A stretch of DNA of 64,000 nt from Vicinamibacterales bacterium (GTDB lineage Bacteria > Acidobacteriota > Vicinamibacteria > Vicinamibacterales > CAVVIG01). Positions 1 to 64,000 of this stretch are shown here, in pieces. How positions within the stretch are numbered: position 1 is the first letter of the stretch; each line of letters opens with the position of its first letter. The position numbers and the translations under genes were made by a program. The stretch is from the NCBI GenBank assembly GCA_035939575.1, contig DASZFS010000049.1, forward strand, positions 1,518-65,517, in the 5' to 3' direction. The notes beneath the pieces are model-generated. The model made no database searches. It saw nothing but the letters and a program-made list of their open reading frames with translations, and was not told the origin of the DNA.

Positions 1-1419
1 CTCGCGGAACAGGCGTCCCAGGATGCCGCTCATGAACAGGATCGGGATGAACACCGCGGCGAGCGATGTGGTCATCGTCAGGATCGTGAAGCCGATCTCC
101 TTCGAGCCGTTCAGCGAGGCCTGCAACGGCGATTCCCCGGCCTCGAGGTGGCGCACGATGTTCTCGAGCATCACGATCGCGTCGTCGACGACGAAGCCGA
201 TCGAGAGGATGAGCGCCATCATCGAGAGGTTGTTCAAGCTGAAATGCAGCATCTGCATCACGGCGAACGTGCCGAGAATGGAGAAGGGCAGCGCCAGCGC
301 CGGGATCAGCGTTGCCGACCCGTTGTGCAGGAACAGGAAGATCACTCCGACCACGAGCACGAGCGTCACCAGCATCGTGACCTGGACGTCCTTGAAGGCC
401 TCGCGGATGGTGCGCGAGCGATCCTGGCGCGGGGTCAGCTGCACCGACGGTGGCAGCTGCGCCTCGAAAGTCGGCAGGAGCGCCCGCACGGCATCGGTGA
501 CCTCGATGGTGTTGCTGCCCGGCTGCCGCATCACTTGAAGGGTGATGGCGGTGCGCTTCAGGGGCGGCGCCGTGGGACCGCCGGGCTTGGTGTAGAACCA
601 CGACCCGTTGAACACGTTCTCGACGCTGTCGATGACGTTCGCCACCTGGTCGAGGCGCACGGCGGCGCCACGCTGGTAGGCGACCACGACCGGACGAAAC
701 GCTTCCGCGTTCATCAGCTGGCCCTCGGCCTTGATGTTGAAGGTCGAGTGCGGGCCGAACAGCTGGCCGGTGGGCAGGTTGACGTTCCAGTTCTGCAGTG
801 CCTGGTCGATGTCGTTGATGCCGATCTTCTGCGCGTGGAGCTTGTCGGGATCCAGCTGCACCCGGACCGCGTACTTGGCCGCGCCCTGCACCTGGACCTG
901 CGAGACGCCGCTCACCATCGAGATGCGCGGCGCGATCAACGTCTCCGCGTAGTCGTCGAGCACTGAGAGCGGCAGCGTGTTCGACGTGAGGTTGATCATC
1001 AGGATGGGCTGGTCGTTCGGGTTGTTCTTGCGGAACGACGGCGGCGACGGCAGGCCGGCCGGCAGGAGCGGCATGACCGCGGCGATGGCCGTCTGCACGT
1101 CGACCGTCGCGCTGTCGATGTCGCGGCCGAGATCGAACTGGAGGGTGATACCCGTGCTGCCCGCGCTGCTGCGCGAGGTCATCGAGTCGAGGCCCGCGAT
1201 CGTCGTGAACTGCCGCTCGAGCGGGCTCGCCACGGCCGACGCCATCGTCCCTGGATCGCCGCCGGGGAGGCCGGCGTTCACGTTGAGCGTGGGGTAGTCG
1301 ACCTGCGGCAGATCGCTGACCGGCAGCACGCGGTACGCAACGACGCCAAACAGCGCGATCGCCGCCATCAGGAGGCTGGTGGCGATCGGGCGGCGGATGA
1401 AGACCTCGGAGAGATTCAT
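1..1419 (-). CDS. RND (AcrB/HAE1-like) efflux permease, N-terminal ~473 aa; gene runs off the window start
   Basis: Absent from the ORF track because it is open at the window edge. Reverse complement of 1381-1419 reads ATG AAT CTC TCC GAG GTC TTC ATC CGC CGC CCG ATC GCC = MNLSEVFIRRPIA, then TSLLMAAIALFGVVAYRVLP. This is the classic AcrB-family N-terminus and TM1. It lies 47 nt downstream of a membrane-fusion-protein gene on the same strand. Plus-strand ORFs 23..538 and 148..966 are antisense artefacts. Confidence 0.85.
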   Translation of the reverse strand, partial: MNLSEVFIRRPIATSLLMAAIALFGVVAYRVLPVSDLPQVDYPTLNVNAGLPGGDPGTMASAVASPLERQFTTIAGLDSMTSRSSAGSTGITLQFDLGRDIDSATVDVQTAIAAVMPLLPAGLPSPPSFRKNNPNDQPILMINLTSNTLPLSVLDDYAETLIAPRISMVSGVSQVQVQGAAKYAVRVQLDPDKLHAQKIGINDIDQALQNWNVNLPTGQLFGPHSTFNIKAEGQLMNAEAFRPVVVAYQRGAAVRLDQVANVIDSVENVFNGSWFYTKPGGPTAPPLKRTAITLQVMRQPGSNTIEVTDAVRALLPTFEAQLPPSVQLTPRQDRSRTIREAFKDVQVTMLVTLVLVVGVIFLFLHNGSATLIPALALPFSILGTFAVMQMLHFSLNNLSMMALILSIGFVVDDAIVMLENIVRHLEAGESPLQASLNGSKEIGFTILTMTTSLAAVFIPILFMSGILGRLFRE

Positions 1420-1466
1420 AACTGTCCGGTTCGACTGAGAACCGCGGTCGTTGTGTCAGGCGACCG

Positions 1467-2768
1467 TTACGGCGTTCCGCGCCCCTGGCCCTGGCCTCCA
1501 CGACCTTGTCCCTGTCCCTGCCCACGTCCGCCGCGGCCGCGCCCGCCGCCGCTGTCCGTCGAGACACGTGCGCCCGATTCCAGCCGGAGCTGGCCTTCCG
1601 TGACGACCGTCTCGCCGGGCTGCAAGCCTTTCTCGACGACCATATCCTGGTCGACGCGCTGTGACGTCACGACCGGCCGCTGCTCGACCGTGGAATCCGC
1701 CTTGACAACGAAGACGTACTGGCCGTCCTGTCCGGTCTGCACGGCTTGTGAAGGCACGACGATCGCGTGCGGGATGACGGTCAGGCGCAGCGTGACGCGC
1801 GCGAACTGTCCAGGCCACAAGCGCCGATCGGTATTGGGAAACGCGGCCTTGAGCTTGATCGTGTCGGTCGTCATGTCCACGGCGTTGTCGATGAACGCCA
1901 GAGTCCCGGTGGCGGGCTTCGCATCGGCGTCCTGCGGTACAACCGTAACCGGCAGCTTGGCGTCGCCCATGTGCTGCTTGATCGTCGGCAGGTTGACGGC
2001 GGGAACGGCGAAGGTCACGTAGATGGGCTCGACGCGCGCGACGGTGATGAGCTCGAGCTGATTCGCCGTGATCAGGCTGCCGACCTTGACGGAGAGGTTG
2101 CCGGTGCGTCCGTCAATCGGCGAGGTGATGACGGTGTAGCTCAGGTTCACGCGCGCGGTGTCGACCGCGGCTTCCTGCGCGACGAGCTCCGCTTTCGCGC
2201 TTTCGACGTTCGCGCGATCGGCTTTGACGACGGCGGCGGTCGCGTCGGCCTGCGACCGTGCCTGTTCGCCGGCATCCTTCGAGATGATGCCGCGCTGGAC
2301 GAGCTGCGACTGCCGCTCCGACGTCAGCTGCTGGTATTCCGCGTTTGCGGCGTCGCGATTGAGCTGTGCCTCGGCCTGGGCCAGGAGCGCCTTGTCTTTC
2401 GTCAGGTTCGCCTGGGCCTGCGCGAGCGCCGCCTCGAACGGGCGCCGATCGAGCGAAAAGAGCAGTTGGCCAACTTTCACGAAGTCGCCTTCATGAAAGG
2501 AGATTTCCTGGAGCAGACCGGTCACCTGCGAGCGAATGGAGATCGTCGCGTAGGCTTCGACGTTGCCGATGGCGGCGATGTCCACCGGGACATCCCGCTC
2601 ACCCGCTTTCGCCGTGACGACCGGGGCATCGCCTCCGCCCCGCCCGCCACGCCCGCGTCCGCCGCCCGCTGCCCCACTGCCGGCCGCCGAGGTGTTGTTG
2701 TTGCACGCCGTCGCGCAGGCCGCTAGGACCGCACAGGCTAAATGGACAATGAAGACGCCTCTTCGCAC
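1467..2768 (-). CDS. RND efflux periplasmic adaptor (membrane fusion protein, AcrA/HlyD family), probable lipoprotein
   Basis: 433-aa ORF with an N-terminal signal and lipobox-like VLAAC. It has a coiled-coil hairpin segment (ALAQAQANLTKDKALLAQAEAQLNRD) and a beta-rich C-terminal part, and sits directly upstream of the RND permease. Gly/Arg low-complexity tracts occur at both ends (GGGRGRGGRGGG; GGGRGRGGRGQGQGQGRGGQGQGRG). Confidence 0.85.
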   Translation of the reverse strand: MRRGVFIVHLACAVLAACATACNNNTSAAGSGAAGGGRGRGGRGGGDAPVVTAKAGERDVPVDIAAIGNVEAYATISIRSQVTGLLQEISFHEGDFVKVGQLLFSLDRRPFEAALAQAQANLTKDKALLAQAEAQLNRDAANAEYQQLTSERQSQLVQRGIISKDAGEQARSQADATAAVVKADRANVESAKAELVAQEAAVDTARVNLSYTVITSPIDGRTGNLSVKVGSLITANQLELITVARVEPIYVTFAVPAVNLPTIKQHMGDAKLPVTVVPQDADAKPATGTLAFIDNAVDMTTDTIKLKAAFPNTDRRLWPGQFARVTLRLTVIPHAIVVPSQAVQTGQDGQYVFVVKADSTVEQRPVVTSQRVDQDMVVEKGLQPGETVVTEGQLRLESGARVSTDSGGGRGRGGRGQGQGQGRGGQGQGRGTP

Positions 2769-2860
2769 GTAAGCTCCAGTTTCAGCAGTCGCACTGCGTA
2801 GTGGTACAAAACGGGATACGCAACAGTCTTACGGAGCATTTACCCCAAGGACGTCATTTG

Positions 2861-3733
2861 ATGTCTCTTTACGAAATCCTAACAGACCGCTGGCAGCCTG
2901 ATTCGAATCTTTCGGCCGCCCCGACGGTGCTCGAGGCTCTGGAGACCGGATCCGTCCTGTTCCTGCCAGCGCTCAGGTTTTCGACGAGGCCGGACGAGGC
3001 TCCTATCTTCCGCACGACCATCCTTGGGAGCGCCAAGAATACCAGCTTTGATCCTCGTACAGGGCGGCTTGGTGGGACGACGCTTCGCGGTCCCGAAGCG
3101 GAGATTCTCCTGGGCCTCATGGAGCGCTTCAGCTCCGCTGCGCGAAGCTTGGTCGAAGGTCTGATGCCGCAGTACCAGGGCAATGTGACGCCGGGACGCG
3201 CCAGCTTCCGTCCGGCCGAAATCGCCGGGCGACCGTCGTCATGGCGGAAGGATGACACCCGGCTTCACGTGGACAGCTTTCCCGCGACGCCGTCGGGTGG
3301 GCGGCGCATCTTGCGCGTGTTCACGAATGTCAACCCCGAGGGCCGGCCGCGATCCTGGCGGATTGGTGGCGAATTCGAGGATGTTGCGCGGCGCTTCGCG
3401 CCCAAGCTCCGCCTCCCGTGGCCGGGCGCCGGGCACCTGCTCGCTCTGCTGCGCGTGACCAAAACCCCGCGATCAGCGTATGACGCACTCATGCTTCAGC
3501 TGCACGACGCCATGAAAGCTGACGCTGACTTTCAGCGAACCACGCCGCAGACACTCATGGACTTTCCCGCGGGATCGACGTGGCTGGCGTTCACCGATCA
3601 GGTCGGGCACGCGGCGACGGCAGGGCAGTATCAGCTCGAGCAGACGTTTCTGCTGCCGGTCGCGGCGATGTCTCAGCCTGACCGCTCGCCGCTTCGCGTC
3701 CTCGAAAGGCTCAAAGGGATGAGGCTCACGTAA
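2861..3733 (+). CDS. kdoO: Kdo hydroxylase-like Fe(II)/2-oxoglutarate dioxygenase (KdoO family)
   Basis: ATG 2861 (MSLYEIL...) lies within ORF 2801..3733. It has an HxD motif (RLHVDSF), a distal His (DQVGHAAT) and the RILRVFTNVNP..R.W block that I recognise from the KdoO family. The family call is from memory and needs HMM confirmation. Confidence 0.6.
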   Translation: MSLYEILTDRWQPDSNLSAAPTVLEALETGSVLFLPALRFSTRPDEAPIFRTTILGSAKNTSFDPRTGRLGGTTLRGPEAEILLGLMERFSSAARSLVEGLMPQYQGNVTPGRASFRPAEIAGRPSSWRKDDTRLHVDSFPATPSGGRRILRVFTNVNPEGRPRSWRIGGEFEDVARRFAPKLRLPWPGAGHLLALLRVTKTPRSAYDALMLQLHDAMKADADFQRTTPQTLMDFPAGSTWLAFTDQVGHAATAGQYQLEQTFLLPVAAMSQPDRSPLRVLERLKGMRLT

Positions 3734-3756
3734 CCAACCAGATTCCGCCTTCCCTT

Positions 3757-4362
3757 TTACTTCAACACGGTTGCCTTGACCTCTATCGTGACCTGCCGGT
3801 CGCCGACCGGGTCGGCTGACTGCGCCGCCACGAGCGGCTTGCCGTTCTCGAGCACGAGCGTGAGGTTCTCGCGGATAGAGGTTCGGCGAAGCGAGATGCC
3901 CTGTGGGCCCTGGCCGGGCTGATCGGAGGTCGAGACGGGCAGATCGTACTGGAGGCTCACCGTCGCGCGAATCTTACCGTCGGCGAGCAGTGTCGGCTCG
4001 ACGTCGACGTTCAGCGGCACATCGCCCATCTGACCCGTGTACGAGGCGGTCGATCGAATCATGCCTCCCCTGGTGTCAGCTGCCACGACGCTGACGGTTT
4101 TCTTCAACGATGGCGCACCGCCTCCACGCTGATCCGCGATGGTGACGTCGATTCTTACGTTGACCGGCTGCCCTTCGCGGCGCGCCGCGGCGGGCGCCGC
4201 CGGTGCTCCGGGAGCGGCTGGCGCGGCCGGTTGACCGGGCTGCGGGGCTGCCGATTGCGCGCGCGGCGCGTGTGGCGGCTGCTGGGCGACGAGGGTTGGA
4301 GCGATCGCGGCTGACGCGAACGCGGCCAGCCAGGTCGTGAGTGCAAATGGGCGAGCGGTCAT
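3757..4362 (-). CDS. secreted hypothetical protein, last gene of an ECF sigma operon
   Basis: ATG 4362 (MTARPFALTTWLAAFASAAIAPTLVAQQ, signal-peptide-like) is preceded by AAGGAG and overlaps the upstream stop as ATGA. A Pro/Ala-rich linker is followed by a beta-rich domain. No family recognised. Confidence 0.6.
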   Translation of the reverse strand: MTARPFALTTWLAAFASAAIAPTLVAQQPPHAPRAQSAAPQPGQPAAPAAPGAPAAPAAARREGQPVNVRIDVTIADQRGGGAPSLKKTVSVVAADTRGGMIRSTASYTGQMGDVPLNVDVEPTLLADGKIRATVSLQYDLPVSTSDQPGQGPQGISLRRTSIRENLTLVLENGKPLVAAQSADPVGDRQVTIEVKATVLK

Positions 4363-4913
4363 GGTCGGGCTCCTTCGTCGATCGGCGCAATCGCGATCGG
4401 CGCAATGACATCGAGATCGGGAACGGCGATGGACTCCACGGCGAGTACGGGCGGCGTGATGTCGTCGAAAGCAATCGATGCGCCCGGCGGCATCGCAAAC
4501 GTGTCCAGGTCTGAGGGAAACGCGTTCCACGGCGTCGAGCCGACCGCCGGCGCCGGCGCGCGCGCAGCGCGGACCACCGCCGGCGCGGGAGAGCCCTGGG
4601 AACTACGTCCAACACCCACGCTTGCCGCAGGTGGTAGTACTGCCTGGCCCGTCGCCGCCGGCAGAGAGCCGGCGCGCCCTGGCGGCGCGGGTCCGAACAC
4701 CTCGGCGATCAGGAAAAGAACCGCCGCGCCAGCGAGAGACACCAGCGCCACGGTCTGCGCCCCCATCCGGGGCGATTGCCCCGCGCCGCGGCGTCCCGCG
4801 CGCCGCGACAGCACGCGCGCGGTGAACTGCGGCGACGGCGCGCCCCGTGTCAGCGCCCGCGCCTCGTCGTCGATGGCGCGATCGAGCGCGTTATCGTCGA
4901 ACGGCGACGTCAC
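4359..4913 (-). CDS. putative single-pass membrane anti-sigma factor
   Basis: 184-aa ORF overlapping the sigma gene by 23 nt and the next gene by ATGA. It has one hydrophobic span (TVALVSLAGAAVLFLIAEVF) after a ~50-aa N-terminus. There is no HxxxCxxC zinc motif, so the call rests on position and topology only. Confidence 0.45.
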   Translation of the reverse strand: MTSPFDDNALDRAIDDEARALTRGAPSPQFTARVLSRRAGRRGAGQSPRMGAQTVALVSLAGAAVLFLIAEVFGPAPPGRAGSLPAATGQAVLPPAASVGVGRSSQGSPAPAVVRAARAPAPAVGSTPWNAFPSDLDTFAMPPGASIAFDDITPPVLAVESIAVPDLDVIAPIAIAPIDEGARP

Positions 4914-5529
4914 CGAATCCTTCCTCCCTCAGGCTCGACCGGACGAGGCGCCGGGCTTCCGATACACGCCACTTGATCGTGCCGAGCGGCGCGCCGAGCA
5001 TCGCGCTGATCTCGTCATAACTGTAGTCACCCGACTGCGCGAGCAGCAGCGTATCGCGCAGTTTCGGCGGCAGTCCGCGGATGATGCGCCGAATCGCGCG
5101 TGACAAGCCCTGGTACGCCGCCTGTTGCTCAGGGGTCGCCGCGCCGGCCGCAATCGACGCGAGAGCATCGCCCTGGCCGTCGTAGCCCTGGTCGCTGTAG
5201 TCGCCGCGTCGCGGTTCGACCATGTGCCGCCACATGCGTTTCAGACCTCGTCGGGTGTTGATCGCCTCGTGCCAGGCAATCGTAAGCAGCCACGTCTTGA
5301 AGCTCGCGTCACCCCGGAAGCTGTCAAGACGGCGAAACGCGCTCAGAAATGCTTCCTGCGCCGCGTCTTCCGCCTCCGTGTGCGACCCGAGCGCCGCCAG
5401 CGCCGCGCGGTAAACAGCGACCCGATGCCGATCGACCAGCTCGCCGAACGCGGCAGGATCTCCCTCCCGGGCCCGGGCCACCAGCTCGGCGTCGGTCACA
5501 CAAACAATAGACACTCCCGCACCCGGCAC
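4891..5529 (-). CDS. ECF-type sigma-70 family RNA polymerase sigma factor
   Basis: Region 2 (AQEAFLSAFRRLDSFRGDASFKTWLLTIAWHEAIN) and region 4 (SYDEISAMLGAPLGTIKWRVSEARRLV) are present. The start is uncertain: GTG 5529 or in-frame GTG 5499 (VTDAELVARAREGD). Confidence 0.85.
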   Translation of the reverse strand: MPGAGVSIVCVTDAELVARAREGDPAAFGELVDRHRVAVYRAALAALGSHTEAEDAAQEAFLSAFRRLDSFRGDASFKTWLLTIAWHEAINTRRGLKRMWRHMVEPRRGDYSDQGYDGQGDALASIAAGAATPEQQAAYQGLSRAIRRIIRGLPPKLRDTLLLAQSGDYSYDEISAMLGAPLGTIKWRVSEARRLVRSSLREEGFGDVAVRR

Positions 5530-5550
5530 GGTTGGGGCGGGGCGGTCTAA

Positions 5551-5606
5551 CTGGTTGCTGGTTGCTGGTTGCTGGTTGCTGGTTGCTGGTTGCTGGTTGC
5601 TGGTTG
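5551..5606. repeat. perfect heptanucleotide tandem repeat (CTGGTTG)x8
   Basis: Counted directly: 56 nt made of 8 uninterrupted CTGGTTG units (CAACCAG on the minus strand). It is intergenic, between the usp stop (5607-5609) and the ECF sigma start. Confidence 0.95.
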
Positions 5607-6029
5607 CTACTGGACCTTTAGAAGCAGCACGGGCACGTTGACGAGATGGCGCACGCGATCGACGGTGGTGCCGTGGACCAGATCCGCCAGGTAGCGGTGG
5701 CCGTGCGTGGACATGGCGACGAGGTCCACGTCGCCGCTGTTGGCGATCTTCACCAGCTCCGCCGCAGGGTCCCCCAACGCGAGCCGTGTCTCCACTGTGC
5801 GTCCCGCCGCGACGAGCTCGCCGCGCAGTTGTTCGAGGTAAGCGCGATCGCTCTTCATCTCCTCCGATTCACGGAGCTTGAGCTGATCGAAATTCCGCGC
5901 TGCCCAACCGTCGGCGACGTGGACCAGCAGCAGCGCGGCGCCAGTCATCTCCGCAAGCTTGGCCACGTGATCGATGATGGTGCGGTCGGCGGACGAGTGC
6001 TCGACCGCGACGAGGATGCGCCCGTACAT
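5607..6029 (-). CDS. universal stress protein (UspA family)
   Basis: ATG 6029 gives a 140-aa product (MYGRILVAVEHS...GDVDLVAMSTHG...VPVLLLKVQ), a typical USP layout. It starts 8 nt after the mntH stop, so it is probably co-transcribed. Confidence 0.8.
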   Translation of the reverse strand: MYGRILVAVEHSSADRTIIDHVAKLAEMTGAALLLVHVADGWAARNFDQLKLRESEEMKSDRAYLEQLRGELVAAGRTVETRLALGDPAAELVKIANSGDVDLVAMSTHGHRYLADLVHGTTVDRVRHLVNVPVLLLKVQ

Positions 6030-6037
6030 CGTGCTTC

Positions 6038-7420
6038 TCAGATGGCGCCGGCGAACGTCTCGTACAGGAGGTACACGTTGAGCACCCCGATGATAACCGC
6101 GACCGACCACGCCAGCGCTTTTACCCAGCCAGGATTCACGAAGGCGCCCATCTTCCTGACGTCGCTCGTGAAGGCCACAAGGGGGACCACCGCGAAGGGC
6201 AGCTGGAGGCTCAGAATCACCTGGCTGAGGATCAGGAGCGGGCCGGTCCCGCGCTCACCGTACAGCAGGACGACGATCACGGCGGGGATGATGGCGATGA
6301 GGCGCGTGATGAGGCGTCTCATCCAGGGGCGGAGGCGCAGGTTGAGGAACCCTTCCATCACGATCTGGCCGGCCAGCGTGCCGGTCAGCGTCGCATTCTG
6401 TCCGCTGCAGAGCAGCGCGACGGCGAACAAGACGCTGGCCATCGTCGTGCCGAGCAGGGGAGAGAGGAGCTGGTACGCATCGGAGATGTCGGCAACGTCC
6501 TGGTGGCCAGTTCCGTGGAAGACCGCCGCCGCCATGATCAGGATCGCGGCGTTGATGAAGAGCGCGGACATCAAGGCGACCGAGGAGTCGATCGTCGCGT
6601 AATGGATGGCCTCGCGCTTGCCCTCGGCGGTATCCACGTACTTTCGCGTCTGGACGATTGACGAATGCAGGTACAGGTTGTGCGGCATCACCGTGGCGCC
6701 GAGGATGCCGATCGCGATGTACAGCATGTTGCCGTTGCGGAGGATCTCGGCGCGCGGCACGAATCCGGCCATGACCGCGCCGAGATCGGGACGCGAGAGC
6801 AGCATCTCGACGGTGAACGATCCTGCGACGAGGACGATGAGCGCAACGACCAGCGCCTCGACGTAGCGGAAGCCGCGGTGCTGGAGGAACAGGACGATCA
6901 GCACGTCGAGCGCCGTCAGCGTCACGCCCCAGATGAGCGGCAAGCCCAACAGCAGATTGAGCGCGATGGCGGCGCCGATAACCTCGGCGAGGTCGCAGGC
7001 CGCGATCGCGATCTCACACACGATCCACAAGACGATGGTCAACGGGCGGGAGTAGCTGTCGCGGCACGCTTGCGCGAGGTCGCGGCCGCTGGCGATCCCG
7101 AGCCGCGCGGCCAATGCCTGGAGCAGGATGGCCATCAGGTTGGAGATCATGATCACGCTGAGGAGCGTGTAGCCGTAGCGCGCACCGCCGGCGAGGTCGG
7201 TGGCCCAGTTGCCTGGGTCCATGTAGCCAACCGCGACGAGATAGCCCGGCCCGGCGAAGGCGAAGAACTTGCTCCAGAACCCGGCACCGTGCGGGATGGC
7301 AATCGACCGGTGCACCTCGGGCAGGCTGACGCTCGTGGCGGGCAGTCGCCAGCCTTGCGGGCGCGGAAGAGGCGAGGACGATGTTTCTGGAGGCACCTTG
7401 ATCGAGTTTTGAATACTCAA
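6038..7420 (-). CDS. mntH: Nramp-family divalent metal:proton symporter
   Basis: [15 protein letters not shown] motif, many hydrophobic spans and the typical [21 protein letters not shown]-terminus. The listed start is TTG. The true start may be GTG 7396 (see the promoter feature). Confidence 0.9.
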
Positions 7421-7421
7421 A

Positions 7422-7430
7422 ATTATAGCA
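7422..7430 (-). promoter_or_regulatory. extended -10 element (TGcTATAAT) upstream of or abutting mntH
   Basis: Reverse complement of 7421-7431 is atGCTATAATt. A perfect TATAAT with an upstream TG ends 1 nt before the TTG start listed for mntH, in an AT-rich patch. Confidence 0.35.
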
Positions 7431-7483
7431 TAAACATAAGTCGACCTGTCCCCCTTCGCTCGCTGTGTGTCTTTGCTCGCGAG

Positions 7484-9130
<1,647 letters not shown>

Positions 9131-9270
9131 GAGGCCCTGCATGCGGCGGATTCTATAAGGAAACCGGCGGACGGGATCCACCGGGGAACTGGCTACCCAA
9201 CGGGGTAGTCACTTCCCGCTGCCAAGCGGGCTACGGCAGCAAAACAGGCGGTTCTTCGGGCTGTGTGATC

Positions 9271-9286
9271 CGGCACTGAATGTGCG
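9271..9286 (+). promoter_or_regulatory. weak sigma-54 -24/-12-like element (cGGCAC-N5-gTGCg) before HTH paralogue A
   Basis: GG-N10-GC spacing is correct and 8 of 11 consensus positions match. However, it lies only 12 nt from ATG 9298, so it would need a downstream GTG 9310 start or a leaderless mRNA. Confidence 0.2.
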
Positions 9287-9297
9287 GGCGCTGCGGC

Positions 9298-9579
9298 ATG
9301 CGAAGGTCGGTGTTCGTCGAGGAGGCGGCGACTCTGCTTGGGGTATCGCGGCGGACGGTGTATTACCGCATTCGCGATGGCCGGCTGAAGACGGTTCGAA
9401 CGCTGGGCGGGTCGCAGCGCGTCTTGCTCGAGTCGGTCGAGGCGTTGCTGCGCGAAGGGCTGGACGCGCGACTTAGAGGCCGAGGCGCTGGCGTTTCAGA
9501 TACAGGCCCTTCCGAGAAATCCCGAGCGCTTTCGCGGCCGGCTCGAGGCGACCGTGGTGGCTGCGCAGTGCAGCCTTGA
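9298..9579 (+). CDS. small excisionase/MerR-like helix-turn-helix protein (paralogue A)
   Basis: MRRSVFVEEAATLLGVSRRTVYYRIRDGRLKTVRTLGGSQRVLLESVEALL is an HTH_17/Xis-like core. The 3' ~107 nt overlap the convergent bEBP gene, so the C-terminal tail may not be real. Confidence 0.6.
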   Translation: MRRSVFVEEAATLLGVSRRTVYYRIRDGRLKTVRTLGGSQRVLLESVEALLREGLDARLRGRGAGVSDTGPSEKSRALSRPARGDRGGCAVQP

Positions 9580-12370
9580 TCATCTCGCATTCGATGCGCG
9601 ATAGGGTCGGGGCGAGCTTGTCAGTGAGCGGGATGGCGATCTCGCGTCCGCCGGGGCTCGGGTGCCGCAGGTCGGGCATGGCGCCGAGGATATCGGGGGA
9701 GATCGCGTCGGGCTCGAGGGTGGAGTTCGGCTCGGCGAGGGCGACCATGCGTCGGATTTCGTTTTGCAGCTGGCGCACGTTGCCGGGCCAGCGAAACAGC
9801 AGCAGGCGCTCCAGTGTGTCTTCGGCGACGTCGAGATGGCCTTTCTCGTAGTCCCGCGCGGCGAGGGTGACGAAGTGTTTGATCATGGCGGGGATCTCGT
9901 CGCGCCGTTCGCGCAGTGGCTTGATCGCAAGGCGCACGACGTTGAGGCGGTAGAAGAGGTCCTCGCGGAATTTCCCGTCGCGGACGGCGTCTTCGAGGTT
10001 GGCGTTGGTGGCGGCGACGACGCGGACGTTGACGCGGAGGGGGGCGGGCGCCCCGAGCGGGGCGATTTCGCCGGATTCGAGGAAGCGGAGGAGCTTTGGC
10101 TGCAGGTCGAGGCTCATCTCGCCGATTTCGTCGAGGAAGAGGGTGCCGTCGACGGCGCTGCGGATCAGGCCGAGTTGGTCGCGGTCGGCGCCGGTGAAGG
10201 CGCCGCGGCGGTGGCCGAAGAGCTGGCTCTCGAGGAGGTCGCGGGGGATGGCGGCGCAGTTGAAGGGCACGAAGGGCTTCTGGGCGCGGTCGGAGAAGTC
10301 GTGAATGGCGCGCGCGAGGATCTCCTTGCCTGTGCCGCTCTCGCCGGTGATGAGGACGTTGACGGTTGTGCGTGCGACGCGCTGGGCGAAGGTGGTCAGC
10401 TCGCGCATCTGGCCGGACAAGACGGCGTCACAGTGCGGCAACGGCAAGAACTCATCGGGTGCCCATAAATTCGAACGCCTCTCACGCTCGATGCGCCATT
10501 TATCTAGTTCGCGAAGTTTCTCTATCATTGCTCCCATCAGGGCAAGAGCGGCCTCGGACTCGATGTCAGGATTTGCGACGACAACAAGCTCTACCGCTTT
10601 CTCGCCATCGTCGCTTATCAAGAATCGTCTTATGTCGTTCTTCGATGATGATGATGGCTCGATCATAGACTCACGAGACTGCAGACTGCGTTTTTCTACC
10701 CTGGCTAGGCTGCAACATCCGATTCCTGTCAGTAGCTCACCCAACTCCGCAGCCACCAGCTCTGGTCGTGAAGGGTGGAGCATCGCCGTTGCCAATGAGT
10801 GGAGAACCTGCCGTCCGTCCGCAAAGATTTCGCATTCTTTGTCGAGGTGCGATCGACTCGGCGCGAAGTCCTCTAGATGCATCAATGTGGGAACATCTCC
10901 AGAGGCTTCGCAGATTCTCTTAGCTCGTGCCAGATATTGCCTCGCGCTAGCACGTTGCTCCGAATGAGCCGAGCTCCTGGATACCACAAACTCGAATCTC
11001 GCAAGAGACTCTGATGAATGGCCCTCCGCGCTGCTCATGACTTCCCGCAGAACGCCGATGCAGTTGACTGTCTTGTCCAACCTCTGAAGAATTTCAGCGT
11101 TTGTCAGTAGCGCAGATTTAAGAAGGCTGTGATCCCCCGTCACGCGCGACAAATGTATGGTTTGCCAGATCGCCGACAGTGCCTCGCTGAACATTCCTTG
11201 TTGCGCAAGAAGCCTGGCTCTGGTGTGTTCGGCATACCTGTGCGCGTAGAAAGCCCGATCGCCCTCCGTGTGAATTGTTGAATCGATCTGTACGAGTAAT
11301 TCGTTGCATTCTTCAAATCGCCCCTGCGCCAGCCTGGTCTGTGCCAATGCTTCGAGGACTCCATTATGTCTGTTGCCTTTTGAAGGAAGAATGCTGAGCG
11401 CCGTCTCAAAATATCCGACGGCCCGGTCGAATTCTCCAGAAATGAAGAGAAGACTCCCGGTATTTGCGGCCGCAGATCGACGAGACGCCGCAGAGCCCGA
11501 TTGTTCCGAGACGCTAAGTGCTCGTTCAGAGTGGTACTTGCCTTCTTCCAGCTGAGAACGCAAGACACACACAGCGAGCAAAATGTTCTCGGCTAATCCT
11601 TCCAGCCAGAGGTTTGGAATGCCGGCGATCAGCTGCTGGCCGAGTCTGACATGGCGAACGGCACTGTTCAGGAGTCCACGTCGTGCCTCCATCTCCCCGA
11701 CAAACATGTGAAGTTGAGCGGTGGTCTCGGGGTCGCCCAGCTTCGTGGTTGAACGCCGAAGATCATATAAGAGAGGAGTTGCTGCTTCGGGGCCTGAACG
11801 GTCCGAGACAACGGCTAGCAGTTTGCTTTGAATCCAGCAAAGCTGCCTCAAATTGCCACTCTTTGCGGAGAGGGCCGCGGCTCGCTGCAAGCGTGCGGTC
11901 CCTTCATCGGTGCAACCATCCTCAATGAGAACTCGGCCGAGGATGTTCTCACAACTTGCTAGCTGCGTTGGCGTAAGTCGGGGAGAATGTCGGAGTCGTT
12001 CTGACATGACTCGGGCCTGCGGGTGGTCACCGAGAATCTCAAGAAGTTCGGCTCTCGTGATTTGCGCTTCGGTTGACTCGGACGCGTTCTTAGAGAGCCC
12101 CTGATCCAGACTTTTAAGGGCTTCCCAATAACGACCCTGTCGCTGCAGACTGAGGACCGAGGCGAAGTGTTCGCTCTGCTCTTTTTTGTCTCGCACAAGG
12201 TGGATTCTTGCAGAGTTGACGACGTTTAGAGCCCTTTGAGGAACAAATCCCGGGATTAGCGTGCAACAGCTAGTCCAGGGCCGTGCGCCAAGCTGTGAGC
12301 ACTCAGTGAATACGCGGCTCTTTCTCCATGGTTTCGAAGGAAGGATGCACAGGTCCCGAAGGGGCTGCAA
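9473..12370 (-). CDS. sigma-54-dependent transcriptional activator (bEBP) with long TPR-like plus GAF-like N-terminal region
   Basis: Walker A GESGTGKE, GAFTGA loop (HRRGAFTGA), Walker B TLFLDEIGE and a C-terminal Fis-type HTH (AAKALGISRKGLYLKRQRLGL). The N-terminal ~640 aa is helical-repeat-like. Start uncertain: TTG 12370 (68-nt overlap with the upstream gene) or GTG 12196. Confidence 0.85.
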   Translation of the reverse strand: MQPLRDLCILPSKPWRKSRVFTECSQLGARPWTSCCTLIPGFVPQRALNVVNSARIHLVRDKKEQSEHFASVLSLQRQGRYWEALKSLDQGLSKNASESTEAQITRAELLEILGDHPQARVMSERLRHSPRLTPTQLASCENILGRVLIEDGCTDEGTARLQRAAALSAKSGNLRQLCWIQSKLLAVVSDRSGPEAATPLLYDLRRSTTKLGDPETTAQLHMFVGEMEARRGLLNSAVRHVRLGQQLIAGIPNLWLEGLAENILLAVCVLRSQLEEGKYHSERALSVSEQSGSAASRRSAAANTGSLLFISGEFDRAVGYFETALSILPSKGNRHNGVLEALAQTRLAQGRFEECNELLVQIDSTIHTEGDRAFYAHRYAEHTRARLLAQQGMFSEALSAIWQTIHLSRVTGDHSLLKSALLTNAEILQRLDKTVNCIGVLREVMSSAEGHSSESLARFEFVVSRSSAHSEQRASARQYLARAKRICEASGDVPTLMHLEDFAPSRSHLDKECEIFADGRQVLHSLATAMLHPSRPELVAAELGELLTGIGCCSLARVEKRSLQSRESMIEPSSSSKNDIRRFLISDDGEKAVELVVVANPDIESEAALALMGAMIEKLRELDKWRIERERRSNLWAPDEFLPLPHCDAVLSGQMRELTTFAQRVARTTVNVLITGESGTGKEILARAIHDFSDRAQKPFVPFNCAAIPRDLLESQLFGHRRGAFTGADRDQLGLIRSAVDGTLFLDEIGEMSLDLQPKLLRFLESGEIAPLGAPAPLRVNVRVVAATNANLEDAVRDGKFREDLFYRLNVVRLAIKPLRERRDEIPAMIKHFVTLAARDYEKGHLDVAEDTLERLLLFRWPGNVRQLQNEIRRMVALAEPNSTLEPDAISPDILGAMPDLRHPSPGGREIAIPLTDKLAPTLSRIECEMIKAALRSHHGRLEPAAKALGISRKGLYLKRQRLGL

Positions 12371-14684
12371 GCTGCGAAAGAGCGGTGGTGTCGATGGGAC
12401 TGCAAGCGACTGAAACGGTCGCCTCTGTCTTAAGAAGAATACCGCTCGCCGTACGAACCGTCTGATGAATCAATCTGTCGCGAATCCCAAGGCCGATTGC
12501 ATTGGCGCTAAGCATTGGCGTATCGGGCAGGAGAACGATGAATCTCTCGCCTCCGTGGTAGAAGAGAGAATCAGATTGGCGAAGGTGCCTTCGAACTGTA
12601 TCGGCCGTCTCGCTGAGAAGGTCGTAAGCGGCGCCGCTGCCGAGCGGAGCAGCAACCTTGCCGATACTATCGATCGTAATATGGAGAAGTGCGTGTTCTG
12701 ACCTCGCTCGAGAAGTTGCTCCAACGAGCTCAATCAAGCGGTTGAAGTTGGGAAGCGCCTTCAAAGGGTCGCGTTTGGTCGCCTGATCAAAAGCGACACT
12801 TCGGCGAAGAGCCCTTGCGGCCTCCCTAGCCACAGCTTCGATGATTCGTCGATGATCCTCGTTGAAACCGCTGACCTCCGTGGAATAAATCGACAGGACG
12901 CCAACAAGGTCGTCGTCCGTCGCGAGCGGAGTGCACAGACAACTCCTGAGAGAGAGCGCGTGTGGCCTCGCAGTGTCGCCAAAGTCTAGGACTGGGTCGG
13001 AATTGATGATGGTTTGGCGGTTCGCCGCAACCCAACCGCTTAGCCTTTGACCGAGGGGAACGCGAAGGCCCCTAACAAGAGATGCCCCTTCCCCAGTTGC
13101 GTGCCTCGCTTCGAGTTCAGCAGTGCCTTCGTCCACAACGAAGAACACACACAGCGAACATGAGATCAGGCGTCTGAGATGTCTTGCGCTTATATCGGCG
13201 GCGTCAATTGCATTAACCTGGGCGCTCAAGTCTCGAGCCAGTTCGTGCAATGTGAGCGTTTCGTCGACACTGGCGGAAATCCCGTCGAGTATCGGCGCAC
13301 CAAGCGTCGGCGGCACCGCCTTGCGAGCGCTGGCGATTTCGTCAAGGGCGCGCGGCGAAGGACCGCTGGCCGACGGTGCCGGCGCGATTAAGTCATGGAC
13401 TTTGACGAAGGTGTCAACAACTAGCGGGTCGTACATGCCGCCCCGCCGCTGCATCAGTATGTTGAGGGCTTCTGAGTCGCTGAGTCTCGGCCGGTACGGA
13501 CGGTCGGACGTCAGTGCGTCAAAGCAATCGACGACTGAAAGAATGCGCGCTCCTATTGGAATGTCGGTTCCTCGGAGCCCAGCCGGATAGCCTGTGCCAT
13601 CCCAGTTCTCATGGTGATGGCGAACTATAGGCACGACTGGGTAGGGAAAATCGATCGCCGAGAGGATGTCAGCGCCTACGCTGGCGTGCAGTTTCATCTT
13701 GTCGAATTCAGCGGCCGTCAGTTTGCCTGGCTTGTTCAAGATATATTCTGGAACCGCTAGTTTTCCCATGTCGTGGAGCAGCGCGGCCGCTTCAATTGCC
13801 TTGAGCAGACGTTCTTCCTTGATTCCGACATAGCCGGCTAAACCAGTCGCGTACGTCTGCACTCGTCGAATATGCCCGTGCGTAACCTGATCTTTGGCGT
13901 CGATCGCCATCGCAAGGGTTTCAATTGTCGAGAGGTAGAGCGTATTGAGCTCAGACAAATGATTGCTAGCGTCTTCAACGCGCCCCATCGCGGTTCGGAA
14001 TGTCAAATAGGAAACGACGAGCAATGGGACGATTATGGCAAGAGTGCTGTAGTTGAATCGGTTCGAGTATGTGACCAGCAAAGCTGCGACTGACGCTCCG
14101 CTGAAATAGTTGACGGAGAGCCAAGTGAAGTTCTTCCACCAGATTTCAAACGGTGATTTTCTAGTCTCGAATCCGAGAGCGACCGCGACCAGCCAGCTAT
14201 TTAGAAGAAAGTACAGAGCGGTGAAGACGACGAGTGGAAGGAATAAGCCCTCAAGCTGGGTAACCTTTTCGGAGTAAGGCGGTTGGCCGGATATCAGGAA
14301 GAACGCGCTGCCAGAGACCCAAATTGCGATTGCCGGTGCAGCAGTATTGAAAAGGACTCGGTGGACCGGCCGGCTTCCCGGCTTCATCCAAAAGAGAATG
14401 ATGAGGCACTCTAAGAGAACCGTTATAGCGCCAGCGGAAGGACCGAATATCAGTACTGAGGCAAAGACGAATGTCTCAGATACGGACAGACTTGCATTTA
14501 TCGTAGGGACCTTGACCGTGAAAGATCCCGTAAGTAGCGTGAGACCAGCCAGGATAAACCACTGCCGGCCGATGGGTTCCAGGTAGAGAACTTGGACCGA
14601 ACGCGCAACGGTGGCCGCGCCAAGGAGCACGACGGCAGCTACGTAGGCTCGGGCAAGCGGTCGTAACTTCAGGAACTCTTGCAT
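12303..14684 (-). CDS. multi-pass membrane HD-GYP protein with GAF and degenerate GGDEF (GGERF) domains
   Basis: About 7 N-terminal hydrophobic spans. HD...HHENWDGTGYP (HD-GYP) is present, followed by a GAF-like block (VFFVVDEGTAELEARH...LVGVLSIYS) and a GGDEF-like C-terminus with YHGGERFIVLL. ATG 14684 is preceded by GGAG at 8-nt spacing. The ORF track starts at GTG 14693. Confidence 0.85.
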   Translation of the reverse strand: MQEFLKLRPLARAYVAAVVLLGAATVARSVQVLYLEPIGRQWFILAGLTLLTGSFTVKVPTINASLSVSETFVFASVLIFGPSAGAITVLLECLIILFWMKPGSRPVHRVLFNTAAPAIAIWVSGSAFFLISGQPPYSEKVTQLEGLFLPLVVFTALYFLLNSWLVAVALGFETRKSPFEIWWKNFTWLSVNYFSGASVAALLVTYSNRFNYSTLAIIVPLLVVSYLTFRTAMGRVEDASNHLSELNTLYLSTIETLAMAIDAKDQVTHGHIRRVQTYATGLAGYVGIKEERLLKAIEAAALLHDMGKLAVPEYILNKPGKLTAAEFDKMKLHASVGADILSAIDFPYPVVPIVRHHHENWDGTGYPAGLRGTDIPIGARILSVVDCFDALTSDRPYRPRLSDSEALNILMQRRGGMYDPLVVDTFVKVHDLIAPAPSASGPSPRALDEIASARKAVPPTLGAPILDGISASVDETLTLHELARDLSAQVNAIDAADISARHLRRLISCSLCVFFVVDEGTAELEARHATGEGASLVRGLRVPLGQRLSGWVAANRQTIINSDPVLDFGDTARPHALSLRSCLCTPLATDDDLVGVLSIYSTEVSGFNEDHRRIIEAVAREAARALRRSVAFDQATKRDPLKALPNFNRLIELVGATSRARSEHALLHITIDSIGKVAAPLGSGAAYDLLSETADTVRRHLRQSDSLFYHGGERFIVLLPDTPMLSANAIGLGIRDRLIHQTVRTASGILLKTEATVSVACSPIDTTALSQLAAPSGPVHPSFETMEKEPRIH

Positions 14685-14788
14685 GGCGGCCACTCCTCTA
14701 TGGAAGTGGCCCCAACGTTATCGGTCTAGTTGCCCCAAACGATTAGTGAGCGCATGACTCTCTCCCTTAGGTAGTTACCAAAACTGTG

Positions 14789-16585
14789 CTAGTTGACGAG
14801 GTCTTGGCCCCAGATGATCGTGTCGGCCTCGACGTTTTGGCCCCAGATGATGGTGTCTGCGGTGCTTTGCCCCCATATGATGGTGTCACCAGCGTTCTGA
14901 CCCCAAATAATGGTGTCGCTCGCGTTTTGCCCCCAGATGATGGTGTCTCCAGCGCTCTGCCCCCAAATGATGGTGTCTGCAGCCGACTGGCCCCAGATAA
15001 TCGTCTGGCCTTGGACAAGGGTTTGACCCCAAATGATGGTCTGGCCCCAGATGATGGTTTGCCCCCAAATAATCGTCTGGGCACGGAGAAGTGGATCGAC
15101 CTTGGGCACGATCAACAGGCCTCGCGCCTGCACAATCTCGCCACCGATCGACATTTCTGGAATTGAATGTTTCGTGAGGCTCCGGGACGATAGGGTGACA
15201 GCTGCCAAGACATTCAGGCTGCCGGCGCCGACGCCAACCAGGCCCTCTGTCTGAACCGCTGACGCGCTAACCTGAACTGTTCCCTTTACTGCATATGGCT
15301 TCATGTTCGGCCGCTGCTCCAGCACGAGCGCCACCGAACCGCTCACCACTGCCGCCGCCATGCTCGTCCCCGACAGCTGCATGTACGCGTCGTCGCCGCT
15401 GCCGGCCACATGCCGCTCGGGATGCATCGTCGCGAGGTACGCGTTGCTCGCCTGCGCGGACACGATGTGCGTCCCCGGCGCCGCGAGATCGGGCTTGATG
15501 ATCAAGTCGTACCGCGTCGGCCCGCGCGAGCTGAACGCGGCGAGCGTGTCGTCCGACCGCTGCGGCGTGCCATGGGTGTCCAGCGCCGCGACGGTCAGCG
15601 CATACGGGCTGTTCCCCGGCGACGTGATGCTCCCCATCACGGTCTTGCCATTCGCGCTGAGCCCCAGGTTCCCCGCTGCCGTCACCACCACGATGCCCGC
15701 GGTGACCGCGCGCTCAACCGCTTCGCACAGGGGATCGTCGCGATAGGGTTGAAGAACCGGCGTCCCGAGCGAGAGATTGATCACGCGAATCCCGAGCTCG
15801 TCCCGATGATCGACGGCCCAGTCCATCGCGTCGACCACGTTGCTCACCGTGCCCGAGCCGTCGTCACCCAGCGCGCGCAGGTTGACGAGACTCGCCCCCG
15901 ACGCGATGCCGCGGTACATCTGTGTGTCGGCGGTCCGCCCCGCCGCACCCGCGATGATGCCCGCCACATGCGTCCCGTGGCCGAACCGGTCCACGCCATC
16001 GCCGCCGGTGAAGTCCTTGGTGAAGATCACGCGATTGCGAAGCGCCGCGTGCTGGGTGTCGATGCCGGTGTCGATGATCGCGACCGTCACGCCGGTGCCG
16101 ATCAGCGGCCGCAGGTCTCCCTCGCCAGCCCACACCTGGTCCGCGCCAATGCTCTCCGCCGTCACGTCTGCCGCCGACCGGATGACGGTGTCGCCCGACA
16201 GATGATCGACCGCGTCATCCTGCTGCAACGCCGCGAGCTGACCGGCGTTGACGCGCAGCACCGCGCCCGTCTTGAGATAGCGCGCGACCACGACGTTGTA
16301 CCGCGCGGCCAGCGCGTCCACTTCCGCCTTGGTGCCGTGCACAATGACGTCGATGCGCGGCGACTGCACCAATAAGTGATCCGCGAGGTCCGCGCTCAGG
16401 CGCGCGCTGTGATGCTGCGCGCGGGCAGGCACCGCCATGCAGACCATGGCCATCGCACACACGAGCCCGCGGAGGGCCCGGGGAGTGATCGTGGCGACGT
16501 TCGCGACGCGTGCGACGTTTGCTGCGGGCGCCACGGGGCAGTCATGCGATGCGGTCGGATGTGTGTGGGCCATCGGCGGTCTCAT
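14789..16585 (-). CDS. secreted S8 (subtilisin-like) serine peptidase with C-terminal TIIWGQ repeat tail
   Basis: Catalytic triad contexts VAIIDTGID, HGTHVAGIIAG and SGTSMAAAVVSG are present. It has a signal-like N-terminus (AMAMVCMAVPARAQ) and 11 C-terminal xxxDTIIWGQ / TIIWGQ repeats. Confidence 0.9.
   Translation of the reverse strand: MRPPMAHTHPTASHDCPVAPAANVARVANVATITPRALRGLVCAMAMVCMAVPARAQHHSARLSADLADHLLVQSPRIDVIVHGTKAEVDALAARYNVVVARYLKTGAVLRVNAGQLAALQQDDAVDHLSGDTVIRSAADVTAESIGADQVWAGEGDLRPLIGTGVTVAIIDTGIDTQHAALRNRVIFTKDFTGGDGVDRFGHGTHVAGIIAGAAGRTADTQMYRGIASGASLVNLRALGDDGSGTVSNVVDAMDWAVDHRDELGIRVINLSLGTPVLQPYRDDPLCEAVERAVTAGIVVVTAAGNLGLSANGKTVMGSITSPGNSPYALTVAALDTHGTPQRSDDTLAAFSSRGPTRYDLIIKPDLAAPGTHIVSAQASNAYLATMHPERHVAGSGDDAYMQLSGTSMAAAVVSGSVALVLEQRPNMKPYAVKGTVQVSASAVQTEGLVGVGAGSLNVLAAVTLSSRSLTKHSIPEMSIGGEIVQARGLLIVPKVDPLLRAQTIIWGQTIIWGQTIIWGQTLVQGQTIIWGQSAADTIIWGQSAGDTIIWGQNASDTIIWGQNAGDTIIWGQSTADTIIWGQNVEADTIIWGQDLVN
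14804..15076 (-). repeat. coding tandem repeat, 18-nt (TIIWGQ) and 30/33-nt (xxxDTIIWGQ) units
   Basis: The protein tail reads TIIWGQ x3, TLVQGQ, TIIWGQ, then SAAD/SAGD/NASD/NAGD/STAD/NVEAD-TIIWGQ. The DNA shows CCCCA(G/A)AT(G/A)ATGGT... recurring with matching periodicity. Confidence 0.9.
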
Positions 16586-16590
16586 GGGTC

Positions 16591-16836
16591 CTAAGGATGT
16601 AAGGGACGCTCCGCGACGACGGACGCTCGGAACTCCTGCACCGAGTCGAGCAACACCCGCTGCGACCCGCCGCGCGTCCGAATTGTCTGAAGCCGCCCTT
16701 CCCGAATCCGGTTGTAGACCGTGCGGCGCGACACACCCAGCAACTGCGCAGCATGGTCCAGCGAGACGCTCCGTCCGATACGAGGTTCGACTTCGAGGTC
16801 GGTTTGCACGCGATCGTCAGCGTCGGTTGCGCTCAT
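16591..16836 (-). CDS. small excisionase/MerR-like helix-turn-helix protein (paralogue B)
   Basis: ...GRSVSLDHAAQLLGVSRRTVYNRIREGRLQTIRTRGGSQRVLLDSVQEF. 33 of 48 residues are identical to paralogue A by hand alignment. It ends 5 nt before the S8 peptidase start. Confidence 0.65.
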   Translation of the reverse strand: MSATDADDRVQTDLEVEPRIGRSVSLDHAAQLLGVSRRTVYNRIREGRLQTIRTRGGSQRVLLDSVQEFRASVVAERPLHP

Positions 16837-16864
16837 CTCAGTAGTGTCCGGTGCCGTCTATAAA

Positions 16865-16880
16865 GGCACGGCAGGTACCA
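16865..16880 (-). promoter_or_regulatory. candidate sigma-54 promoter (TGGTAC-N5-GTGCC) upstream of the HTH-B/S8 operon
   Basis: The minus strand reads TGGTACCTGCCGTGCC. GG-N10-GC spacing is correct and 8 of 11 consensus positions match. The -12 GC lies 30 nt upstream of ATG 16836, and a bEBP is encoded in the same gene string. Confidence 0.35.
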
Positions 16881-17019
16881 CGAACCGGAGCATCGCGGGG
16901 ATGGTATCTAACTCGTTGCTCAACAGTAAGTTGCTGGGCTAGCATGTCGGGGGGCTCAGCTGCCGTTTGACAGGCGGTTGGCCAAGAACCTGGCCTGTCA
17001 CAGGAAGTCTCCTCCATAG

Positions 17020-18903
17020 ATGTCTCTTTTTGCACGCAGAATAGCGCCCAACGGCCGGGTTGCACACAATTTTGATCGGCCAAGTTTTTGGCCACCTGGG
17101 CAGCTTTTGACCAGACAGGCGCGCATCGTGTCGGCCACTGCCGCGCTTGCCGTCGGAACCGCCCTGGCGGTTGCGTCAGGGGCGTGCGAACAGACCCCCG
17201 TCGCGCACGCACCAGGGGTCCGATCTGAAGCTGCGCCGGCAGCCGCAGCCGGCATTCCCGCAAGAGGCGGCTCGGCGGTTGCCTCCATTCGGACCGAGCC
17301 CCGGTCGTTCAACCGCCTGGTCGCGCGGGACAGCAGCACCGACCTGGTGGCGACCCTCACCCAGGCCAAGCTCGTTCGCATTAACAAAGTGACGCAGGAG
17401 CTCGAGCCTTGGCTTGCCCAGAGCTGGAAAACCGATGCGGACGGCCGCCACTACACCCTGGCCCTGCGCGAAGGGATCGCCTTCTCAGACGGTCACCCGT
17501 TCACCTCCGACGACGTGGTGTTCACGTTTCGCGCGTTGTACGACGCGAAAACGCAAAGCCCACTCGGTGATGCGCTGACCATTGCGGGCAAGCCAATCGA
17601 GGTCGCGGCCCTCGATCCGCACACCGTCGCGCTCACATTTCCATCCGCGTTCGCGCCCGGGCTTCGCCTCTTGAGCAACCTTCCAATTCTGCCCAGGCAC
17701 AAGCTTGAAGGCGCGTTCCGCCAGGGGACGCTCGCGGCGGCGTGGGGGGTGTCGACCGCGCCCGCGGACCTCACCGGTCTCGGTCCATTCATCCTGAGCG
17801 CGTACACACCGGGTCAACGGCTGGTGTTCGATCGCAACCCGCGCTATTGGCGAACCGACGATCGCGGCACTGCGCTCCCGTATCTCGACCGCCTGACCGT
17901 CGAGATCATCCCGGATCAGAACGCCGACCTGCTGCGGCTCCAGGCAGGGCAGCTTGATATGACGACCAGCGAGGTCGCGCCGGAATCGTACGCCGCGACC
18001 AGGCGTGCCGCGGACGCCGGAACGCTGAAGCTGTACGATCTCGGCGTCGCGCTCGTCGCCGACAGCTTCTGGATCAACCTCAAACCTGGCACGTTCGCTG
18101 GCGACCCGCGCGCCGCGTGGCTTCAGCGGGACGAGTTCCGGCGCGCGATCTCGATGGCGGTGGACCGCAGGCTCTTCGCGGATACGGTGTTCTTCGGCGC
18201 GGGAGAGCCGGTCGACGGCCCGGAGACGCCCGCCAACAAGAAGTGGTACTCGCCTGACGTGCCGAAGGTGCCCCACGACCCCGACGGAGCCAGGCGGCTG
18301 CTGGCGTCCATCGGCCTCAACGATCACGACGGCAGCGGCGGGAACGGTCTCCTGATGGACGCCGGTCAGCGGCCCGTGCAGTTCACGCTGCTCACGCAGA
18401 AAGGGCGGCCCCGGCTCGAGCGGGGCGCGTCGGTCGTCCGCGACGAGCTCCGGAAGATCGGCGTGGTCATGGACGTCGCGGCGCTGGACGGCGGCGCGGT
18501 CATCGAGCGCATCGTGTCGGGCAAGTACGACGCGGTGTACTTCAACCCTCAGGCGACGGACACGGACCCGGGGACAAACCCGGACTTCTGGCTCAGCTCC
18601 GGTACGGCGCACCTGTGGAACATGGCGGAGGCCAAGCCCGCCACCCCCTGGGAGCAGCACATCGACGAGTTGATGGCGCGGCAGGCAGCGTCGTTCGACG
18701 AGAACGAGCGGCGGCGCATTTTCACCGATGTCCTTCGCATCTTCGGCGAGCACCAGCCGGTGCTCTACTTCGCCGCGCCCAGGCTGTTTGTCGCCGTGTC
18801 GTCCCGCATGATCCTGACGCCGGCCGTGGATCCGTGGCCCGCGCTGTGGTCGCCGGATACCATCGCGGTTGCGGTCCGCGCTCAACCGACGCCGGGACGA
18901 TAG
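17020..18903 (+). CDS. ABC transporter substrate-binding protein, family 5 (peptide/nickel type)
   Basis: 627-aa ORF with an N-terminal signal/lipobox-like LAVASGAC. Length and conserved blocks (e.g. FSDGHPFTSDDVVFTF, NPRYW) are typical of DppA/OppA-like SBPs. Two permease genes follow. Confidence 0.8.
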   Translation: MSLFARRIAPNGRVAHNFDRPSFWPPGQLLTRQARIVSATAALAVGTALAVASGACEQTPVAHAPGVRSEAAPAAAAGIPARGGSAVASIRTEPRSFNRLVARDSSTDLVATLTQAKLVRINKVTQELEPWLAQSWKTDADGRHYTLALREGIAFSDGHPFTSDDVVFTFRALYDAKTQSPLGDALTIAGKPIEVAALDPHTVALTFPSAFAPGLRLLSNLPILPRHKLEGAFRQGTLAAAWGVSTAPADLTGLGPFILSAYTPGQRLVFDRNPRYWRTDDRGTALPYLDRLTVEIIPDQNADLLRLQAGQLDMTTSEVAPESYAATRRAADAGTLKLYDLGVALVADSFWINLKPGTFAGDPRAAWLQRDEFRRAISMAVDRRLFADTVFFGAGEPVDGPETPANKKWYSPDVPKVPHDPDGARRLLASIGLNDHDGSGGNGLLMDAGQRPVQFTLLTQKGRPRLERGASVVRDELRKIGVVMDVAALDGGAVIERIVSGKYDAVYFNPQATDTDPGTNPDFWLSSGTAHLWNMAEAKPATPWEQHIDELMARQAASFDENERRRIFTDVLRIFGEHQPVLYFAAPRLFVAVSSRMILTPAVDPWPALWSPDTIAVAVRAQPTPGR

Positions 18904-19883
18904 TGGCGCGCTACGTCGTCCGGCGGCTCGCGTTCGCGCTGTTCCTGGTCTTCGCCGTATCGTCGGCCTCCCTCGTTCTTGCCCGTCTCGCGCCAGGTGA
19001 CTACGCGGCGACGTCGCTTGGCTTCGAGGCGAGGCGGGAGACCGTTGACGAGATGCGCGAGCGGCTGGGACTCAACAAGCCGCTGATCGCCCAGTACCGC
19101 GACTGGCTTGCCGCCGCCCTGCGCTTCGACTTCGGACGGTCGCTGCAATACGATCGTCCTGTCCGCGATTTGATTCCCGAGCGCGCTGCCAACACGGCGC
19201 TCCTGTCCATCAGCGCCATTCTCCTCGCCACCCTCGTCGGCCTTCCGCTCGGCGTCGTCGCCGGCAGCCGCCGGAGCGGTCTGCTGCCAGGCGCGATTCG
19301 CGCGGCCTCGCTGGTGCTGCTGTCGACGCCGCCGCTGCTCACGTCACTGTTCCTTGTCTTCCTGGCCGCGCGGACCGGTTGGTTTCCCATCGCCGGCATG
19401 CGGTCGGCCGTCGTGCCGCCGGGAGGCGCCCTGGTCGATCTTCTGCATCATCTCGTCGTGCCTGCGGCGGCCATCGGCCTTCCGCTCGCGGCCATGCTCG
19501 AGCGGCTGGAAGCGCAGGCCATGACCGAAGCGGTCGCGGAGCCGTTCGTCCTGGCGGCGTTCGCGCGCGGTGTGCCGACGGCCCGCGTGATCTGGCGCGA
19601 CGCGCTGAAAGCGTCGCTGCGGCCGGTCGCGTCGGTGTACGGCCTCATCATCGGCACGCTGTTCAGCGGATCGTTCGCGGTCGAGGTCATCACGGCCTGG
19701 CCCGGGCTTGGCAGCCTGATGCTCGACGCTCTGCGCACGCGCGATGTGTACCTGGTCGCCGGATGCGCCGGCGCTGGCGCGGTGTTTCTCGCTGCCGGGA
19801 CGCTGCTGTCGGACCTGGCCCTGGCGCTGGTGGATCCCCGGGCAAGGGAGTCGCGGGAGTCGCGGGAAACGAGGGAGGCGTGA
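18903..19883 (+). CDS. ABC transporter permease (DppB/OppB-like)
   Basis: GTG 18903 overlaps the SBP TAG. The N-terminus VARYVVRRLAFALFLVF... is the typical permease start and there are six hydrophobic spans. The upstream part of ORF 18615..19883 lies in a different reading frame over the SBP gene and is not real. Confidence 0.85.
   Translation: MARYVVRRLAFALFLVFAVSSASLVLARLAPGDYAATSLGFEARRETVDEMRERLGLNKPLIAQYRDWLAAALRFDFGRSLQYDRPVRDLIPERAANTALLSISAILLATLVGLPLGVVAGSRRSGLLPGAIRAASLVLLSTPPLLTSLFLVFLAARTGWFPIAGMRSAVVPPGGALVDLLHHLVVPAAAIGLPLAAMLERLEAQAMTEAVAEPFVLAAFARGVPTARVIWRDALKASLRPVASVYGLIIGTLFSGSFAVEVITAWPGLGSLMLDALRTRDVYLVAGCAGAGAVFLAAGTLLSDLALALVDPRARESRESRETREA
19846..19881 (+). repeat. 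9-nt tandem repeat (GGGAGTCGC x2 plus 2 degenerate units) encoding RESRESRETREA
   Basis: Read directly at the extreme 3' end of the permease gene. It overlaps the GTGA start/stop junction with the next permease gene. Confidence 0.9.
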
Positions 19884-20881
19884 CCGTTCGCGCGGCGCGC
19901 GGCGTTCATCCGTTGGGGGGCGCGATCGTCCTGGTAACCGCCCTGGCCGCGATCCTCGCGCCGCTTGTCGGGCCGCACGCGCCCGACGATCACTTTTCGA
20001 GGTGGCTCAATGCGCCTCCAACCCTGCCGCACATCCGCGACTCGGCGGGGACCTGGCAGCGCCCGTTCATCTATCGCTGGCGGCTGGTCGACCAGCTCGA
20101 ACAGCGCTACGAGGAAGACCGCTCGCGCCCTGTGCCGCTCGCGTGGTTTGCGCGAGGCCGCCTGGTCTCCTCCGCGGACGAGGCGACGGCGCCATTGATG
20201 CTGCTGGGCACCGACAGTTTCGGCCGCGACGTATTCACGCGGCTGCTCTTCGGCGCGCGAGCATCGCTTGGCGTCGCCCTGACCGCGGCAATCGGCGCGA
20301 TGCTGATCGGCGCGCTGATCGGCGGTGTTGCCGGCGTCACCGGCGGTGGGGTCGACGACCTGCTCATGCGCGGCGCCGATTTCGTCATGGTTCTGCCGGC
20401 GATGTACGTCGCCCTCGCTCTGCGGTCGGTCCTGCCGCTCGTGCTGCCGTCTCGAACTGTGTTCATCCTCCTGACCGGCATCTTCGCGACCGTCGGGGCG
20501 CCGTTCGTCGCGCGCGGCGTCCGCGCGATCGTGCGCAGCGAGCGGCGGCTCGACTATGCGCTCGCGGCCGAAGCGTTGGGCGCCAGCCGCGCACGGCTGC
20601 TCGTGCGTCACCTGCTGCCCGCGGCCCGTGGTTTCATCGGCGTCGAGATCACGATGCTCGTGCCGGCTTTCGTGGTGGCCGAAGCGACGCTGTCGTACGT
20701 CGGCCTCGGCTTTCCCGACCCGGTCGCCAGCTGGGGCACCATGCTTCACGACGCGGCGAACGTCAGGGTGTTCGTCGACTTTCCGTGGCTGCTCAGTCCC
20801 GCGCTCGCCATGTTCGCAGTGGTCCTCGGTCTGAACCTCGCCCTGCAGGGACGCCGGACCGGCGTAGAATCAATTCGATGA
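19880..20881 (+). CDS. ABC transporter permease (DppC/OppC-like)
   Basis: GTG 19880 forms a GTGA overlap with the upstream stop. It has an N-terminal TM (GGAIVLVTALAAILAPLV), then the LGTDSFGRDVFTRLLFG motif typical of OppC/DppC, and hydrophobic spans. Confidence 0.85.
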   Translation: MTVRAARGVHPLGGAIVLVTALAAILAPLVGPHAPDDHFSRWLNAPPTLPHIRDSAGTWQRPFIYRWRLVDQLEQRYEEDRSRPVPLAWFARGRLVSSADEATAPLMLLGTDSFGRDVFTRLLFGARASLGVALTAAIGAMLIGALIGGVAGVTGGGVDDLLMRGADFVMVLPAMYVALALRSVLPLVLPSRTVFILLTGIFATVGAPFVARGVRAIVRSERRLDYALAAEALGASRARLLVRHLLPAARGFIGVEITMLVPAFVVAEATLSYVGLGFPDPVASWGTMLHDAANVRVFVDFPWLLSPALAMFAVVLGLNLALQGRRTGVESIR

Positions 20882-21768
20882 ATCTCACAGGCGTCATTGC
20901 CCCCGTTCCAACCCCGTTCGACGATCAGGATCGCGTGGACACGCGCCGGCTGAGCGCGGCGCTGACAAAATGGGCCACTCGACCGTTGACGGGTTTCGTC
21001 GTGCTCGGCTCGAACGGGGAGGCCGTGCTCATCGACGATGTCGACGCCGATCGGGTCATCGTCGCTGCGCGCGAAGCGGTGCCGCGGGATCGCGTCTTCA
21101 TTGTCGGCACCGGGCGCGAGTCCACGCAGGGGACCGTCCGCGCGTCGAAGCGCGCGGCCGAGCACGGCGCTGACGCTGTGCTGGTGCGCACGCCGGGGTT
21201 CTTCAAGAACCAGATGACCGTCGAGGCGTTCGTCCGTCACTACAGAGCGGTTGCCGACGCGTCGCCGGTGCCTGTGCTCCTGTACAATTTCACCGCGCTC
21301 ACGGGCGTGAACCTGACACCGGCCGCCGTATCGCAACTCTCCACGCATCCCAACATCCGCGGCATGAAGGAATCGGGCGGCGACGTCGCCCAGATTGCGG
21401 ATCTGGTCAACGGCTCGCCGAAAACGTTCAGCGTGCTGGCGGGGACCACCGCGACGTTCTACGCGGCGCTGATGGTCGGTGCCGTCGGCGGCATTCTCGC
21501 CGTTGCGTGCGCCGTGCCCGATGCGTGCGTGCGACTGTTCGCGTTGACGCGTGCGGGTCGTCACGATGAGGCTCTCGCTCTCCAGCGGCAGCTGCTTCCG
21601 CTGGCGCGTCTGCTCGGCCCGGCTTACGGCGTCCCTGGCCTGAAGGCCGCGCTCAACCTGCTTGGATACGACGTCGGCTCACCGCGTCCCCCGCTGTCGC
21701 CATTGGCCGATACCGGCGTTGCGGCCATCCGCGGCGCGCTCGCGCAGCTCGAGGAAATTCCTGCATGA
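20878..21768 (+). CDS. dihydrodipicolinate synthase / N-acetylneuraminate lyase family class I aldolase
   Basis: ATG 20878 forms an ATGA overlap with the permease stop. MNLTGVIAPVPTPF..., GSNGE and the Schiff-base Lys context GMKESGGD are present. The specific substrate cannot be assigned. Confidence 0.8.
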   Translation: MNLTGVIAPVPTPFDDQDRVDTRRLSAALTKWATRPLTGFVVLGSNGEAVLIDDVDADRVIVAAREAVPRDRVFIVGTGRESTQGTVRASKRAAEHGADAVLVRTPGFFKNQMTVEAFVRHYRAVADASPVPVLLYNFTALTGVNLTPAAVSQLSTHPNIRGMKESGGDVAQIADLVNGSPKTFSVLAGTTATFYAALMVGAVGGILAVACAVPDACVRLFALTRAGRHDEALALQRQLLPLARLLGPAYGVPGLKAALNLLGYDVGSPRPPLSPLADTGVAAIRGALAQLEEIPA

Positions 21769-21775
21769 GCGCACG

Positions 21776-22537
21776 GTGAAGGCGGTCGTTCTTCACGTGC
21801 TCGCCGCCATTCCGGCGGTTGCGTTCGCGCTGCTTGCCTACGTCTGGCTCACGCTTCCCGACGTCCGCCCGCTCAAGACCCAGAATCCGCCGAGCACCGC
21901 GTTCATGGAGCTGCGCGCGCGGGAAGCCCGGGCGCGAGGGCTGGCGCCGCGCCGCGCTCAGCGCTGGGTCTCCTACGCACGCATTTCTCCCGAGCTGAAG
22001 CGCGCCGTTCTGGTGGCCGAGGACGATGCGTTCTGGCAGCACGAAGGCATTGACCTCGAGCAGCTGCAGGAGTCGCTGGAAGCCGACTGGGCGCGCGGCC
22101 GATTCGTGCGTGGCGGCAGCACCATCACGCAGCAGCTGGCCAAGAACCTCTATCTGTCGCCGTCGAAGGACCCGCTTCGAAAGATACGGGAGCTGATCAT
22201 CGCGCGGCGGCTCGAGGCAGAGCTGAAGAAGGCGCGCATCCTGGAGGTGTACTTGAACGTGATTGAGTGGGGCGACGGCATCTACGGCGTGGAAGCCGCG
22301 TCCCGGGCGTATTTCGGCACGCCGGCGGCCGAGCTCGGGCCGAGCGAGTCGGCGCTGCTGGCCGCAGCGATCGTCAACCCGCGGCTCTTGAATCCGGGGA
22401 AGCCCACGCCCCGACTGCTGCGCCGGCAGCAGCTCATCCTGCGGCGGATGGGCGCTGTTACGCCGCCAGTGCTCGATACGCTCGAGCTGCCACCGTCAGC
22501 GCCGAGGGATGAGGCGGCAGCTCAACTTGAACGTTAA
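21776..22537 (+). CDS. mtgA: monofunctional biosynthetic peptidoglycan transglycosylase
   Basis: One N-terminal TM followed by GT51 motifs AEDDAFWQHEGID, GGSTITQQLAKN and RKIRE. Start taken as in-frame GTG 21776. Confidence 0.85.
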   Translation: MKAVVLHVLAAIPAVAFALLAYVWLTLPDVRPLKTQNPPSTAFMELRAREARARGLAPRRAQRWVSYARISPELKRAVLVAEDDAFWQHEGIDLEQLQESLEADWARGRFVRGGSTITQQLAKNLYLSPSKDPLRKIRELIIARRLEAELKKARILEVYLNVIEWGDGIYGVEAASRAYFGTPAAELGPSESALLAAAIVNPRLLNPGKPTPRLLRRQQLILRRMGAVTPPVLDTLELPPSAPRDEAAAQLER

Positions 22538-22560
22538 CAACACATTACAGCCAGTTCAGC

Positions 22561-22590
22561 TTGACACTCCCTCCAGGGCGACGCTATAGT
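22561..22590 (+). promoter_or_regulatory. sigma-70-like promoter TTGACA-N18-TATAGT
   Basis: TTGACA at 22561-22566, an 18-nt spacer, then TATAGT at 22585-22590. It lies 27 nt upstream of the TTG 22617 start of the HExxH protein gene. Confidence 0.5.
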
Positions 22591-22616
22591 GCCTGGCGGC
22601 TCCCCCACGGGCACAA

Positions 22617-23441
22617 TTGATTAACTACACCGAGCGCCTCACGCTGCTGATGCAGGATATCGTCATGCGTGTGCCGACGTTGTCGTTCATCGACGTCGCC
22701 GATGTCCTTGTCTTTGCGCGCGGCGGTCGATCGAATGCAGAGGGCGCGTTTGCCACGTGCCACTGCCTGACGCTTCCGGCGAGCGACCCTGGCTACTATT
22801 TCTGGCGGGATCGAAGCACCGGGGCGATCACGCGCCGATCGGAGTGGTTCGTCACGAAGTCTCCCCAGGTGACGATCGGATCGCGGCCGATCAAGTACAT
22901 GATCTCGTTTTCCGTGCCTCGCTTCTGCGATCAGTCACTCGACCGATCGCGTAAGGAGCGATTCTATCCGGGCGCCGACCCCTGGATCGCGAAGCTCGAT
23001 ACGGTCGTGCACGAGCTTTATCACATTGATCCGCGATCGGCCGGCATCCGCCGAATCGAGCGGGAAGACGGTACGTACTCCGCCAACTGTCACGGCCACC
23101 AGTTCTTCGAGCAGGTCGCCGGGATGGTCCACACATATCTCGACAACAAGCCGTCGCCGGAGGCGATTGACTTCCTCCGCGAAGACTTTGCTGCGCTCGA
23201 AGCGTCGCACGGAGGCGTGGTCGCGACCACGTTCCGCACGTTCCCGTCGTTCCCTCAGCGGTACATCGAGCGGTGGAGTCAGCAGCTGCCATGTGAGGCT
23301 GACGTTCACGGCGTGCGCGTGGAGTCACTGCGCCCGCCGCGGCAGCCGACGCGCTACACCGAGGACGACCTGCACGTCCGCCAGTTCACGAAGACCACCT
23401 CGCGCAGGCTGATCCGAAAAGGCGCGTTCAGGGCCGCATAG
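22617..23441 (+). CDS. hypothetical HExxH-motif protein (SprT/DUF45-like putative metallopeptidase)
   Basis: VVHELYHIDP followed by NCHGHQFF resembles SprT-like zinc sites. There is no signal peptide. The family assignment is weak. Confidence 0.4.
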   Translation: MINYTERLTLLMQDIVMRVPTLSFIDVADVLVFARGGRSNAEGAFATCHCLTLPASDPGYYFWRDRSTGAITRRSEWFVTKSPQVTIGSRPIKYMISFSVPRFCDQSLDRSRKERFYPGADPWIAKLDTVVHELYHIDPRSAGIRRIEREDGTYSANCHGHQFFEQVAGMVHTYLDNKPSPEAIDFLREDFAALEASHGGVVATTFRTFPSFPQRYIERWSQQLPCEADVHGVRVESLRPPRQPTRYTEDDLHVRQFTKTTSRRLIRKGAFRAA

Positions 23442-23988
23442 TCCGCGCGCCGAGGTATCGCTGCGACCAGTACGCCGCGCTCAGGCGTTCTACGCGGACC
23501 ACGCCCGTCGAGCTCGGCGCGTGGATGAACTCGTCACCGCCCACAGCGATCGCGACGTGAGAGGCACCTGCCTCGGTCGTCGTGAAGAACACGAGGTCAC
23601 CGGGGGCGAGCTCGCGCGGGTCGACTGGCCGCCCCTGGCGATACTGCTCGCGCACTTCACGTGAGAGCGCGACGCCATACTGCGCGAAGACGTACTGCGT
23701 GAACCCGCTGCAGTCAAAGCCGCTTGGATCGGCGCCGCCGTTCCGGTAGGGGACGCCGCGAAGGGCCAGCGCGGTGCCGACGAGTGCGTAACCGTCAACC
23801 CCGCCGGAGATGTCCGGCGCGGTTGTGCCGTCTGAAGGAGTCGCCGAGGGCGTCGAAGTCCCCACGTGCTGCGGCGGCGGCGCCTCCGACCCACCGATCG
23901 CCGGTGCACCGGGGAACGGTCTGGGGACAGCGCCGGTTGAAGCGCACGCCGAGCTCAGGAGGGCAATCGTGAACCAACTCCACTTCAT
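23428..23988 (-). CDS. NlpC/P60 (C40) cell-wall peptidase, probable lipoprotein
   Basis: MKWSWFTIALLSSACAS signal/lipobox-like N-terminus. Catalytic Cys context (GADPSGFDCSGFTQYVF) and His context (SHVAIAVGGDEFIHA) are present. Confidence 0.85.
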   Translation of the reverse strand: MKWSWFTIALLSSACASTGAVPRPFPGAPAIGGSEAPPPQHVGTSTPSATPSDGTTAPDISGGVDGYALVGTALALRGVPYRNGGADPSGFDCSGFTQYVFAQYGVALSREVREQYRQGRPVDPRELAPGDLVFFTTTEAGASHVAIAVGGDEFIHAPSSTGVVRVERLSAAYWSQRYLGARTMRP

Positions 23989-23995
23989 CAAATCC

Positions 23996-24035
23996 AGATC
24001 CTCAAATCCTCAGATCCTCCGATCCTCAGATCTCG
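23996..24035. repeat. octanucleotide tandem repeat (AGATCCTC-like) x5
   Basis: The units read agatcctc aaatcctc agatcctc cgatcctc agatctcg. On the minus strand these are GAGGATnn units (Shine-Dalgarno-like) directly upstream of the NlpC/P60 start. Confidence 0.9.
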
Positions 24036-24181
24036 GTTGTGATATCGGACTGACGATTACGGTACCACAGGCCCTAACCGTCAATGTTTTCAAAGAGTTT
24101 GCGGGCAGCGTGTCTTGACACCTCGACTGGCGTAGTGCAAGATTTTCACATAAGCCACGGGGAAGGGACCCCGGACCAGGA

Positions 24182-24715
24182 ATGAACCAGACGCTTCTTC
24201 TCAACGCGTCGTACGAGCCCCTGAAGATCGTTCACTGGCAGAAAGCGATCACGCTCCTATGCCAGGGTAAGGTCGAAGTCATCCGGGAGTACGACCGTGA
24301 GATCCGCGCTGTATCGTTCAGCTTCAAGCTGCCGTCTGTCATCCGTCTTCTCCGGTACATCAAGATCAAGCGGCGGTTTGACTATGTCCCCTTCTCGCGC
24401 GCGAACATCTACGCGCGGGACGATCATACCTGTCAATATTGCGGCGACGCGTTCGCGACCGCGGATCTCACGTTCGATCACGTGCTGCCGGTCGCGCAAG
24501 GCGGCCGGAAGGACTGGGGCAACATCGTCACGTGCTGCGTGACCTGCAATCGCAAGAAAGGTGGGCGCACGCCGGCTGAAGCCGGCATGCATCTGTTGCG
24601 GATGCCGAAGCGCCCCGATTCGGCGCCGGCCATCCGCATCACGGTCGGCCTCAGGCAGGCCCCGGAAAGCTGGCGCGATTACCTGTACTGGAACGTCGAG
24701 CTGGATGACACCTAG
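24182..24715 (+). CDS. HNH endonuclease family protein
   Basis: CQYCG...DHVLPVAQGG...N..TCCVTCNRKKG (HNH/zinc-finger motif) in a 177-aa stand-alone protein. Confidence 0.8.
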   Translation: MNQTLLLNASYEPLKIVHWQKAITLLCQGKVEVIREYDREIRAVSFSFKLPSVIRLLRYIKIKRRFDYVPFSRANIYARDDHTCQYCGDAFATADLTFDHVLPVAQGGRKDWGNIVTCCVTCNRKKGGRTPAEAGMHLLRMPKRPDSAPAIRITVGLRQAPESWRDYLYWNVELDDT

Positions 24716-24758
24716 GCGGCGGCGCTACCTGCCTCGATTACCCTCAGTTTCCTGACCG

Positions 24759-25766
24759 ATGCCCGCCCGCGTTTCCGCCGTTCATCCGTTGCTGGCCATT
24801 GAAGGCGGCCGCGTCGCCATCGATGGCGCCGATTTCCCCGTTGGCGGACCAGAGCTTCCGGAGGTCCGCATCGGGGACGTCCCGGCCCGCGTGGTCTTCG
24901 CGTCGGCCGAACGGCTGGTGGCCATCCTCCCGCCCGGCCTGGACGGCGGTCGGATGCCGATCCGCATCGCCGGCGTCTCCGGGGTCACCGCGTTCGTCGG
25001 CGTCGCGGCGCCGTTTGCCACGGGGCTCCATCAGGTGGACAACCCGGTCTTCGATCGCGAAGGCAACCTCTACGTCACCTACAGCGGGACGCGCGGGCAG
25101 CAAGTGCCAGTCTCGATCTTCCGGGTCCGCCCAAACGGCACACGCGAGACGTTTTCCTCCGGGATCGTCAACCCGACGTCAATGGCGGTCGACTCGGACG
25201 GCCGTCTTTACGTCTCGAGCCGCTTCGAGGGCGTCGTCTATCGCGTCGTAGCGGACGGCTCGACAGAGCCCTTTGCGACCGATCTGGGCGTTGCCTGCGG
25301 CCTCGCGTTCGCGCCCGACGCCGCGGGTGGAACCCTGTTCGTCGGTGACCGGTCGGGCACGATCTTCAAGGTCGACCGTGCGGGGCGCGCGACGACGTTC
25401 GCTTCGCTGCCGGCGAGCGTTGCGGCATTTCACCTGGCGTACGGACCGCCGGGTCCGGATGCCGCGCTCTACGTGACCGGCCCTACGCTGTCTTCTTATG
25501 ACGCGCTCTATCGCATCGACGCCGAGGGCCTGGTGACGAAGATTCACGAGGGCTTCGGCCGTCCGCAGGGTCTCGTCTTCGACAACCGCGGCGCACTCCA
25601 TGTGGTCGAAGCGCTCGCGGGAAGGAGCGGGCTGTATCGCGTCCGGCCTGACTGTCAACCCGAGCTCGTGCTCGCGGGGCCCGGCCTCGTCGGTGTTGCG
25701 TTCGCTCCTGACGGCGCGCTGGTCGTGACGTCGAACGACACTGCCTATCGGCTGGCACCTCACTAG
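24759..25766 (+). CDS. IPT/TIG domain plus NHL/SMP-30-like beta-propeller protein
   Basis: The N-terminal ~85 aa are Ig-like (VRIGDVPARVVFASAERLVAILPPG). They are followed by repeated G.LYV / G.L.V blades (GNLYVTYSG, GRLYVSSRF, GTLFVGDRS, ALYVTGP, GALHVVEA, GALVVTSND). Confidence 0.55.
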   Translation: MPARVSAVHPLLAIEGGRVAIDGADFPVGGPELPEVRIGDVPARVVFASAERLVAILPPGLDGGRMPIRIAGVSGVTAFVGVAAPFATGLHQVDNPVFDREGNLYVTYSGTRGQQVPVSIFRVRPNGTRETFSSGIVNPTSMAVDSDGRLYVSSRFEGVVYRVVADGSTEPFATDLGVACGLAFAPDAAGGTLFVGDRSGTIFKVDRAGRATTFASLPASVAAFHLAYGPPGPDAALYVTGPTLSSYDALYRIDAEGLVTKIHEGFGRPQGLVFDNRGALHVVEALAGRSGLYRVRPDCQPELVLAGPGLVGVAFAPDGALVVTSNDTAYRLAPH

Positions 25767-25792
25767 TTGCTGGCTACCTGTACAATTCGCCG

Positions 25793-27277
25793 ATGTCGCA
25801 ACTCTTTCAGCGCAAGCCGATCGCGGATCTCCTGACCGTGGACGGCGCGCACACCCTGAAGCGGACCCTCGGTGCGGGCGACCTGATCATGCTCGCGATC
25901 GGCGCCGTCATCGGGGCCGGCATCTTCGGGGCGATCGGAACGGCCGCGGCGGGACAGATCGGACCGAACGGCGAGGTCATCCGCATGGGGGCGGGTCCGG
26001 CGTTGGTCTTCTCGTTCCTCCTGCTCGGCGCCGCCTGTGCGTTGGCGGCCCTTTGCTACGCCGAGCTCGCCTCGATGATCCCGCAGGCCGGAAGCGCTTA
26101 TGCCTATTCGTACGCGACGCTCGGCGAGCTGGTCGCGTGGATCATCGGGTGGGACCTGATTCTCGAATACGCAGTAGGCAACGTGGCCGTCGCCATCTCG
26201 TGGGGCGACTACTTCAACACCCTGCTGCGCGGGTTCGGCGCGGAGCTGCCGGTGTGGCTCACGACCGGATACCGAACGGCGCTCCTCAGCGCCGATCCCC
26301 AGACCCACGCCCTGCTCACCACGGCTCCACATCTCGCAGGCATTCCGGTTCTGATACACCTGCCGGCGTTCGGTATCGTGATGCTCATCACGTGGCTCCT
26401 GCTGCGCGGCGCTCGCGAGAGCGCAACGGCCAACAACATCATGGTCGTCATCAAGCTCATCGCGCTCGCCATCTTCATCGCGGTCGGCGCCACGCACCTC
26501 CATCCCGCCAACTACCATCCGTTCGCGCCGAACGGCTTCACCGGCATTCACCAGGGGGCCGCGATTGTCTTCTTTGCCTACATCGGGTTCGATGCGATCT
26601 CGACGGCGGCCGAAGAGACAAGAAACCCGCAGCGCAATCTCCCGCTTGGCATCCTGGGCGGGCTGGCCATCTGCACGGTCATCTACATCGTCGTCGGAGC
26701 CGTCCTCACGGGTATGGTGCCGTACAAGGAGCTTGCGGTCGCCGACCCGCTCGCGCACGCGCTCGAGCTCGCCGGCTTCAAGACAGTCGGCTGGTTCGTG
26801 GCGCTGGGCGCGACCGTGTCGATGTCGGCCGTGTTGCTCGTGTTCCAGTACGGGCAGCCGCGCATCTTCTTTGCCATGGGGCGCGACGGCCTGCTCCCGC
26901 AGTGGGCGGCGAAGGTCCACCCGATAACAAGGGTTCCTTCGACGACGACGATCATCACCGGGGTCTTTGTCGCCCTCTGGGCGCTCATCGGCGACGCGGC
27001 TGAGACCTACGATTTGACCAACATCGGCACGCTGTTCGCCTTCATGCTGGTGAGCATCGGCGTGCTCGTGCTGCGCTACAAAGAGCCCGACCGGGTGCGG
27101 CCGTTCAAGGTGCCGTTCGTCTGGGTCGTCTGCGTGCTCTCCGCCGCGGGGTGCGTGTACATCATGCTGGGGCTTCCGCGGACCGCATGGGAGCGCTTCG
27201 CGGTGTGGCTGGTCATCGGCCTGGCCTTGTACCTCTCGTACGGCTTCCGCAACAGCCGTCTGCGGGCGGCCGCGTAG
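25793..27277 (+). CDS. APC-superfamily amino acid permease
   Basis: LKRTLGAGDLIMLAIGAVIGAGIFG signature start, about 12 hydrophobic spans, 494 aa. Confidence 0.9.
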   Translation: MSQLFQRKPIADLLTVDGAHTLKRTLGAGDLIMLAIGAVIGAGIFGAIGTAAAGQIGPNGEVIRMGAGPALVFSFLLLGAACALAALCYAELASMIPQAGSAYAYSYATLGELVAWIIGWDLILEYAVGNVAVAISWGDYFNTLLRGFGAELPVWLTTGYRTALLSADPQTHALLTTAPHLAGIPVLIHLPAFGIVMLITWLLLRGARESATANNIMVVIKLIALAIFIAVGATHLHPANYHPFAPNGFTGIHQGAAIVFFAYIGFDAISTAAEETRNPQRNLPLGILGGLAICTVIYIVVGAVLTGMVPYKELAVADPLAHALELAGFKTVGWFVALGATVSMSAVLLVFQYGQPRIFFAMGRDGLLPQWAAKVHPITRVPSTTTIITGVFVALWALIGDAAETYDLTNIGTLFAFMLVSIGVLVLRYKEPDRVRPFKVPFVWVVCVLSAAGCVYIMLGLPRTAWERFAVWLVIGLALYLSYGFRNSRLRAAA

Positions 27278-27287
27278 GGGAACGCGT

Positions 27288-28505
27288 GTGAGCGGCGAGC
27301 GGCCTCTCCACGGCACCCGCGTGCTCGATCTGACACGGCTCCTGCCCGGATCGTACGCGACGTTGATGCTCGCGGATCTCGGCGCGGACGTCCTCAAGCT
27401 CGAGGATCCACGCGGCGGCGATCACGCGCGCCAGCTGCCGCCGCTTGCCGGCGGCACAAGCGCTTACTTCACGGTGCTCAACCGCAACAAGCGCAGCATG
27501 ACGCTGAACCTTCGCGCGCCGGAAGCGGCCGGCATCCTGGACAGGCTCGTCCCGTCGTACGACGTCGTCGTCGACAGCTTCCGACCCGGGACGGCGCGCC
27601 GGCTTGGTGTCGACGCCGGGGCGATGCAGCGCAGAAATCCACGGGTCATCTGCGCGTCGATTACGGGCTTTGGCCAGACTGGACCCTACGCCGAGCGGGC
27701 GGCGCATGACATCAACTACGAGGCCCTCGCGGGCCTGCTGTCGCTCGCGGGTCGCGAGCCGGTCGTTCCTGGCCTCCTGATCGGCGACATCGGCGCGGCG
27801 TACCAGGCCACGACTCAGATCCTGGCGGCGCTCTTCTCGCGCGAGCGGACCCGAGCGGCGGCGGTCACTGGCGTCCCGGAAGCCACGGCGAGCTCGGGAG
27901 TCCCGGGAGTCCCGGGAGTCATCGACGTGTCCATTCATGACGCCGCGCTGCAATGGATGGTGTTTCCGGCGGCGCGCTGGCTTGTGGACGGGGCTGCGGA
28001 AGACCCGCGGCAGATCCCGCTCAGGGGCGAGGCCGCGCACTACAACGTCTACGAGACCTCTGACGGCCGATGGCTGGCGCTGGGCGCGCTCGAGGAGAAG
28101 TTCTGGGTTGCGTTCTGCGATCGCGTCGGCCGGCCCGATCTGGCGCGGCTGCACGATGTGCCAGGCGAGGATCAGTCGCGCGCGCTCGCCGAAGTCCGTG
28201 CGCTCATGCGGACGAGGACGCGCGATGAATGGCAGGCGCACTTTGCCGATATCGACGCGTGCCTGACGCCGGTCTACTCACTCGACGAGGCGTTGTCCGA
28301 TCCGCACGTGGCGGCGCGCGGCGGCGTCATTCGGCAGGACGGCGTAACCTACATCGGATCGCCTCCCAGCGCCGGGGAAGGGGTCCCCGGAGCGAGCCTC
28401 ATCCGGCCCGCGCCCTCACTCGGCGCGCACACAGACGATGTGCTCGAGACCCTGGGCATCCAGGCCGACGAGCGCGCTGCGCTGCGCGCGCGGGGTGTCA
28501 TATGA
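27288..28505 (+). CDS. CaiB/BaiF family (type III) CoA-transferase
   Basis: The LHGTRVLDLTRLLPGSYATLMLADLGADVLKLEDPRGGDHAR N-terminal signature and NRNKRS are present. GTG start. Confidence 0.85.
   Translation: MSGERPLHGTRVLDLTRLLPGSYATLMLADLGADVLKLEDPRGGDHARQLPPLAGGTSAYFTVLNRNKRSMTLNLRAPEAAGILDRLVPSYDVVVDSFRPGTARRLGVDAGAMQRRNPRVICASITGFGQTGPYAERAAHDINYEALAGLLSLAGREPVVPGLLIGDIGAAYQATTQILAALFSRERTRAAAVTGVPEATASSGVPGVPGVIDVSIHDAALQWMVFPAARWLVDGAAEDPRQIPLRGEAAHYNVYETSDGRWLALGALEEKFWVAFCDRVGRPDLARLHDVPGEDQSRALAEVRALMRTRTRDEWQAHFADIDACLTPVYSLDEALSDPHVAARGGVIRQDGVTYIGSPPSAGEGVPGASLIRPAPSLGAHTDDVLETLGIQADERAALRARGVI
27896..27920 (+). repeat. 9-nt tandem repeat (GGGAGTCCC x2.8) encoding GVPGVPGV
   Basis: Read directly. 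It is in frame inside the CoA-transferase gene, with CCCGGG palindromes at the unit junctions. Confidence 0.9.
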
Positions 28506-28595
28506 GCGCGGCCGGACCGATCGGCTGAGCGAGAATGGGTTCTCGGCCGATCTGGCGGAGTGCCCGTGCTACGATTGTGGGTTAAACGGTATCAA

Positions 28596-31508
28596 ATGGC
28601 CCACGACTGGATCTCCGTCCGCGGCGCGCGCGTCCACAACCTGAAGAACATCGACGTCGACCTGCCGCGTCACAAGCTCGTCGTCATCACCGGTCTGTCC
28701 GGATCGGGCAAGTCGTCGCTCGCCTTCGACACGATCTACGCCGAGGGCCAGCGGCGGTACGTGGAGTCGCTGTCCGCCTACGCGCGGCAGTTTCTCGAGC
28801 AAATGGAGAAACCGGACGTCGACCTCATCGAGGGGCTGTCACCCGCCATCTCGATCGAGCAGAAGACGACCGGATCGAATCCGCGGTCCACGGTCGGCAC
28901 GGTGACCGAGATCTACGACTATCTGCGCCTGCTGTTCGCGAATATCGGCGTGCCGCATTGCCCGAACTGCGGGAAGGAAATTTCCAGCCAATCGCTCGAG
29001 CGGATCTGCGACATGGTGATGCTCTACCCGCAGGACGAGCGCATCAACGTGCTGGCGCCGGTGGTGCGCGGCCGGAAGGGGGAGTTCAAGAAAGAGCTCG
29101 CGGCGTTGCGCGCGCGCGGCTACACGAAAGCGCGCATCGATGGCCAGTTCCGCGCGCTCGACGACGACATCAAGCTTGACCGCCGCCGGAATCATGCGAT
29201 CGACGTGGTCGTGGACCGCCTGATCGTTCGCGGCGGCATCGAGCGGCGGCTCCTGGAGTCGGTCGAGACCGCCCTGAACCTGGCCGAGGACATCGTCGTC
29301 ATCAACACGTACGAGGGGGGCGACCGGCTGTTCTCCCGCCGCCTGGCGTGCGTGGACTGCGGGTTGAGCATGCCCGAGATGACCCCCCGGGCGTTTTCGT
29401 TCAACTCTCCGCACGGTGCGTGCACGGATTGCCAGGGGCTTGGCGCCACGATTGATTTCGATCCGGCGCGCATCGTGCCGGACGAATCGAAGCCGCTCGC
29501 GGACGGCGCGATCGCACCGTGGTCCAAAGGGGACCGCAAGCTCGTGCGCGATCAGCTGCAGTCACTGGCGCGGGACTTCGGCATCGACATCAACGCGCCG
29601 TTCGGACGCCTTCCGCGAAAGGCGAGGGAGACGCTGCTCTTCGGCAGCGGGAACGGCGGCGGAGCCGGGAGCGGCGTGCCCGGCACGCTCAAGCGGAATG
29701 GGGCGCCGCGAGCCGTGAAGTTCGAGGGGCTCATCCCGAATCTGCGCCGGCGGTTCGAGGAGGGCAGCTGGTCCGATCAGGAGGACCTCGAGCCGTACCG
29801 ATCGCTTCGGCCCTGTCCGACGTGCAGGGGCCAGCGGCTCAAGACGCAGAGCCTGTCGGTGAGGGTGAAGCGGCGCACGATCGCCGACTACGTGAACCTG
29901 CCGATTTCCGAGGCGCTCGACGTCTTCGACGCACTCGAGCTGACCGATCGTGAAGCGATCATCGCGGAGCGCATCCTTCGGGAGATTCAGGAGCGGCTGC
30001 GCTTCCTCAACGACGTCGGCGTCGGCTATCTCACGCTCGGGCGCAGTGCCGCGACGCTCTCCGGCGGGGAAGGGCAGCGTATCCGTCTTGCGACACAGAT
30101 CGGCGCCAACCTGACAGGCGTCCTCTACGTGCTCGACGAGCCGTCCATCGGCCTGCATCAACGCGACAATCGGAAGCTTCTCGCGACGCTGTCCCGGCTG
30201 CGCGATCTCGGCAACACCGTCGTTGTCGTGGAGCACGACGAGGAGACCATCCGGGTCGCTGACTACGTCGTTGACCTCGGCCCCGGCGCGGGCGATCTGG
30301 GCGGCCACGTGATCTTCCAGGGCACGCCGGCGCAGCTCATGGAGAATGCGGACCGGGGGGTAGGGGCCCCCGGAGTGGGAGACCGGGGGGCAGGGGCCCC
30401 CGGAGTAAGCCTGACCGGCGCCTACCTGACGGGCGCGCGATCGATTCCGACGCCCAAGGCCCGGCGTCCCGCGCTCAAGGGCGAACTTGTCATCCGCGGC
30501 GCGCGCGAGAACAACCTCAAGAACATCGACGTGACCATCCCACTCGGGGTCTTCACGGCCGTGACGGGCGTCAGCGGCTCGGGCAAGTCAACGCTGGTGA
30601 ACGACATCCTCTACAAGTCGCTCGCGCGCACGCTGTACAAGGCAGCCGACGATCCCGGCGCGCACGACCGGATCGAGGGCATCGACCTGATCGACAAGGT
30701 GATTGAGATCGACCAATCGCCGATCGGCCGCACGCCGCGCTCGAATCCAGCGACCTACACCGGCCTCTTCACCTTCATCCGCGACCTGTTCGCCATGATG
30801 CCCGAAGCGAAGCAGCGTGGCTTCAGGCCCGGGCGCTTCTCGTTCAACGTCAAGGGCGGACGCTGCGAGGCGTGTCAAGGCGACGGCGTCATCGCCATCG
30901 AGATGCACTTCCTGCCGGACGTCTACGTCACGTGCGAGCAGTGTAAGGGCCGGCGGTACAACCGCGAGACGCTCGAGATCAAATACCGCGGCAAGTCGAT
31001 CGCCGACGTCCTCGAGCTGACGGTCGACCAGGCGCTGCCCCTGTTGGAGAATTTTCCCGCGATCGCCAACAAGCTGCGGACGCTGCAGGACGTGGGCCTC
31101 GGCTACATCGAGCTCGGGCAATCGGCGACGACGCTGTCGGGCGGCGAGGCGCAGCGGGTGAAGCTGTCGAAGGAGTTGTCGAAGCGCGGGACGGGGCGGA
31201 CCCTGTATATTCTCGACGAGCCGACGACCGGTCTGCACTTCGAGGACACGCACAAGCTGCTCGACGTGCTGACCAAGCTTGTCGATCAGGGGAACACTAT
31301 TGTCGTTATCGAGCACAACCTGGACGTCATCAAGTCGGCTGACTACGTCGTCGATCTTGGACCGGAGGGCGGGGCAGGCGGCGGACGAATCGTGGCAGCC
31401 GGCACGCCCGAGGAAGTCGCCCGGAACGAGCATTCAGCCACAGGCCGGTTCCTGGCGGATCTCCTTTTCGGCCGTCAAATCACGGCGTCCAGGCCGGTTG
31501 CGGGTTGA
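28596..31508 (+). CDS. uvrA: excinuclease ABC subunit A
   Basis: [24 protein letters not shown], two Walker A sites ([28 protein letters not shown]), zinc-finger Cys pairs and LSGGE signatures. ATG 28596 lies inside ORF 28560..31508. Confidence 0.95.
30351..30410 (+). repeat. 30-nt tandem duplication (27/30 identical) inside uvrA
   Basis: The units are gaccggggggtaggggcccccggagtggga and gaccggggggcaggggcccccggagtaagc, encoding [10 protein letters not shown] and [10 protein letters not shown]. Each unit contains the inverted repeat CCGGGGG-N7-CCCCCGG. Confidence 0.9.
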
Positions 31509-31511
31509 TGA

Positions 31512-31534
31512 CTGTGGTAAGATTGCCACATTTT
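31512..31534 (+). terminator. possible weak intrinsic terminator after uvrA
   Basis: TGTGG-taagattg-CCACA hairpin (5-bp stem) followed by TTTTT. The stem is short, so the call is weak. Confidence 0.3.
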
Positions 31535-31661
31535 TAGCGAGTGTGGCTGTGGTGCGAGTACCACAAAACTGTACTCAGCGCGGCCAGCTGGGTCTCTCAG
31601 ATCTCGTCTAAGGCCGTTTTGAATCAATACGTTACGAAGACTGTCCGCGAACGAGACGTCT

Positions 31662-31677
31662 GGGCACCTACTTTGCT
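31662..31677 (+). promoter_or_regulatory. near-consensus sigma-54 promoter gGGCAC-N5-TTGCT upstream of lpxC
   Basis: GGGCACCTACTTTGCT matches TGGCAC-N5-TTGCW at 10 of 11 specified positions with correct spacing. The -12 GC lies 40 nt upstream of the lpxC ATG (31716). Confidence 0.45.
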
Positions 31678-31715
31678 CCAGCGCCCTGCGCAGTTCCCCG
31701 TTGCCTGAGAGGCAC

Positions 31716-32627
31716 ATGGACGCACAGCGCACACTTCGCCGTCAAATATCCTGCGTCGGAATCGGTCTTCACTCCGGCAACAAGGTCAATCTTTCACTCA
31801 AGCCGGCGCCGGTGGATTTCGGCGTTCGCTTCCGCCGGACCGATCTCGGGGATCACGAGGTTCCCGCGACCGTGCACAACCTGGCCGGCATTCAGCTGGC
31901 GACCGGGCTGTCGCGCAACGAGGTGTCGGTGGAAACGGTCGAGCACCTGCTCGCCGCGCTGACGTCGGTCGGCGTGGACAACGTGCTCGTGGAGCTGAAT
32001 TCGCCCGAAGTACCAATCATGGATGGCAGCGCGGCGCCGTTCATTTATCTGATTCACGAAGCGGGCGTCAAGCGGCTGCAGGCGGCGCGGAAGTATCTGA
32101 AGATCGTGCGGCCGATTGCGATCTCGCGCGGCGACAAGCGAATTGCGCTGTATCCGTCCGACCACTTCAAGGTGACCTACAGCATCAGCTACGATCACCC
32201 CCTCCTTCGGCACCAGTCACGCACCCTGCGCATCACCGAGGAGTCGTTCGTCGAGGACGTCGCCCCTGCGCGGACCTTCACGTTCCTGAAGGACGTGGAG
32301 ATGATGCGCCAGAACGGCCTCGCGCTCGGCGGCTCGCTCGAGAACGCCATCGTGCTCGGCGAAACCGGCATCCTCAACAACGCGCTGCGCTTCGAGGACG
32401 AGTTCGTGCGCCACAAGATACTGGACGCGATCGGGGATCTGGCGCTCGTTGGATACCCGGTGATTGGCCACCTGGTCGCCCACCGCGCCGGCCACGCGCT
32501 GCACACGGAGTTCGCCGCGAAGATTCTCGAGGAAACGCAGGCCTGGCGGCTCGTGGAGGCCCCGGTCGACACCATCGTGTCGCTGCCGGTCGGAGTCAAG
32601 GACGCGGCCCCGCGACTGGCGAACTGA
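31716..32627 (+). CDS. lpxC: UDP-3-O-acyl-N-acetylglucosamine deacetylase
   Basis: QRTLRRQISCVGIGLHSGNKV, VEHLLAAL, PIMDGSA, HKILDAIGDL and HRAGHALH motifs are typical of LpxC. Confidence 0.95.
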   Translation: MDAQRTLRRQISCVGIGLHSGNKVNLSLKPAPVDFGVRFRRTDLGDHEVPATVHNLAGIQLATGLSRNEVSVETVEHLLAALTSVGVDNVLVELNSPEVPIMDGSAAPFIYLIHEAGVKRLQAARKYLKIVRPIAISRGDKRIALYPSDHFKVTYSISYDHPLLRHQSRTLRITEESFVEDVAPARTFTFLKDVEMMRQNGLALGGSLENAIVLGETGILNNALRFEDEFVRHKILDAIGDLALVGYPVIGHLVAHRAGHALHTEFAAKILEETQAWRLVEAPVDTIVSLPVGVKDAAPRLAN

Positions 32628-32628
32628 C

Positions 32629-33990
32629 TTACCTGACGAGCAGCGTCTTCAGCGTCGTCTTCGAGCCGCAGCGCTCGAACCAGTCGATCCCCTCGCTGAC
32701 CAGATCGAACTTCAACGTGTAGCGCCCGGCCTGGCCGGGCGCGGCGAGGTCGATCGCCACGTCGGCGCTCGATCCCGGGTGGAGCGCTGCGGGCAGCCAC
32801 GCCCGCGCGTAGTCGCGGTCGAGCAGCTCGCCGTCCGGCGCGCAGAGTTGGGCCCCCAGGCGAACCAGCCGGCGCCCGTAGGTTGCCTGCGCCGGAAAGG
32901 CGCGCGTCGAGAGATTATGGACACGCGTCCGCACGTGGAGCGGGCGGCCGGCGCGCGCGATCAGCGGGACGCCGGGCACCAACGTGCGCACGTCGATGCG
33001 CGCGCTGGGCGTCGCGCCCGGAATGGCGTTGCCGAGGTTGTTGTCGTCCCACACCTCGTGCCGGATCGCCTCGAGATCCGGGGAGCCCGGAACGAAGCGC
33101 CGCGAATAGGCATCTTCGGGATGATCCGTCAGCTCCCAGCAGAGGCGATCGACGCCCGCCTCCGCCGCCAGCTCACGCGCCCGCGTCATCTCGGCGTCAC
33201 TGTCGTTCCACTTGAAGAGGATGTAGCGCCAGTTGAGAAACGGGAGGTCGCGGCCCGATCTGCGCTTCTCGTCGGCCATCGCGCGCAGGGTGGCGAGCGC
33301 GACGTCGAAGCGGCCGCGCCGCCGGTACAACGCGTAGCTCTCCGCGGTCGCGCCGTCCAGTGAGAAGGTGACCTCGTCGATCCCGGAGTGCACCAGCCGG
33401 CGCGCCTGCGGATCGGAGAGCGCCAGGCCGTTGGTGCTGGTGTAGAGGTAGATGTGGGGAAAGCGCGACTTGATGTACTCGCACATCTCCACGGCGCGCT
33501 TGTGCAGGAACGCCTCGCCGTAGTTGAAGAAGTCGATGCGCACGAGCGATGGACCCGCTTCGTCCACGACGCGGCAGAAGAGATCGAAGTCGAGCATGCC
33601 GGCCTGCCGTGTCCTGGTGATGCCGGTTTCCGGCGCGCAGCAGGCCTCCGCGCACGAGATATTGCAGGCCGCCGTGCACTCGATGTACATGCGCGACGGG
33701 AGGGGGCCGGCGTCGAGCGCGCGCGCGGCGGGACTCTCGTCCTTCTTGAGGGGGAGCTTCAGGGGGCAGTCGCCGCAGAACCTCGAGCCGCCGGTGTTCA
33801 GGTCCTGGCGCAGCCCGGAGACGACCGGACCTGTCCAGACGTCGTGCACCGACGCCGCCCGGACGTCACCGAGAACGCGATGCCCGTAGGGATCCGCGCA
33901 CCCGCACACGATCCTCCCGTCGCAGAGCATGACCAGCGTGCTCCACGGCCATGAGCACTGGAATCGCGTCGCCAGGAAATTCAGAGACAT
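32629..33990 (-). CDS. radical SAM protein with N-terminal SPASM-like Cys cluster and C-terminal Ig-like domain
   Basis: Core motifs: ECTAACNISCAEACC (Cys cluster), NYGEAFLH (GGE-like), YTSTNG and TFSLDG. The N-terminal CDGRIVCGC...LGDV...VWTG...CGDCPLK resembles a SPASM/twitch half-domain. The C-terminal ~120 aa (GRYTLKFDLVSEGIDWFE) is beta-sandwich-like. Confidence 0.7.
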   Translation of the reverse strand: MSLNFLATRFQCSWPWSTLVMLCDGRIVCGCADPYGHRVLGDVRAASVHDVWTGPVVSGLRQDLNTGGSRFCGDCPLKLPLKKDESPAARALDAGPLPSRMYIECTAACNISCAEACCAPETGITRTRQAGMLDFDLFCRVVDEAGPSLVRIDFFNYGEAFLHKRAVEMCEYIKSRFPHIYLYTSTNGLALSDPQARRLVHSGIDEVTFSLDGATAESYALYRRRGRFDVALATLRAMADEKRRSGRDLPFLNWRYILFKWNDSDAEMTRARELAAEAGVDRLCWELTDHPEDAYSRRFVPGSPDLEAIRHEVWDDNNLGNAIPGATPSARIDVRTLVPGVPLIARAGRPLHVRTRVHNLSTRAFPAQATYGRRLVRLGAQLCAPDGELLDRDYARAWLPAALHPGSSADVAIDLAAPGQAGRYTLKFDLVSEGIDWFERCGSKTTLKTLLVR

Positions 33991-33998
33991 TCATTTCT

Positions 33999-34265
33999 TC
34001 ATTTCTTCGTGAGCTTCTTCATGTACGCCTCGAGCTTGTCGTTCTCGTATTTCACCGTGCTCAGAAACAGGCTCTCGGCGAGATAGGTCCGCCGCTCCTG
34101 ATCGTCCATCTGGTCGATCAGGTGGTGAATCTCCTTCACCATGTCGTCGAACGAGCGCTCGAGCTCGCGCCTGGCGGTCACCTCCTGGTAGAGCGCTTCC
34201 ATCACGGAAAGCAGGTCCCCGTCGAGCGAGATCGGCGCGCCGCTGGTGGTTTTGATGGTGCGCAT
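33999..34265 (-). CDS. hypothetical 88-aa helical acidic/basic protein
   Basis: Its ATG is 1 nt after the STAS stop and its stop is 8 nt before the rSAM ATG. It is predicted helical (ELERSFDDMVKEIHHLIDQMDDQERRTYLAE) and has no Cys. No family recognised. Confidence 0.5.
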   Translation of the reverse strand: MRTIKTTSGAPISLDGDLLSVMEALYQEVTARRELERSFDDMVKEIHHLIDQMDDQERRTYLAESLFLSTVKYENDKLEAYMKKLTKK

Positions 34266-34266
34266 C

Positions 34267-34608
34267 TTAGGCCCCGAAGCTCTTGACCGCGCTCGGTTCG
34301 TCCGCGTGTATCTCGATGAAATTCTGCGCGCCGGTCATCGTCAACATCGTCTCGACGCGCTTCTGAACACCCGACAGCTTCAGGTGCCCGCCGGCCGTGT
34401 GGACCTGGCGGTACAGGTCCATGAGACAGCCGATCGTGGCGCTGTCGACGTAGGTGACCGGCGTCATGTCGATGAGGATCTCGTGCTGTCCCGAGGCGAC
34501 GAGGCCGCCGACGGCGCTCGAGAAATCACCCAGGATTGGATACATCAGGCGCGTTTCTCCCACACGGACGATTGAGACGCCGCCCCGTTGTTCGGTTTTC
34601 ACATTCAT
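34267..34608 (-). CDS. STAS-domain anti-sigma-factor antagonist-like protein
   Basis: 113 aa from ATG 34608 (MNVKTEQRGGVSIVRV...). It has a SpoIIAA/RsbV-like layout with the conserved phospho-site context YVDSATIG. The start overlaps the sigma gene stop by 1 nt. Confidence 0.8.
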   Translation of the reverse strand: MNVKTEQRGGVSIVRVGETRLMYPILGDFSSAVGGLVASGQHEILIDMTPVTYVDSATIGCLMDLYRQVHTAGGHLKLSGVQKRVETMLTMTGAQNFIEIHADEPSAVKSFGA

Positions 34609-35225
34609 CAGTAGGCTCCCGTGCGTTTGATGACCGCGCCGGTCGGGCTGTACTCGTCGCCGCGCAGCTTCCGAATCTGCCGGGCGAGCTCGGTGCGTCC
34701 GCGGTTGATGCGCGACTTGACGGTGCCCTCGGGCAGGCGCAACCGGTCCGCGATCTCCTGGTATGACAGCTCCTGAATGTCGCGCAGGAGCACGGCCGTC
34801 CGCAGCGTCTCGGGCAGCGCCGCCAGCGCCTGCCGGAGCAGGAGGACGCGGTCGCGCTGCTCGAGCGCCGCCACCGGGCCGGCTTCGGCGGCGGCCGGCG
34901 CCAGTTCGCCGGCGTCGACGTCGCGGTCGATGGTCTCGCGCTCCTTGCGGACGCTGCGGTAGTGATCGATGCACAGGTTGCGGCTGATGCTGATCAGCCA
35001 CGTCTGAAAGTTCGCGCGCCGGTCGAAGGTGTCGAGCGACTTGAAGATCTTCAGGAAGATATCCTGCGTGAGGTCTTCTGCCTCGTCGTGTTTGCCGACG
35101 AACTTGTAAGCGACGTTGAACACCTTGCGCCAGTACTGCCTGACGATCTGCTCCCAGGCGAGCTGATCGCCGGTGAGACAGCGTTGAATGAGCGACTCGA
35201 TGACGTCCGGCGAATCCGACGGCAT
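34608..35225 (-). CDS. ECF-type sigma-70 family sigma factor
   Basis: Region 2 (EDLTQDIFLKIFKSLDTFDRRANFQTWLISISRNLCIDHYR) and region 4 (SYQEIADRLRLPEGTVKSRINRGRTELA) are present. ATG 35225 is preferred over GTG 35252. Confidence 0.85.
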   Translation of the reverse strand: MPSDSPDVIESLIQRCLTGDQLAWEQIVRQYWRKVFNVAYKFVGKHDEAEDLTQDIFLKIFKSLDTFDRRANFQTWLISISRNLCIDHYRSVRKERETIDRDVDAGELAPAAAEAGPVAALEQRDRVLLLRQALAALPETLRTAVLLRDIQELSYQEIADRLRLPEGTVKSRINRGRTELARQIRKLRGDEYSPTGAVIKRTGAY

Positions 35226-35253
35226 GAAGGATTGAGTAGAATAGCGTATCACG

Positions 35254-36504
35254 TTGCTACACGCATCAGGCTTCTGGCGAAGATCTCACGAGCTCGTCTG
35301 CGACGGCGTGCCCCTGGCGCCAATCGCCGCGGCGGAGGGCACGCCGCTGTATGTCTACAGCGCGGAGCTGCTCCGCGAGCGCTATCGCGATCTCGATGCT
35401 GCGTTCGCGGGCTATCCACACGCGATTCACTACGCGCTCAAGGCGAACTCCACGCTCGCCCTGGCGCGCGTGCTTCGCGCGCTCGGCAGCGCCGCCGACG
35501 CGAACTCGGTGTGGGAGATCGAGGTCGCCCGCCGCGCGGGATTCGCGCCACACGAGATCGTCTTCACCGGCGTCGGCAAGTCGCCCGCCGAGCTCGAGTG
35601 CGCGCTCGCCATGGACGTGAAGGCGATCAACGTCGAATCGGCCGGCGAGCTGGCGCGCGTCGAGGCCATTGCCGCCCGGATGCATCGCGTGGCCCGCGTG
35701 GCGGTCCGTGTGAACCCGGACATCGACGCACGGAGCCATCCCCATATCTCCACGGGCCTCAAGATCAACAAGTTCGGCGTGCCGCTCGAGACGGCGCGGG
35801 CGCTCGTCGCATCGGTGGCGGATCGTCCGGCGTTGAACCTGGTTGCGATCCACGTGCATGTGGGATCGCAAGTGACCAGCCTGGAACCGCTCCGCCGCGC
35901 TGCCGCGTTCGCCGCGACGCTGAGCCGCGAGCTCGCCGACCGTGGCGCGGCGCTCGAGTACATCGACCTGGGCGGCGGCCTGGGCGTCTCCTACGACGGA
36001 TCGCCGGTCCCGACGCCGGCCGAGTACGTCAGGGCGCTGATAGACGAAGTCCGGGCCACCTCGCTGCCGATCGTGCTCGAGCCCGGCCGAACGCTGGTGG
36101 CTCCGGCGGGCGTGCTGCTGGCGCGGGTCGTGGACGTGAAGCCGCGAAACGGGGTGAGCGACTTCGCGATCCTCGACGCCGGCATGACCGAGCTGATGCG
36201 CCCCGCCTTGTACGGCGCCTATCACGAGATCGAGCCGGTGGCGCCACGTGCCGGTGCGGCGCGGCAGTACGAGATCGTCGGCCCGGTCTGCGAGAGCAGC
36301 GACGTGCTGGGCCGCGACCGCACGCTCGCGCCGCTCGAAGTCGGGGATCTGCTGGCGATCCGCGACGCCGGCGCCTATGGTGCGGCGATGGCGTCCAACT
36401 ACAACCGTCGACCGCTGCCGGCGGAAGTGCTGGTGGACGCGGGCGCCTGGCGCGTGATCCGTCGCCGGCAGACCGTCGACGACATGCTCGAGTTGGAGTC
36501 ATGA
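35254..36504 (+). CDS. lysA: diaminopimelate decarboxylase
   Basis: GTPLYVYS, the PLP-Lys context YALKANS, HVHVGSQ, DLGGGLG, EPGR and CESSD motifs are present. TTG start as listed. Confidence 0.93.
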   Translation: MLHASGFWRRSHELVCDGVPLAPIAAAEGTPLYVYSAELLRERYRDLDAAFAGYPHAIHYALKANSTLALARVLRALGSAADANSVWEIEVARRAGFAPHEIVFTGVGKSPAELECALAMDVKAINVESAGELARVEAIAARMHRVARVAVRVNPDIDARSHPHISTGLKINKFGVPLETARALVASVADRPALNLVAIHVHVGSQVTSLEPLRRAAAFAATLSRELADRGAALEYIDLGGGLGVSYDGSPVPTPAEYVRALIDEVRATSLPIVLEPGRTLVAPAGVLLARVVDVKPRNGVSDFAILDAGMTELMRPALYGAYHEIEPVAPRAGAARQYEIVGPVCESSDVLGRDRTLAPLEVGDLLAIRDAGAYGAAMASNYNRRPLPAEVLVDAGAWRVIRRRQTVDDMLELES

Positions 36505-36526
36505 GCTCGACGAGCTCGACGAGCTC
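36503..36526. repeat. 9-nt tandem repeat (GAGCTCGAC x2.7)
   Basis: Read directly. It starts within the lysA stop codon and lies in the 37-nt lysA-tmk spacer. Each unit carries a GAGCTC palindrome. Confidence 0.9.
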
Positions 36527-36541
36527 CAAGGGGCCGGTCGA

Positions 36542-37132
36542 GTGATGAGCGCAGGCATGCTCATCGCGTTCGAGGGCCTGGACCAGAGCGGCAAGCAGAC
36601 GCAAGCCGAGCGGCTCCGCGACGCCTTGAAGGCGGAAGGACACCGATCGCGGCTGGTGTCGTTTCCCGACTACGGTACGTCAATCGGCGAAGAGATCGCC
36701 CGCGCGCTGCAGGGAGAGCGCGAGTACGGCGCCGACGTGATGCAGTTCCTGTACGTCGCCAACCGCTACGAGCGCAAGCCGGACCTCCAACGGTGGCTCG
36801 ATGGCGGTCTGATTCTCGTGTGCGACCGGTACATGGCGTCGAGCATTGCCTACGGCGAGGCGTGCGGCCTGGATCCCGCCTGGCTGGCGGAGATGCAGAA
36901 GTTCCTGCCTGCGCCGGCCCTCACGATACTGCTCGACATCGCCCCGGAGACCGCGGTCACGCGGAAGGCGGTCGACCGTGATCGATACGAGCGCGATCTC
37001 GCGATGCAGGCGCGCGTCCGCGAGAGCTACCACCGGCAGGCGCAGGCGGGGGGCTGGACTGTGCTCGACGGCGAGCGGACGAAAGACGCGATCGCAGCCG
37101 ACGTCTTCGCCGCCGCCACCCGTATCCTCTAG
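36542..37132 (+). CDS. tmk: dTMP (thymidylate) kinase
   Basis: P-loop FEGLDQSGKQTQ, DRY motif (VCDRYMASSIAYG) and a lid region. 196 aa. Confidence 0.8.
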   Translation: MMSAGMLIAFEGLDQSGKQTQAERLRDALKAEGHRSRLVSFPDYGTSIGEEIARALQGEREYGADVMQFLYVANRYERKPDLQRWLDGGLILVCDRYMASSIAYGEACGLDPAWLAEMQKFLPAPALTILLDIAPETAVTRKAVDRDRYERDLAMQARVRESYHRQAQAGGWTVLDGERTKDAIAADVFAAATRIL

Positions 37133-37168
37133 GCCACCCGACCTCCGCCTCTGATACCCTGACCGCGC

Positions 37169-38554
37169 ATGGACGCGACGCAATTCGCCGCAATCTGGAT
37201 CGGCGTCACGCTGATCGGCGCCGGGGCGCTGGCGGTGGCTGCCTGGGTGCTGCGGGGGCGGCGCGACGGTCTGGTCCTGCTGTCGCTCGGCGCCTGCTGC
37301 GTGCTGTACGGCCTTCGATTGCTCGCATTTCAGCCGCCGGTTCGGGCCGCGCTCGGCGGCAACCTGCGGGGCTGGCGGTACTTTCTCCAGTTTGCGACGT
37401 ACGCCATCAACGTGCCCGCGATGCTGTTCTTCGTCGGCGTGCTCGGAGCCGGCTGGCGGCGTACGCTGCACGGGGTCGTCGCCGGCCAGGCCTTGTACGC
37501 CGCGGCGGCGATCGCCATCGATCTGGCCGCCGGGCGTCCTGGCGCGGCGAACGGACCGAACAGCGCGATCGTGCTCCTCGGCTTTGCAATCGGTGTCGCG
37601 AATTTCGTCTATCGCTACCGCCGGGGCCAGCGGAGCACGCTCTTGACCGATCCGGTCGTGATGGTCGGCGCGGTGGTGTTCCTGATCTTCGTCGCCAACG
37701 AGAACCTGGGGCCCCTGGTCGCCCCGGATCTCAATCTGGAACCGCTGGGTGTGTTGGTGTTCATGCTGTGTCTGGGGTACGCGGTCGTTCGATCGGTCGT
37801 CCGGAACGAGGCGGAATTCGTGAGCGTGCAGCGTGAGCTCGACACCGCCCGGCGCATTCAATCGTCGCTGCTTCCGCGGAACATGCCGTCGGTTGCCGGC
37901 ATCGACCTGGCCGTGCGCTATGTACCCATGACGGCCGTCGCGGGCGATTTCTACGATGTCATTCAGGTGGGTCCCACCGCCGTCGGCGTGCTGGTCGCTG
38001 ACGTGTCCGGCCACGGCATTCCGGCGGCCCTCGTCGCATCGATGGTGAAGGTCGCGTTTGGGGCGCAGTCAGCCCACGCGGCCGATCCCGCGGCCGTCCT
38101 CTCATCGATGAATCGGATTCTCTGTCGTCATCTCGAGCATGCGTACGTGACGGCCGTGTATGCGGTCATCGATGCCGCCGGGCGCGGGATCACGCTCGCG
38201 CGCGCCGGGCATCCGCCGCCGCTCCTCCAGCGCGTCGGGGAGCCGATTCAGAGGATCGACGATGCCGGCGGTCTGATTCTCGGCTTCGTTCAGGAGGCCG
38301 GCTACACCAACACGTGCATTCACGGACTCCGGAGCGGCGATCGATTGCTCCTGTACACCGACGGTGTTCTCGAAGCACGCGATCGCACGGGGCAGTTCTT
38401 CGACGAGGAACGGACGGCTCGCTGGCTGTCCACGAATCAGGGATCGAGTGCCGACGAGGTTGCTCAGGCCGCGCTGGTGGATCTCACGCGGTGGAGCGGC
38501 GCCGCCCGGTTCGACGACGACGTGACGTTCGTGCTGGTCGAAACCACAGGGTAG
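37169..38554 (+). CDS. membrane-anchored SpoIIE/PP2C-family (RsbU-like) serine phosphatase
   Basis: About 7 N-terminal hydrophobic spans. These are followed by ARRIQSSLLP, GDFYDV, VADVSGHGIPAAL, LLLYTDGV and DDVTFVLV, which are typical SpoIIE-domain motifs. Confidence 0.85.
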   Translation: MDATQFAAIWIGVTLIGAGALAVAAWVLRGRRDGLVLLSLGACCVLYGLRLLAFQPPVRAALGGNLRGWRYFLQFATYAINVPAMLFFVGVLGAGWRRTLHGVVAGQALYAAAAIAIDLAAGRPGAANGPNSAIVLLGFAIGVANFVYRYRRGQRSTLLTDPVVMVGAVVFLIFVANENLGPLVAPDLNLEPLGVLVFMLCLGYAVVRSVVRNEAEFVSVQRELDTARRIQSSLLPRNMPSVAGIDLAVRYVPMTAVAGDFYDVIQVGPTAVGVLVADVSGHGIPAALVASMVKVAFGAQSAHAADPAAVLSSMNRILCRHLEHAYVTAVYAVIDAAGRGITLARAGHPPPLLQRVGEPIQRIDDAGGLILGFVQEAGYTNTCIHGLRSGDRLLLYTDGVLEARDRTGQFFDEERTARWLSTNQGSSADEVAQAALVDLTRWSGAARFDDDVTFVLVETTG

Positions 38555-38572
38555 TGGCTCGTCCGCGACACG

Positions 38573-38953
38573 TCAGCCGGCGGGCGACACCTCGACGCGC
38601 TCCGCGTTGCCCCACAGGCGTTCCAGGCTGTAGAACATCCGCGTCTCCGGCGCGAAGACGTGCACGATGAAATCGAAATAGTCGAGCAGGATCCATTCCG
38701 CGCGCTTGTAGCCCTCGACGTGGGCGGGTTTGACTCCTTCGACCGCCAGCGCCTCGGTCACCGCGTCGGCGATCGCGCGCACCTGCCGCGGATTCGTCCC
38801 GGAGCAGACCACGAAGTAGTCGGTGAATCCCGCCGCGGATCGAAGGTCGAGGACGACGAGTTCCTCGGCTTTTTTGTCTTCAGCCGCGCGGACCGCGCGG
38901 TCGATCTGAGCGGGGAGGCGGCCTGTTTTCCTGCGCTTGTCAGTCTTGGCCAT
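38573..38953 (-). CDS. rsfS: ribosome silencing factor
   Basis: Iojap/RsfS pattern: VVLDLRSAAGFTDYFVVCSGTNPRQVRAIAD...WILLDYFDFIVHVF. Confidence 0.9.
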   Translation of the reverse strand: MAKTDKRRKTGRLPAQIDRAVRAAEDKKAEELVVLDLRSAAGFTDYFVVCSGTNPRQVRAIADAVTEALAVEGVKPAHVEGYKRAEWILLDYFDFIVHVFAPETRMFYSLERLWGNAERVEVSPAG

Positions 38954-39659
38954 GCAACCTGCCTGCCTGGGTCGTCTCGGCCGCGTCCGACCCTCGTCGT
39001 CCGGGCGTCATCGAGGTGTAGAGACCATGCTGCTCAATATGCTGCTCGACGGTCGACGGCACGAGCCCGGCGATCGATTGTCCCGCCTCGCAGCGCTGCC
39101 GGATCGCCGTGGATGACACGTCGGCGGTCGGCGCGTCGACCAGGATGATCAGCGGCTCGATTTGCGAGATCGCATCGACGGGTGGACGAACCATGCGGTC
39201 GGCGAGGCGCGGGAGGCTTCGAGGCAGCGAATCCACCGGCGAGCCCGGACGCGAGACGACGACGAAATGCGCGTCGTTGAAGAAGTTCGGAAAGTCGCGC
39301 CAGCTCCGGATGTCGGCGAAGGCGTCGGCGCCCAGCACGAAAAACAGCTCGCACGGCGCGTAGCCACGCTCGAGGAATCTCTTGAGCGTCACCGATGTGT
39401 ACGACGGCGCGGGTGTCCGCAGCTCGAGGTCGGTGGCTCTCCAGCGCTCGCGTCCGCGGACCGCCATGGACACCATGGCGAAGCGGTGGAAGGCCGAGGC
39501 GAACGGCTCGCGTCGATGCGGGGGGACATGCGCCGTGACAACGAACAGGCGCTGCAGGTCCAACGCCTGCACGGCGGCGTCGCCGATGTCGAGGTGCCCG
39601 TTGTGGACCGGATCGAATGTGCCACCGAGGATGCCGATGCGCCGAGGGTTGGGGCGCAC
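38940..39659 (-). CDS. nadD: nicotinate-nucleotide adenylyltransferase
   Basis: GTG 39659 gives VRPNPRRIGILGGTFDPVHNGHL (the HxGH motif). ISSTAIR-like VSSTAIRQR is near the C-terminus. The upstream part of ORF 38940..39917 overlaps obg and is not real. Confidence 0.88.
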   Translation of the reverse strand: MRPNPRRIGILGGTFDPVHNGHLDIGDAAVQALDLQRLFVVTAHVPPHRREPFASAFHRFAMVSMAVRGRERWRATDLELRTPAPSYTSVTLKRFLERGYAPCELFFVLGADAFADIRSWRDFPNFFNDAHFVVVSRPGSPVDSLPRSLPRLADRMVRPPVDAISQIEPLIILVDAPTADVSSTAIRQRCEAGQSIAGLVPSTVEQHIEQHGLYTSMTPGRRGSDAAETTQAGRLHGQD

Positions 39660-39663
39660 GCGA

Positions 39664-40698
39664 TCAGGCCGCCGATTGACGCGCCGCCGCCAGCTGTCGC
39701 CACATCGCCTCCAGCAGCGCGGGCACGCCCATGCCGGTGGCGCCTGAGATCCGGAAAAAGGGCAGCTCGAGCGTCTTTGCGCGCTTCTCGAGCGCCCGAA
39801 TCGCCGGTTCGCCGTCCGGACCGACCGCATCGAGCTTGTTGGCGGCGACGAGTTGGGGCTTGGCTGCGAGGTCCGGGCGAAACAGCGCCAGCTCCTGGCG
39901 CACGGTGTCGAGGTCATCCACCGGGTTGCGTCCGCTCACGCCTGACACGTCCACCAGGTGCACGAGGACTTTGGTTCGCTCGAGGTGCCGCAGGAACTGG
40001 TGGCCGAGGCCCTGTCCGCGATGTGCCCCTTCGATGAGACCCGGAACGTCGGCGACGACGAAGCTTCGATCGTCGCTCAGGCCAACGACGCCCAGGTTCG
40101 GCGTGAGGGTCGTGAACGGATAGTCGGCGATCTTCGGCCGCGCGGCCGAAATGCGTGCAATGAGGGTGGACTTGCCGGCGTTCGGAAAGCCTACCAGCCC
40201 GACGTCCGCGAGCAGCTTGAGCTCGAGGCGGAGGTCTTTGATCTCACCTGGCTCCCCCGGCTGTACCTTTCGCGGGGCGCGATTCGTGGACGACGCGAAG
40301 TGCGCGTTGCCGAGGCCGCCGCGTCCGCCCTTGGCCACCAGGACGCGCTGGCCCGGTTCGGCGAGGTCGGCGAGCAGGCGCGCTGGCTGGTCCGGATCGC
40401 CGGTCTTCTCGTAGACGAGCGTGCCGATCGGCACGGCGAGCTCGAGGTCGTCGCCTGTCTGGCCGGTGCGGTTGGAGCCTTCGCCGTGGCGGCCGCGGTC
40501 GGCGGAGAATTCGGGATGAAAGCGGAAGTTGATCAGCGTGTTGATGTGCGGGCTGGCGACGACGAAGACCGAGCCGCCGTGGCCACCATCGCCGCCGCTC
40601 GGCCCGCCGCGCGGGACACGAATCTCGCGCCGGAACGCCAGGCAGCCGCGTCCGCCGTGGCCGGCTTCGACGTGGACGTCGACTTCGTCAACGAACAT
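39664..40698 (-). CDS. obgE: GTPase Obg/CgtA
   Basis: MFVDEV.V.V.AG.GG.G...FRRE, a Gly-rich Obg fold, then G1 [10 protein letters not shown]3 DVPGLIEGA and G4 NKLD. Confidence 0.95.
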
Positions 40699-40700
40699 AA

Positions 40701-40724
40701 GAAATCTGGTCGTTACCAGATTTC
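40701..40724 (-). terminator. perfect 10-bp hairpin between rpmA and obg (attenuator/terminator candidate)
   Basis: GAAATCTGGT-cgtt-ACCAGATTTC. On the minus-strand mRNA it ends 2 nt before the obg ATG and is followed by UUAUGUU. Confidence 0.4.
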
Positions 40725-40734
40725 GTGTGTCTCT

Positions 40735-40992
40735 TCACTCGACCGGCAAGATGCTGATGACGCGGCCCTTGGCGCCGTGATCCTCGAAGCGCACGCGTCC
40801 GTCGAGCTTGGCGAAGATCGTATCGTCCTTGCCGAGACCCGCGTTGAGGCCCGGGCGGAAGCGACGCCCGCGCTGGCGGACGATGATTGTGCCGCCGGTC
40901 ACGACGTTGCCGTCGTGGGCCTTGACACCGAGGCGCTGCGAGTTGGAATCGCGTCCGTTGCGTGAACTGCCTTGTCCTTTTTTGTGAGCCAT
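40735..40992 (-). CDS. rpmA: 50S ribosomal protein L27
   Basis: [24 protein letters not shown]...GTIIVRQRG: canonical L27. Confidence 0.97.
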
Positions 40993-41006
40993 CCCAAATC
41001 CCGTCT

Positions 41007-41321
41007 CTATGCGAGGATGTCCATGATGCGCACGCGCGTGTAGACGGCGCGGTGGCCTTTGGTCTTGCGCTGCCCCTTGCGGCGCTTCTTCTTGAAGACG
41101 CGAATCTTGGGCCCGCGGGCTTCGCCTTCGACGATCCCGACGATTCTCGCGTCGGCGACGAACGGTGCGCCGGTCAGGACCTCGCCGCCGTCTTTTTCGA
41201 CGAGCAGCACCTGTTCGAGGGTGACCTGTGCGCCGGGTTCCGCGACGGTGCCCGGCACGAGGGCGTAAGCGCCCTTGGTGACCTTCAATTGATGGCCGCT
41301 GGTCTGGATGATTGCGTACAT
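41007..41321 (-). CDS. rplU: 50S ribosomal protein L21
   Basis: [14 protein letters not shown]...[23 protein letters not shown] 41321 lies inside ORF 41007..41354. Confidence 0.95.
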
Positions 41322-41456
41322 AGTCGGCACCTGTGGAAAAGGGGTAGTGTACAACCGAAGTGGCTCAATTGTAAAGGCTTACGCCTGGGGGGCAGTGCTT
41401 CAGTTTGCAAATCTGTAAGTCGTCTCGCCCGAACGCCGCTATGCGATACTCTCAGT

Positions 41457-41765
41457 ATGCCCAAGCGGTCACGCACGACACCGTTACGACGGTCCGAACA
41501 CCATCCTTCGAAGCAACCGTCCAGAGTCGTGAGCAAAGCTCACCAGCTTGAGCGCGACGAGAACGAAACCGCCTTCGATGTGCTCCAACAAATCATCGCA
41601 CGGACGGAAGGAACAGGCGAGAAGAACCCCTTAGCGGTCGCCCTGGGGCGTCTCGGAGGGCTCAAGGGTGGTCATGCGCGAGCGGCGAAGCTGACGAAAC
41701 GTGAGCGTAGTGAGAGTGCATCTAAGGCCGCTCAAGCCCGATGGAGTCGTCACAAGAAATCCTAG
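41457..41765 (+). CDS. hypothetical small basic protein (102 aa)
   Basis: ATG 41457 lies within ORF 40962..41765, whose 5' part is antisense to rpmA/rplU. The C-terminal NPLAVALGRLGGLKGGHARAAKLTKRERSESASKAAQARW motif is one I have seen in small proteins of mobile elements. No firm family. Confidence 0.45.
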   Translation: MPKRSRTTPLRRSEHHPSKQPSRVVSKAHQLERDENETAFDVLQQIIARTEGTGEKNPLAVALGRLGGLKGGHARAAKLTKRERSESASKAAQARWSRHKKS

Positions 41766-42274
41766 CACTCGCCGGCCGGCTTCGGCATAGCATGTTCGCA
41801 GACCCACGAAAAGAAACGATCCTGATCCACACCACCGGCTTCATCTCCAAGATCCACAAACATTTTCTCGATTTCATCATCTGTCTGGTGAAACTCGTAG
41901 GCATTGAGATCGAGAAACGCAAGCATTGCGATAGCGGCGGTGCGCTTATTGCCATCTAAGAACGGTTGGCCTTCAGCTATTCCGAAGGCGTAGGAAGCAG
42001 CCTTATGAGGAATCGTCGGATAGAGATCATCGCCGCCGAATGTGGCGCGAGGTTGCCCAACGGCCGATGCTAGCCCCTCGTACGAACGAAAGCCCTCACT
42101 GCCTCCACCGACAGCGAGGGCCATCTTGTGATACTCAACGACTTGATCCAACGTTAAGTAGATCGCTCCAAACGCGATGATGTCACCGCTTGGTGAGCCG
42201 CTCAGCAGCAAGATTCTCCAACAGTTTCCTGCGAGTCTGAACGACGCGTTCTCCAGCCGCACGGGCTTCGTCAT
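41762..42274 (-). CDS. doc: Fic/Doc-family death-on-curing toxin homologue with Gln in place of the motif His
   Basis: The motif reads GQPFLDGNKRTA (expected HxFxDGNKR) and LEsA-like GLASAVGQP is present. The gene lies immediately downstream of an AbrB-type antitoxin gene. Start uncertain: the ORF start 42274 overlaps the antitoxin by 92 nt, and in-frame TTG 42151 is an alternative. Confidence 0.75.
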   Translation of the reverse strand: MTKPVRLENASFRLAGNCWRILLLSGSPSGDIIAFGAIYLTLDQVVEYHKMALAVGGGSEGFRSYEGLASAVGQPRATFGGDDLYPTIPHKAASYAFGIAEGQPFLDGNKRTAAIAMLAFLDLNAYEFHQTDDEIEKMFVDLGDEAGGVDQDRFFSWVCEHAMPKPAGEC

Positions 42275-42431
42275 CCTTCGCTACTCGATGCGGTGTAAGG
42301 ATCAACTGCTCCCCATGCGGGGTGAGTTCGACTTCCGTCCCAATCTCCCATCCCAGTTGCTTCATGACGGCTTGGTCGATGGTCAAACCCGCAGAGTTGC
42401 CGACGCGGGTTACACGTTTCACTAAGGCCAT
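42183..42431 (-). CDS. AbrB/MazE/SpoVT-type antitoxin
   Basis: MALVKRVTRVGNSAGLTIDQAVMKQLGWEIGTEVELTPHGEQLILTP is a swapped-hairpin AbrB-like fold signature. GGGAGG lies 5 nt upstream of the ATG. Confidence 0.8.
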   Translation of the reverse strand: MALVKRVTRVGNSAGLTIDQAVMKQLGWEIGTEVELTPHGEQLILTPHRVAKDDEARAAGERVVQTRRKLLENLAAERLTKR

Positions 42432-42453
42432 TGGCCACCTCCCACACCGCTCA

Positions 42454-42604
42454 GGTTATAACATCGTCATAACCCAAGCGAATATAGCTAGTTGCGGAAA
42501 TTAGCGCCTCGCTAGATAAATTAGCTATTAGCTAATGCGAGATTAGCCCTTGTGGTAGTCGCCAACTGATCGTATATTGATCATCCTAAAGGAGATTAGC
42601 CCTT
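42454..42604. promoter_or_regulatory. cluster of operator-like repeats in the divergent antitoxin / orphan-gene intergenic region
   Basis: Repeats seen: IR GGTTAT-N9-ATAACC (42454-42474, overlapping a TATAAC -10 for the antitoxin); AAATTAGC at 42498 and 42518; perfect palindrome ATTAGCTAAT (42527-42536); 13-nt direct repeat GAGATTAGCCCTT at 42539-42551 and 42592-42604; IR TGATC-N7-GATCA (42567-42583). Confidence 0.5.
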
Positions 42605-43077
42605 TGCCCATTTTCCGCGTCGTGATCAATGGCCGTGAAGTTACGGCCGAAAGTCTCGATGATCTCGAAGCTCTGCTAGACCGTTTTCCAGGCACGCATT
42701 CGACGCCTGCAGAAACCCATTCACCGTCGCATCGGGCCGGAAAGGCGCATCCAGACGGCCCTTGGCCTGCGTCTCGATTTAAAGATTTTATCGGCCGACT
42801 GACCGATTCTCAGCGACGAATGCTCCAAGAACTAGTCAAGAGCCAACATGGAAAGACCGCACGCGACTTGGCGCAGATCCTTGGATTTCGGGACGCCAAG
42901 GTCTTCGGTCCTGTCATGGCCGCAATGTCCAAGCACGCCAAGAAAACAGGAGTTCGCATCCAAGACGTGTTGACGACGGAGCGCATAGATGTTGGCGATC
43001 ACGAGAAGGCCACGTTGTTTAAGGCCGCAGATTCGTTTGCTCGGGCAGCCGGAGAGGCTGGTTGGCCTCGGAGCTAA
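42604..43077 (+). CDS. hypothetical protein with possible winged-helix segment
   Basis: TTG 42604 is preceded by AAGGAG at 9 nt; the ORF track starts at TTG 42577. The central LTDSQRRMLQELVKSQHGKTARDLAQILGF looks HTH-like. No family recognised. Confidence 0.45.
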   Translation: MPIFRVVINGREVTAESLDDLEALLDRFPGTHSTPAETHSPSHRAGKAHPDGPWPASRFKDFIGRLTDSQRRMLQELVKSQHGKTARDLAQILGFRDAKVFGPVMAAMSKHAKKTGVRIQDVLTTERIDVGDHEKATLFKAADSFARAAGEAGWPRS

Positions 43078-43157
43078 AAGGAGGCAAATCTATGCACATT
43101 CTGAGAGTAGCCCGTCCCTGTCTCCTGGCCCACCGGGAGTCCGGGGAGATAGACGAA

Positions 43158-43197
43158 GGGCCGTCCCTCCTACCCTAAGCAAGTAAAGGGACGGCCC
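43158..43197. repeat. perfect 11-bp inverted repeat GGGCCGTCCCT-N18-AGGGACGGCCC
   Basis: Read directly. A third partial copy (CCCGTCCCT) lies about 50 nt upstream. A second small hairpin CCTCAC-tttc-GTGAGG followed by TTTCC is at 43207-43226. Possible terminator or IS-end remnant. Confidence 0.6.
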
Positions 43198-43230
43198 ATA
43201 GGTGGGCCTCACTTTCGTGAGGTTTCCTAG

Positions 43231-43983
43231 GATTATTGTACCACTCTGAAGATCTCACTTGACAATGCCTGCGCGGACCTGCACGACGAGAAGATCCGCG
43301 ACATCGACGCACAGCGCGTGCAGTGCGACGAGATCTGGCAATTCGTCGGAGCAAAGGCGAAGAACGTCTCGGACGAAAAGAAGATCGCCGGATGGGGCGA
43401 TTGCTGGACGTGGACCGCCATCGACGCCGACACGAAGCTGATCATTTCGTATGAAATCGGCTCGCGGAATGCGTTCAACTGCTACGAGTTCATGAAGGAT
43501 CTTGCCTCGCGCCTGACGGGCCGCGTCCAGCTTTCAACAGACGGCCTTCGTTGGTATCACGATGCCGTTGATCACGCCTTCGGCATCGACGTGGACTTCG
43601 CGCAGATCAACAAAATCTTCGGGAAGGTCGCTGCCGATCCGAGTGCCGCCGTTCGCTATAGTCCTGCGAAGATCACCGGCGTCACGAAGGAGGTGGTAAG
43701 AGGCAACCCGGATCCAAAGCACATCTCAACGAGCTACGTGGAGCGCCAGAACCTCACGATGCGGATGTCCATGCGGCGGTTTACGCGGCTGACCAATGGG
43801 TTCAGCAAAAAAATCGACAACCACATGGCCGCGACCGCGCTACACTTCGCGTACCACAACTTCTGCCGCGTGCATCAGACGCTACGCGTGACGCCCGCGA
43901 TGGAAGCCCGATTGACCGACCACGTGTGGAGTATTGAAGAATTGGTCGGCCTGCTGGATAGACGTAACGCGCTCGCGGCGTGA
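43231..43983 (+). mobile_element. 5'-truncated IS1-family-like DDE transposase gene fragment
   Basis: VQCDEIWQFVGAKAKN...GDCWTWTAIDADTKLIISYEIG.R...STDG...Y...SYVERQNLTMRMSMRRFTRLTNGFSKK...YNFCRVHQTL matches the IS1-like pattern. The frame is open from 43231 (just after TAG 43228-43230) with no ATG, and the N-terminal HTH part is missing. No terminal inverted repeats identified. Confidence 0.7.
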
Positions 43984-43995
43984 TGGAGGCGATGA

Positions 43996-44079
43996 ATGCA
44001 CGTCTCGATCAACGTCTGGTGGCTCGTCGGGATTGCGGCAATCGTCGTCATAGTGATTATGACGGTGTTCAAGAAATGA
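43996..44079 (+). CDS. possible 27-aa hydrophobic peptide (MHVSINVWWLVGIAAIVVIVIMTVFKK)
   Basis: Below the ORF-track size cutoff. GGAGG lies 6 nt upstream of the ATG. One TM segment plus a KK tail. It starts 13 nt after the transposase-fragment stop. Confidence 0.35.
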   Translation: MHVSINVWWLVGIAAIVVIVIMTVFKK

Positions 44080-44197
44080 GCACGCAAACTGACGCACTAC
44101 GCCCCCCTGGGCGGGCGTGGGTCAGTATGACAGTCCGACCAGACATGGCATCGATGGCCTGCCCTTCGCGTACCATGACTTCTGCATGTCTGGGGTA

Positions 44198-44287
44198 ATG
44201 GGCCTTCACGGCTTGACGATGCCGGTGCTTATCACCATTTTTCTTGTTGGCCTGATGCTGCTTGGTCCTCGGAGGAACGTTCGATGA
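44198..44287 (+). CDS. possible 29-aa hydrophobic peptide (MGLHGLTMPVLITIFLVGLMLLGPRRNVR)
   Basis: Below the ORF-track cutoff. One TM segment plus a basic tail. Only a weak GGGG upstream. Confidence 0.25.
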   Translation: MGLHGLTMPVLITIFLVGLMLLGPRRNVR

Positions 44288-44320
44288 CGGAGCACTCAAG
44301 CTTTTGCATGAGCCATTCCG

Positions 44321-47002
44321 CTACTCATATCTGAGTGCCTCTATCGGATCGATCCGCGTGGCGCGCCGCGCGGGGACGTAACAGGCGGCGAGCCCAACCA
44401 TCACAAACGTACCTGCCACTGCCACAAACGTCACGAGGTCGACGGGAGCGATCCCAAACAGAAAGGCTCTCATCAATCGACCTGCCGCGGCACCAAGCGC
44501 CAGCCCGACGGCAGACCCGATCACAGCAAGTGAGATGCCTTGTCGAAGAACCATCGCTACAACGGTCGCGGGCCGAGCACCCAGGGCGATTCGGATTCCG
44601 ATCTCTCGCGTCCGACTCGTTACCATGTATGCGCTCACGCCATAGATTCCAATGGCCGCCAACAGCAACCCCACCAGTCCCAACGTGCTGGACACTGACG
44701 CGGCGATACGCTGCGGCACAAGCGCCACCGCAGTCAGATCGGCGAACGTCTGCGCTGTAATGATGGGCAAGGCTGGATTGAGCGACGTGACCAGTGAACG
44801 GATTTCGGCTGCAAAGCGCTCGCCATGCGCCGTGCGAACCGCAATCATCATTTGCGGGCTGTACTGTTGTTGCAGGGGGACATACACGAACGGGTGCGGC
44901 GCTTCACCCAGGCTGCGGTAATTCGCATCGTGCGCGACGCCGATGACGACCATCGAACGGCCGGGACTCGTGTTCGAGCCATTCTCCAGGATCAGCACTT
45001 TCCCGATAGGGTCCTGTCCTGGCCAGAATTGCCCGACGGTCGCTTCGCTCACGATGGCGACCGAGGTCGTGCCGCCGCGATCTGCATCGCTGAAGTCCCG
45101 CCCCGCCACCAGCGGAATCCGCAGCGTGGCAAAGTAGCGGGATTCCACCATGCTGCCGTTGACCTCCCAGAAACGTTGGCCGGCCGGGGGCAGGATGCCG
45201 GGAACCGTGAGCCTCAGACGCCAGGAGCCACCCATCGGCAGCGTCGTAGCAACGGTGGCCTCCTGGACCCCTGGTAATGCCCGCAGGCGATCGACCAATT
45301 GCTTCGCGAACGGCGGCCCCGTGGTATCCGAATAGCCGGCAAGTGACAGATCAACGAGCGCCAGTTCAACCCCGTGTGGATCGAATCCTGGATCGATCGT
45401 GGCGGCCCGTTGCAGCGCCCGTAGGAATAACCCGGCGCCGAGGACCAGGATCACGCTGCAGCTCACTTGGCCAACCACGAAGGCGCGCCGAAGCCGCACG
45501 CGACCCAACGATCCATCTGCGGCATCTTTCAGTGTCGAGAGGACGTCGGTCCTGGATGCCTGCAGCGCGGGTACCAGGCCGGATAACAGCGCCGCGCTCA
45601 ACGAGAGTCCCACCGTCAGCGCGATGACACGGCCGTCAAGTGCCAACCCGACGCCAATGGGAATAGGAATAATCGGCATCAACAAGACGAGGAGTGACGT
45701 CATTTCACGAGCGATCAGCAGGCCGCCGATGGCACCGAGGCCGAACAGGAGGATCGTCTCGGTGAGAAGCTGCCGCACCAATCGTGCCCGACCCGCCCCC
45801 ATGGCCAACCGCACTGCAATCTCTCGTCGCCGCGCAGCCGCACGGGCCAGGAGGATACCCGCGACATTTGCGCACGCGACCAGGAGGACGAGCGACACAA
45901 TGCCGAGCAAGAGAACGAGAAATCCCGTTACCGGCAACAGGTTGCCTGGAATCGGTGCGGAAGCCATGACACGCAACCGTTCGCCGCGGTTTTCGCTGGG
46001 ATATTCACGGGCGAGGTCACCGGCGATCGTCTCGAGCTCCGCTGCAGCCTGGGACACGGAAACGCCCGGCTTCAGGCGCGCACCCAGGAAGAACGAGTTG
46101 ATCGCGCGATTGTTGAGCAGTGAGAGGTTGCCCGCCTTCGGCACGACAACGCCGGCCATACTCGCGGATGTCCACAGGTCGACGCGAATGACATTCGTGC
46201 CCTGGAAGCCCGCCGGCGTCACACCGATGACCGTAAATGCCTGGCCGTTCAGTTGGACCTGCCGTCCGACGATGGCGGGATCGGCGTTGAACCGCCTTAC
46301 CCAGAAGCCATAGCTCAACACCACGAGCGGACTCGCGCCCGGTTGTTCGTTATCGCGCACATCGAGCAGTCGGCCGACGGCTGGCCGGACGCCGAGCACT
46401 GTGAAGTAATTGCTCGTGACCAGATTGCCGAAAATGCGCTCGGCCACGATGCCGCTATTCCCCAGGCTCATGGGCGTGCCCGCGGGCAGATAGGCATATA
46501 TGCCCTCGAGCGTCGTCGCCCTGTCACGAATGTCGAGATAGTTGGGGTACGACAGGTTGTTGAAACTGCCGCGATCATCCCGACCGATATCGATCAAGCG
46601 ATTGGGGCTGGCCACGCCGATTGGCGCAGCGAACAGGAGTGCATTGGCCAATGTGAAAACCGTGGTGTTGGCGCCGATCCCAATCGCAAGCGACAGCACG
46701 GCAGTCATCGTGAACAACGGGCTCCGCCTCAGGAGTCGCGTAGCTTGCCGCAGGTCACGGACGGCATCGTCAATCCAAACGAACGATCTTGCATCGCGAT
46801 GAAGTTCTTTCGCCTGGGCGATGCCGCCGAACGCGCGGTGAGCGGCAGCGCGAGCGTCCGCAGGCGCCAGGCCGCGCCGCCGGAACTCATCTTCCAGCAA
46901 GTCGAGATGTGACCTCACCTCGCGGCCAAGTTCGGACTCAGCTTGTCCCGGCCACATGGCGTTCTTCAGCCTGAACAGCCATTGTCTCGACCGCGAGATC
47001 AT
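44321..47002 (-). CDS. ADOP-family duplicated FtsX/MacB-like permease
   Basis: 893 aa. The N-terminal cytoplasmic ELGREVRSHLDLLEDEFRRRGLAPADARAAAHRAFGG segment, two MacB_PCD + FtsX halves and the C-terminal PARRATRIDPIEALRYE are the layout I recognise as TIGR03434-type ADOP. ATGA overlap with padR. Confidence 0.9.
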   Translation of the reverse strand: MISRSRQWLFRLKNAMWPGQAESELGREVRSHLDLLEDEFRRRGLAPADARAAAHRAFGGIAQAKELHRDARSFVWIDDAVRDLRQATRLLRRSPLFTMTAVLSLAIGIGANTTVFTLANALLFAAPIGVASPNRLIDIGRDDRGSFNNLSYPNYLDIRDRATTLEGIYAYLPAGTPMSLGNSGIVAERIFGNLVTSNYFTVLGVRPAVGRLLDVRDNEQPGASPLVVLSYGFWVRRFNADPAIVGRQVQLNGQAFTVIGVTPAGFQGTNVIRVDLWTSASMAGVVVPKAGNLSLLNNRAINSFFLGARLKPGVSVSQAAAELETIAGDLAREYPSENRGERLRVMASAPIPGNLLPVTGFLVLLLGIVSLVLLVACANVAGILLARAAARRREIAVRLAMGAGRARLVRQLLTETILLFGLGAIGGLLIAREMTSLLVLLMPIIPIPIGVGLALDGRVIALTVGLSLSAALLSGLVPALQASRTDVLSTLKDAADGSLGRVRLRRAFVVGQVSCSVILVLGAGLFLRALQRAATIDPGFDPHGVELALVDLSLAGYSDTTGPPFAKQLVDRLRALPGVQEATVATTLPMGGSWRLRLTVPGILPPAGQRFWEVNGSMVESRYFATLRIPLVAGRDFSDADRGGTTSVAIVSEATVGQFWPGQDPIGKVLILENGSNTSPGRSMVVIGVAHDANYRSLGEAPHPFVYVPLQQQYSPQMMIAVRTAHGERFAAEIRSLVTSLNPALPIITAQTFADLTAVALVPQRIAASVSSTLGLVGLLLAAIGIYGVSAYMVTSRTREIGIRIALGARPATVVAMVLRQGISLAVIGSAVGLALGAAAGRLMRAFLFGIAPVDLVTFVAVAGTFVMVGLAACYVPARRATRIDPIEALRYE

Positions 47003-47349
47003 GACGACTCACCCACGAGAAGCTTGTCGACAAGGCCCACGAGTCGACGCCAACGATCGGTCTCCTCACGGAGCCCTCGGAGGCCGGGTTTCGTAATCGC
47101 GTAGTACTTGGCCTCGCGGTTGTTCTCAGTGCGCTGCCATGAGCCTTTAATCCAACCCTTCTGTTCCAGGCGCACGAGGGCTGGATACAAAGACCCCTGA
47201 TTGAGCGTCAGCGACGGCGCGGCCACTTGCTCGAGACGGGCTGCCAGCGCATAAGCGTGCTGCGGTCCCATCGTGACAAGGGCTCGCAGGACGATCAGAT
47301 CCAGGGTGCCTTGGAGAAGTTCGACGCGCCCGTTTCGTTCACTAGACAT
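46999..47349 (-). CDS. PadR-family transcriptional regulator (acidobacterial type)
   Basis: LLQGTLDLIVLRAL...HAYALAARL...LNQGSLYPALVRLEQKGWI...REAKYYAIT. ATG 47349 is preferred over TTG 47373. Confidence 0.88.
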   Translation of the reverse strand: MSSERNGRVELLQGTLDLIVLRALVTMGPQHAYALAARLEQVAAPSLTLNQGSLYPALVRLEQKGWIKGSWQRTENNREAKYYAITKPGLRGLREETDRWRRLVGLVDKLLVGESS

Positions 47350-47482
47350 TCGGGTGAAGTCCGGGGCCGACAATGCCAGACATTCACCGAATCTGTCAAG
47401 GAGCCGCGGAAGGCAGAGGAGGCGGAGACGACCCTGGAGGGTCGACCGCGTTCAGTCGATAGTTAGACGTGTGCGCTATCAA

Positions 47483-47932
47483 ATGAAGAGATCGATTCAA
47501 GCCCTACACGCATACGGACTCGCTCTGGTGCTCGCCGCGAGTTCGTCCGCCTGGGCGCAGCGCCCGCCGGCCCCGTCCATTCCCGTGGACGACCACTACA
47601 TCCTGGCTCTGTCGACGGCTGACCACTTTCTGCACGCGTGGGCCACGCGGGACGCGGACGCAGGGCGCACGACCCTGACGCCGGCCGCGATCGCGCGCTA
47701 CTCGGCCGAACAGATCGCGATGCTTTTCCAGGGTGTGTCCAGCCCCCATCACGAATCGTTCGAGATTGGACCCGGGCACGCCTTGTCGCCGACCAAGTAC
47801 GCATTCGACGTCATCCAATACGAGTACCTGACGAACATGAACTTCCACGGATCACGGCGCAGGCCGGCGCGCCTCGTCGTCGTTGAGGTCAAACCCAACA
47901 CGTGGCTGGTCGATGAATTCCCTGACTCGTAA
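47483..47932 (+). CDS. secreted hypothetical protein (149 aa)
   Basis: ATG 47483 (MKRSIQALHAYGLALVLAASSSAWAQ signal peptide). It overlaps the next gene by 20 nt. No family recognised. Confidence 0.55.
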   Translation: MKRSIQALHAYGLALVLAASSSAWAQRPPAPSIPVDDHYILALSTADHFLHAWATRDADAGRTTLTPAAIARYSAEQIAMLFQGVSSPHHESFEIGPGHALSPTKYAFDVIQYEYLTNMNFHGSRRRPARLVVVEVKPNTWLVDEFPDS

Positions 47933-49751
47933 AGTCGTCTCCGCCGCGGTGCTTCTGATCGTGTTGCTCGCCGCCATCCCACCGTCGGCCACCGCGCCGG
48001 ACACGGATACCGATGGTGACGGGCTGCCCGACGCGTGGGAAACGTCGGCCGGCCGGGCGTACGGCTGCGACCCGCGACACGCGGATCTCCTTGTCTACAC
48101 CATCGAGCGCTCAACGATGACCGACAAGGTGACCGACACGATCAACCACGCCACGGCGTTCTTCAATGCGCTGAATGTCGGCAATCCGGACGGCCAGCGC
48201 GGCATCCGTCTGCACGTCATTCGCGGGCCGAAGACTACCGACCAGAACTCCAGCTATTCCGATCTGGCGAAGACGTATCTGCCGGCGTCCCTCAAGGGCC
48301 GTGCGCACTTTAATGTCTTCAGCAACGATCCTGGCGGCCAGACCAACGGCAATGCGAGCATCTCCGGCGTCGCGGAGTTCGGTTGGAACTCGTTCGTGCA
48401 CGAACTCGGCCACCAGCTCGGGCTCAATCACGAAGCGATCGGCTTCAAGGTCCAGAGTCCGGTGCACGCGAGTCTGATGAACTATGCCTACCTCGACGGC
48501 TTCAACGGCAACGAGAATGCGATCCAGTTCAGCGATGGCCGCTTCGCGTCGCTCCGCATGACGGAAACCAGCCTCGACGAGACGCTGCCGTTTCCGATCG
48601 CGTCCCTCCAGTTTCTCGCCAACGATCCCTATCGATTCGCGATGAAGGCCGTGGGGTCACGCACGCAAGTTGACTGGAACCGCAACGGGATCTTTGGCGA
48701 AAAAGGCGTCCGCGCCGACATCAACTACCAGCCGAGCTCGTGGCTCGGTGACCGCATCAAGATCGAAGCGAGCCTGACGGCGCCGGCCGGCGCGTATGTC
48801 AACAAAGACTTCTACGTCGCGTACGGGGTGCCGGCTGGGCGACTCCGCGCGATTGTCCTCCGCAAGTTTCTGGGCGGCAACCGTTGGGGGCCGCGTGTCG
48901 CCACGGGTCTGATCACCGCCGTTGGTGATCCGACGCTCGTCGCCGACCGCGGTGTGTTGTGGGTTGCGAGCCAGACTCCCACGGGCGTCGATGTCGTGGC
49001 GCTCCAGGCGACAGGCGACGGAGCTCGCGTCGACGGCAACCTGAGCGCGACACTTCCGGCGACGCGGCCGGCCCGTCAGCCGACGCTAGCTGTGCTGGAC
49101 ACGCGCCTCGTCCTCTTCCTTCACGAGCTCGGCACCAATCGAGTGCTCGCCCTGCCGTACTCGGGATCCGGCCGTACCTGGGGGCAGGAGCACGACACCG
49201 GCATCAAGAGCCTTACGACGGTCGGTGCCGCGTGGCACCCGATCCAGCACAAGGCGGTGATCGTCGCGACGATGAATACGAATGTGAAAGGACGGATGGC
49301 CGTGTACTTCCGCGGTGTCAAGGATGGGCTGATCGATGCCACAGGCGATGACGATTGGATCGGCGGAAAAGACGGCGGGAACGCCACGATCGCTCGTCCC
49401 GCCGTGCTCGTCGACACGTCTCGCGATGCGGGCCCGGCGGGTCGGGTGTATGCGTACTATGCGGCGTCGAACCCGGGCCTGCCCGTGTTTTTCAGCATGC
49501 AGGTCGCCGACAAGCACTTCAACGGCGGCTGGCTCGAGCGCAGTGCATACGATCAATGGACGATCACCGCGAGCGCGCCGGCGGCGGTCCTCGGTCCGAC
49601 TGGCGAGATCGCGTACTGTTACCGCGACCAGTCGAACGGTATGCTGAACTGCTCGTTTGCTGGCAGCGGCGTCGAACCTGGCGAGATGGGCGACGCGGAT
49701 GAAGTGAGCTTCATCCGACTCCAAGGACTGAAGCGATCGCTAGGCCGTTGA
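47913..49751 (+). CDS. secreted metzincin-type zinc metalloprotease with ~350-aa C-terminal beta-rich domain
   Basis: Signal peptide, a TSP3-like Ca-binding DTDTDGDGLPDAWE, HELGHQLGLNH (HExxHxxGxxH) and a downstream SLMNY Met-turn-like motif. Confidence 0.75.
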   Translation: MNSLTRKVVSAAVLLIVLLAAIPPSATAPDTDTDGDGLPDAWETSAGRAYGCDPRHADLLVYTIERSTMTDKVTDTINHATAFFNALNVGNPDGQRGIRLHVIRGPKTTDQNSSYSDLAKTYLPASLKGRAHFNVFSNDPGGQTNGNASISGVAEFGWNSFVHELGHQLGLNHEAIGFKVQSPVHASLMNYAYLDGFNGNENAIQFSDGRFASLRMTETSLDETLPFPIASLQFLANDPYRFAMKAVGSRTQVDWNRNGIFGEKGVRADINYQPSSWLGDRIKIEASLTAPAGAYVNKDFYVAYGVPAGRLRAIVLRKFLGGNRWGPRVATGLITAVGDPTLVADRGVLWVASQTPTGVDVVALQATGDGARVDGNLSATLPATRPARQPTLAVLDTRLVLFLHELGTNRVLALPYSGSGRTWGQEHDTGIKSLTTVGAAWHPIQHKAVIVATMNTNVKGRMAVYFRGVKDGLIDATGDDDWIGGKDGGNATIARPAVLVDTSRDAGPAGRVYAYYAASNPGLPVFFSMQVADKHFNGGWLERSAYDQWTITASAPAAVLGPTGEIAYCYRDQSNGMLNCSFAGSGVEPGEMGDADEVSFIRLQGLKRSLGR

Positions 49752-49842
49752 AAGCCGCACGTCCCCTCTGACGACTACGGCGACCAGGGATATAGTGTAG
49801 ATCCACGGTGAGTTCCTGGTTGCACTGCGTCATGGCCGAATC

Positions 49843-51250
49843 ATGAGATTGCGCGTCGTGCTGGTAATCGTCATCTGCTCGATCTGGCCGCTGCGTGCAC
49901 TGGCCCAGACCGCCGGCCTCACGGCCGATCAACAGGCCGCGCGGGACATCCTTCGAGAGCTGATCGAGATCAATACCTCTTACAAAGGCGGGAGCACCGC
50001 GCCGGCGGTGCGCGCGATAGCCGATCGCTTCCTCGCCGCCGGCTTTCCCGCCAAGGATGTGAGCATCGTGGGTCCTCAGGGTGACAAGGATCCGAATCTC
50101 GTGATCCGAATGGCAGGCTCGTCGGCGGAACGGCCGCTCCTGCTCCTTGCTCACCTCGACGTCGTCGAAGCGCTTCGGGCGGACTGGTCGATGGATCCGT
50201 ACACGCTCAATGAGCGCGACGGGTTCTTCTACGGGCGTGGCACCGCCGATATCAAGGACGGCGCCGCGACGCTCATCGCCGCCCTCCTGCGCCTCAAACG
50301 CGAACGGGTGACCCCGACTCGCACGCTGATTCTGGCCTTGACCGCGGGCGAAGAAGGCGGCGGCGGGTACAACGGCGTGTCGTGGCTCATCGCCAATCAC
50401 CGCGATCTCATCGACGCGGAGCTGTGCCTCAACGTCGACGGCGGAGACCCGCTCATCAAGAACGGGAAGCGTGTGCTGCGTTCGGTGCAGTCGAGCGAAA
50501 AGCTGTTTCTGTCGTTCAGGCTGGAGGTCACCAACGCCGGGGGCCACAGCTCCATGCCCTCGCGCGACAACGCGATTTACCATCTGGCGGCCGGCCTGGA
50601 TCGCCTCGCGGCCTACGAATTCCCGGTCCACCTGAACGAGACAACGCGCGCCTATTTCGCGAAGTACGCGGCCCTCGAGACGGGGCAGACGGCCACCGAC
50701 ATGCGGACTATCGCGATTGACGATCATGACGACGCGGCGGCGCGCCGGCTGTCTGCATCGCCCTTCTACAACGCGCAGCTGCGCACGACGTGCGTGGCGA
50801 CAATGCTCGAGGCAGGGCACGCGGAGAACGCGCTGCCGCAGACTGCCCGTGCCACCGTCAACTGCCGCAATCCTGCCCGAGGAAACCCCCGCGCAGATTC
50901 AGGAAACCCTCGTCCGCATCGTCGCCGATCCGGCAGTCCATGTTACGCCGGCACAGGCACCAGGGCCGAGCGAGCCTTCACGGCTGTCGCCAGCGATCAT
51001 GGATCCTGTGGAGCGCGTGAGTAAGCGGCTGGTTCCCGGTGTGCCCGTCGTTCCGCAGATGGAAACCGGTGCGACCGACGGCGCCTTTCTCCGTGCGGCC
51101 GGTATCCCGACCTACGGCGTGAGCGGCGTGTTCATCGACATCGACGACAACCGGGCGCACGGGCGCGACGAGCGGATCATCGTGAAAGAGTTCTACGATG
51201 GAGTCGAGTTCATCTATCAGCTCGTGCGCGATCTCGCCGTCTCGCATTAG
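49843..51250 (+). pseudogene. M20-family peptidase gene interrupted by a +1 frameshift near 50869
   Basis: ORF 49843..51024 carries the N-terminal two-thirds (LLLLAHLDVV, GRGTADIKDG, TAGEEGG...TCVATMLEAGHAENALPQTARATVNCR). ORF 50717..51250 carries the rest in another frame (ILPEETPAQIQETL...GATDGAFLRAAGIPTYGV...AHGRDERI). The junction is CGC a ATC at 50866-50872. Confidence 0.75.
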
Positions 51251-51364
51251 AACGAACGGTCGAAGGACCAAGGCTCGTCGCCTTTGAGAGTTGGCGTCTT
51301 CTCGGCGTGTACCGGACAATCTCAACCGAGCCACTACCGAACTACTACCGAGCGCGAAGGCAGC

Positions 51365-51481
51365 ATGAGGCGACCCATCAGGACAGCCATCTGGATAATC
51401 GGCGGCCTGCTCCTCGTCGGTCTGTCACTAGTGGGCGTGCTGGTCTTTTACTACCGACCGACACTTGAATGGGCGAAATGA
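51365..51481 (+). CDS. possible 38-aa single-TM peptide
   Basis: MRRPIRTAIWIIGGLLLVGLSLVGVLVFYYRPTLEWAK, with GAAGG upstream. It lies in the low-GC islet. Confidence 0.35.
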   Translation: MRRPIRTAIWIIGGLLLVGLSLVGVLVFYYRPTLEWAK

Positions 51482-51511
51482 TGTCTTCAAGGGGCATGAC
51501 GGAGAACCATC

Positions 51512-51697
51512 ATGACAACAGTCAGGGGAATTACTGGCGGCTCGCAACCAGTAATTGTTAGCGCGAAACAGGCCGTCGTCGAACTCAGAATCGGGACCCA
51601 GAACGCTTCTTTGCCGGCCAGTCAGGCGCGCTTACTGGCATATGCGATCCTGTCGGCTGCAGAGGATGCCGAGGCTGGACTCGAAGAACGGCACTAG
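51512..51697 (+). CDS. hypothetical 61-aa protein
   Basis: ORF with an ATG start in the low-GC islet. No family recognised. Confidence 0.3.
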   Translation: MTTVRGITGGSQPVIVSAKQAVVELRIGTQNASLPASQARLLAYAILSAAEDAEAGLEERH

Positions 51698-51740
51698 CTC
51701 ATGAATTTCAAAGAGCCGACCACTGTCTGGAGAGAGCTCC

Positions 51741-52085
51741 ATGTGTCACCCAACCTGTGAATGCCACGAGTGCGAGAAACTCGCTGAGGACCTGCGCGAA
51801 GCTTGGCAGGCAGACCGTCGGGAATTGCAGGCTCGCCTGGAGGCGGTCGCGGCCTCATCCGGACGCGATCCTCGCCGCATGAAGGTCGATTGGATATTCT
51901 CGATTGCCGAAATGCCTGACGACGAGACGAGAGTGTTGCTCGAAGCTCAGTATCCGCGGGTTGCAAAGGCGCGACGAAACCAGGAGCGGCACAGAGCAAC
52001 AACGGGCCACTCGCTGGGCTCGCGGGGATGGACCGTGCAGGATCAAGCGAGCATGTGGTGGATGCTCACGCGCAACGGTCCTTAG
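51741..52085 (+). CDS. hypothetical 114-aa protein with N-terminal CxxxCxCxxC cluster
   Basis: MCHPTCECHECEKLAEDL...: four Cys and two His within the first 11 residues, then a helical charged region. Confidence 0.35.
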   Translation: MCHPTCECHECEKLAEDLREAWQADRRELQARLEAVAASSGRDPRRMKVDWIFSIAEMPDDETRVLLEAQYPRVAKARRNQERHRATTGHSLGSRGWTVQDQASMWWMLTRNGP

Positions 52086-52257
52086 TTTGGCGGTGGCGTT
52101 TCGCCGGCGCTCCGGACGGTCATCGGGCCCGCCAGCGGCAGCGACAACGATGTTCGAAGGGTGTCGGTGTCTGGATCGCTGAGGCCGTCGCGTGACGTGA
52201 GATACTCGTCCGTGTGGTGAGGCGCCGAGTCGCAGCCTGACAAAGGAAGATTCAATA

Positions 52258-52539
52258 GTGTCCGAGACCAAGAAATCCGGGAAGCAGAAATCCGAGACCC
52301 AGAAACCCGTTCCAGGGCAATGCATCATCTTCAAGCGGGCCGATGGCCTCTATGACGTCCTCAAGGTTGACGAAGCCGGTGAGCGGGCAACCGTACGCGC
52401 CGGGCTCAAGCAAATCGAAGACGCGTACCACATCGCGCGCAACAGCCTGAGTGCGGGGCGCGTGTTGTATGCCGACCACTCGGCGCCTGACGCGTTCGAG
52501 AAGTATACGTTTCTCAAGGAGCCCACCCGGGCCCGGTAG
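52258..52539 (+). CDS. hypothetical 93-aa protein
   Basis: GTG start, a Lys-rich N-terminus (SETKKSGKQKSETQK) and then a compact domain. No family recognised. Confidence 0.3.
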   Translation: MSETKKSGKQKSETQKPVPGQCIIFKRADGLYDVLKVDEAGERATVRAGLKQIEDAYHIARNSLSAGRVLYADHSAPDAFEKYTFLKEPTRAR

Positions 52540-52649
52540 CGCGGCCTATTCTGGCGCAACCCCGTCACGATTACGTCCATTAATTTGGATACCACTGCGT
52601 CTCTGGGTTCTCGAGACGGGTGAAACTGTCCACGTTCGCACACTGTCCG

Positions 52650-52678
52650 TTGACAATCGATGACAAGCGTCGTAATTT
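52650..52678 (+). promoter_or_regulatory. possible sigma-70 promoter TTGACA-N17-TAATTT
   Basis: Perfect -35, a 17-nt spacer and a -10 keeping T1, A2 and T6. It would give a ~200-nt leader before the receptor gene start at 52878. Confidence 0.3.
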
Positions 52679-52877
52679 CACGCCGCTGATGTCAACCGAC
52701 GATCTCGAGCTTCAGTCGCGCTGCACCTGTAGCTAGGCGTCCGCGCCTTCCCGCGTGCGGGCGCCTGTCCTTGTTCCGCCACTCCACTCGACCGCTGTCG
52801 AATCGCCGGGGACTCGTGCCTGTGCTCCGTGCGCCTGTCGTTTGAACGTGTGCTGTTGTTCGAAGGAGGCATGCTTG

Positions 52878-55800
52878 ATGAGGCTCGCCATCACCGTTTT
52901 TTCCGCCGTGCTGTTCGCCGCCGCTCCGGCGCGCGCGCAGTCGACGGCCACTCTGCAGGGGACAATCACCGACAGCCAGGCGGCTGTCATGCCCGGCGTC
53001 TCGGTGACGATTCGCAACGTGGCCACCGGCACCGAGCGCGCGGCGGTCACCGACGCCGCAGGCGAGTACGTCGCGGCCGCGCTCCAGCCAGGCCACTACA
53101 CGGTTGTCGCCCACCTTGAAGGCTTCAGGGATCAGACGAGCGAAGTCGACCTGGGGCCTGCGCAGACAGCGGTGCTGAACCTCAAGCTCGGTCTCGCATC
53201 GCTCGCCGAAAGCGTCACAGTCACCGGGTCGGCGCCGATCATCGACACGGCCACCGTTGCCGTCGGTGCTGCCATGGCCGAGCGAACCGTGCAGGAGATT
53301 CCGCTGAACGGCCGCCACTTCGTGGACCTCGGTCCGCTGATGCCAGGCGGCAGCACGTCGCCGCAGAACGCGGGACTCAGCGCGCCGCTGCGCGGCCAGG
53401 GCGCATTCTCGTTCATGACTGCCGGCAACCGCGAGACGTCCGTGAACTTCATGGTCAACGGCATCAACCTGAACGACCTGTCGAACTCGCAGGTCACGTT
53501 CCAGCCGTCGATCAACACGGTGTCGGAGTTCAAGGTGGACAACTCGACGTTCAGCGCCGAGTATGGGCGCAACTCGGGCGCGATCGTGAACGTCGCAACA
53601 CGCTCGGGCAGCAACCAGCTGCACGGCGAAGGGTTCGACTTCTACCGCGACCAGAAGTTCGACTCGCGCAACTACTTCAACCCGCCACCGGCCCCCCAGT
53701 CCGTCTTCAACCGCAAGCAGTTCGGCGTCAACCTCGGCGGACCAATCGTGAAGAACAAGATGTTCTACTTCGGCAGCTACGAAGGCCTGCGCCACCGCCA
53801 GGCAGTCGATCTGAACTCCGGCACGCTGAGCGACGCGCAGCGCGCCGCGGTCACCGACCCGCTCGCGAAGAAACTCCTCACGTACGTGCCGGTGGCGAAC
53901 GACTCCAGCGGTCTGCGCAACATCGGATCGGAGCTTGCCCCGGTCAGCATCGATCAGTCGACGGGGGACGTGCGGACGAATCTGCGGCAGAACGACGATC
54001 TGCATGTCTATTACGCGTTTCAGCGTGATTTTCGCCACGAGCCGAACGCGCAAGGCAACACCGTGGCGGGATTCGGCGACAACCGCGGCGGACACCGTCA
54101 GGTGTTGACGGTCAACGAAACGCACGTCTTCAGCCAGGCGCTCGTCAACGAAGTGCGCGCGGGCTACAACCGTATCAGCATCAGCTTCAATCCGAGCCTG
54201 GTTCTCAATCCCGCCGACCTCGGCATCAACGTCGGAGTCAACTTCCCGATTGGACTGCCGCAGATCACGATTTCGGGTCCGGGGTTGAACATCGGCGGCC
54301 CGGCGGGATTTCCGAGCGCCCGCGAGGTGACGACGGGTGCGTTCGGCGATACCGCGACCTACCTGCACGGGAACCAGATCATCAAGTTCGGGGGCGAGGT
54401 CCGTCGAGTCAAGCACAACAGCGTCAACGGGGATCCCGGAAGGTTCACGTATCCGAGCGTGGCGGCGTTTCAGCAGGGGTACGGCAGCGCGTTCTCGATC
54501 ACGCTCGGCGGCCTCTCGTACAACGCCTACGTGAACGCGGTCGGCGCATTCGTGCAGGACTCCGTCTCGCTCGGGTCGAATGTGAAGCTGGATCTCGGCC
54601 TGCGCTACGACTACCTCCCGTCGCCGACCGAAGGGGACAATAAACTGGTCGCGTTCGATCCGAGCTCGTCGTCGCTGATGCAAATCGGCTCGAACGGTTT
54701 TACGCAAGTGACGAAGAACGGCAGCGACTTCCAGCCGCGCCTCGGCATCATCTGGAATCCGACGGGCGACGGCAAGCTCGCCGTTCGCGGCGCGTACGCC
54801 GTGATGGTGAACCAGAGCAATACCGGCTACTTCGTGGGAGAGGCGAACAATCCGCCGCTCACCACGCCGCTGTCCGGGCAGGCGGCGGGCACGGCCGCGA
54901 GCAACATCAAGCTCGACAACGCACTCAACGGCGCGGGCGCGGCGGCCTTGGCGCCGTCATTCACCGACCCGAATTTCCTGCCGGGCCGGATGCAGACGTG
55001 GAACGTCAACGTCGAACGCGAGCTCGGCGGGACGGGCGTGATGGTCGGGTACTTCGGATCGCACGGCGACCGGCAGCGCATCCCGATCAACCTGAACCAG
55101 TTCACGACGCCCGGCGGCACCGTGCGTCCGTATCCAAAGCTGTCGGCCTCGAGCCCGATTCTCCCGGGCGCGACGCTCGGGAACATCACGGAAAGCACGA
55201 GCCTCGGCTGGTCCAATTACAAGGGCCTGTGGGTGACCGCGAACCGCCGGATGACGCACGGGCTGCAGCTCTCAGGTTCGTACACATTATCGAAGTCCAC
55301 GGACTCCAATTCGTATGATGCCACGGGCGCCAACAACAATGGCTCGCTGCAGGACAGTACCAATATCGCGGGCAGCGAAGGGCCGTCGGACTTCGACGTT
55401 CGCCATCGCGTGTCCATCAACGCGTCGTACGATCTGCCGTTCCACGGCAACCGCCTGAAGGACGGCTGGCAGGTGGTGGTCGTCGAGCAGGCCCAGACGG
55501 GCAATCCGTTGAACATCATTACGAACATCACGACGATCACCGGTGTCTCCTCAGTGCGTCCGGACCTCGTCGGCAGCCTGCCGGCGATTACCCCGACGGC
55601 GAACGTGGATCCCGTCACCGGGGCGGTCACGAGCTACCAGTGGTTCACGAGCGCCACTGTCTGCGATCCGCGCGTGGCCGGCCAGTGCACCTCGTCGACA
55701 CCCTTCGCTCTGCCGTACTCAGCGTCCGGCGTCGCGCATTTCGGAAACCTTCCGAGGAACGCGATTTACGGACCGGGTTTCGGTGACACAGACCTGTCGC

Positions 55801-56009
55801 TCATCAAGAACGTGACGTTGCAGGGCAACGCCCGCGTGCAGCTGCGGCTCGAAGTATTCAACCTGTTCAACCAGGCGAACCTCGGTCAGCCGGGATTTAC
55901 AGCGGCGTTCGGCAGCACGTCGTTCGGCGTGATCAGCAACACGCGATTCCCGACAGGCGATTCCGGCTCGGCGCGGCAAGTGCAGTTCGCGGCCAAGTTC
56001 CTGTTCTGA
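52878..56009 (+). CDS. TonB-dependent receptor-like outer-membrane protein with CarboxypepD_reg N-terminal domain
   Basis: ATG 52878 follows GAAGGAGG. Signal peptide MRLAITVFSAVLFAAAPARAQ, then TLQGTITD...GVSVTIRN..TG....TD..G.Y (CarboxypepD_reg), a plug-like region and a C-terminal beta-barrel ending QVQFAAKFLF. Confidence 0.88.
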   Translation: MRLAITVFSAVLFAAAPARAQSTATLQGTITDSQAAVMPGVSVTIRNVATGTERAAVTDAAGEYVAAALQPGHYTVVAHLEGFRDQTSEVDLGPAQTAVLNLKLGLASLAESVTVTGSAPIIDTATVAVGAAMAERTVQEIPLNGRHFVDLGPLMPGGSTSPQNAGLSAPLRGQGAFSFMTAGNRETSVNFMVNGINLNDLSNSQVTFQPSINTVSEFKVDNSTFSAEYGRNSGAIVNVATRSGSNQLHGEGFDFYRDQKFDSRNYFNPPPAPQSVFNRKQFGVNLGGPIVKNKMFYFGSYEGLRHRQAVDLNSGTLSDAQRAAVTDPLAKKLLTYVPVANDSSGLRNIGSELAPVSIDQSTGDVRTNLRQNDDLHVYYAFQRDFRHEPNAQGNTVAGFGDNRGGHRQVLTVNETHVFSQALVNEVRAGYNRISISFNPSLVLNPADLGINVGVNFPIGLPQITISGPGLNIGGPAGFPSAREVTTGAFGDTATYLHGNQIIKFGGEVRRVKHNSVNGDPGRFTYPSVAAFQQGYGSAFSITLGGLSYNAYVNAVGAFVQDSVSLGSNVKLDLGLRYDYLPSPTEGDNKLVAFDPSSSSLMQIGSNGFTQVTKNGSDFQPRLGIIWNPTGDGKLAVRGAYAVMVNQSNTGYFVGEANNPPLTTPLSGQAAGTAASNIKLDNALNGAGAAALAPSFTDPNFLPGRMQTWNVNVERELGGTGVMVGYFGSHGDRQRIPINLNQFTTPGGTVRPYPKLSASSPILPGATLGNITESTSLGWSNYKGLWVTANRRMTHGLQLSGSYTLSKSTDSNSYDATGANNNGSLQDSTNIAGSEGPSDFDVRHRVSINASYDLPFHGNRLKDGWQVVVVEQAQTGNPLNIITNITTITGVSSVRPDLVGSLPAITPTANVDPVTGAVTSYQWFTSATVCDPRVAGQCTSSTPFALPYSASGVAHFGNLPRNAIYGPGFGDTDLSLIKNVTLQGNARVQLRLEVFNLFNQANLGQPGFTAAFGSTSFGVISNTRFPTGDSGSARQVQFAAKFLF

Positions 56010-56116
56010 CAGGTCGGCGAGGTCAGGTCGGTCGAGCAGGCCAGGGGGTCGCGGGAGACTACGCGCATGCGAATGTCGCGACGGCGCTCTCGCGAACCTC
56101 CTGGAGCACCGGGACG

Positions 56117-56626
56117 TTACGGCTTCCGTGTTCTGGCAAGGCGAAAGATCATCTCCGTGTCGGCGCCAGCTCGCCGCCACGTCCAATGTTCGTCCACGTG
56201 ATCCTGATCCTTGAAATCGATCACCAGCTTGTGTTCATGGCCCTCCTCGAGACTCTCCAGATTGCCCGCGTCCTGAAACTCGAACACCAGGCTGGCGGGT
56301 TGGCCGGGACGAGGGATGGCTCTCATCCGTGGTCGGTTGTTGGTCGGGCAGAAATGAACCAGCGTGATCGCGTCGCGATCGACGCTGTAGAGCGTGACCA
56401 TCTCTTCCATCCCGCTCGGCGCGAGCGTTTCCATCACCGCCGTGCCCGACGCGATGAGCTGGAAGGTAGATCGAACCGCCTGGCCATGCTCGTCCGTTCC
56501 GCGCCAATCTCCCGCAAGCGACCGGAGTTGTCGAAAGCTATCCGCCACGGTCGGCGGGGCGGCTCCCGCCCTGGCAACCTGGAAGGTCAGCGCACAACCG
56601 ATCAACAACGCCACAACGTATCTCAT
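56117..56626 (-). CDS. secreted hypothetical protein (169 aa)
   Basis: ATG 56626 (MRYVVALLIGCALTFQVARAGAA signal). No firm family. Confidence 0.5.
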   Translation of the reverse strand: MRYVVALLIGCALTFQVARAGAAPPTVADSFRQLRSLAGDWRGTDEHGQAVRSTFQLIASGTAVMETLAPSGMEEMVTLYSVDRDAITLVHFCPTNNRPRMRAIPRPGQPASLVFEFQDAGNLESLEEGHEHKLVIDFKDQDHVDEHWTWRRAGADTEMIFRLARTRKP

Positions 56627-56802
56627 GACATCCTCCGTGCGCCCGTCCCGTTCGTGCCCGTTCGGGACTGACCGGCCGATCGTACCTTCGACGGCCCGCC
56701 TGGCAGAATGACAACTACCAGACGATTTCTGCCATAATGCCGACGCGGTCATAGGTGCGATCCACGGTCAGAAGATCCCATCGCCTGAATTGTCGTCGTG
56801 TC

Positions 56803-57783
56803 ATGGTGTTCGTCGTCCCGCCGGCGGAGGAGCTGGACATCGTCGGCCCGTGGGATGTCTTCGCGAGCGCCAACGGCGCACTCGGTGACCACGGCCCCGC
56901 GTACAGAATCGAACTGGTCACGGCCGGAAAGCGACGAGTGTTCCGGGGCGATTCAGGGCTGACGATGGTCGCCGAGTCGGTCTACACGAACGTGTCCGGC
57001 GATCCCGACACGCTCGTCGTGGCGGGCGGCAGCGGCGCAACCGCGTCGCGTGACCGCGCCATCTCCCGCTGGATTCGGCAAAAGGCCCGTCGCGCACGAA
57101 GAGTGGCGTCCATATGCACCGGCGCGTTCCTGCTCGCTGAAGCGGGGCTGCTCGACGGACGACGCGCAACGACGCATTGGAAATATGCGGAGGAAATGGC
57201 CGCTCGATTCCCCAAGGTGAGGGTGGATCCCGATCCAATATTCGTCAAAGACGGCAACATCTACACGTCTGCCGGCGTGACGGCGGGAATGGATCTGGCG
57301 CTCGCGCTGGTCGAAGAAGACCTTGGCGGCGCCATGGCGCTGCGTGTTGCGCGGATGCTCGTGCTCTTCCTCCGGCGACCGGGCGGACAGGCGCAATTCA
57401 GCACGTCGCTTTCGGCGCAGGCCTCCGAAGTCAGGCCGCTTCGTGAGCTCGCCGTCTGGATGGCTGACAATCTCGGCGGGGACCTTTCGGTCAGCGCGTT
57501 GGCCTCTCTTGCTGCGATGAGCGAGCGCAATTTCGCCCGCGTGTTCACTCGCGAGTTCGGTGTGACGCCAGCGAGATACGTCGAACAGCTTCGGTTGGAG
57601 GCGGCCCGGCGTGAATTGGAGCTCAGCGACAAGGGCATGGAAGAGATAGCCATTGCATCGGGATTCAGCAGTGCCGACCTGCTTCGGCGTGCCTTCATGC
57701 GGCGGTGCGGCACGCCTCCTCGCAGCTATCGCGGCCATTTCGGCCGCGAGGCCGGGCCCAGTCGACGCCCTCGGCGCCGCTAG
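56803..57783 (+). CDS. GlxA-family transcriptional regulator (DJ-1/PfpI domain plus AraC-type HTH)
   Basis: The ICTGAFLLAEAGLLDGRRATTHW nucleophile-elbow region and the AraC HTH blocks (MSERNFARVFTREFGVTPARYVEQLRLEAARRELE; IAIASGFSSADLLRRAFMRRCGTPPRSYR) are present. ATG 56803 is preferred over GTG 56755. Confidence 0.88.
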   Translation: MVFVVPPAEELDIVGPWDVFASANGALGDHGPAYRIELVTAGKRRVFRGDSGLTMVAESVYTNVSGDPDTLVVAGGSGATASRDRAISRWIRQKARRARRVASICTGAFLLAEAGLLDGRRATTHWKYAEEMAARFPKVRVDPDPIFVKDGNIYTSAGVTAGMDLALALVEEDLGGAMALRVARMLVLFLRRPGGQAQFSTSLSAQASEVRPLRELAVWMADNLGGDLSVSALASLAAMSERNFARVFTREFGVTPARYVEQLRLEAARRELELSDKGMEEIAIASGFSSADLLRRAFMRRCGTPPRSYRGHFGREAGPSRRPRRR

Positions 57784-57797
57784 ACCCGGCCCCACGA

Positions 57798-59372
57798 TCA
57801 CTCGGTCTCCACGCCGCGCCACGCATTCACGATCTCCAGAATCGCTTCGGACGGCTCGGCTCCGGTCTCCCATTCGGTCGGTGAACCGGCATCGAGCAGC
57901 AGTCGGCCGGCCGCGGCGTGATCCCTGCCTTCGCGAGAGGTGCGGGACCCTTCGGCAGCCCAGATGAGCGGCTGCGCTCTGAACTCGCGGTCGCGGACCG
58001 ATACCGATGCGCCGTGCGACAGGAGCACCCGGACCGCGTCTGGCCAGCCCTCCATGGCGGCGACGTGGAGCGCCGTCTTGCCGATCGACTCGTCGCCGCG
58101 GTTTGGATCGAACCCGCACGCCATCATCGTCTCGAGCGCGGCGGTGTCGTTCCGCTCTGCAGCCCGGTACAACGCGCCGTAGTGTTCAGCGCGGATCTCC
58201 GCACGCAGTCCCGGGTGCCTCTCGAGCATCGCACTGGCCCCGGCCCCGTCGCCGCGACTGCACATCGCGACGAGCCGGTCCACGTCGGATGTGTCCGAGG
58301 CGGCGCCGTGCGCCTCCAGCCATTCCGCGACCGCTCGGTTGCCGTTCAGCTCAGCGACGGCATACGGAGTGCGGCCGTCGGCGCGACGCCGGTCGACATC
58401 GGCCCCGCGGCTCACGAGCTGTTCAGCCAACTCGGTTCCCCAACTCGCCGCGACGACATGCAGTGGCGTCTCGCCCGTGGCGGCGAATACCGGATCGGGG
58501 GTTGCCCCGTGCTCGAGCAGCCATCGCGGACCGTCCGCCGTCTTGGCCCAATGCAGGATCGCGTAGAGCGGCGCGGCGCCATCGGTCGCCCACGGACGAT
58601 CCACGTTCGCGCCGTGCGCGTGCAACAACGCGAGCGCGGCGACATCTCCGTCGCCCGCGGCGAGCGGAAGCGTCACGCCGTCGCTCGGATCGGCGCCGGC
58701 CTCGAGCAGCGCTTTGGCGAGCGGCAGCGATCGCACCGCGCACACCGCCCCCCAGAGCACGGGTCGCCGCACTCCGTGATGCAGCCACGGAAAGCGCAAA
58801 TTGGCGTCGGCGCCGAGCGCGATCAGGCGGCGCGCGACGGCCACAAGGCCGGCCTCGCGCGAGCTGGTTCCGCGGCCCACCGCCGAATAGCAGACGTAGT
58901 GCAACGGTTCCCAACCGCGCGGCCCGCCGGGCGCAGTGGCGAGCGCCGGTGCGGCGGCCAGCCGAGCGTCGACCGCGGCGGCATCGCCGAGCAGAAGCGC
59001 TGTGTAGAACGTTGCATTGGCGATTCCGGGATGAAGTGTGAGCAGCCGCTCGGCCCGGTCACGTCGCCCGCCGGTCGCGGCTTCAACGAACTGGTCGACG
59101 GCGGTCTCGAATCCGAAGGCGAGCTCCTCGACGCGCTCGCGAAGGGCGTTCCACGAGTCGAGGCCGTATTCACGGGCGATCACTGACTGGGCGTCGTGGA
59201 GCGCGATCGCGGCCCGCCCGAGGTCGGCGTCGGACCGGCGGGCGAATGCCGGGAGGATTCGGAAGCGCCCGAGGGCGCCGAGTTCGCCGGCACGGGCGGA
59301 GTGGAGCAGGTCTTTTGCCTGCCGCTTGAGTTGTTCCAGGCTGGGGCGTTCGGGTAGCTGCAGGGCCGCCAT
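57798..59372 (-). CDS. ankyrin-repeat protein
   Basis: Multiple ANK units are present (TPLHVVAASWGTELAEQLVSRGADVD, TALHVAAMEGWPDAVRVLLSHGASVS and others). ATG 59372 (MAALQLPERPSLEQLKRQAKDLL). Confidence 0.8.
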   Translation of the reverse strand: MAALQLPERPSLEQLKRQAKDLLHSARAGELGALGRFRILPAFARRSDADLGRAAIALHDAQSVIAREYGLDSWNALRERVEELAFGFETAVDQFVEAATGGRRDRAERLLTLHPGIANATFYTALLLGDAAAVDARLAAAPALATAPGGPRGWEPLHYVCYSAVGRGTSSREAGLVAVARRLIALGADANLRFPWLHHGVRRPVLWGAVCAVRSLPLAKALLEAGADPSDGVTLPLAAGDGDVAALALLHAHGANVDRPWATDGAAPLYAILHWAKTADGPRWLLEHGATPDPVFAATGETPLHVVAASWGTELAEQLVSRGADVDRRRADGRTPYAVAELNGNRAVAEWLEAHGAASDTSDVDRLVAMCSRGDGAGASAMLERHPGLRAEIRAEHYGALYRAAERNDTAALETMMACGFDPNRGDESIGKTALHVAAMEGWPDAVRVLLSHGASVSVRDREFRAQPLIWAAEGSRTSREGRDHAAAGRLLLDAGSPTEWETGAEPSEAILEIVNAWRGVETE

Positions 59373-59567
59373 GTGACCTCCATGCTGATCGCCAGCGGTC
59401 CGCAAGCTGGCCAGCACGGAAAAACGGCCGTGCAGTCACAAGATTGATGGGGTTGGACTCAGTCCTTTGCGCGGACCCGCGGGCGCTCCCGAGCGCGACG
59501 CACTAGTTTCGAGCGCCGTCTGGTGGGAAGTCAAGCGCCATGCCGTCCGGAGCAGCCTCGAGCGGGG

Positions 59568-62276
59568 CTACGGACTCTTGAGCACCGGAATGTCGTTGCT
59601 GATGCCCCACTGGGAGCCGAAATAGGTCCCGAAACCCGTGCTCGACATCAGGACGAACCAGTTGCCCGAGGCAGGCTGATAGATCGCGATGTCCGTCTTG
59701 CCATCGCCGTCGTAGTCGGCAGGTACCGTAACGGTCGGCCCCACACCACCCCACTGGTAATTGATGTAGGTCGTGAAGTTCGTGCTCGAGAGCAGGACGT
59801 ACCAGAAGCCTGTGGACGGCCGGTAGACCGCGACGTCGGTCATGCCATCGCCGTCGTAGTCGCCCGCCACTGGAATGTCGGCGCTGCCACCCCACTGGTG
59901 ACTCACATACGTCGTGAAGTTCGTGCTCGAGAGGAGGACGTACCAGACGCCGGCGCCAGGCCGATAGATCGCGATATCCGTCTTGCCGTCGCCGTCATAG
60001 TCGGCGGGCACGGGCACGTCTGTGCTGACACCCCACTGGTAGGTGACGGACGACGAGAAGTTCGTGCTCGACAGGCGTACGAACCACGCACCCGTCGACG
60101 GCCGATAGATCGCGATGTCGGTCTTGCCGTCGCCGTCGTAGTCGGCGGGCACCGGCACATCTGTACTGACGCCCCACTGGTAGCTGGCGTACGAGGCGAA
60201 ATTCGTGCTCGAGAGCAGGATGTACCAGGTGCCGTTGGCGGGCCGATAGATAGCGATGTCCGCCTTCCCGTCGCCGTCGAAGTCGCCGGACACGGGCACG
60301 TCAGTGCTTGTGCCCCACTGATAGGCGGCGCTCGCCGGGTAGTTCTGGCTGGACAACAGGACATACCAGACGCCGTTCGATGGCCGGTAGATGGTGATGT
60401 CCGCTCTGCCGTCGCCGTCGAAATCATGCGGCGCACTGCGTCGCGTGCTTGACGGGGTCCGGTTGTACAGGTAATCGTTGAAGAGCCATACACCCGCGAT
60501 TTGCGACCACAGACGCACATACACCGGACTGCCAGTCGGCAGACCTGGGACGACGGCGCTCAGACTCGTCCCTTCGTCGTGATTGAACAGGTCGACGCCG
60601 GCGAATGTCGTCCCTATCGACAACCGGTAGGCCGTCACACCCGTTCCGCTGGTCCACTGGAAGGCGACAGTGGATCCCGCGAATGTCGATCCCGGCCGCG
60701 GCGTCGTCAATTCTGCTGGCGTGGGCGCGGGGTTGATCGTGATCGCATACCCGGCGCTCCCGGTGCAGCCATTCACGTCGGTGGCAGTGACGGAGAAGTT
60801 GAACGTCCCGTGCGCCGAGGGTAACCCGCTCACCGTCCCGGCGCTCGAGATCAGCAGGCCGCCCGGCAGCGCTCCAGCGGTCACGGCGAAGGTCGTCGTC
60901 GAGACGCCACCGACTTGCGTGATCGTGGTCGCCGGGTACACGACGCCGACCGTCCCGATTGGGAACGTCGTGCCCGACAGCGTGATCACTCCACAACCCG
61001 CGATGGCAATGGTCGTCGAGACGATCTGGCCATCCACCTGGCCGCTGAGACTCGGGCTGCCGAAGCTGAATCCTGCCGTGTAGACGTCGACGGCTTTGCC
61101 ATTGACGGTCGGCGACGTTGGCGTCGCGAAGGTTCCGAGGGTCCCTGTGAAAGCGGCACTCGTTCCGTCCGGGATGGTCCCGCCGGATGACGTGTCCGCA
61201 TTCGACGAGTCGAAGGTCAGATCTGCCGTCACGGTCGACGACGCCAGCGGCTGTATTGTGGCGGGGGAGGCGCCGGCCTTCAGGATCAGTTGTGGAGACG
61301 TCGTCACCGGCCCGAAAACACCGTTCGGCGTGCCGGCGCATCCCGTTCCTCCAACGCCCGGTCCGAAGTTGCAGCCCCACCAGTTGTCCGTCGCCGCGAC
61401 CGTCCCGACGCTCTCGAAGATCGCGCTGCCGGTTGTTCCCGTGTTCCCGACGATCCGGTCGCGGCTCAGCGTGGATGCACTCGCACCGAACGGGACGGAC
61501 AGGCCGCCGCCCCGCCCCGCGCCGCCCGACGCGGCATTGCTCACCAGCGCGCTGCCGGTCATTGTCAGGCTGGAACTGTCGCCCACCACGGCAATCCCGC
61601 CACCGTCTCCGCCACCTGCGGTGTTGCCGGAAATCGTGCTCTTCGAGATCGTGAGCGAGCACAACACGCAGACGATGCCGCCGCCGTTCGAGCCGACGTT
61701 GTTCGAGACGGTACTGTTGTTCAGGGTCAGGCTGGCGAGCGCGGTCGTCCCCGCCGCGGCGTTGTACGACCCGACGACCGCGATGCCGCCCCCATCGTCG
61801 CGTGAACCGCCCTCGAGGGCAGTGCTGTTTCCGGTGACGGTGCAGCCGTTGAGCACGACCGTCGCGCCAAGGATGTTGAGGGCGCCTCCAAGCGACAGGA
61901 AGCCGCTGGCCAGGCCATTCGTGATCGTGAGGTTGTTGACCGTGAGCGCGAAACTGCCGACCACGTCGAAAACGCGATCGAGCGCACCTCCGTCAATCGT
62001 CGAGCTGTTGCCATCGATCGTCATCGGGCCGGTGATGGTGAGGCGACCGAGCGACAAGGCGTACGTTTGGTTGGCTCCGAGCACGACGTGGGCGGCCGGA
62101 TCGACGTTGGCCGCCGCAATCGCCGCGCGGAGCGAGCAACCGGAGACGCCGCAGGCACCCGCCACGTCAGCCGTCGTGGTGACGACGTAATTCGTCGCGA
62201 AGGCGGTGGAACTGAACACCGCCACCACGAACAGGGAGGCGAGCGCGGTCCGCAAGAATTGTCTCGCGTCGCGCAT
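59568..62276 (-). CDS. large secreted protein: CSLRAAI-type right-handed beta-helix, Ig-like domains, six FG-GAP/VCBS-like repeats
   Basis: Signal peptide from ATG 62276 (MRDARQFLRTALASLFVVAVFSSTAFA). GCSLRAAIAAAN plus Gly/Asn-rich beta-helix rungs, a putative Ig domain (LPGGLLISSAGTVSGLPSAHGTFNFSVTATDVNGC), and C-terminal 6 x ~47 aa D(Y/F)DGDGK.D.A.YRP..G.W(Y/F)VL.SS. Confidence 0.8.
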   Translation of the reverse strand: MRDARQFLRTALASLFVVAVFSSTAFATNYVVTTTADVAGACGVSGCSLRAAIAAANVDPAAHVVLGANQTYALSLGRLTITGPMTIDGNSSTIDGGALDRVFDVVGSFALTVNNLTITNGLASGFLSLGGALNILGATVVLNGCTVTGNSTALEGGSRDDGGGIAVVGSYNAAAGTTALASLTLNNSTVSNNVGSNGGGIVCVLCSLTISKSTISGNTAGGGDGGGIAVVGDSSSLTMTGSALVSNAASGGAGRGGGLSVPFGASASTLSRDRIVGNTGTTGSAIFESVGTVAATDNWWGCNFGPGVGGTGCAGTPNGVFGPVTTSPQLILKAGASPATIQPLASSTVTADLTFDSSNADTSSGGTIPDGTSAAFTGTLGTFATPTSPTVNGKAVDVYTAGFSFGSPSLSGQVDGQIVSTTIAIAGCGVITLSGTTFPIGTVGVVYPATTITQVGGVSTTTFAVTAGALPGGLLISSAGTVSGLPSAHGTFNFSVTATDVNGCTGSAGYAITINPAPTPAELTTPRPGSTFAGSTVAFQWTSGTGVTAYRLSIGTTFAGVDLFNHDEGTSLSAVVPGLPTGSPVYVRLWSQIAGVWLFNDYLYNRTPSSTRRSAPHDFDGDGRADITIYRPSNGVWYVLLSSQNYPASAAYQWGTSTDVPVSGDFDGDGKADIAIYRPANGTWYILLSSTNFASYASYQWGVSTDVPVPADYDGDGKTDIAIYRPSTGAWFVRLSSTNFSSSVTYQWGVSTDVPVPADYDGDGKTDIAIYRPGAGVWYVLLSSTNFTTYVSHQWGGSADIPVAGDYDGDGMTDVAVYRPSTGFWYVLLSSTNFTTYINYQWGGVGPTVTVPADYDGDGKTDIAIYQPASGNWFVLMSSTGFGTYFGSQWGISNDIPVLKSP
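59571..60428 (-). repeat. six tandem ~141-nt coding repeats (FG-GAP/VCBS-like units)
   Basis: Counted from the protein: units of 48, 47, 47, 47, 48 and 49 aa to the C-terminus. The DNA units are visibly similar. Confidence 0.85.
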
Positions 62277-62284
62277 GCGAGTGC

Positions 62285-62860
62285 TCAATTGCGGCTCGGG
62301 AAGATGCCCTGAAGCGCGATGCAATAGTTGAACGTCTGATACGGTGAAAGAATTGACACGGGGACGCCCCCACCGATCGCCCCTGCTGTCGCCGTGCCTG
62401 TGACCGAGATCGCGCCGGGCGCCATCACCGCATTGGCGGGAGCGTTGCTGTAGGTGGCGGTCACGCCAGCCGCTTCGACTGCCGGCAGGTTGCCGACCGG
62501 AGTCTGCGAGTTTCCGGCCGCGTTCCTTGCGTTGGCGGTCGCGGCCAGGTTGTTGAGCGCGATCGGATGCGTGTGCGCCGGCATTTCGTTGACCGTCAAC
62601 GAGACGTTTTCGGAACCGGCGGTCTGACCGAGGCTGTAGTTCGACAGCCCCGGTCCCTGGCCGGCGCCCACAGGTACCCGGCCGCGCAGGTCGGGCAGCG
62701 CAAATGTCTGCACGCCGTCACCGCCGTAGGTCGTCCCGAGCAGCGAGAAGAGCGCCGTGTTCTGCGCAATCGGAAGAAGCTGCCCCGCGCAGAACGCCCA
62801 GCCCAACGGGGCGAAGTTGTACGGAACGATGATGATCATTCCCAGGAATGGCTGTGACAT
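62285..62860 (-). CDS. phage-tail-collar-domain protein (MdpB-like)
   Basis: MSQPFLGMIIIVPYNFAPLGWAFCAGQLLPIAQNTALFSLLGTTYGGDGVQTFALPDLRGRVPVGAGQGPG...NEMPAHTH is the tail-collar signature. ATG 62860 lies inside ORF 62285..62944. Confidence 0.85.
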   Translation of the reverse strand: MSQPFLGMIIIVPYNFAPLGWAFCAGQLLPIAQNTALFSLLGTTYGGDGVQTFALPDLRGRVPVGAGQGPGLSNYSLGQTAGSENVSLTVNEMPAHTHPIALNNLAATANARNAAGNSQTPVGNLPAVEAAGVTATYSNAPANAVMAPGAISVTGTATAGAIGGGVPVSILSPYQTFNYCIALQGIFPSRN

Positions 62861-62862
62861 GG

Positions 62863-63363
62863 CTACGTCCTCACGCAGGGCGGCGTGCCCTCGGCCGCTT
62901 CTTGGCGCCGCACGTCGTGCGCGGCGAGATGACGGCTGAAACACGCCTGATACAAGGGGCGCCGGCTGTTCGAGGCGCCTACTGGCACGATGAACAAGTT
63001 GAAATCTCCGAGCGCCGGGTGCTGAAGTGCGTGCGTGCCGTCGGGCAGCGCGCTGCCGTCCGGCGCGCGGAACATCAGCGAGAACTGCTCGACGTTTTTC
63101 GTGACGGGACGTTCAACGACCTGTTCCAGCACGAATCGAGCTGGAGTCCCCGCCGCGGTTCGGACGGCGAACGACGTGTTCAGGTGCGGGAGAAACTGCA
63201 GGGCCGTGGCGTCCTGCAGTTGGAGCTGGCCCGCGTGCCGGATGGCGGCCGGCTCGTGCGAGAGGATGTCTGCCGCGCCCGTCAGCGCGCGCAGGTCCAC
63301 ACCAGCGCCGAGCAACGCCATACCACACGACCTGAGAAATGTGACCCGCGAGACCTTCACCAA
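62863..63363 (-). CDS. hypothetical protein, DUF6916-like
   Basis: EQFSLMFRAPDGSALPDGTHALQHPALGDFNLFIVPVG....PLYQACFSR resembles the small proteins that often accompany tail-collar genes. The family call is from memory. It ends 2 nt before the tail-collar ATG. Confidence 0.45.
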   Translation of the reverse strand: MVKVSRVTFLRSCGMALLGAGVDLRALTGAADILSHEPAAIRHAGQLQLQDATALQFLPHLNTSFAVRTAAGTPARFVLEQVVERPVTKNVEQFSLMFRAPDGSALPDGTHALQHPALGDFNLFIVPVGASNSRRPLYQACFSRHLAAHDVRRQEAAEGTPPCVRT

Positions 63364-63541
63364 ACGCGATCTCCGTACGAGCGAACTCCCTCGAGAGTCG
63401 GCTCCAATGGCTCAGCTGGAAGCAGGGGGCAGAATAACAGGGATGCCGTCGGCATGACCAGCAGAAACCCTGCAATTACACGGCGTTGCACTGTATGGCG
63501 CGATGAGGAAGACGCGGTGAGGTCTGATTCCTGGGAGGAGA

Positions 63542-64000
63542 TCACCCGCCGTCCGTGTGATTCTCCGTCAGCTGCTCGAGGAGCCAGGGGTTCACGAGCG
63601 CGTCCAGCACCAGATGCACGCGGTCCGTGCGGCCGCGATTGACCACGTCATGCGGGTCGCTGAGGCGAAGGTACCAGCATTCACCCTCGCGCATGTCGAC
63701 CTGGATGCCGTTCAGCCGGAATTCCACCTCGGGATTCGTCGTGACGGGGATGTGCAGTCGAACCGTGCCGTGCTCGGGCGCAAGGTCGTGATCGGTGTGC
63801 GGCTTGATGATCGAACCCGGACCCAGCTTCATCAAGCGCGCCGATTGGAGCGGACACTGAAACGTTTCCAACACCTGCTGGAAGTATCTGCACCGAGCCA
63901 GGAGCGGCGTATCCACGAACGTGTTGCAGCCGGGATCCGGATAAATCATCTTAATCGGATGGACGGCGCCTGCTGGCGCCCGGAGCGGAAGGATGCTCCA
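63542..64000 (-). CDS. aspartyl/asparaginyl beta-hydroxylase-family 2OG oxygenase, C-terminal part (open at window end)
   Basis: IKPHTDHD (HxD) ...GTVRLHIPV...ECWYLRLSDPHDVVNRG...RVHLVLD. The frame stays open to position 64000. Confidence 0.65.
   Translation of the reverse strand, partial: WSILPLRAPAGAVHPIKMIYPDPGCNTFVDTPLLARCRYFQQVLETFQCPLQSARLMKLGPGSIIKPHTDHDLAPEHGTVRLHIPVTTNPEVEFRLNGIQVDMREGECWYLRLSDPHDVVNRGRTDRVHLVLDALVNPWLLEQLTENHTDGG

Follow-up and report, generated by a model that had tools for sequence, protein, structure and literature searches.

What holds together the run of genes on the minus strand between positions 9473 and 16836 of this 64,000-nucleotide stretch of Vicinamibacterales DNA (hereafter the window)? 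A sequence-only reading had described a four-gene module here, bracketed by an inverted pair of small helix-turn-helix (HTH) genes, and all five of its open reading frames, with their domains and the 5 nt and roughly 100 nt gaps between them, are present. The probable answer from our analysis is a sigma-54 regulon module that is specific to the Vicinamibacterales lineage and has been passed down vertically; the predicted promoters and operators in this account rest on consensus and conservation.

HTH-B (16591-16836, minus strand), the first gene after the predicted promoter P1, encodes an 81 aa protein of the HTH_17/excisionase family (BldC/Xis-like) according to Pfam and NCBIfam. A 5 nt gap (16586-16590) separates it from the gene for a secreted S8 subtilase (14789-16585, minus strand; Peptidase_S8 in Pfam, E = 1e-50), a protein with a signal peptide of its own, an N-terminal propeptide-like domain, a catalytic domain whose Asp, His and Ser triad motifs read DTGID, HGTHVAG and GTSMAA, and a C-terminal repeat tail. 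The tail, earlier singled out as unusual, is a genuine tandem array at 14804-15080 built on the unit (D/N)(T/S)I(I/V)WG, with 5.7 copies of a 30-nt period (14804-14977) and 5.2 copies of an 18-nt period (14987-15080). Homologs keep the repeat with varying copy number; the AF2 model is uninformative for the tail (pLDDT about 30). About 95-104 nt further on lies the gene (12303-14693, minus strand) for a membrane HD-GYP/GAF/degenerate-GGDEF protein, a predicted c-di-GMP phosphodiesterase in which a membrane N-terminus (weak MASE9 match) is followed by HD_5, GAF and GGDEF domains. Its likely start is the ATG at 14684, behind a GAGGAG Shine-Dalgarno sequence, with 14693 as the alternative. Full-length orthologs are abundant (55-73% identity); the GGDEF signature, which reads GGERF in this window, is degenerate in 19/19 aligned orthologs and the HHExxDGxGYP motif is near-invariant.

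The last gene of the minus-strand run (9473-12196) encodes a TPR-sensor sigma-54 activator (bEBP) with matches to TPR, Sigma54_activat, AAA_lid and HTH_8. It likely starts at the GTG at 12196, which places it about 106 nt behind the HD-GYP gene, and the reading frame is open up to 12370. The protein carries an AAA+ domain with intact motifs (Walker A at residue 676, GAFTGA at 723 and Walker B at 744) and a C-terminal Fis-type HTH_8, and it has no receiver domain. Its N-terminal TPR sensor belongs to a narrow family (a search of 1.84 billion representatives gives 141 clusters at E <= 1e-30), and the architecture is identical in independent gene calls of two other loci, L086 and L004. On the opposite strand HTH-A (9298-9579, plus strand; 93 aa; HTH_17/TIGR01764), a paralog of HTH-B, meets the activator gene tail to tail, with a 107 nt overlap at the activator's 3' end. 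The coding strand holds no terminator-like site between the module genes. The divergent neighbour on the other side encodes a peptide-binding lipoprotein (SBP_bac_5, here SBP5; 17107-18903, plus strand) and heads an ABC permease operon; its true start is likely TTG 17107 or GTG 17128 and not ATG 17020, with a lipobox following the later starts and conserved non-coding motifs occupying 16980-17093.

Relatives of the HD-GYP protein are encoded in 451 genome loci, of which the best 80, chosen as species representatives and almost all from Vicinamibacteria or Acidobacteriota MAGs, were analysed; co-occurrence counts refer to the assessable loci among these best 80 of 451. In 63/66 loci the HD-GYP gene has the S8 gene immediately upstream, in 59/63 it has the activator gene immediately downstream, and in 51/53 both partners are present, a co-occurrence far beyond chance that bears out the earlier claim of a conserved module. 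The invariant core is the trio of S8 protease, HD-GYP protein and TPR activator, and the HTH genes stand outside it. The same gene order is found in independent gene calls (L001, L004, L085 and L086), and loci with other flanks, L055 and L070 among them, still have the trio. Locus L001 keeps P1, HTH-B, S8 and HD-GYP, but the AAA+ half of its activator is gone; P1 may there be served by another activator, or the locus may be decaying. The flanking genes (Nramp, AMP-binding, SBP5/permeases) are also syntenic across species, with the divergent SBP5 gene present in 60/65 loci and Nramp in many, and with synteny generally this high, being neighbours says less by itself about shared function. The HD-GYP and activator genes are only 4-50 nt apart in many loci that lack HTH genes; in the HTH clade this gap is long and variable. 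The pattern indicates vertical inheritance in Vicinamibacterales (Acidobacteriota subdivision 6), a soil order, and no mobile island.

The two HTH proteins are identical at 34/48 residues across their core (33 had been counted, with the same conclusion of paralogy), and the earlier impression that their DNA is similar is borne out by a 112-nt inverted repeat, 9335-9446 and 16631-16742, that is 78% complementary. The family is not abundant locally, as no further paralog occurs within the 64-kb window (next tblastn match E = 0.011). Both proteins match TIGR01764 and, more weakly, a BldC model and PDB 6amk; the nearest solved structures for HTH-B are 4j2n Gp37 (E = 0.008), which we take to be a mycobacteriophage excisionase, and 6amk (E = 0.58), presumably BldC itself. 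BldC binds direct repeats as multimers (PMC5859096). HTH-B is present in 30/66 assessable loci and an inverted HTH_17 gene occupies the HTH-A position in 17/60, where it was independently called in L086; both genes are found in 12/52 loci, only B in 11/52 and only A in 2/52. HTH-B orthologs cluster tightly and share a near-invariant core; the A copies are distinct from them (TVYYRIR in A versus TIYNRIR in B). Other species have the inverted pair at the same two positions, the copies forming two separate, old orthologous lineages, and the pair is an addition made in one subclade, to which this window belongs.

What unifies the module is regulatory and had been missed by the sequence-only reading: conserved sigma-54-type promoter motifs at both of its ends. 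The predicted -24/-12 promoter P1, TGGTACCTGCCGTGCC (16865-16880, minus strand), has its 3' end 28 nt upstream of the HTH-B ATG, and the predicted sigma-54 promoter P2, CGGCACTGAATGTGCG (9271-9286, plus strand), is followed by the HTH-A ATG 11 nt past its last base; the HTH-A transcript is therefore predicted to be leaderless or nearly so. The motif reads TGGCAC-N5-GTGC here and TGG(C/T)AC-N5-(G/C/T)TGC across loci. P1 stands in the same place in 32/32 loci with an HTH-B ortholog (26 by regular expression and six variants by eye), and in the clade without HTH-B it lies directly upstream of S8. With a strict expression the P1 position matched in 49/59 loci versus 25 matches elsewhere in 2.87 Mb (both strands), a density about 120-fold higher at P1. 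The P2 motif precedes HTH-A in 18/18 loci (16 by a loose expression and two variants by eye), with the ATG 11-14 nt past it in most of them. The HD-GYP to activator gap, taken as a negative control, has no -24/-12 motif as a conserved feature. P1 and P2 are most likely served by the adjacent activator.

Palindromes lie upstream of both motifs. The candidate upstream activator site of P2 (9193-9217), 54-78 nt upstream of it and unique in the window, consists of the palindrome CTACCCaacgGGGTAG (9193-9208) and a CTTCCC half-site (9212-9217), and CGGGTAG occurs in 13/16 P2 upstream regions. In 1.435 Mb of loci, 29/29 matches to GGGTAG-N3-4-CTACCC keep a constrained distance ahead of one of the two promoters: about 55-100 nt from P2 or, in the clade that lacks HTH genes, 171-197 nt from P1. 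Upstream of P1 in this window is a regulatory block (16980-17093) shared with the divergent peptide-transporter operon, in which two GGCCAR-N4-YTGGCC palindromes (16980-16995 and 17078-17093; two in the window versus 0.02 expected) flank two TGYGTGCAA direct repeats (17030-17038 and 17060-17068) spaced by 30 nt. The related GCCAR-N4-YTGGC gives 74 matches at fixed positions within 330 nt upstream of P1, versus 16 elsewhere (1.15 Mb). Closer in, about 35 nt upstream of the P1 -24 element, the IHF-like CAA-N4-TTR element GCAACGAGTTA (16909-16919, minus strand) is a putative IHF site by its resemblance to the consensus WATCAANNNNTTR, and GCAAnGAGTTA/CAA-N4-TTR recurs in an anchored alignment of P1 upstream regions. 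The TGYGTGCAA pair is limited to HTH-bearing loci (13/27 versus 0/33 without HTH). Its reverse complement type also appears in the HD-GYP/activator gap as TTGCACGC (12259-12266, minus strand), which may serve the activator gene as an operator or an internal promoter element; YTGCACRH is found in that gap in 13/27 loci with HTH-B versus 1/29 without. These motif associations essentially compare two clades and are not phylogenetically independent, so that their Fisher p-values are too favourable. In HTH-bearing species the GGGTAG palindrome is found only at P2 and P1 keeps only the GCCAR palindromes. Since the palindrome classes differ between the promoters, one activator specificity does not obviously serve both.

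A conserved low-GC3, rare-codon tract (10451-15145, minus strand) takes in the tail of S8, all of the HD-GYP gene and the activator's TPR half. GC3 in the tract is 0.60 and 0.56 in this window versus 0.89 for the activator's AAA+ half, with medians of 0.61 and 0.60 versus 0.87 over up to 80 species, and across species TTA, ATA and CTA codons show a 5- to 20-fold enrichment. From about 10450 to 15150 the G+C content is 0.52-0.60, versus 0.65-0.70 in the flanks, and all loci examined have the same trough. Soil metatranscriptome contigs, which carry no strand information and may include DNA carry-over, span the S8 to HD-GYP junction (14670-14888) without a mismatch and the HTH-B to S8 junction (16568-16791) with four mismatches; another lies inside the activator gene (11794-11959).

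Such a trough, together with two inverted genes of an excisionase family whose best PDB match is Gp37, could suggest an integrated or invertible element with the Xis-like proteins acting as recombination directionality factors at its ends. We consider this very improbable, and largely refuted. Among the ORFs of 7000-20000, and among 15 ORFs of the window that were scanned against Pfam, no recombinase was seen, the window has no tRNA gene and no plasmid or phage match was found; module and flanks are syntenic in dozens of species. The trough recurs in every ortholog and ends in the middle of the activator gene; it is no recent acquisition, and it does not coincide with the HTH genes, which have conserved sigma-54-type promoter motifs and, as A and B copies, old and separate histories. 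The HTH pair does flank the module in inverted orientation, as had been stated, but not in the sense of a mobile element. Still less credible is an Iet-like or MADS-like system in which a subtilase and a small HTH protein provide anti-phage defence. PADLOC gives domain-level matches to mad1 for both HTH proteins, to subtilase and IetS for S8 and to an RtcR type for the activator, but the scores are far below family cut-offs (NCBIfam IteS at 60.8 bits versus 900), the partner genes (an IetA-type ATPase and mad2-8) are absent, the protease has the signal peptide and propeptide expected of an exported enzyme, and the locus is fixed and syntenic rather than part of a variable defence island.

Two further readings are unlikely rather than far-fetched. 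In Bacillus, Phr-type peptides are processed by subtilases, taken up through Opp and bound by TPR receptors, and an RRNPP-like circuit could operate here if the S8 protease made peptides that SBP_bac_5 and the permeases imported and the activator's TPR domain bound, switching on P1 and P2. The S8 gene, SBP5 with two permeases and the receiver-less TPR regulator do adjoin and stay together across species, and the TPR sensor is narrow and fast-evolving, as expected for a ligand-specific receptor. However, no propeptide gene was found, nor any credible secreted small ORF in the intergenic gaps; the only models that the TPR region matches are generic or MalT-like TPR ones; the gene calls place no ATPase gene next to the ABC operon; and the genes may lie side by side simply because peptides serve as nutrients. 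A little less likely again is that the genes are neighbours by conserved order only, transcribed and used independently, with the activator's real targets elsewhere. The conserved unrelated flanks, the long, variable HD-GYP/activator gap of the HTH clade and the survival of the rest of L001 would fit this. Against it stand a sigma-54-type motif directly beside a sigma-54 activator gene and a second at its other end, the short gaps within the run, the missing terminator-like sites, RNA contigs that cross two junctions, and the retention of the trio despite differing flanks.

Searches of PADLOC, NCBIfam, Rfam and the literature returned domain-level matches only and no described matching system, in agreement with the sequence-only reading; since every protein belongs to a known family, we see new wiring of known parts and no new kind of system. 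Of the label "novel regulatory or secretion-linked module", the regulatory part is upheld by the conserved promoter motifs and palindromes; nothing points to a secretion apparatus.

In the sigma-54 regulon that we favour, the TPR activator would be a one-component sensor that binds the upstream palindromes and, once signalled, opens sigma-54 holoenzyme at P1 and P2 at the expense of ATP. The P1 transcript would encode HTH-B, the protease, the phosphodiesterase and, by read-through, the activator itself, giving positive autoregulation. P2 would yield a near-leaderless HTH-A mRNA, and its transcription antisense into the activator gene might act as a brake. HTH-A and HTH-B, as secondary regulators, may bind the TGYGTGCAA-type repeats that precede P1, the transporter operon and the activator gene, tuning expression of activator and transporter. 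The HD-GYP protein may also control the activator, through c-di-GMP levels or direct contact; a precedent is RpfR, which acts on BerB, an RpoN-dependent activator (PMC9684580). Such a circuit would have two outputs, extracellular proteolysis and, by way of the HD-GYP enzyme, lower c-di-GMP. For its physiological role, scavenging or dispersal, we can only infer a starvation or surface-lifestyle switch, in which scavenged protein would supply the divergent ABC importer with peptides, and/or the matrix would be remodelled and cells would disperse.

All five open reading frames that the sequence-only reading had assigned to this module are present in our ORF list, the gaps between them are as that reading gave them, and every domain call is backed by profile searches. 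Four genes run along the minus strand in the order HTH-B (16836–16591), S8 subtilase (16585–14789), HD-GYP membrane protein (14693 or 14684 to 12303) and enhancer-binding protein (12370 or 12196 to 9473), the last referred to here as the activator; HTH-A (9298–9579, plus strand) overlaps the 3′ end of the activator gene by 107 nt. Both HTH proteins are HTH_17/TIGR01764 ("excisionase-family") members, the HD-GYP protein carries HD_5, GAF and a GGDEF domain with the signature GGERF, and the activator combines TPR, Sigma54_activat, AAA_lid and HTH_8. Apart from the GGDEF signature, the catalytic and functional motifs of the module proteins are intact, and each protein belongs to a known superfamily, with none reaching the cut-off of a named equivalog in NCBIfam. 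No terminator-like site lies on the coding strand between the module genes, and a scan for sigma-70 promoters and terminators returned matches at or below chance level. Rfam gave no match at E ≤ 0.1 across 8800–17400, and so no c-di-GMP riboswitch or other known RNA is found there. The earlier view that the gene set corresponds to no described system has held: defence-system, RNA-family and literature searches yielded no match covering the whole set, literature queries for Vicinamibacter with sigma-54 found nothing, and those combining activator, HD-GYP and subtilisin found unrelated systems only. Assignment to the known anti-phage systems Iet and MADS was rejected, since PADLOC gives generic domain-level matches only and the locus lacks the partner genes.

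Full-length relatives of the HD-GYP protein (55–73% identity) are very numerous, and a scan of one genome per species located 451 loci, of which the best 80 were analysed by tblastn with the window proteins; nearly all of these 80 come from MAGs labelled Vicinamibacteria, Vicinamibacterales or Acidobacteriota. Counting loci with enough flank, the S8 gene lies immediately upstream of the HD-GYP gene in 63 of 66, the activator gene lies immediately downstream on the same strand in 59 of 63, and a divergent SBP_bac_5 peptide-binding gene is present in 60 of 65. Co-occurrence in other genomes, by which the sequence-only reading had let the module stand or fall, came out in its favour, S8 and activator both being found in 51 of 53 loci. 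What had been presented as a four-gene set nevertheless has to be redrawn: the core trio of S8, HD-GYP and TPR activator is invariant, and the HTH pair is a subclade-specific addition to it. The HTH-B position is filled in 30 of 66 loci and the inverted HTH-A position in 17 of 60, and the 52 fully assessable loci comprise 12 with both HTH genes, 11 with B only, 2 with A only and 27 with neither. Independent gene calls on long contigs of relatives give the same gene order, most clearly in the related locus L086, which reads HTH_17, S8, HD-GYP, TPR-activator, inverted HTH_17 and then Nramp. The flanks are syntenic across species (Nramp, AMP-binding enzyme, SBP5 and permeases, DHDPS-like enzyme, transglycosylase). 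Loci L013, L022, L039, L041, L051, L070 and L081 are typical of Vicinamibacterales yet filed under MAGs named Bifidobacterium breve, Betaproteobacteria, Alphaproteobacteria, Phycisphaerales, Planctomycetota, Fimbriimonas and Gemmatimonadaceae, most likely through binning contamination.

The kinship proposed for HTH-A and HTH-B is real in both protein core and DNA, the count being 34 of 48 shared residues instead of the 33 first reported; at the nucleotide level the two genes form a 112-nt inverted repeat with 78% complementarity. Genes of this family might have been so abundant that two flanking copies would be expected by chance, and the 64-kb window holds no third paralog of the pair. In a tree of the HTH cores the B copies (TIYNRIR) form a tight, near-invariant clade apart from the looser A copies (TVYYRIR), which makes the pair an old duplication held at two fixed positions.

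Excisionase-like genes and a low-G+C stretch could together suggest a mobile island. Both HTH proteins do have the excisionase-type fold and score above the Pfam and TIGR01764 cut-offs, and by sequence they come closest, among solved structures, to 4j2n Gp37 (E = 0.008) and 6amk (E = 0.58), which we take to be a phage excisionase and BldC, respectively; on the BldC family model (NF033787), whose cut-off is 77 bits, they scored 28.4 and 24.4. A partner integrase or recombinase with att sites on a mobile element was not found: there is no recombinase among the ORFs of 7000–20000 or among the 15 ORFs of the window that were compared with Pfam, the 64-kb window has no tRNA gene, and megablast gave no match to plasmids or phages. 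With no recombinase partner among those ORFs, the HTH pair are not recombination directionality factors. The low-G+C stretch, a possible hint of foreign DNA, is present in every ortholog examined and stops in the middle of the activator gene, and we reject a mobile island on the grounds of the fixed chromosomal position across species and the syntenic flanks. A contig from a close relative (L003, JGI 3300064109, positions 3600–9000) is 90% identical to window 14081–10344 and breaks exactly at the activator Walker A codon; beyond the break (window 10344) it carries a large serine recombinase (Resolvase, Recombinase and Zn_ribbon_recom), a second resolvase and an ArdC-like gene. This is either a mobile element inside that relative's activator gene or a chimeric assembly.

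The S8 protein comprises a signal peptide, an N-terminal propeptide-like domain that is modelled with confidence, and a catalytic domain (Peptidase_S8, E = 1.3e-50) with the triad in subtilisin order (DTGID from residue 172, HGTHVAG at 203, GTSMAA at 406). The repeats reported in its tail are genuine, forming a tandem array of 30-nt and 18-nt units; at the protein level the tail consists of (D/N)(T/S)I(I/V)WG units, which vary in number among orthologs, and some orthologs with a 9-residue period match the RTX (HemolysinCabind) model. An AlphaFold2 model from a 26-sequence alignment gives the repeat tail a pLDDT of about 30, and an exact-sequence look-up of the window protein returned nothing. 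In frame beyond the S8 stop, window 14726–14788 (minus strand) encodes, after AAGGGAGAGAG, one more decayed IIWG-type unit ending in MRSLIVWGN and a stop; the tail was probably longer until this stop codon appeared, in keeping with the varying number of repeats among orthologs. Several loci that have no HTH genes (L016, L027, L028, L034, L038 and others) also carry a second S8 paralog with a similar repeat tail, encoded on the opposite strand about 5–8 kb upstream of the HD-GYP gene, beyond the peptide-transporter genes, and the strict sigma-54 pattern has no match before it.

In the HD-GYP protein the phosphodiesterase signature is intact (HD_5, E = 6e-40), HHExxDGxxGYP occurring as RHHHENWDGTGYP and being near-invariant in 19 orthologs. 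The diguanylate cyclase signature GG(D/E)EF is not: the window protein has GGERF, and none of the 19 aligned orthologs is canonical at this site (GSDEF, TSDEL, GRDRF, GGNVF and similar). From the intact HHExxDGxGYP motif and the degenerate GGDEF domain we predict a phosphodiesterase whose pseudo-cyclase domain is regulatory and whose input domain is embedded in the membrane. It resembles RpfG-type HD-GYP phosphodiesterases in its intact HD and HHExxDGxGYP motifs. Unlike RpfG and RpfR, it has as input an integral-membrane domain (a weak MASE9 match) plus GAF instead of a receiver or PAS domain, and its GGDEF domain is degenerate across the whole family.

The activator has a sigma-54 interaction AAA+ domain (Sigma54_activat, E = 4e-67) with Walker A GESGTGKE at residue 676, GAFTGA at 723 and Walker B LFLDEIG at 744, followed by a C-terminal Fis-type HTH (HTH_8, E = 1.2e-10, residues 923–962). 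Against NCBIfam it scores under the cut-offs of all named bEBP equivalogs (NtrC, NifA, NorR, PrpR, PspF, RtcR and others); the best, NtrC, reaches 302.9 against a cut-off of 558.6, over the AAA+/HTH part only. Its TPR sensor defines a narrow family, with 141 clusters at E ≤ 1e-30 among 1.84 billion representatives, and full-length members are all about 890–950 residues long.

Two predicted sigma-54 promoters, each with a −24/−12 element near TGGCAC-N5-TTGC upstream of a gene, were found in the module. P1 (TGGTACCTGCCGTGCC, 16880–16865, minus strand) and P2 (CGGCACTGAATGTGCG, 9271–9286, plus strand) both have the form GG-N10-GC and lie 28 nt upstream of the HTH-B start and 11 nt upstream of the HTH-A start, respectively. 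In gene-anchored upstream regions, TGG(C/T)(A/G)C-N5-(G/C/T)TGC occurs at the P1 position in 32 of 32 HTH-B loci (26 by regular expression and 6 variants read by eye), the same motif occupies the P2 position in 18 of 18 inverted-HTH loci, and in the clade without HTH-B a −24/−12 element stands immediately before S8. The strict pattern matches at the P1 position in 49 of 59 loci (about 47 kb searched) and 25 times in the other 2.87 Mb on both strands, an enrichment of about 120-fold at P1. The gap between the HD-GYP and activator genes, used as a negative control, contains sporadic, non-conserved sigma-54 matches only; one of these, at 12277–12262 before the activator gene, was dropped since it is not conserved in orthologs. 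At P2 the ATG follows the 16-mer by 11–14 nt in most loci, and since transcription from sigma-54 promoters usually starts about 12 nt past the −12 GC, we predict that the HTH-A mRNA has little or no leader. For a sigma-54 promoter to yield a leaderless mRNA would be unusual. The HTH-A start lies 11–12 nt past the last base of the 16-mer in the window (9271–9300) and in L017, L020, L030, L046, L047, L048 and L075. Placed between the two motifs, the activator gene is the obvious candidate to encode the driver of both.

Three classes of conserved site lie upstream of these promoters. Class (a), GGGTA(G)-N3-5-(C)TACCC, has a window copy CTACCCaacgGGGTAG at 9193–9208, with a CTTCCC half-site, that is unique in the 64 kb; its 29 occurrences across 1.435 Mb of loci all fall at one of two places, about 55–100 nt upstream of P2 in HTH-bearing species or 171–197 nt upstream of P1 in those without HTH genes, and the palindrome is found upstream of P1 in 0 of 27 HTH-bearing loci against 22 of 33 others. 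Class (b), GCCAR-N4-YTGGC, has window copies at 16980–16995 and 17078–17093 (expected count 0.02), with 74 matches in the 330 nt before P1 as opposed to 16 elsewhere in 1.15 Mb, and two copies stand at fixed distances in both clades. Class (c) consists of TGYGTGCAA direct repeats 30 nt apart (window 17030–17038 and 17060–17068), and such pairs are confined to HTH-bearing loci (13 of 27 against 0 of 33). Its reverse complement TTGCACRC (window 12266–12259) occurs in the HD-GYP/activator gap, which is often just 4–50 nt long in the clade without HTH genes, in 13 of 27 HTH-bearing loci against 1 of 29 others; these associations between motif and HTH clade are not phylogenetically independent. Near P2 a TGYGTGCAA-type motif is above background in 3 of 15 loci by regular expression and 2 more by eye, too few for a general P2 feature, and we dropped it as such. 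About 35 nt upstream of the P1 −24 element, a CAA-N4-TTR element (16919–16909) resembles an IHF site.

We read classes (a) and/or (b) as putative activator sites, and class (c) is the best candidate for an operator of the HTH proteins, by analogy with BldC of Streptomyces, which binds direct repeats as multimers (PMC5859096). The clade patterns are suggestive of a match between the HTH proteins and the TGYGTGCAA repeats, and by the same patterns the activator could use GGGTAG-N-CTACCC or GCCAR-N4-YTGGC. The conserved non-coding motifs extend to 17093, past the mechanical start of the SBP_bac_5 ORF (ATG 17020; span 17020–17106), so this gene probably begins at TTG 17107 or GTG 17128; a lipoprotein signal peptide with a lipobox-like SGAC follows these codons.

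The locus is present in soil metagenomes, and parts of it in three soil metatranscriptomes. One RNA contig exactly matches 14670–14888, spanning the S8 stop, the entire gap and the HD-GYP start; another covers the HTH-B/S8 junction (16568–16791, 4 mismatches); and a third exactly matches 11794–11959 within the activator gene, all three coming from the same RNA run. These contigs, which are unstranded and may include DNA carry-over, support expression of the module with co-transcription across two junctions.

A tract of low GC3 and rare codons (window 10451–15145, with the orthologous stretch in L005–L084) extends over the S8 tail and the HD-GYP gene and, of the activator gene, takes in the TPR half only. 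GC3 in the window, with species medians in brackets, is 0.60 for the HD-GYP gene (0.61, n = 80) and 0.56 for the activator TPR half (0.60, n = 69), against 0.89 for the activator AAA+ half (0.87, n = 61), 0.85 for the S8 catalytic part (0.89), 0.84 for SBP5 (0.85) and 0.89 for Nramp (0.90). Codons nearly unused in neighbouring genes are enriched 5- to 20-fold: per 1000 codons, TTA occurs 6.3–7.7 times in the tract against 0.3–0.7 in neighbours, ATA 5.2–7.6 against 0.4–1.0, and CTA about 13 against about 1. Since HD-GYP amino-acid identity among the compared species is only 48–73%, synonymous sites should be saturated and an inherited compositional accident should have decayed; persistence of the tract thus implies that synonymous sites or the local DNA composition are under selection. 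Translational throttling, rare-tRNA dependence and nucleoid-protein binding are possible causes. A second low-G+C stretch (0.56) lies at 42000–44000, adjoining a MacB/FtsX-type permease gene (44321–47002).

From gene order, motifs and their conservation we infer the following mode of action. The TPR activator would detect some cue and open the sigma-54 holoenzyme at P1 and P2. P1 would drive HTH-B, the protease and the phosphodiesterase, and read-through into the activator gene, most plausible where the gap is 4–50 nt, would provide positive feedback; P2 would drive HTH-A, with antisense transcription into the activator gene as negative feedback. The HTH proteins would work on the TGYGTGCAA-type repeats in the P1/transporter region and before the activator gene. 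By analogy with RpfR-BerB, in which a c-di-GMP enzyme is paired with an RpoN-dependent activator and RpfR acts on BerB (PMC9684580), the HD-GYP enzyme may feed back on the activator; the present locus likewise links the gene of a predicted c-di-GMP enzyme to a sigma-54 activator gene. The main weak points of this mechanism are the assignment of motifs to proteins and one relative, L001, which has no AAA+ half of the activator. In this relative (L001/L002, 12494–13672; HD-GYP 73% identical) the TPR part alone is present, fused to or abutting the AMP-binding gene, and the AAA+ part and HTH-A are absent; P1, HTH-B, S8 and HD-GYP are intact.

As to physiological role, we infer that the outputs would be extracellular proteolysis and a decrease in c-di-GMP. 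The divergent peptide importer would be consistent with protein scavenging in starvation, and a phosphodiesterase with an exported protease would also be consistent with matrix remodelling or dispersal, by analogy with Lap-type control of surface proteolysis and starvation-induced dispersal through RapA (a phosphodiesterase), LapD and LapG (PMC3032545). Like the Lap system, the module would coordinate the expression of a c-di-GMP phosphodiesterase with proteolysis outside the cytoplasm according to nutrient state. The likeness is one of functional analogy only: a LapD-like receptor, the LapG (C93) protease and an adhesin gene are all absent here, where the protease belongs to the S8 subtilases and bears a repeat tail of its own.

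A more specific reading, which we consider improbable, is a peptide-responsive lifestyle switch in which peptides released by the subtilase would be imported through the SBP5 permease, sensed by the TPR region of the sigma-54 activator and gated at two levels. One gate would be the convergent BldC-like pair expressed from sigma-54 promoters, one member leaderless and antisense to the activator gene; the other would be the TTA, ATA and CTA tract in the two sensor-encoding segments, tying translation to rare-tRNA supply as bldA does in Streptomyces. If true, it would mirror Gram-positive RRNPP signalling with a sigma-54 output, in a wiring that is new. A search of the intergenic gaps for the propeptide gene expected beside a TPR receptor of the RRNPP type found no credible small secreted ORF.

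Overall the module appears to operate like a classical activator/sigma-54 operon, and all its parts are familiar. As in NtrC-family systems (NtrC/glnAp2 and the one-component NorR and PrpR), a GAFTGA AAA+ domain is joined to a Fis-type HTH_8, GG-N10-GC motifs are preceded by palindromic sites 55–250 nt upstream with an IHF-like element between site and promoter, and the activator gene adjoins its presumed target. It differs from them in its sensor, where a TPR (MalT-like) region of about 580 residues from a narrow, lineage-specific family takes the place of a receiver, GAF, PAS or V4R domain; in its −12 element, which mostly reads GTGC or CTGC instead of TTGC; and in having a near-leaderless small HTH gene as one presumed target. 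The HTH proteins, like BldC and the HTH_17/TIGR01764 excisionases of phages and ICEs, are small stand-alone MerR-like or winged-helix HTH proteins of 70–90 residues with no effector or dimerisation domain; their sequence similarity to BldC is weak (28 bits, the cut-off being 77; PDB 6amk, E = 0.58), and they differ in that their genes are two convergent paralogs that each follow a sigma-54-type promoter motif, an arrangement for which the literature searched gave no report. The variant features are thus the TPR sensor, the protease and HD-GYP payload, the order-wide rare-codon tract, and the convergent pair of BldC/Xis-like genes behind sigma-54-type motifs, where one gene of the pair is near-leaderless and antisense to that of the activator.

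TPR would constitute a new sensor class among sigma-54 activators, and the HTH pair would show BldC/Xis-like proteins under sigma-54 control for the first time. For studying synonymous-site selection in a high-GC genome, the rare-codon tract, intragenic and order-wide, offers a clean natural case. Few soil bacteria are as abundant and as little cultured as the Vicinamibacterales, and to our knowledge almost nothing has been established about their regulation of any kind. The locus provides a ready-made regulatory circuit, conserved across the order and with matching soil metatranscriptome contigs, whose predicted promoters and candidate operators, together with its outputs in extracellular proteolysis and c-di-GMP turnover, are base-resolved and directly testable.

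Follow-up and report, generated by a model that had tools for sequence, protein, structure and literature searches.

The window, by which we mean the whole 64,000-nucleotide stretch of DNA analyzed here, contains a conserved but uncharacterized operon of Vicinamibacterales-like Acidobacteriota. It consists of an HTH_17 gene, a gene for a secreted S8 subtilase with a TIIWGQ-repeat tail, a gene for a membrane HD-GYP protein and a gene for a TPR-containing sigma-54 enhancer-binding protein (bEBP), and is predicted to be sigma-54-dependent. The features of the locus are listed in the table.

Table. Features of the operon and of its compositional valley (window coordinates).
Feature	Coordinates	Strand	Description
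Second HTH_17 paralogue	9280..9579	+	Converges on the bEBP gene, overlapping its 3' end
bEBP, sigma-54 enhancer-binding protein	9473..12370	-	TPR/MalT-like sensor, AAA+, AAA lid, HTH_8
High-GC3 part of bEBP (AAA+, lid, HTH)	9473..10445	-	GC3 0.83-0.97
Low-GC3 valley, ~4.9 kb	10446..15308	-	S8 tail, whole HD-GYP gene and bEBP sensor
Membrane HD-GYP protein	12303..14693	-	MASE9-like TM region, HD-GYP, GAF, degenerate GGDEF; all inside the valley
S8 subtilase	14789..16585	-	GC-rich catalytic domain (residues 163-445); C-terminal repeat tail in the valley
Tandem repeats, 30 nt and 18 nt	14804..15080	-	Encode the (D)TIIWGQ units of the S8 tail
Small HTH_17 (excisionase/BldC-like) gene	16591..16836	-	First gene of the cluster
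Sigma-54-type promoter, TGGTAC-N5-GTGC	16866..16880	-	44 nt upstream of the HTH_17 start codon

The bEBP belongs to the NtrC/AAA+ family (PF00158 at 225.7 bits against a cut-off of 20.2, with PF25601 and PF02954 also above their cut-offs), and its translation holds the Walker A motif GESGTGKE and GAFTGA; no NCBIfam equivalog scores at or above cut-off. Its start codon is uncertain, the ORF opening at 12370 and the L001 orthologue starting at the equivalent of ~12196, and full-length orthologues are found at 47-61% identity. The first-pass annotation had described the sensor region as TPR/GAF-like; the TPR assignment stands (Pfam TPR and MalT-like TPR), but there is no Pfam GAF domain in the bEBP, and the GAF domain belongs to the HD-GYP protein. 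By its domain and motifs the latter is a predicted HD-GYP c-di-GMP phosphodiesterase (PF13487 at 137 bits, cut-off 27.2; LHDMGK and HHENWDGTGYP in the translation), of an architecture common to thousands of proteins: at least 7997 of the 8000 scored candidates match at E<=1e-60, and the 120 matches listed are 55-100% identical. The subtilase scores 172.8 bits with PF00082 and has the triad motifs DTGID, HGTHVAG and GTSMAAA.

The first HTH_17 gene is kept in L164, L166-L171 and L179, and alignment of upstream regions reveals TGG[C/T][A/T][C/T]-N5-[G/T]TGC 40-51 nt before its start codon in the window and seven relatives; matches in a scan with the strict sigma-54 consensus are no more frequent than chance. 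The two HTH_17 copies form an inverted repeat with arms at 9335-9446 and 16631-16742 that are 78% complementary. Rfam and tRNA scans across the window found nothing.

The first-pass annotation had noted a lower-GC block of about 4.8 kb, and sliding-window GC together with a two-breakpoint maximum-likelihood fit bears this out, with a step at both of its ends. GC is 0.664 in 7000-10445, 0.553 in 10446-15308 and 0.674 in 15309-19000, the fit beats a breakpoint-free model by 83 log-likelihood units, and the fitted edges at 10445 and 15308 lie no more than 20 nt from those first proposed (10450 and 15290). The change sits at third codon positions, with GC3 falling from ~0.9 in the flanks to ~0.57 in this valley, where 4-fold sites hold A, C, G and T at frequencies of.20,.32,.25 and.23.

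As first described, both edges lie near domain boundaries within reading frames that run on uninterrupted. In the bEBP, GC3 is ~0.55 over the first 630 of the ORF's 965 codons and 0.83-0.97 thereafter; in the 918-aa form the step follows codon 592, just before the AAA+ region, with LSGQMRELTTFAQ beginning at residue 604 and the Pfam Sigma54_activat domain at residue 606. In the subtilase, GC3 is 0.82-0.95 to codon 420 and then 0.63-0.70, and the step follows codon 429, near the end of the catalytic domain (residue 445 is the last of the Pfam S8 domain, and GAGSLNVLAAV is at residue 453). When each gene was subjected to 2000 shuffles of codon order, none reached the observed step statistic in either the bEBP (112, against a largest shuffled value of 16) or the subtilase (29, against 17). 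The HD-GYP gene, all of which is within the block as had been claimed, has GC3 of 0.50-0.72 along its whole length (0.60 overall) and no step (statistic 3.6).

The same valley is present in at least 12 related lineages of soil bacteria: the window and L001, L002, L003, L084, L164, L166, L167, L169, L170, L171 and L179, all with a collinear operon (sigma-54 promoter, HTH_17, S8, HD-GYP and TPR-bEBP) and with edges inside genes at much the same places. That eleven other lineages share this composition in the same syntenic operon tells against the cassette swap proposed in the first-pass annotation. The HD-GYP proteins of these relatives are 55-94% identical to that of the window, and collinearity between the window and L164 spans 23.7 kb; near-duplicates were also found (L167/L168, 99.8% identical, and L164/L165, 100% identical). 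Amino-acid identity among lineages is low in the sensor (0.26-0.51), the GAF-GGDEF region (0.31-0.56) and the S8 tail (0.28-0.73), and higher in the valley core (TM 0.41-0.86, HD 0.78-0.91) and the flanking domains (AAA+ 0.63-0.85; S8 catalytic 0.39-0.83, typically 0.58-0.83).

The lineages are not uniform. L002 and L166 have segments where the valley is less deep, and in L171 the orthologous AAA+ domain (63-72% amino-acid identity) is also low, with GC3 of ~0.55, and directly adjoins a highly conserved Nramp gene (81-86% nucleotide identity). L152, an Acidobacteriota MAG of 0.70 GC, encodes a 45%-identical HD-GYP protein beside a bEBP in a different gene arrangement and without a valley. The L152 pair and the low AAA+ domain of L171 show that the encoded proteins do not by themselves entail a valley.

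Unrelated bEBP loci, collected from contig scans with the generic AAA+ patterns GESGTGKE and FREDLFY, served as a control set, with L084 the only orthologue returned. When the GC of the AAA+ domain is subtracted from that of the 1.5 kb lying upstream, 56 unrelated GC-rich loci give a median difference of -0.005 and a lowest value of -0.075, compared with -0.135 in L084, a member of the valley family. A few unrelated bEBPs with upstream-extended ORFs show GC3 differences of up to 0.29, but their total-GC profiles show no valleys and the frames are probably over-extended.

Comparison of synonymous sites indicates that the valley is old. At 4-fold sites of codons for identical residues, nucleotide identity between lineages in the valley is 0.22-0.32, compared with ~0.25 expected by chance, and the correlation of weak/strong base states between lineages is approximately zero in valley and flanks alike. 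Nonetheless, every lineage has a valley GC4 of 0.55-0.73 and a flank GC4 of 0.88-0.98. Because synonymous sites are saturated and the GC4 contrast is kept, the valley reflects a locally maintained equilibrium and is not the fingerprint of a donor; some factor has held this stretch at a lower GC for a very long time. The outgroups available for the comparison of the window with L001 are likewise all saturated at synonymous sites.

The valley is also independent of protein constraint. Low GC3 arising from weak constraint (an Akashi-type effect, or a fast-evolving domain) was considered and rejected, because GC3 is equal in invariant and variable alignment columns segment by segment, and because the conserved HD domain is inside the valley: 71% of its columns are invariant, more than in AAA+, and its GC3 is nevertheless 0.56-0.76. 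The valley genes are under purifying selection (dN/dS 0.02-0.34 between the window and L001). Codon usage is nearly neutral, with a shift that spans all synonymous families and almost uniform 4-fold usage, and it resembles that of intergenic DNA (GC 0.49-0.63) and of an IS/Fic island (GC 0.56); GC1 and amino-acid usage are shifted as well. Expression-linked codon selection is excluded, since the steps fall within reading frames whose two halves differ in GC3 and share expression level, strand and replication context; this leaves regional forces, such as recombination or GC-biased gene conversion (gBGC), or selection at the DNA level.

The valley does have the atypical composition of a genomic island (GC 0.553 versus 0.66-0.67; GC3 ~0.57 versus ~0.9). 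However, there are no mobility genes, tRNAs or att-like repeats at its borders (the window contains no tRNA, and no repeat pair is found at 10445/15308), and Pfam and NCBIfam report only S8, HD-GYP, bEBP and HTH_17 around it. Neither patchy presence nor deep discordance with the flanks was found, the block being present in 12 of the 12 lineages examined with only local incongruences, and a scan of viral contigs with the HD-GYP protein returned only generic domain matches at 36-42%. The window has a mobile-element island of its own at 41.2-44.3 kb, with a Fic gene and an IS1 fragment, which contrasts with the valley.

Separate trees for the different segments, as the first-pass annotation had suggested for the two halves of each protein, gave a mixed answer. 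Deep quartets built from the TM+HD and sensor segments have the topology obtained with the S8 catalytic and AAA+ domains (406-500 of 500 bootstraps), which argues against a swap, but within the inner clade the sensor and AAA+ domains disagree: sensor quartets place the window with L002 (500/500) and with P0004 (484/500), and AAA+ quartets place it with L003 (383/500 and 462/500). In addition, L169 is a mosaic with a window-like S8 catalytic domain and an L084-like membrane segment, and the GAF-GGDEF segment unites L167, L170 and L166. Some old recombination appears to have left traces, with breakpoints close to domain borders.

The explanation that we favor, although we give it slightly less than an even chance, is that the block is an old and mainly vertically inherited valley in which a GC-raising force has been weakened locally, within a recombination-poor mosaic module. 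Synonymous sites in the valley are at their own local equilibrium, with GC3 of ~0.55-0.65 and almost no codon bias, while the flanks are held at ~0.9 by a genome-wide force, either gBGC or weak selection for GC, that would be much weaker in the valley. The block is presumably mosaic and partly hypervariable, with the S8 tail on one side and the GAF-GGDEF region and bEBP sensor on the other bracketing a 1.3-kb conserved TM+HD core, and homologous recombination with relatives would rarely resolve inside such a module. The conserved S8-catalytic and AAA+ DNA could act as homology anchors, giving sharp in-frame edges, and the arrangement may be self-reinforcing, in that unbiased third positions would lower nucleotide identity between relatives and so reduce recombination further. 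Published studies report that GC and recombination are positively linked inside bacterial genomes (PMC4450053; PMC11879095), and extending this to the valley is our best guess.

Several observations sit uneasily with this recombination proposal. The well-conserved TM+HD core could recombine by itself, the valley is shallower in parts of L002 and L166 for no evident reason, and hitchhiking would yield graded rather than sharp edges. The anchor idea does not predict the low-GC AAA+ domain of L171 abutting conserved Nramp; a rearrangement just downstream of the bEBP that might have reconciled the two was looked for in L171 and not confirmed, the conserved Nramp gene being directly next.

A related possibility, to which we give perhaps half as much credence, is that the valley represents a second compositional state that sustains itself: loss of GC-biased fixation would lower identity, which would reduce recombination and gBGC in turn, leaving the block near mutational equilibrium indefinitely. 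Such a state would keep sharp edges and could occasionally spread, as perhaps in L171.

Alternatively, AT-richness or rare codons may themselves be selected, either because a nucleoid-associated or silencing protein binds there and gates the operon, or because translation of the signaling proteins is slowed. We regard this as unlikely, if only a little more so than the self-sustaining state. The sharpness of the edges, the restriction of the valley to this operon and its survival beyond saturated divergence would all be accounted for, but 4-fold usage is nearly uniform instead of leaning toward certain rare codons, every codon family is shifted to the same extent, as are conserved and variable columns, and both depth and edges vary by lineage (L002, L166 and L171). 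A throttle acting on part of each of two proteins is also hard to justify.

Recurrent re-import, in which alleles from an unsampled reservoir of lower GC repeatedly replace the block through recombination in the conserved flanks, seems improbable; it amounts to the process proposed in the first-pass annotation, made recurrent. It would fit the conflict between sensor and AAA+ quartet trees in the inner clade, the L169 mosaic, the GAF-GGDEF grouping of L167, L170 and L166, and the low-GC AAA+ domain of L171, as if a crossover had occurred further downstream. Against it are the deep agreement of the TM+HD and sensor topology with that of the S8 catalytic and AAA+ domains (406-500 of 500 bootstraps) and the lack of any pair of lineages in which the valley is more alike than the flanks. 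Moreover, the locus is uniformly low in GC in 0 of the 12 lineages, no copy was seen on the viral contigs scanned, and the edges have no mobility genes.

A single in-frame insertion of low-GC DNA in the common ancestor may be the origin of the valley, and the edges at domain borders agree with this, as does the L152 pair, whose lack of a valley and different gene arrangement are consistent with an operon assembled once. That such an insertion is simply still unameliorated is, however, marginally less probable even than re-import. Between lineages, the weak/strong state of 4-fold sites shows no correlation, flanks included, so several relaxation times have elapsed; with dynamics of the flank type the valley should by now exceed a GC3 of 0.8, whereas nearly all lineages are at 0.55-0.65, and GC1 and amino-acid usage are shifted too.

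The recent in-frame replacement from a lower-GC donor in this genome that was proposed at first is very improbable. The sharp GC3 steps in two reading frames with a whole gene between them do define a real unit, and its in-frame edges near domain borders remain as described, but the shared composition, the congruent deep trees and the saturation contradict a recent swap: the same steps and synteny are found in relatives with HD-GYP proteins only 51-71% identical overall (HD 0.81-0.91), and no mobility genes or repeats mark the edges. A metagenome chimera joining high-GC and lower-GC organisms at conserved domains, previously held to be the main alternative, can be dismissed with near certainty, for although the junctions adjoin conserved domain-coding DNA, they recur in independent assemblies (JGI, ENA, Logan and GTDB) that cover over 10 samples and were made with several assemblers, on contigs that reach 454 kb, 535 kb, 1.0 Mb and even 4.2 Mb, and the window is collinear with L164 over 23.7 kb.

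Compositional steps are routinely taken as signs of horizontal transfer or mis-assembly, and a GC3 step of ~0.3 inside two genes is here neither. Methods that detect horizontal gene transfer or chimeras from composition thus meet a counter-example in the valley, which is inherited within a clade with full synonymous turnover and which bears on the old question of which force keeps bacterial GC above mutational equilibrium. If the self-sustaining state proves true, the operon would be a natural experiment separating gBGC from codon selection within single reading frames, and atypical composition could be stably inherited without being a mark of foreign origin.

Recombination-linked GC heterogeneity in bacteria has been read as gBGC (Lassalle et al. 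2015, PMC4450053; Torrance et al. 2024, PMC11879095), a framework in which poorly recombining DNA is predicted to drift to an AT-richer equilibrium, whatever the codon selection. The correlations in those studies are weak and lie at the level of genes, across genomes (PMC4450053; PMC11879095). The valley, in contrast, has a GC3 difference of ~0.3 with edges inside genes and is kept in 12 lineages, and it is its link to recombination that we infer. There is also a resemblance to the lpl case, in that the evolutionary unit does not match the genes, conserved sequence within ORFs would be the site of recombination, and variable parts of neighboring ORFs would move together. The lpl case, however, concerns tandem paralogues in one species without a compositional step, whereas the valley involves three different single-copy genes, a GC3 signal and a whole clade.

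Horizontally acquired genomic islands are classically understood through the amelioration model of Lawrence and Ochman. The valley is similarly a block of several kb with atypical GC and codon usage, but its edges have no integrase, tRNA or direct repeats, and it is present in all relatives, co-diverging with its flanks and unameliorated despite saturation. Replacement islands and hypervariable loci, such as those for O-antigen and capsule and the pyoverdine, pilin and flagellin-glycosylation regions of Pseudomonas aeruginosa, are exchanged via conserved flanks. The valley shares with these its location at the same chromosomal site in all relatives, a GC below that of the genome, some highly divergent segments with conserved DNA on both sides, and what may be traces of allelic exchange. 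It differs in having edges inside reading frames at domain borders, a very conserved TM+HD core (0.8-0.9 amino-acid identity), a deep phylogeny congruent with that of the flanks, and a content of signaling proteins rather than surface structures, and its persistence through saturated synonymous divergence is directly demonstrated.

The low-GC stretch of the window (the valley) has sharp edges, placed at 10445 and 15308 by a two-breakpoint likelihood fit, with GC of 0.664, 0.553 and 0.674 in the left flank, valley and right flank, respectively. It comprises the tail of an S8 protease gene, a whole HD-GYP gene, and the TPR sensor of a sigma-54 enhancer-binding protein (bEBP), and the step is located at third codon positions. 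Within the bEBP, GC3 rises from about 0.55 in the sensor to 0.83-0.97 in the AAA+/HTH part; within S8 it falls from 0.82-0.95 over the catalytic part to 0.63-0.70 over the tail, and HD-GYP stays at 0.50-0.72 along its entire length. The step statistics of 112 (bEBP) and 29 (S8) compare with maxima of 16 and 17 among 2000 shuffles of codon order. The bEBP edge lies about 12 codons ahead of the AAA+ domain and the S8 edge about 16 codons short of the S8 domain end, so that fit, GC3, shuffles and domain positions together bear out the first-pass annotation in its claim of a compositional step with edges at domain boundaries. A second lower-GC stretch at 41200-44300 (GC 0.49-0.60), which contains a Fic/DOC gene and a transposase fragment, is by contrast an ordinary mobile-element island, and there is a short dip to 0.55-0.56 at 51300-51900.

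Features of the S8/HD-GYP/bEBP locus and of other segments discussed (window coordinates unless a related contig is named)
Feature	Coordinates	Strand	Remark
bEBP	9473..12370	-	
HD-GYP	12303..14693	-	
S8	14789..16585	-	
HTH_17, excisionase/BldC-like, downstream paralogue	9280-9579	+	overlaps bEBP stop codon
HTH_17, excisionase/BldC-like, upstream paralogue	16591-16836	-	
Sigma-54-type promoter (-24/-12 element), candidate	16866-16880	-	upstream conservation
Fic/DOC gene	41762..42274	-	in low-GC stretch 41200-44300
IS1-like transposase fragment	43318..43983	+	in low-GC stretch 41200-44300
Large serine recombinase	L001 3712-5367	-	within mobile element of related contig L001

A protein search with the bEBP recovered full-length orthologues at 47-61% identity, as well as a protein of 656 aa whose match, at 91% identity, is confined to the sensor part. 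From the contigs of these proteins, and then of HD-GYP and S8 homologues, we gathered twelve distinct lineages (the window, L001, L002, L003, L084, L164/L165, L166, L167/L168, L169, L170, L171 and L179) drawn from more than ten independent samples, with contigs of 454 kb, 535 kb, 1.0 Mb and 4.2 Mb among them. The locus is syntenic wherever sufficient flank is present, the order being a divergent SBP_bac_5/ABC transporter, HTH_17, S8, HD-GYP, TPR-bEBP, AMP-binding (in some lineages), Nramp, Usp and an ECF sigma factor, and window 53-23722 is collinear with L164 at 72-77% nucleotide identity. All twelve lineages have the same valley (GC 0.49-0.62 versus 0.62-0.72 in flanks), which extends from the 3' portion of S8 as far as the boundary between sensor and AAA+ in the bEBP. 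In window residue numbering, the bEBP GC3 step falls at residue 592 in the window, 598 in L003, 578 in L084, 554 in L167, 649 in L002 and 418 in L166; the S8 step falls at 429 in the window, 418 in L002, 422 in L164, 454 in L167 and 517 in L166. A recent event of the in-frame cassette-swap kind proposed in the first-pass annotation is excluded because relatives share the valley composition, an outcome that the annotation itself named as refuting, and its main alternative, an assembly chimera, is excluded by the recurrence of the valley in independent samples.

Synonymous sites within the valley have turned over completely. At 4-fold degenerate sites, taken from codons whose amino acid is the same in the two sequences compared, pairs of lineages show a nucleotide identity of 0.22-0.32 in the valley, against a chance expectation of about 0.25, and the correlation of weak/strong base states is approximately zero in valley and flanks alike, the sole exception being the close pair of window and L001 (+0.62). 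These sites have thus been fully redrawn since the lineages split, and each lineage has a GC4 of 0.55-0.73 in the valley and 0.88-0.98 in the flanks. We infer that under flank-type dynamics any starting GC deficit would have shrunk to a few percent, and neither a recent nor an ancient donor signature can account for the composition seen today. A shift toward AT-rich codons is also evident in the GC1 and amino-acid usage of the valley, which fits long exposure. We are confident that the valley is an ancient, inherited feature under local maintenance rather than a swap or a chimera.

The valley is a regional feature and protein constraint is not its cause, with GC3 nearly the same at invariant and variable alignment columns in the sensor (0.60 versus 0.58), the HD domain (0.64 versus 0.63) and the AAA+ domain (0.87 versus 0.88). 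No segment of the locus is more conserved than the HD domain of HD-GYP (71% invariant columns, pairwise identity 0.78-0.91), and nonetheless this domain has a GC3 of 0.56-0.76. Expression level is likewise dismissed because the steps fall within reading frames. The genes in the valley are functional: comparison of the window with L001 gives a dN/dS of 0.02 for the HD domain, 0.15 for the sensor as a whole, and 0.11-0.34 for the remaining segments.

The valley is specific to the S8/HD-GYP/bEBP operon. We subtracted AAA+ GC from the GC of the preceding 1.5 kb at 56 unrelated loci whose bEBP has a GC-rich AAA+ domain; the difference has a median of -0.005 and a minimum of -0.075, versus -0.135 in the valley family (L084). 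No valley is present where a distant HD-GYP (45% identity) lies beside a bEBP in L152, a 0.70-GC Acidobacteriota MAG. The edges of the valley can move, and in L171 (12493-15400) it takes in the whole bEBP, including an AAA+/HTH part that is a normal orthologue (identity 0.63-0.72) with GC3 of 0.52-0.64, and stops at the start of the highly conserved Nramp gene. L166 and L084 branch outside L171 and both have GC-rich AAA+ parts, so parsimony makes the L171 state look derived, as though the valley had spread.

In some lineages the locus shows damage. L164 (12400-13700) retains only a sensor remnant of the bEBP, the AAA+ part being lost, and L179 (10001-17017, on the 4.2-Mb contig) has one frame change each in S8, HD-GYP and bEBP, all within the valley; these may be either genuine pseudogenes or errors of long-read sequencing. 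In L001 (3650-13836), the closest relative (90% nucleotide identity in the valley), the bEBP is interrupted by a GC-rich mobile element carrying a large serine recombinase, a second resolvase, ArdC and a TIR protein. The element sits precisely where the Walker A motif GESGTGKE begins, at its first codon, equivalent to window 10344/10345, and cuts the activator down to its sensor part.

Deep quartet topologies agree in five segments (S8 catalytic, S8 tail, TM+HD, sensor and AAA+), in which the window, L002 and L164 form a group, joined next by L167 and after that by L166 and L084; bootstrap support is 406-500/500 for block segments and 315-500 for the AAA+ part. The block has thus diverged largely in step with its flanks. 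Conflicts occur locally: the sensor, which evolves approximately 3-5 times faster than the AAA+ part, puts the window with L002 (500/500) and with the related sequence P0004 (484/500), the AAA+ part puts it with L003 (383/500 and 462/500), and the GAF-GGDEF segment unites L167, L170 and L166. The S8 catalytic domain of L169 is window-like (identity 0.80-0.83), and its HD-GYP membrane segment is nearest to the distant L084 (0.61, versus 0.45 to the window). A clear mosaic junction between S8 and HD-GYP is seen at L169:10001-10720. These conflicts and the L169 mosaic show that exchange with breakpoints near domain borders has occurred within the family, among alleles that were low-GC beforehand, and to this extent the idea of cassette replacement survives.

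The operon encodes a small HTH protein of excisionase/BldC-like type; an S8 protease whose N-terminus bears an apparent signal region and whose C-terminal tail of (D)TIIWGQ repeats, encoded by 30-nt and 18-nt tandem repeats (14804-15080), matches no Pfam family; a membrane HD-GYP protein that also has a GAF and a degenerate GGDEF domain; and the TPR-AAA+-HTH activator. The best named S8 relatives are in Vicinamibacterales MAGs, and no NCBIfam equivalog reaches cut-off for the operon proteins, such that the system is uncharacterised. In the window and seven relatives the motif TGG[C/T][A/T][C/T]-N5-[G/T]TGC is present 40-51 nt upstream of the HTH_17 start codon, within spacers that are otherwise divergent. 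We infer from this conserved element that the operon is sigma-54-dependent, and it is probably autoregulated through activation by its own bEBP. Two paralogous HTH_17 genes lie in inverted orientation on either side of the cluster, with inverted-repeat arms at 9335-9446 and 16631-16742 that are 78% complementary; a second copy is called also in L170 and on the P0004 contig.

The synonymous composition of the valley is stable, region-specific and near-neutral. A genome-wide GC-favouring force may be weakened there, to about 40% of its flank strength given an assumed mutation bias (GC-to-AT over AT-to-GC) of 2.5. The most likely reason would be that homologous recombination with relatives, and with it GC-biased gene conversion, seldom resolves within a mosaic module consisting of a short conserved core between two hypervariable stretches, the conserved S8 and AAA+ coding DNA presumably acting as anchors that set the edges. 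We offer this mechanism tentatively, as having somewhat less than an even chance of being correct. A small observation fits it: the window and L001 have 125 nt of GC-rich AAA+ sequence in common, and over this length they differ at four positions, versus approximately 12 expected at the valley rate. However, the low-GC AAA+ part of L171 adjoins the conserved Nramp gene, and the conserved core within the valley could recombine by itself. Selection for AT-rich DNA or for rare codons themselves is an unlikely explanation; the codon shift is present in all synonymous families, and valley 4-fold usage is nearly uniform (A.20, C.32, G.25, T.23, versus A.06, C.47, G.42, T.06 in flanks), with base usage near that of intergenic GC (0.49-0.63) and the window's mobile-element island (0.56). 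Re-importation from an unsampled low-GC reservoir seems less likely again. Least probable is a single ancient insertion that is still unameliorated in spite of the redrawn synonymous sites.

The valley is nearest in kind to replacement islands and flank-anchored hypervariable loci, to the lpl cluster of S. aureus, in which the unit of evolution spans genes (PMC2568036), and to recombination-linked GC heterogeneity. It differs in that its edges are in-frame within genes, it holds a highly conserved core, it has co-diverged with its flanks, and its persistence through complete synonymous turnover is shown directly.

Follow-up and report, generated by a model that had tools for sequence, protein, structure and literature searches.

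A conserved ECF sigma factor–STAS operon of Vicinamibacterales encodes a candidate kinase-less anti-sigma factor of an undescribed family

In a Vicinamibacterales bacterium, of whose genome a stretch of 64,000 nucleotides (the window) has been analysed, four minus-strand genes encode an ECF-type sigma factor of 205 aa (34608..35225), a SpoIIAA/RsbV-like single-domain STAS protein of 113 aa (34267..34608), an acidic protein of 88 aa (p88, 33999..34265), and a radical-SAM (rSAM) enzyme of 453 aa (32629..33990). As stated in a preliminary description of the sequence, the genes are joined by a 1-nt overlap, in which the stop codon of sigma and the start codon of STAS have one base in common (TGATG), by a 1-nt gap between the stop codon of STAS and the start codon of p88 (TAA-G-ATG), and by an 8-nt gap between p88 and the rSAM gene (TGA-AGAAATGA-ATG), and sigma, STAS and p88 are translationally coupled. 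The maximal open reading frame of the sigma gene has a GTG start and extends to 35252; the start is, as had been assumed, the ATG at 35225, which is kept in 79 aligned loci. When the operon was scanned for promoters and terminators, no signal rose over background. In some relatives, the operon apparently begins at a sigma-70-like promoter (TTGACA-N18-TATCAT), which suggests that the sigma factor is made constitutively and needs some post-translational control.

ECF sigma factors belong to the principal signalling devices of bacteria. The sigma factor of the operon is recognised by the Pfam domains Sigma70_r2 (residues 36-102, 1.2e-20) and Sigma70_r4_2 (residues 138-189, 2.1e-17) plus Sigma70_ECF, and region 3 has no Pfam match; with sigma-2 and sigma-4 and neither region 3 nor region 1.1, it has the composition of ECF (group 4) factors. 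It reaches 117 bits with the NCBIfam superfamily TIGR02937 (cut-off 42.9) and none of the NCBIfam equivalog cut-offs, the best being SigW with 132 bits versus 209. The next closest sigma factor of the same genome is 34% identical, and the closest relatives in other Acidobacteriota, with 44-51% identity, are encoded next to a zf-HC2 anti-sigma factor, a B-box/LiaF-TM protein and a DUF4097 protein, which is probably the ordinary membrane-anchored regulation of this sigma family. As the family uses ordinary anti-sigma factors in these other lineages, the part that is missing here is expected to be an inhibitor. The claim that there is no recognisable anti-sigma factor and no RsbW/SpoIIAB-type kinase at the locus has held: Pfam finds no HATPase_c_2 protein on the contig of the window, there is no zinc-finger (zf-HC2) anti-sigma factor on that contig either, and the zf-HC2/B-box proteins found with the sigma family in other Acidobacteriota have no homologue in the genome. 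In a poorly resolved tree of the sigma factors, which has long branches, the STAS-linked and the zf-HC2-linked ones are not separated.

The STAS protein consists of a single STAS domain (PF01740, 3.5e-15 over residues 3-106 of 113; STAS_2, 2.4e-10) and scores 52.0 bits with TIGR00377 (anti-sigma factor antagonist), slightly below the cut-off of 53.45. It keeps the context of the phosphorylatable serine that had been pointed out before: in the motif YVDSATIG, the Ser comes after an Asp where helix 2 begins, which is the predicted phosphorylation position, and the Asp and the Ser are each kept in 90% or more of the 97 homologues compared, distant classes included. In an AF2 model of a natural single-chain STAS-p88 read-through (locus L126, in-frame TAG read as Gly), for which the alignment had 9 paired rows and about 90 unpaired ones, the STAS half has an alternating beta/alpha pattern with pLDDT values of 92-98; the pTM of the whole is only 0.61, so that the model gives no confident fixed interface between the two proteins.

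The protein p88 indeed belongs to no known family, as no family in Pfam, NCBIfam or PHROG is above threshold and there is no sequence or fold match in the PDB (best Foldseek E-value 1.9). Its AF2 model (pLDDT 87.8) is composed of a beta-hairpin (2-14) and three helices (18-33, 39-51, 55-87), and the protein is acidic, mostly helical in this model, free of Cys, and conserved over its whole length. Small anti-sigma factors are usually acidic and mostly helical. None of the established types can be recognised in p88: Pfam finds neither zf-HC2 nor RskA, the domains of class I anti-sigma factors (RsrA/RseA type), which have four helices and often an HxxxCxxC zinc site; none of the 18 family members that were compared with Pfam at E <= 0.01 matches FlgM or NepR; and there is no HATPase match in Pfam or NCBIfam as it would be expected for the GHKL ATPase of about 140 aa of RsbW/SpoIIAB kinases. 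The Foldseek matches of p88 include no anti-sigma structure, and this absence of any resemblance to solved anti-sigma factors counts against an anti-sigma function. An RHH/AbrB-like DNA-binding protein, which had been considered for the strand-helix pattern at the N-terminus, was rejected, as the protein is acidic and Foldseek gives no match to such folds, and all longer matches that suggested domain fusions are frameshift or fragment artefacts. The p88 family forms 7641 clusters in metagenomes (90% identity), and such names as sources attach to it are few, inconsistent and apparently spurious.

The order and spacing of the sigma, STAS and p88 genes are identical in 80 of 80 related Vicinamibacterales loci, judged wherever the contig reaches far enough, and this recurrence is far beyond chance. 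p88 is found as a single-copy gene in 232 of 251 Vicinamibacterales genomes. The mean protein distances of the trio (0.23-0.28) are to be compared with 0.17-0.21 for lpxC and uvrA and 0.43 for lysA, and the trio evolves about as slowly as lpxC/uvrA. Corrected mirror-tree (distance-matrix) analyses of co-evolution between sigma, STAS and p88 gave partial correlations of 0.14-0.29, no better than housekeeping controls. The rSAM protein (Radical_SAM, 3.4e-09), which has an N-terminal SPASM/twitch-like Cys domain (SPASM, 6.1e-06, residues 12-76) and a C-terminal Ig-like stretch (357-433; all Pfam), is present in about 50 of the 80 loci (about 60%). The functional unit is thus sigma-STAS-p88 and not all four genes; the rSAM gene is apparently co-transcribed here but is an optional passenger of the operon. 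That the rSAM enzyme is the regulated output does not agree with its absence from about a third of the loci, nor with the genome G598, in which it is intact while the trio has decayed. The SpoIIE/PP2C phosphatase 2 kb from the operon is encoded where it had been described (37169-38554, Pfam 1.4e-48), but a role as the dedicated input of the switch is not supported by its distribution, as only 1 of 100 other loci has a PP2C gene in the neighbourhood of the trio.

In other classes of the Acidobacteriota, the STAS and p88 genes are adjacent in 20 of 20 loci, even at p88 identities of 43-52%, which points to a direct partnership of the two proteins. A sigma gene adjoins the pair in only 10 of these loci, and relatives of the zf-HC2/B-box proteins are found in none of these ten (phmmer). 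The other ten have the gene of a GGDEF cyclase, TPR protein, HDOD hybrid kinase or sigma-54 response regulator next to the pair, and the nearest sigma relative in such genomes has its own zf-HC2 partner; the STAS-p88 pair is therefore not intrinsically tied to the sigma factor.

Within the Vicinamibacterales, natural gene losses tie p88 to the sigma factor. In the 19 genomes without p88, sigma is missing in 17 and present only as fragments in two, and lysA is directly beside lpxC in nine of them. Decayed remnants persist in three of the p88-less genomes, namely of all three genes in G608 and G598, and of sigma only, beside an rSAM fragment, in G538. A genome with only sigma or only p88 was not found in the survey of this order. 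In G122 and G593, an intact STAS gene stands alone and sigma and p88 have been removed on either side. As STAS survives in these genomes without the two others, the fate of sigma tracks p88 and not STAS.

From these patterns of gene loss, the most probable role of p88 is that of a small anti-sigma factor of a new kind. It would keep the ECF sigma factor inactive, and the STAS protein with an unphosphorylated conserved Ser would bind p88 and thereby free the sigma factor, similar to the pair HsbA-FlgM. The phosphorylation of STAS may be set by enzymes encoded elsewhere, for which the single orphan RsbW-like kinase of the genome and its SpoIIE/PP2C phosphatases, at least eight with the one near the operon among them, are candidates; the genome has only two non-Mla STAS proteins. 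The rSAM gene would be a locally attached passenger of the operon. We give this kinase-less scheme, in which binding partners, the negative sign of p88 action and the phosphorylation of STAS are inferred, an even chance of being correct. The earlier suggestion of the 88-aa protein as a minimal anti-sigma factor in a partner switch fits the co-loss with sigma, the conservation of the trio and the absence of a canonical anti-sigma factor, and it is to be separated from the rSAM output and the PP2C input that had been attached to it.

It has to be considered that the sigma factor is held by STAS itself or by a STAS-p88 heterocomplex, with p88 being a tuning accessory subunit or adaptor of STAS and not a sigma binder. 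The adjacency of STAS and p88 is universal in close and distant loci (80 of 80 and 20 of 20) and that of sigma is not, and STAS directly follows sigma with the 1-nt overlap, which would suit such an arrangement. Reviews also mention STAS-only proteins with unknown direct targets, which "may include sigma factors" (PMC8256260). However, G122 and G593 keep STAS intact though sigma and p88 are both gone, and direct binding of an ECF sigma factor is not known for any STAS protein, nor did a literature search give such a case. On balance, a direct hold of STAS on sigma is unlikely.

That p88 and sigma are lost together would be explained by a positive cofactor of sigma just as well as by a negative one. 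p88 could be required by the sigma factor, for example for stability, for binding to the core RNA polymerase or for promoter opening, and STAS could sequester and release it. The missing similarity of p88 to any anti-sigma fold is in line with this, and the sigma-70-like promoter of some relatives would in this case, too, give a constitutive sigma factor that needs post-translational control. But wherever a STAS partner switch that controls a sigma factor has been characterised, it works via an inhibitor (PMC8256260), the acidic p88 gives no hint of DNA or polymerase binding, and the sigma family is served by ordinary anti-sigma factors in other lineages, which together make a positive factor quite improbable.

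There is also a small chance that the true anti-sigma factor is the orphan RsbW-like kinase, which would follow the classical scheme of binding sigma and phosphorylating STAS, and that p88 has an unrelated role with STAS. This stand-alone HATPase_c_2 protein does exist (contig C343 of the same genome, positions 1064-1621, 84.9 bits) and is conserved with 55-71% identity across the order. It adjoins no STAS or sigma gene, and 359 of the 401 genomes of the phylum have it, trio-less ones such as G122 among them, so that its co-occurrence with p88 is uninformative and its distribution does not follow that of sigma; nor would there be any reason for p88 to vanish together with sigma while STAS remains. 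That p88 is a substrate, precursor peptide or chaperone of the rSAM enzyme, and sigma merely drives a biosynthetic pair, is hardly credible despite the usual precursor-peptide place of p88 immediately upstream of the rSAM gene and the SPASM-type Cys motifs of the enzyme, since the distribution already contradicts it: the rSAM gene is missing from about 30 of 80 loci in which p88 is present at 77-90% identity, distant lineages carry STAS-p88 without it, and in G598 an intact rSAM gene adjoins a decayed p88. In addition, p88 has no Cys, a confident globular model and conservation over its full length.

The proposed anti-sigma function of p88 has its closest parallel in the HptB-HsbR-HsbA-FlgM system of Pseudomonas aeruginosa, in which HsbA, a STAS protein, binds FlgM when dephosphorylated, and this anti-sigma factor is not the kinase (PMC5085249, PMC8256260). 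In both cases there would be a single-domain phosphorylatable STAS protein, a small non-kinase anti-sigma factor, and the kinase and phosphatase activities on another protein, and the GGDEF cyclase that is encoded directly upstream of one distant STAS-p88 locus (G012) recalls HsbD. The sigma factor here is however of the ECF type and not sigma-28, p88 is unrelated to FlgM and, in its model, a folded protein, and sigma, STAS and the candidate anti-sigma factor are coupled in one operon to which no HsbR-like PP2C-kinase gene is linked. With the RsbV-RsbW-sigmaB and SpoIIAA-SpoIIAB-sigmaF switches of Firmicutes, the operon shares a STAS protein with a conserved Ser beside its presumed target sigma factor, and PP2C phosphatases as possible inputs, but it has no GHKL kinase anti-sigma factor, which p88 with its 88 aa cannot be, the sigma factor belongs to group 4 (ECF) and not to group 3, and the gene order is sigma-STAS-p88 instead of STAS-kinase-sigma.

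Like PhyR-NepR-sigmaEcfG (ECF15) of Alphaproteobacteria, the operon combines an ECF sigma factor with a very small, helical, non-enzymatic cytoplasmic candidate anti-sigma factor and, as proposed, an antagonist controlled by phosphorylation (PMC4814048, PMC7826278); the antagonist is here a STAS domain and not a sigma-mimic fused to a receiver, and p88 has no similarity to NepR. The known ways of ECF control comprise membrane or zinc anti-sigma factors, C-terminal extensions, Ser/Thr kinases, two-component systems and the PhyR-NepR switch (PMC7826278). ECF15 is named as the partner-switching group in the ECF reclassification paper, and a text search of that paper found no STAS-type antagonist. 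The zf-HC2 form in other Acidobacteriota involves the closest relatives of the sigma factor itself, whereas in Vicinamibacterales its partners are absent and STAS-p88 sits directly after sigma.

It is possible, if somewhat less than evenly so, that p88 founds a new class of anti-sigma factors, a folded beta-hairpin with three helices and without an enzymatic domain, and that STAS-p88 is an ancient, portable switch of the Acidobacteriota that replaces the membrane-bound zf-HC2 anti-sigma factor of the ECF sigma factor in Vicinamibacterales and is wired to other outputs (GGDEF cyclase, TPR proteins, hybrid kinases) in other classes. The question can be directly tested with the natural loss variants and with cultured relatives such as Luteitalea, and a family-level annotation of the 7641 metagenome clusters, which have no family assignment, is at stake. 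If the proposed role of p88 is true, an ECF sigma factor would for the first time be under a kinase-less partner switch driven by STAS, a new type of ECF control that would link ECF sigma factors to PP2C/STAS signalling by a module that is near-universal in the Vicinamibacterales, an order of soil bacteria that is abundant and has been little studied.

On the minus strand, the gene of an ECF-type sigma factor (34608-35225, maximal ORF to 35252; Sigma70_r2, r4_2 and Sigma70_ECF matches in Pfam and NCBIfam) is followed by those of a 113-aa STAS protein (34267-34608; STAS match 3.5e-15), an 88-aa protein of an undescribed family (p88; 33999-34265), which has no Pfam or NCBIfam match above threshold, and a 453-aa radical-SAM protein (rSAM; 32629-33990; Radical_SAM match). 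In rSAM, a SPASM/twitch-like Cys domain lies N-terminally (residues 12-76) and an Ig-like domain at the C-terminal end (357-433), and the cluster motif is C-x3-C-x3-C-x3-CC, not CX3CX2C. The junctions are exactly those of the preliminary description, a 1-nt overlap between sigma and STAS (TGATG), a 1-nt gap between STAS and p88 (TAA-G-ATG) and an 8-nt gap between p88 and rSAM (TGA-AGAAATGA-ATG), and its observation that there is no RsbW-type kinase nearby was confirmed by a profile search, in which HATPase_c_2 had no match anywhere on the contig of the window. Housekeeping genes flank the locus, uvrA and lpxC on one side and lysA, tmk, rsfS, nadD and obg on the other. Since the divergent starts of sigma (ATG, 35225) and lysA (TTG, 35254) are only 28 nt apart (35226-35253), the promoter of each gene must lie inside the coding sequence of the other. 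Relatives with a longer spacer have a sigma-70-like TTGACA-N18-TATCAT motif upstream of the sigma gene, which suggests that its transcription is constitutive and not of the autoregulated ECF type.

The conserved unit is the sigma-STAS-p88 trio, not the set of four genes. Order and spacing of the trio are identical in all 80 fetched loci, wherever the contig reaches, and the gene order is thus clearly conserved elsewhere. The rSAM gene follows p88 in only about 50 of these loci (about 60%) and is absent from the remaining 30 or so, where lpxC or unrelated genes take its place. Near the trio, a PP2C gene occurs in just 1 of 100 other loci, so the SpoIIE/PP2C membrane protein encoded 2 kb away in the window (37169-38554; match 1.4e-48) is not a conserved neighbour, and the proposal that it is a dedicated input is not supported. 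The sole other case (L046, 6352-8595, from RIFCSPLOWO2_12_FULL_65_11) has a PP2C-domain protein in the slot after p88 that rSAM holds in the window. By protein distances, the trio evolves at about the rate of lpxC and uvrA, and lysA evolves faster than all three of its genes. Judged by its relatives, which form 7641 clusters at 90% identity and 276 at 50% identity and occur in 217 GTDB species, p88 is evidently a real and very widespread protein. Many matches longer than 88 aa, including long-read MAG loci, result from frameshifts that fuse p88 to STAS or rSAM and are probably assembly errors, and one metagenome protein (P0001, 149 aa, on a 740-nt contig) is a p88 partially duplicated head-to-tail.

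For p88, AlphaFold2 gave a confident model from an 18-row alignment (pLDDT 87.8), with a predicted beta-hairpin (residues 2-5 and 11-14) and three helices (18-33, 39-51 and 55-87), the last of which carries the best-conserved stretch, ESLFLNxVxYEN. A Foldseek comparison of the model with the PDB found no match (best E-value 1.9), a profile search against PDB sequences nothing meaningful, and divergent family members had no matches in Pfam or PHROGs. Because of these results, and because p88 has no Cys and is acidic (17 Asp/Glu versus 14 Lys/Arg), membership in the RsbW, zf-HC2, FlgM and NepR families was ruled out. As an indirect test of contact between STAS and p88, a natural in-frame read-through fusion of the two was modelled as a single chain, which reached pLDDT 87 but a pTM of only 0.61.

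Natural gene loss also bears on the function of p88. In the order Vicinamibacterales, p88 is found in 232 of 251 genomes (G608 and G598 being included only by very weak matches) and is absent from 19, of which 17 have no sigma ortholog and the other two (G459 and the fragmented assembly G515) only sigma fragments. In nine p88-less genomes lysA lies directly beside lpxC and the trio is cleanly absent, and another, G538, keeps a remnant of sigma and a fragment of rSAM. In G608 and G598, sigma, STAS and p88 are all present as decayed remnants, next to which rSAM is intact in G598, and in G437 sigma and p88 are both present, with p88 frameshifted. Neither an intact sigma without p88 nor p88 without sigma was found in any of the 251 genomes. 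Two genomes of different genera, G122 and G593, have lost the flanking sigma and p88 and have only a STAS gene, still intact, left between lysA and lpxC (L165, G122:C17, 1115-1459; L169, G593:C32, about 1415-1750), with YVDSA and the same upstream sequence kept, so that STAS seems to be under selection even without the other two; by eye, the two proteins are roughly 70% identical. It follows from these patterns that sigma and p88 depend on each other, that STAS has at least one further partner, and that rSAM does not depend on the trio; the idea that rSAM is the regulated output, already at odds with its patchy occurrence, is not supported.

There is indirect support for p88 as the minimal anti-sigma factor of a partner switch, and the gene-loss patterns add to it. 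This reading fits best, with about an even chance of being right; the direction of the p88 effect and all protein contacts are inferred. The joint loss of sigma and p88 would fit equally well with p88 as a positive cofactor of the sigma factor. With p88 as anti-sigma factor, it would sequester sigma, dephosphorylated STAS would bind p88 and thereby release sigma, and a trans-encoded kinase and PP2C phosphatases would set the phosphorylation state of STAS. An Asp-Ser pair occupies the SpoIIAA phosphorylation position in at least 90% of 97 STAS homologues, distant ones included. Besides the STAS of the trio, the genome of the window has two more STAS-like ORFs, one of the classical DSAGLG type and one that resembles MlaB and belongs to an Mla operon. 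It also encodes at least eight SpoIIE-type phosphatases and one stand-alone RsbW-like kinase (C343:1064-1621; HATPase_c_2, 84.9 bits; 60-aa N-terminal extension), whose gene adjoins that of an inositol monophosphatase and lies apart from all STAS and sigma genes. As its relatives occur in 359 of 401 Acidobacteriota genomes, this kinase is available in trans but not specific to the module. The closest precedent is HsbA-FlgM of Pseudomonas aeruginosa, where HsbA, a STAS protein, binds FlgM when dephosphorylated; FlgM is an anti-sigma factor but not the kinase, and the kinase and phosphatase activities both belong to HsbR (PMC5085249; PMC8256260). That an ECF sigma can have a tiny, helical anti-sigma factor is shown by PhyR-NepR-sigmaEcfG (PMC4814048). 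In the ECF reclassification paper, the partner-switching group is ECF15 (PhyR), and a text search of the paper found no STAS-type antagonist.

Of 401 evenly sampled Acidobacteriota genomes, 58 have p88, always as a single copy. They include 35 of the 37 genomes from the order of the window, the two others from its class, and representatives of several other families. STAS lies directly upstream of p88 in 20 of 20 distant loci (p88 identity 42-52%), and sigma is adjacent to the pair in only 10 of them. The neighbours of sigma-less pairs vary and include a TPR protein encoded downstream, an HDOD hybrid histidine kinase, a sigma-54 response regulator and, in G012, a GAF-GGDEF cyclase directly upstream. 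In the G012 locus (L134, C7, 4401-6282), 23 nt separate the diguanylate cyclase gene from STAS, and STAS and p88 share 4 nt, an arrangement that recalls HsbD-HsbA of Pseudomonas. In genomes with sigma-less pairs, the closest sigma relative (47-51% identity) is encoded elsewhere, followed by a zf-HC2 anti-sigma factor, a B-box/LiaF-TM protein or both, and then by DUF4097 proteins. Such sigma relatives of other Acidobacteriota head a conserved cluster (L139-L148, e.g. L143, 3343-5395, and L147, 5217-8596) of sigma, zf-HC2 anti-sigma factor, B-box zinc-finger/LiaF-TM membrane protein, small TM protein and DUF4097 'toastrack' protein, which looks like an envelope-stress module. Three genomes have STAS-linked and zf-HC2-linked copies together, and as the sigma tree does not separate the two contexts, the sigmas were treated as one family with partner genes that differ by lineage. 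In the genome of the window the STAS-linked sigma stands alone, its nearest relative there being 34% identical, and a homology search, which cannot exclude a canonical anti-sigma factor elsewhere, found no homologue of the accompanying zf-HC2 or B-box proteins in this genome. In Vicinamibacterales the STAS-p88 pair sits in the usual place of the anti-sigma gene. The tightest evolutionary bond is that between STAS and p88, and the unlinked pairs suggest that STAS-p88 can serve outputs other than sigma.
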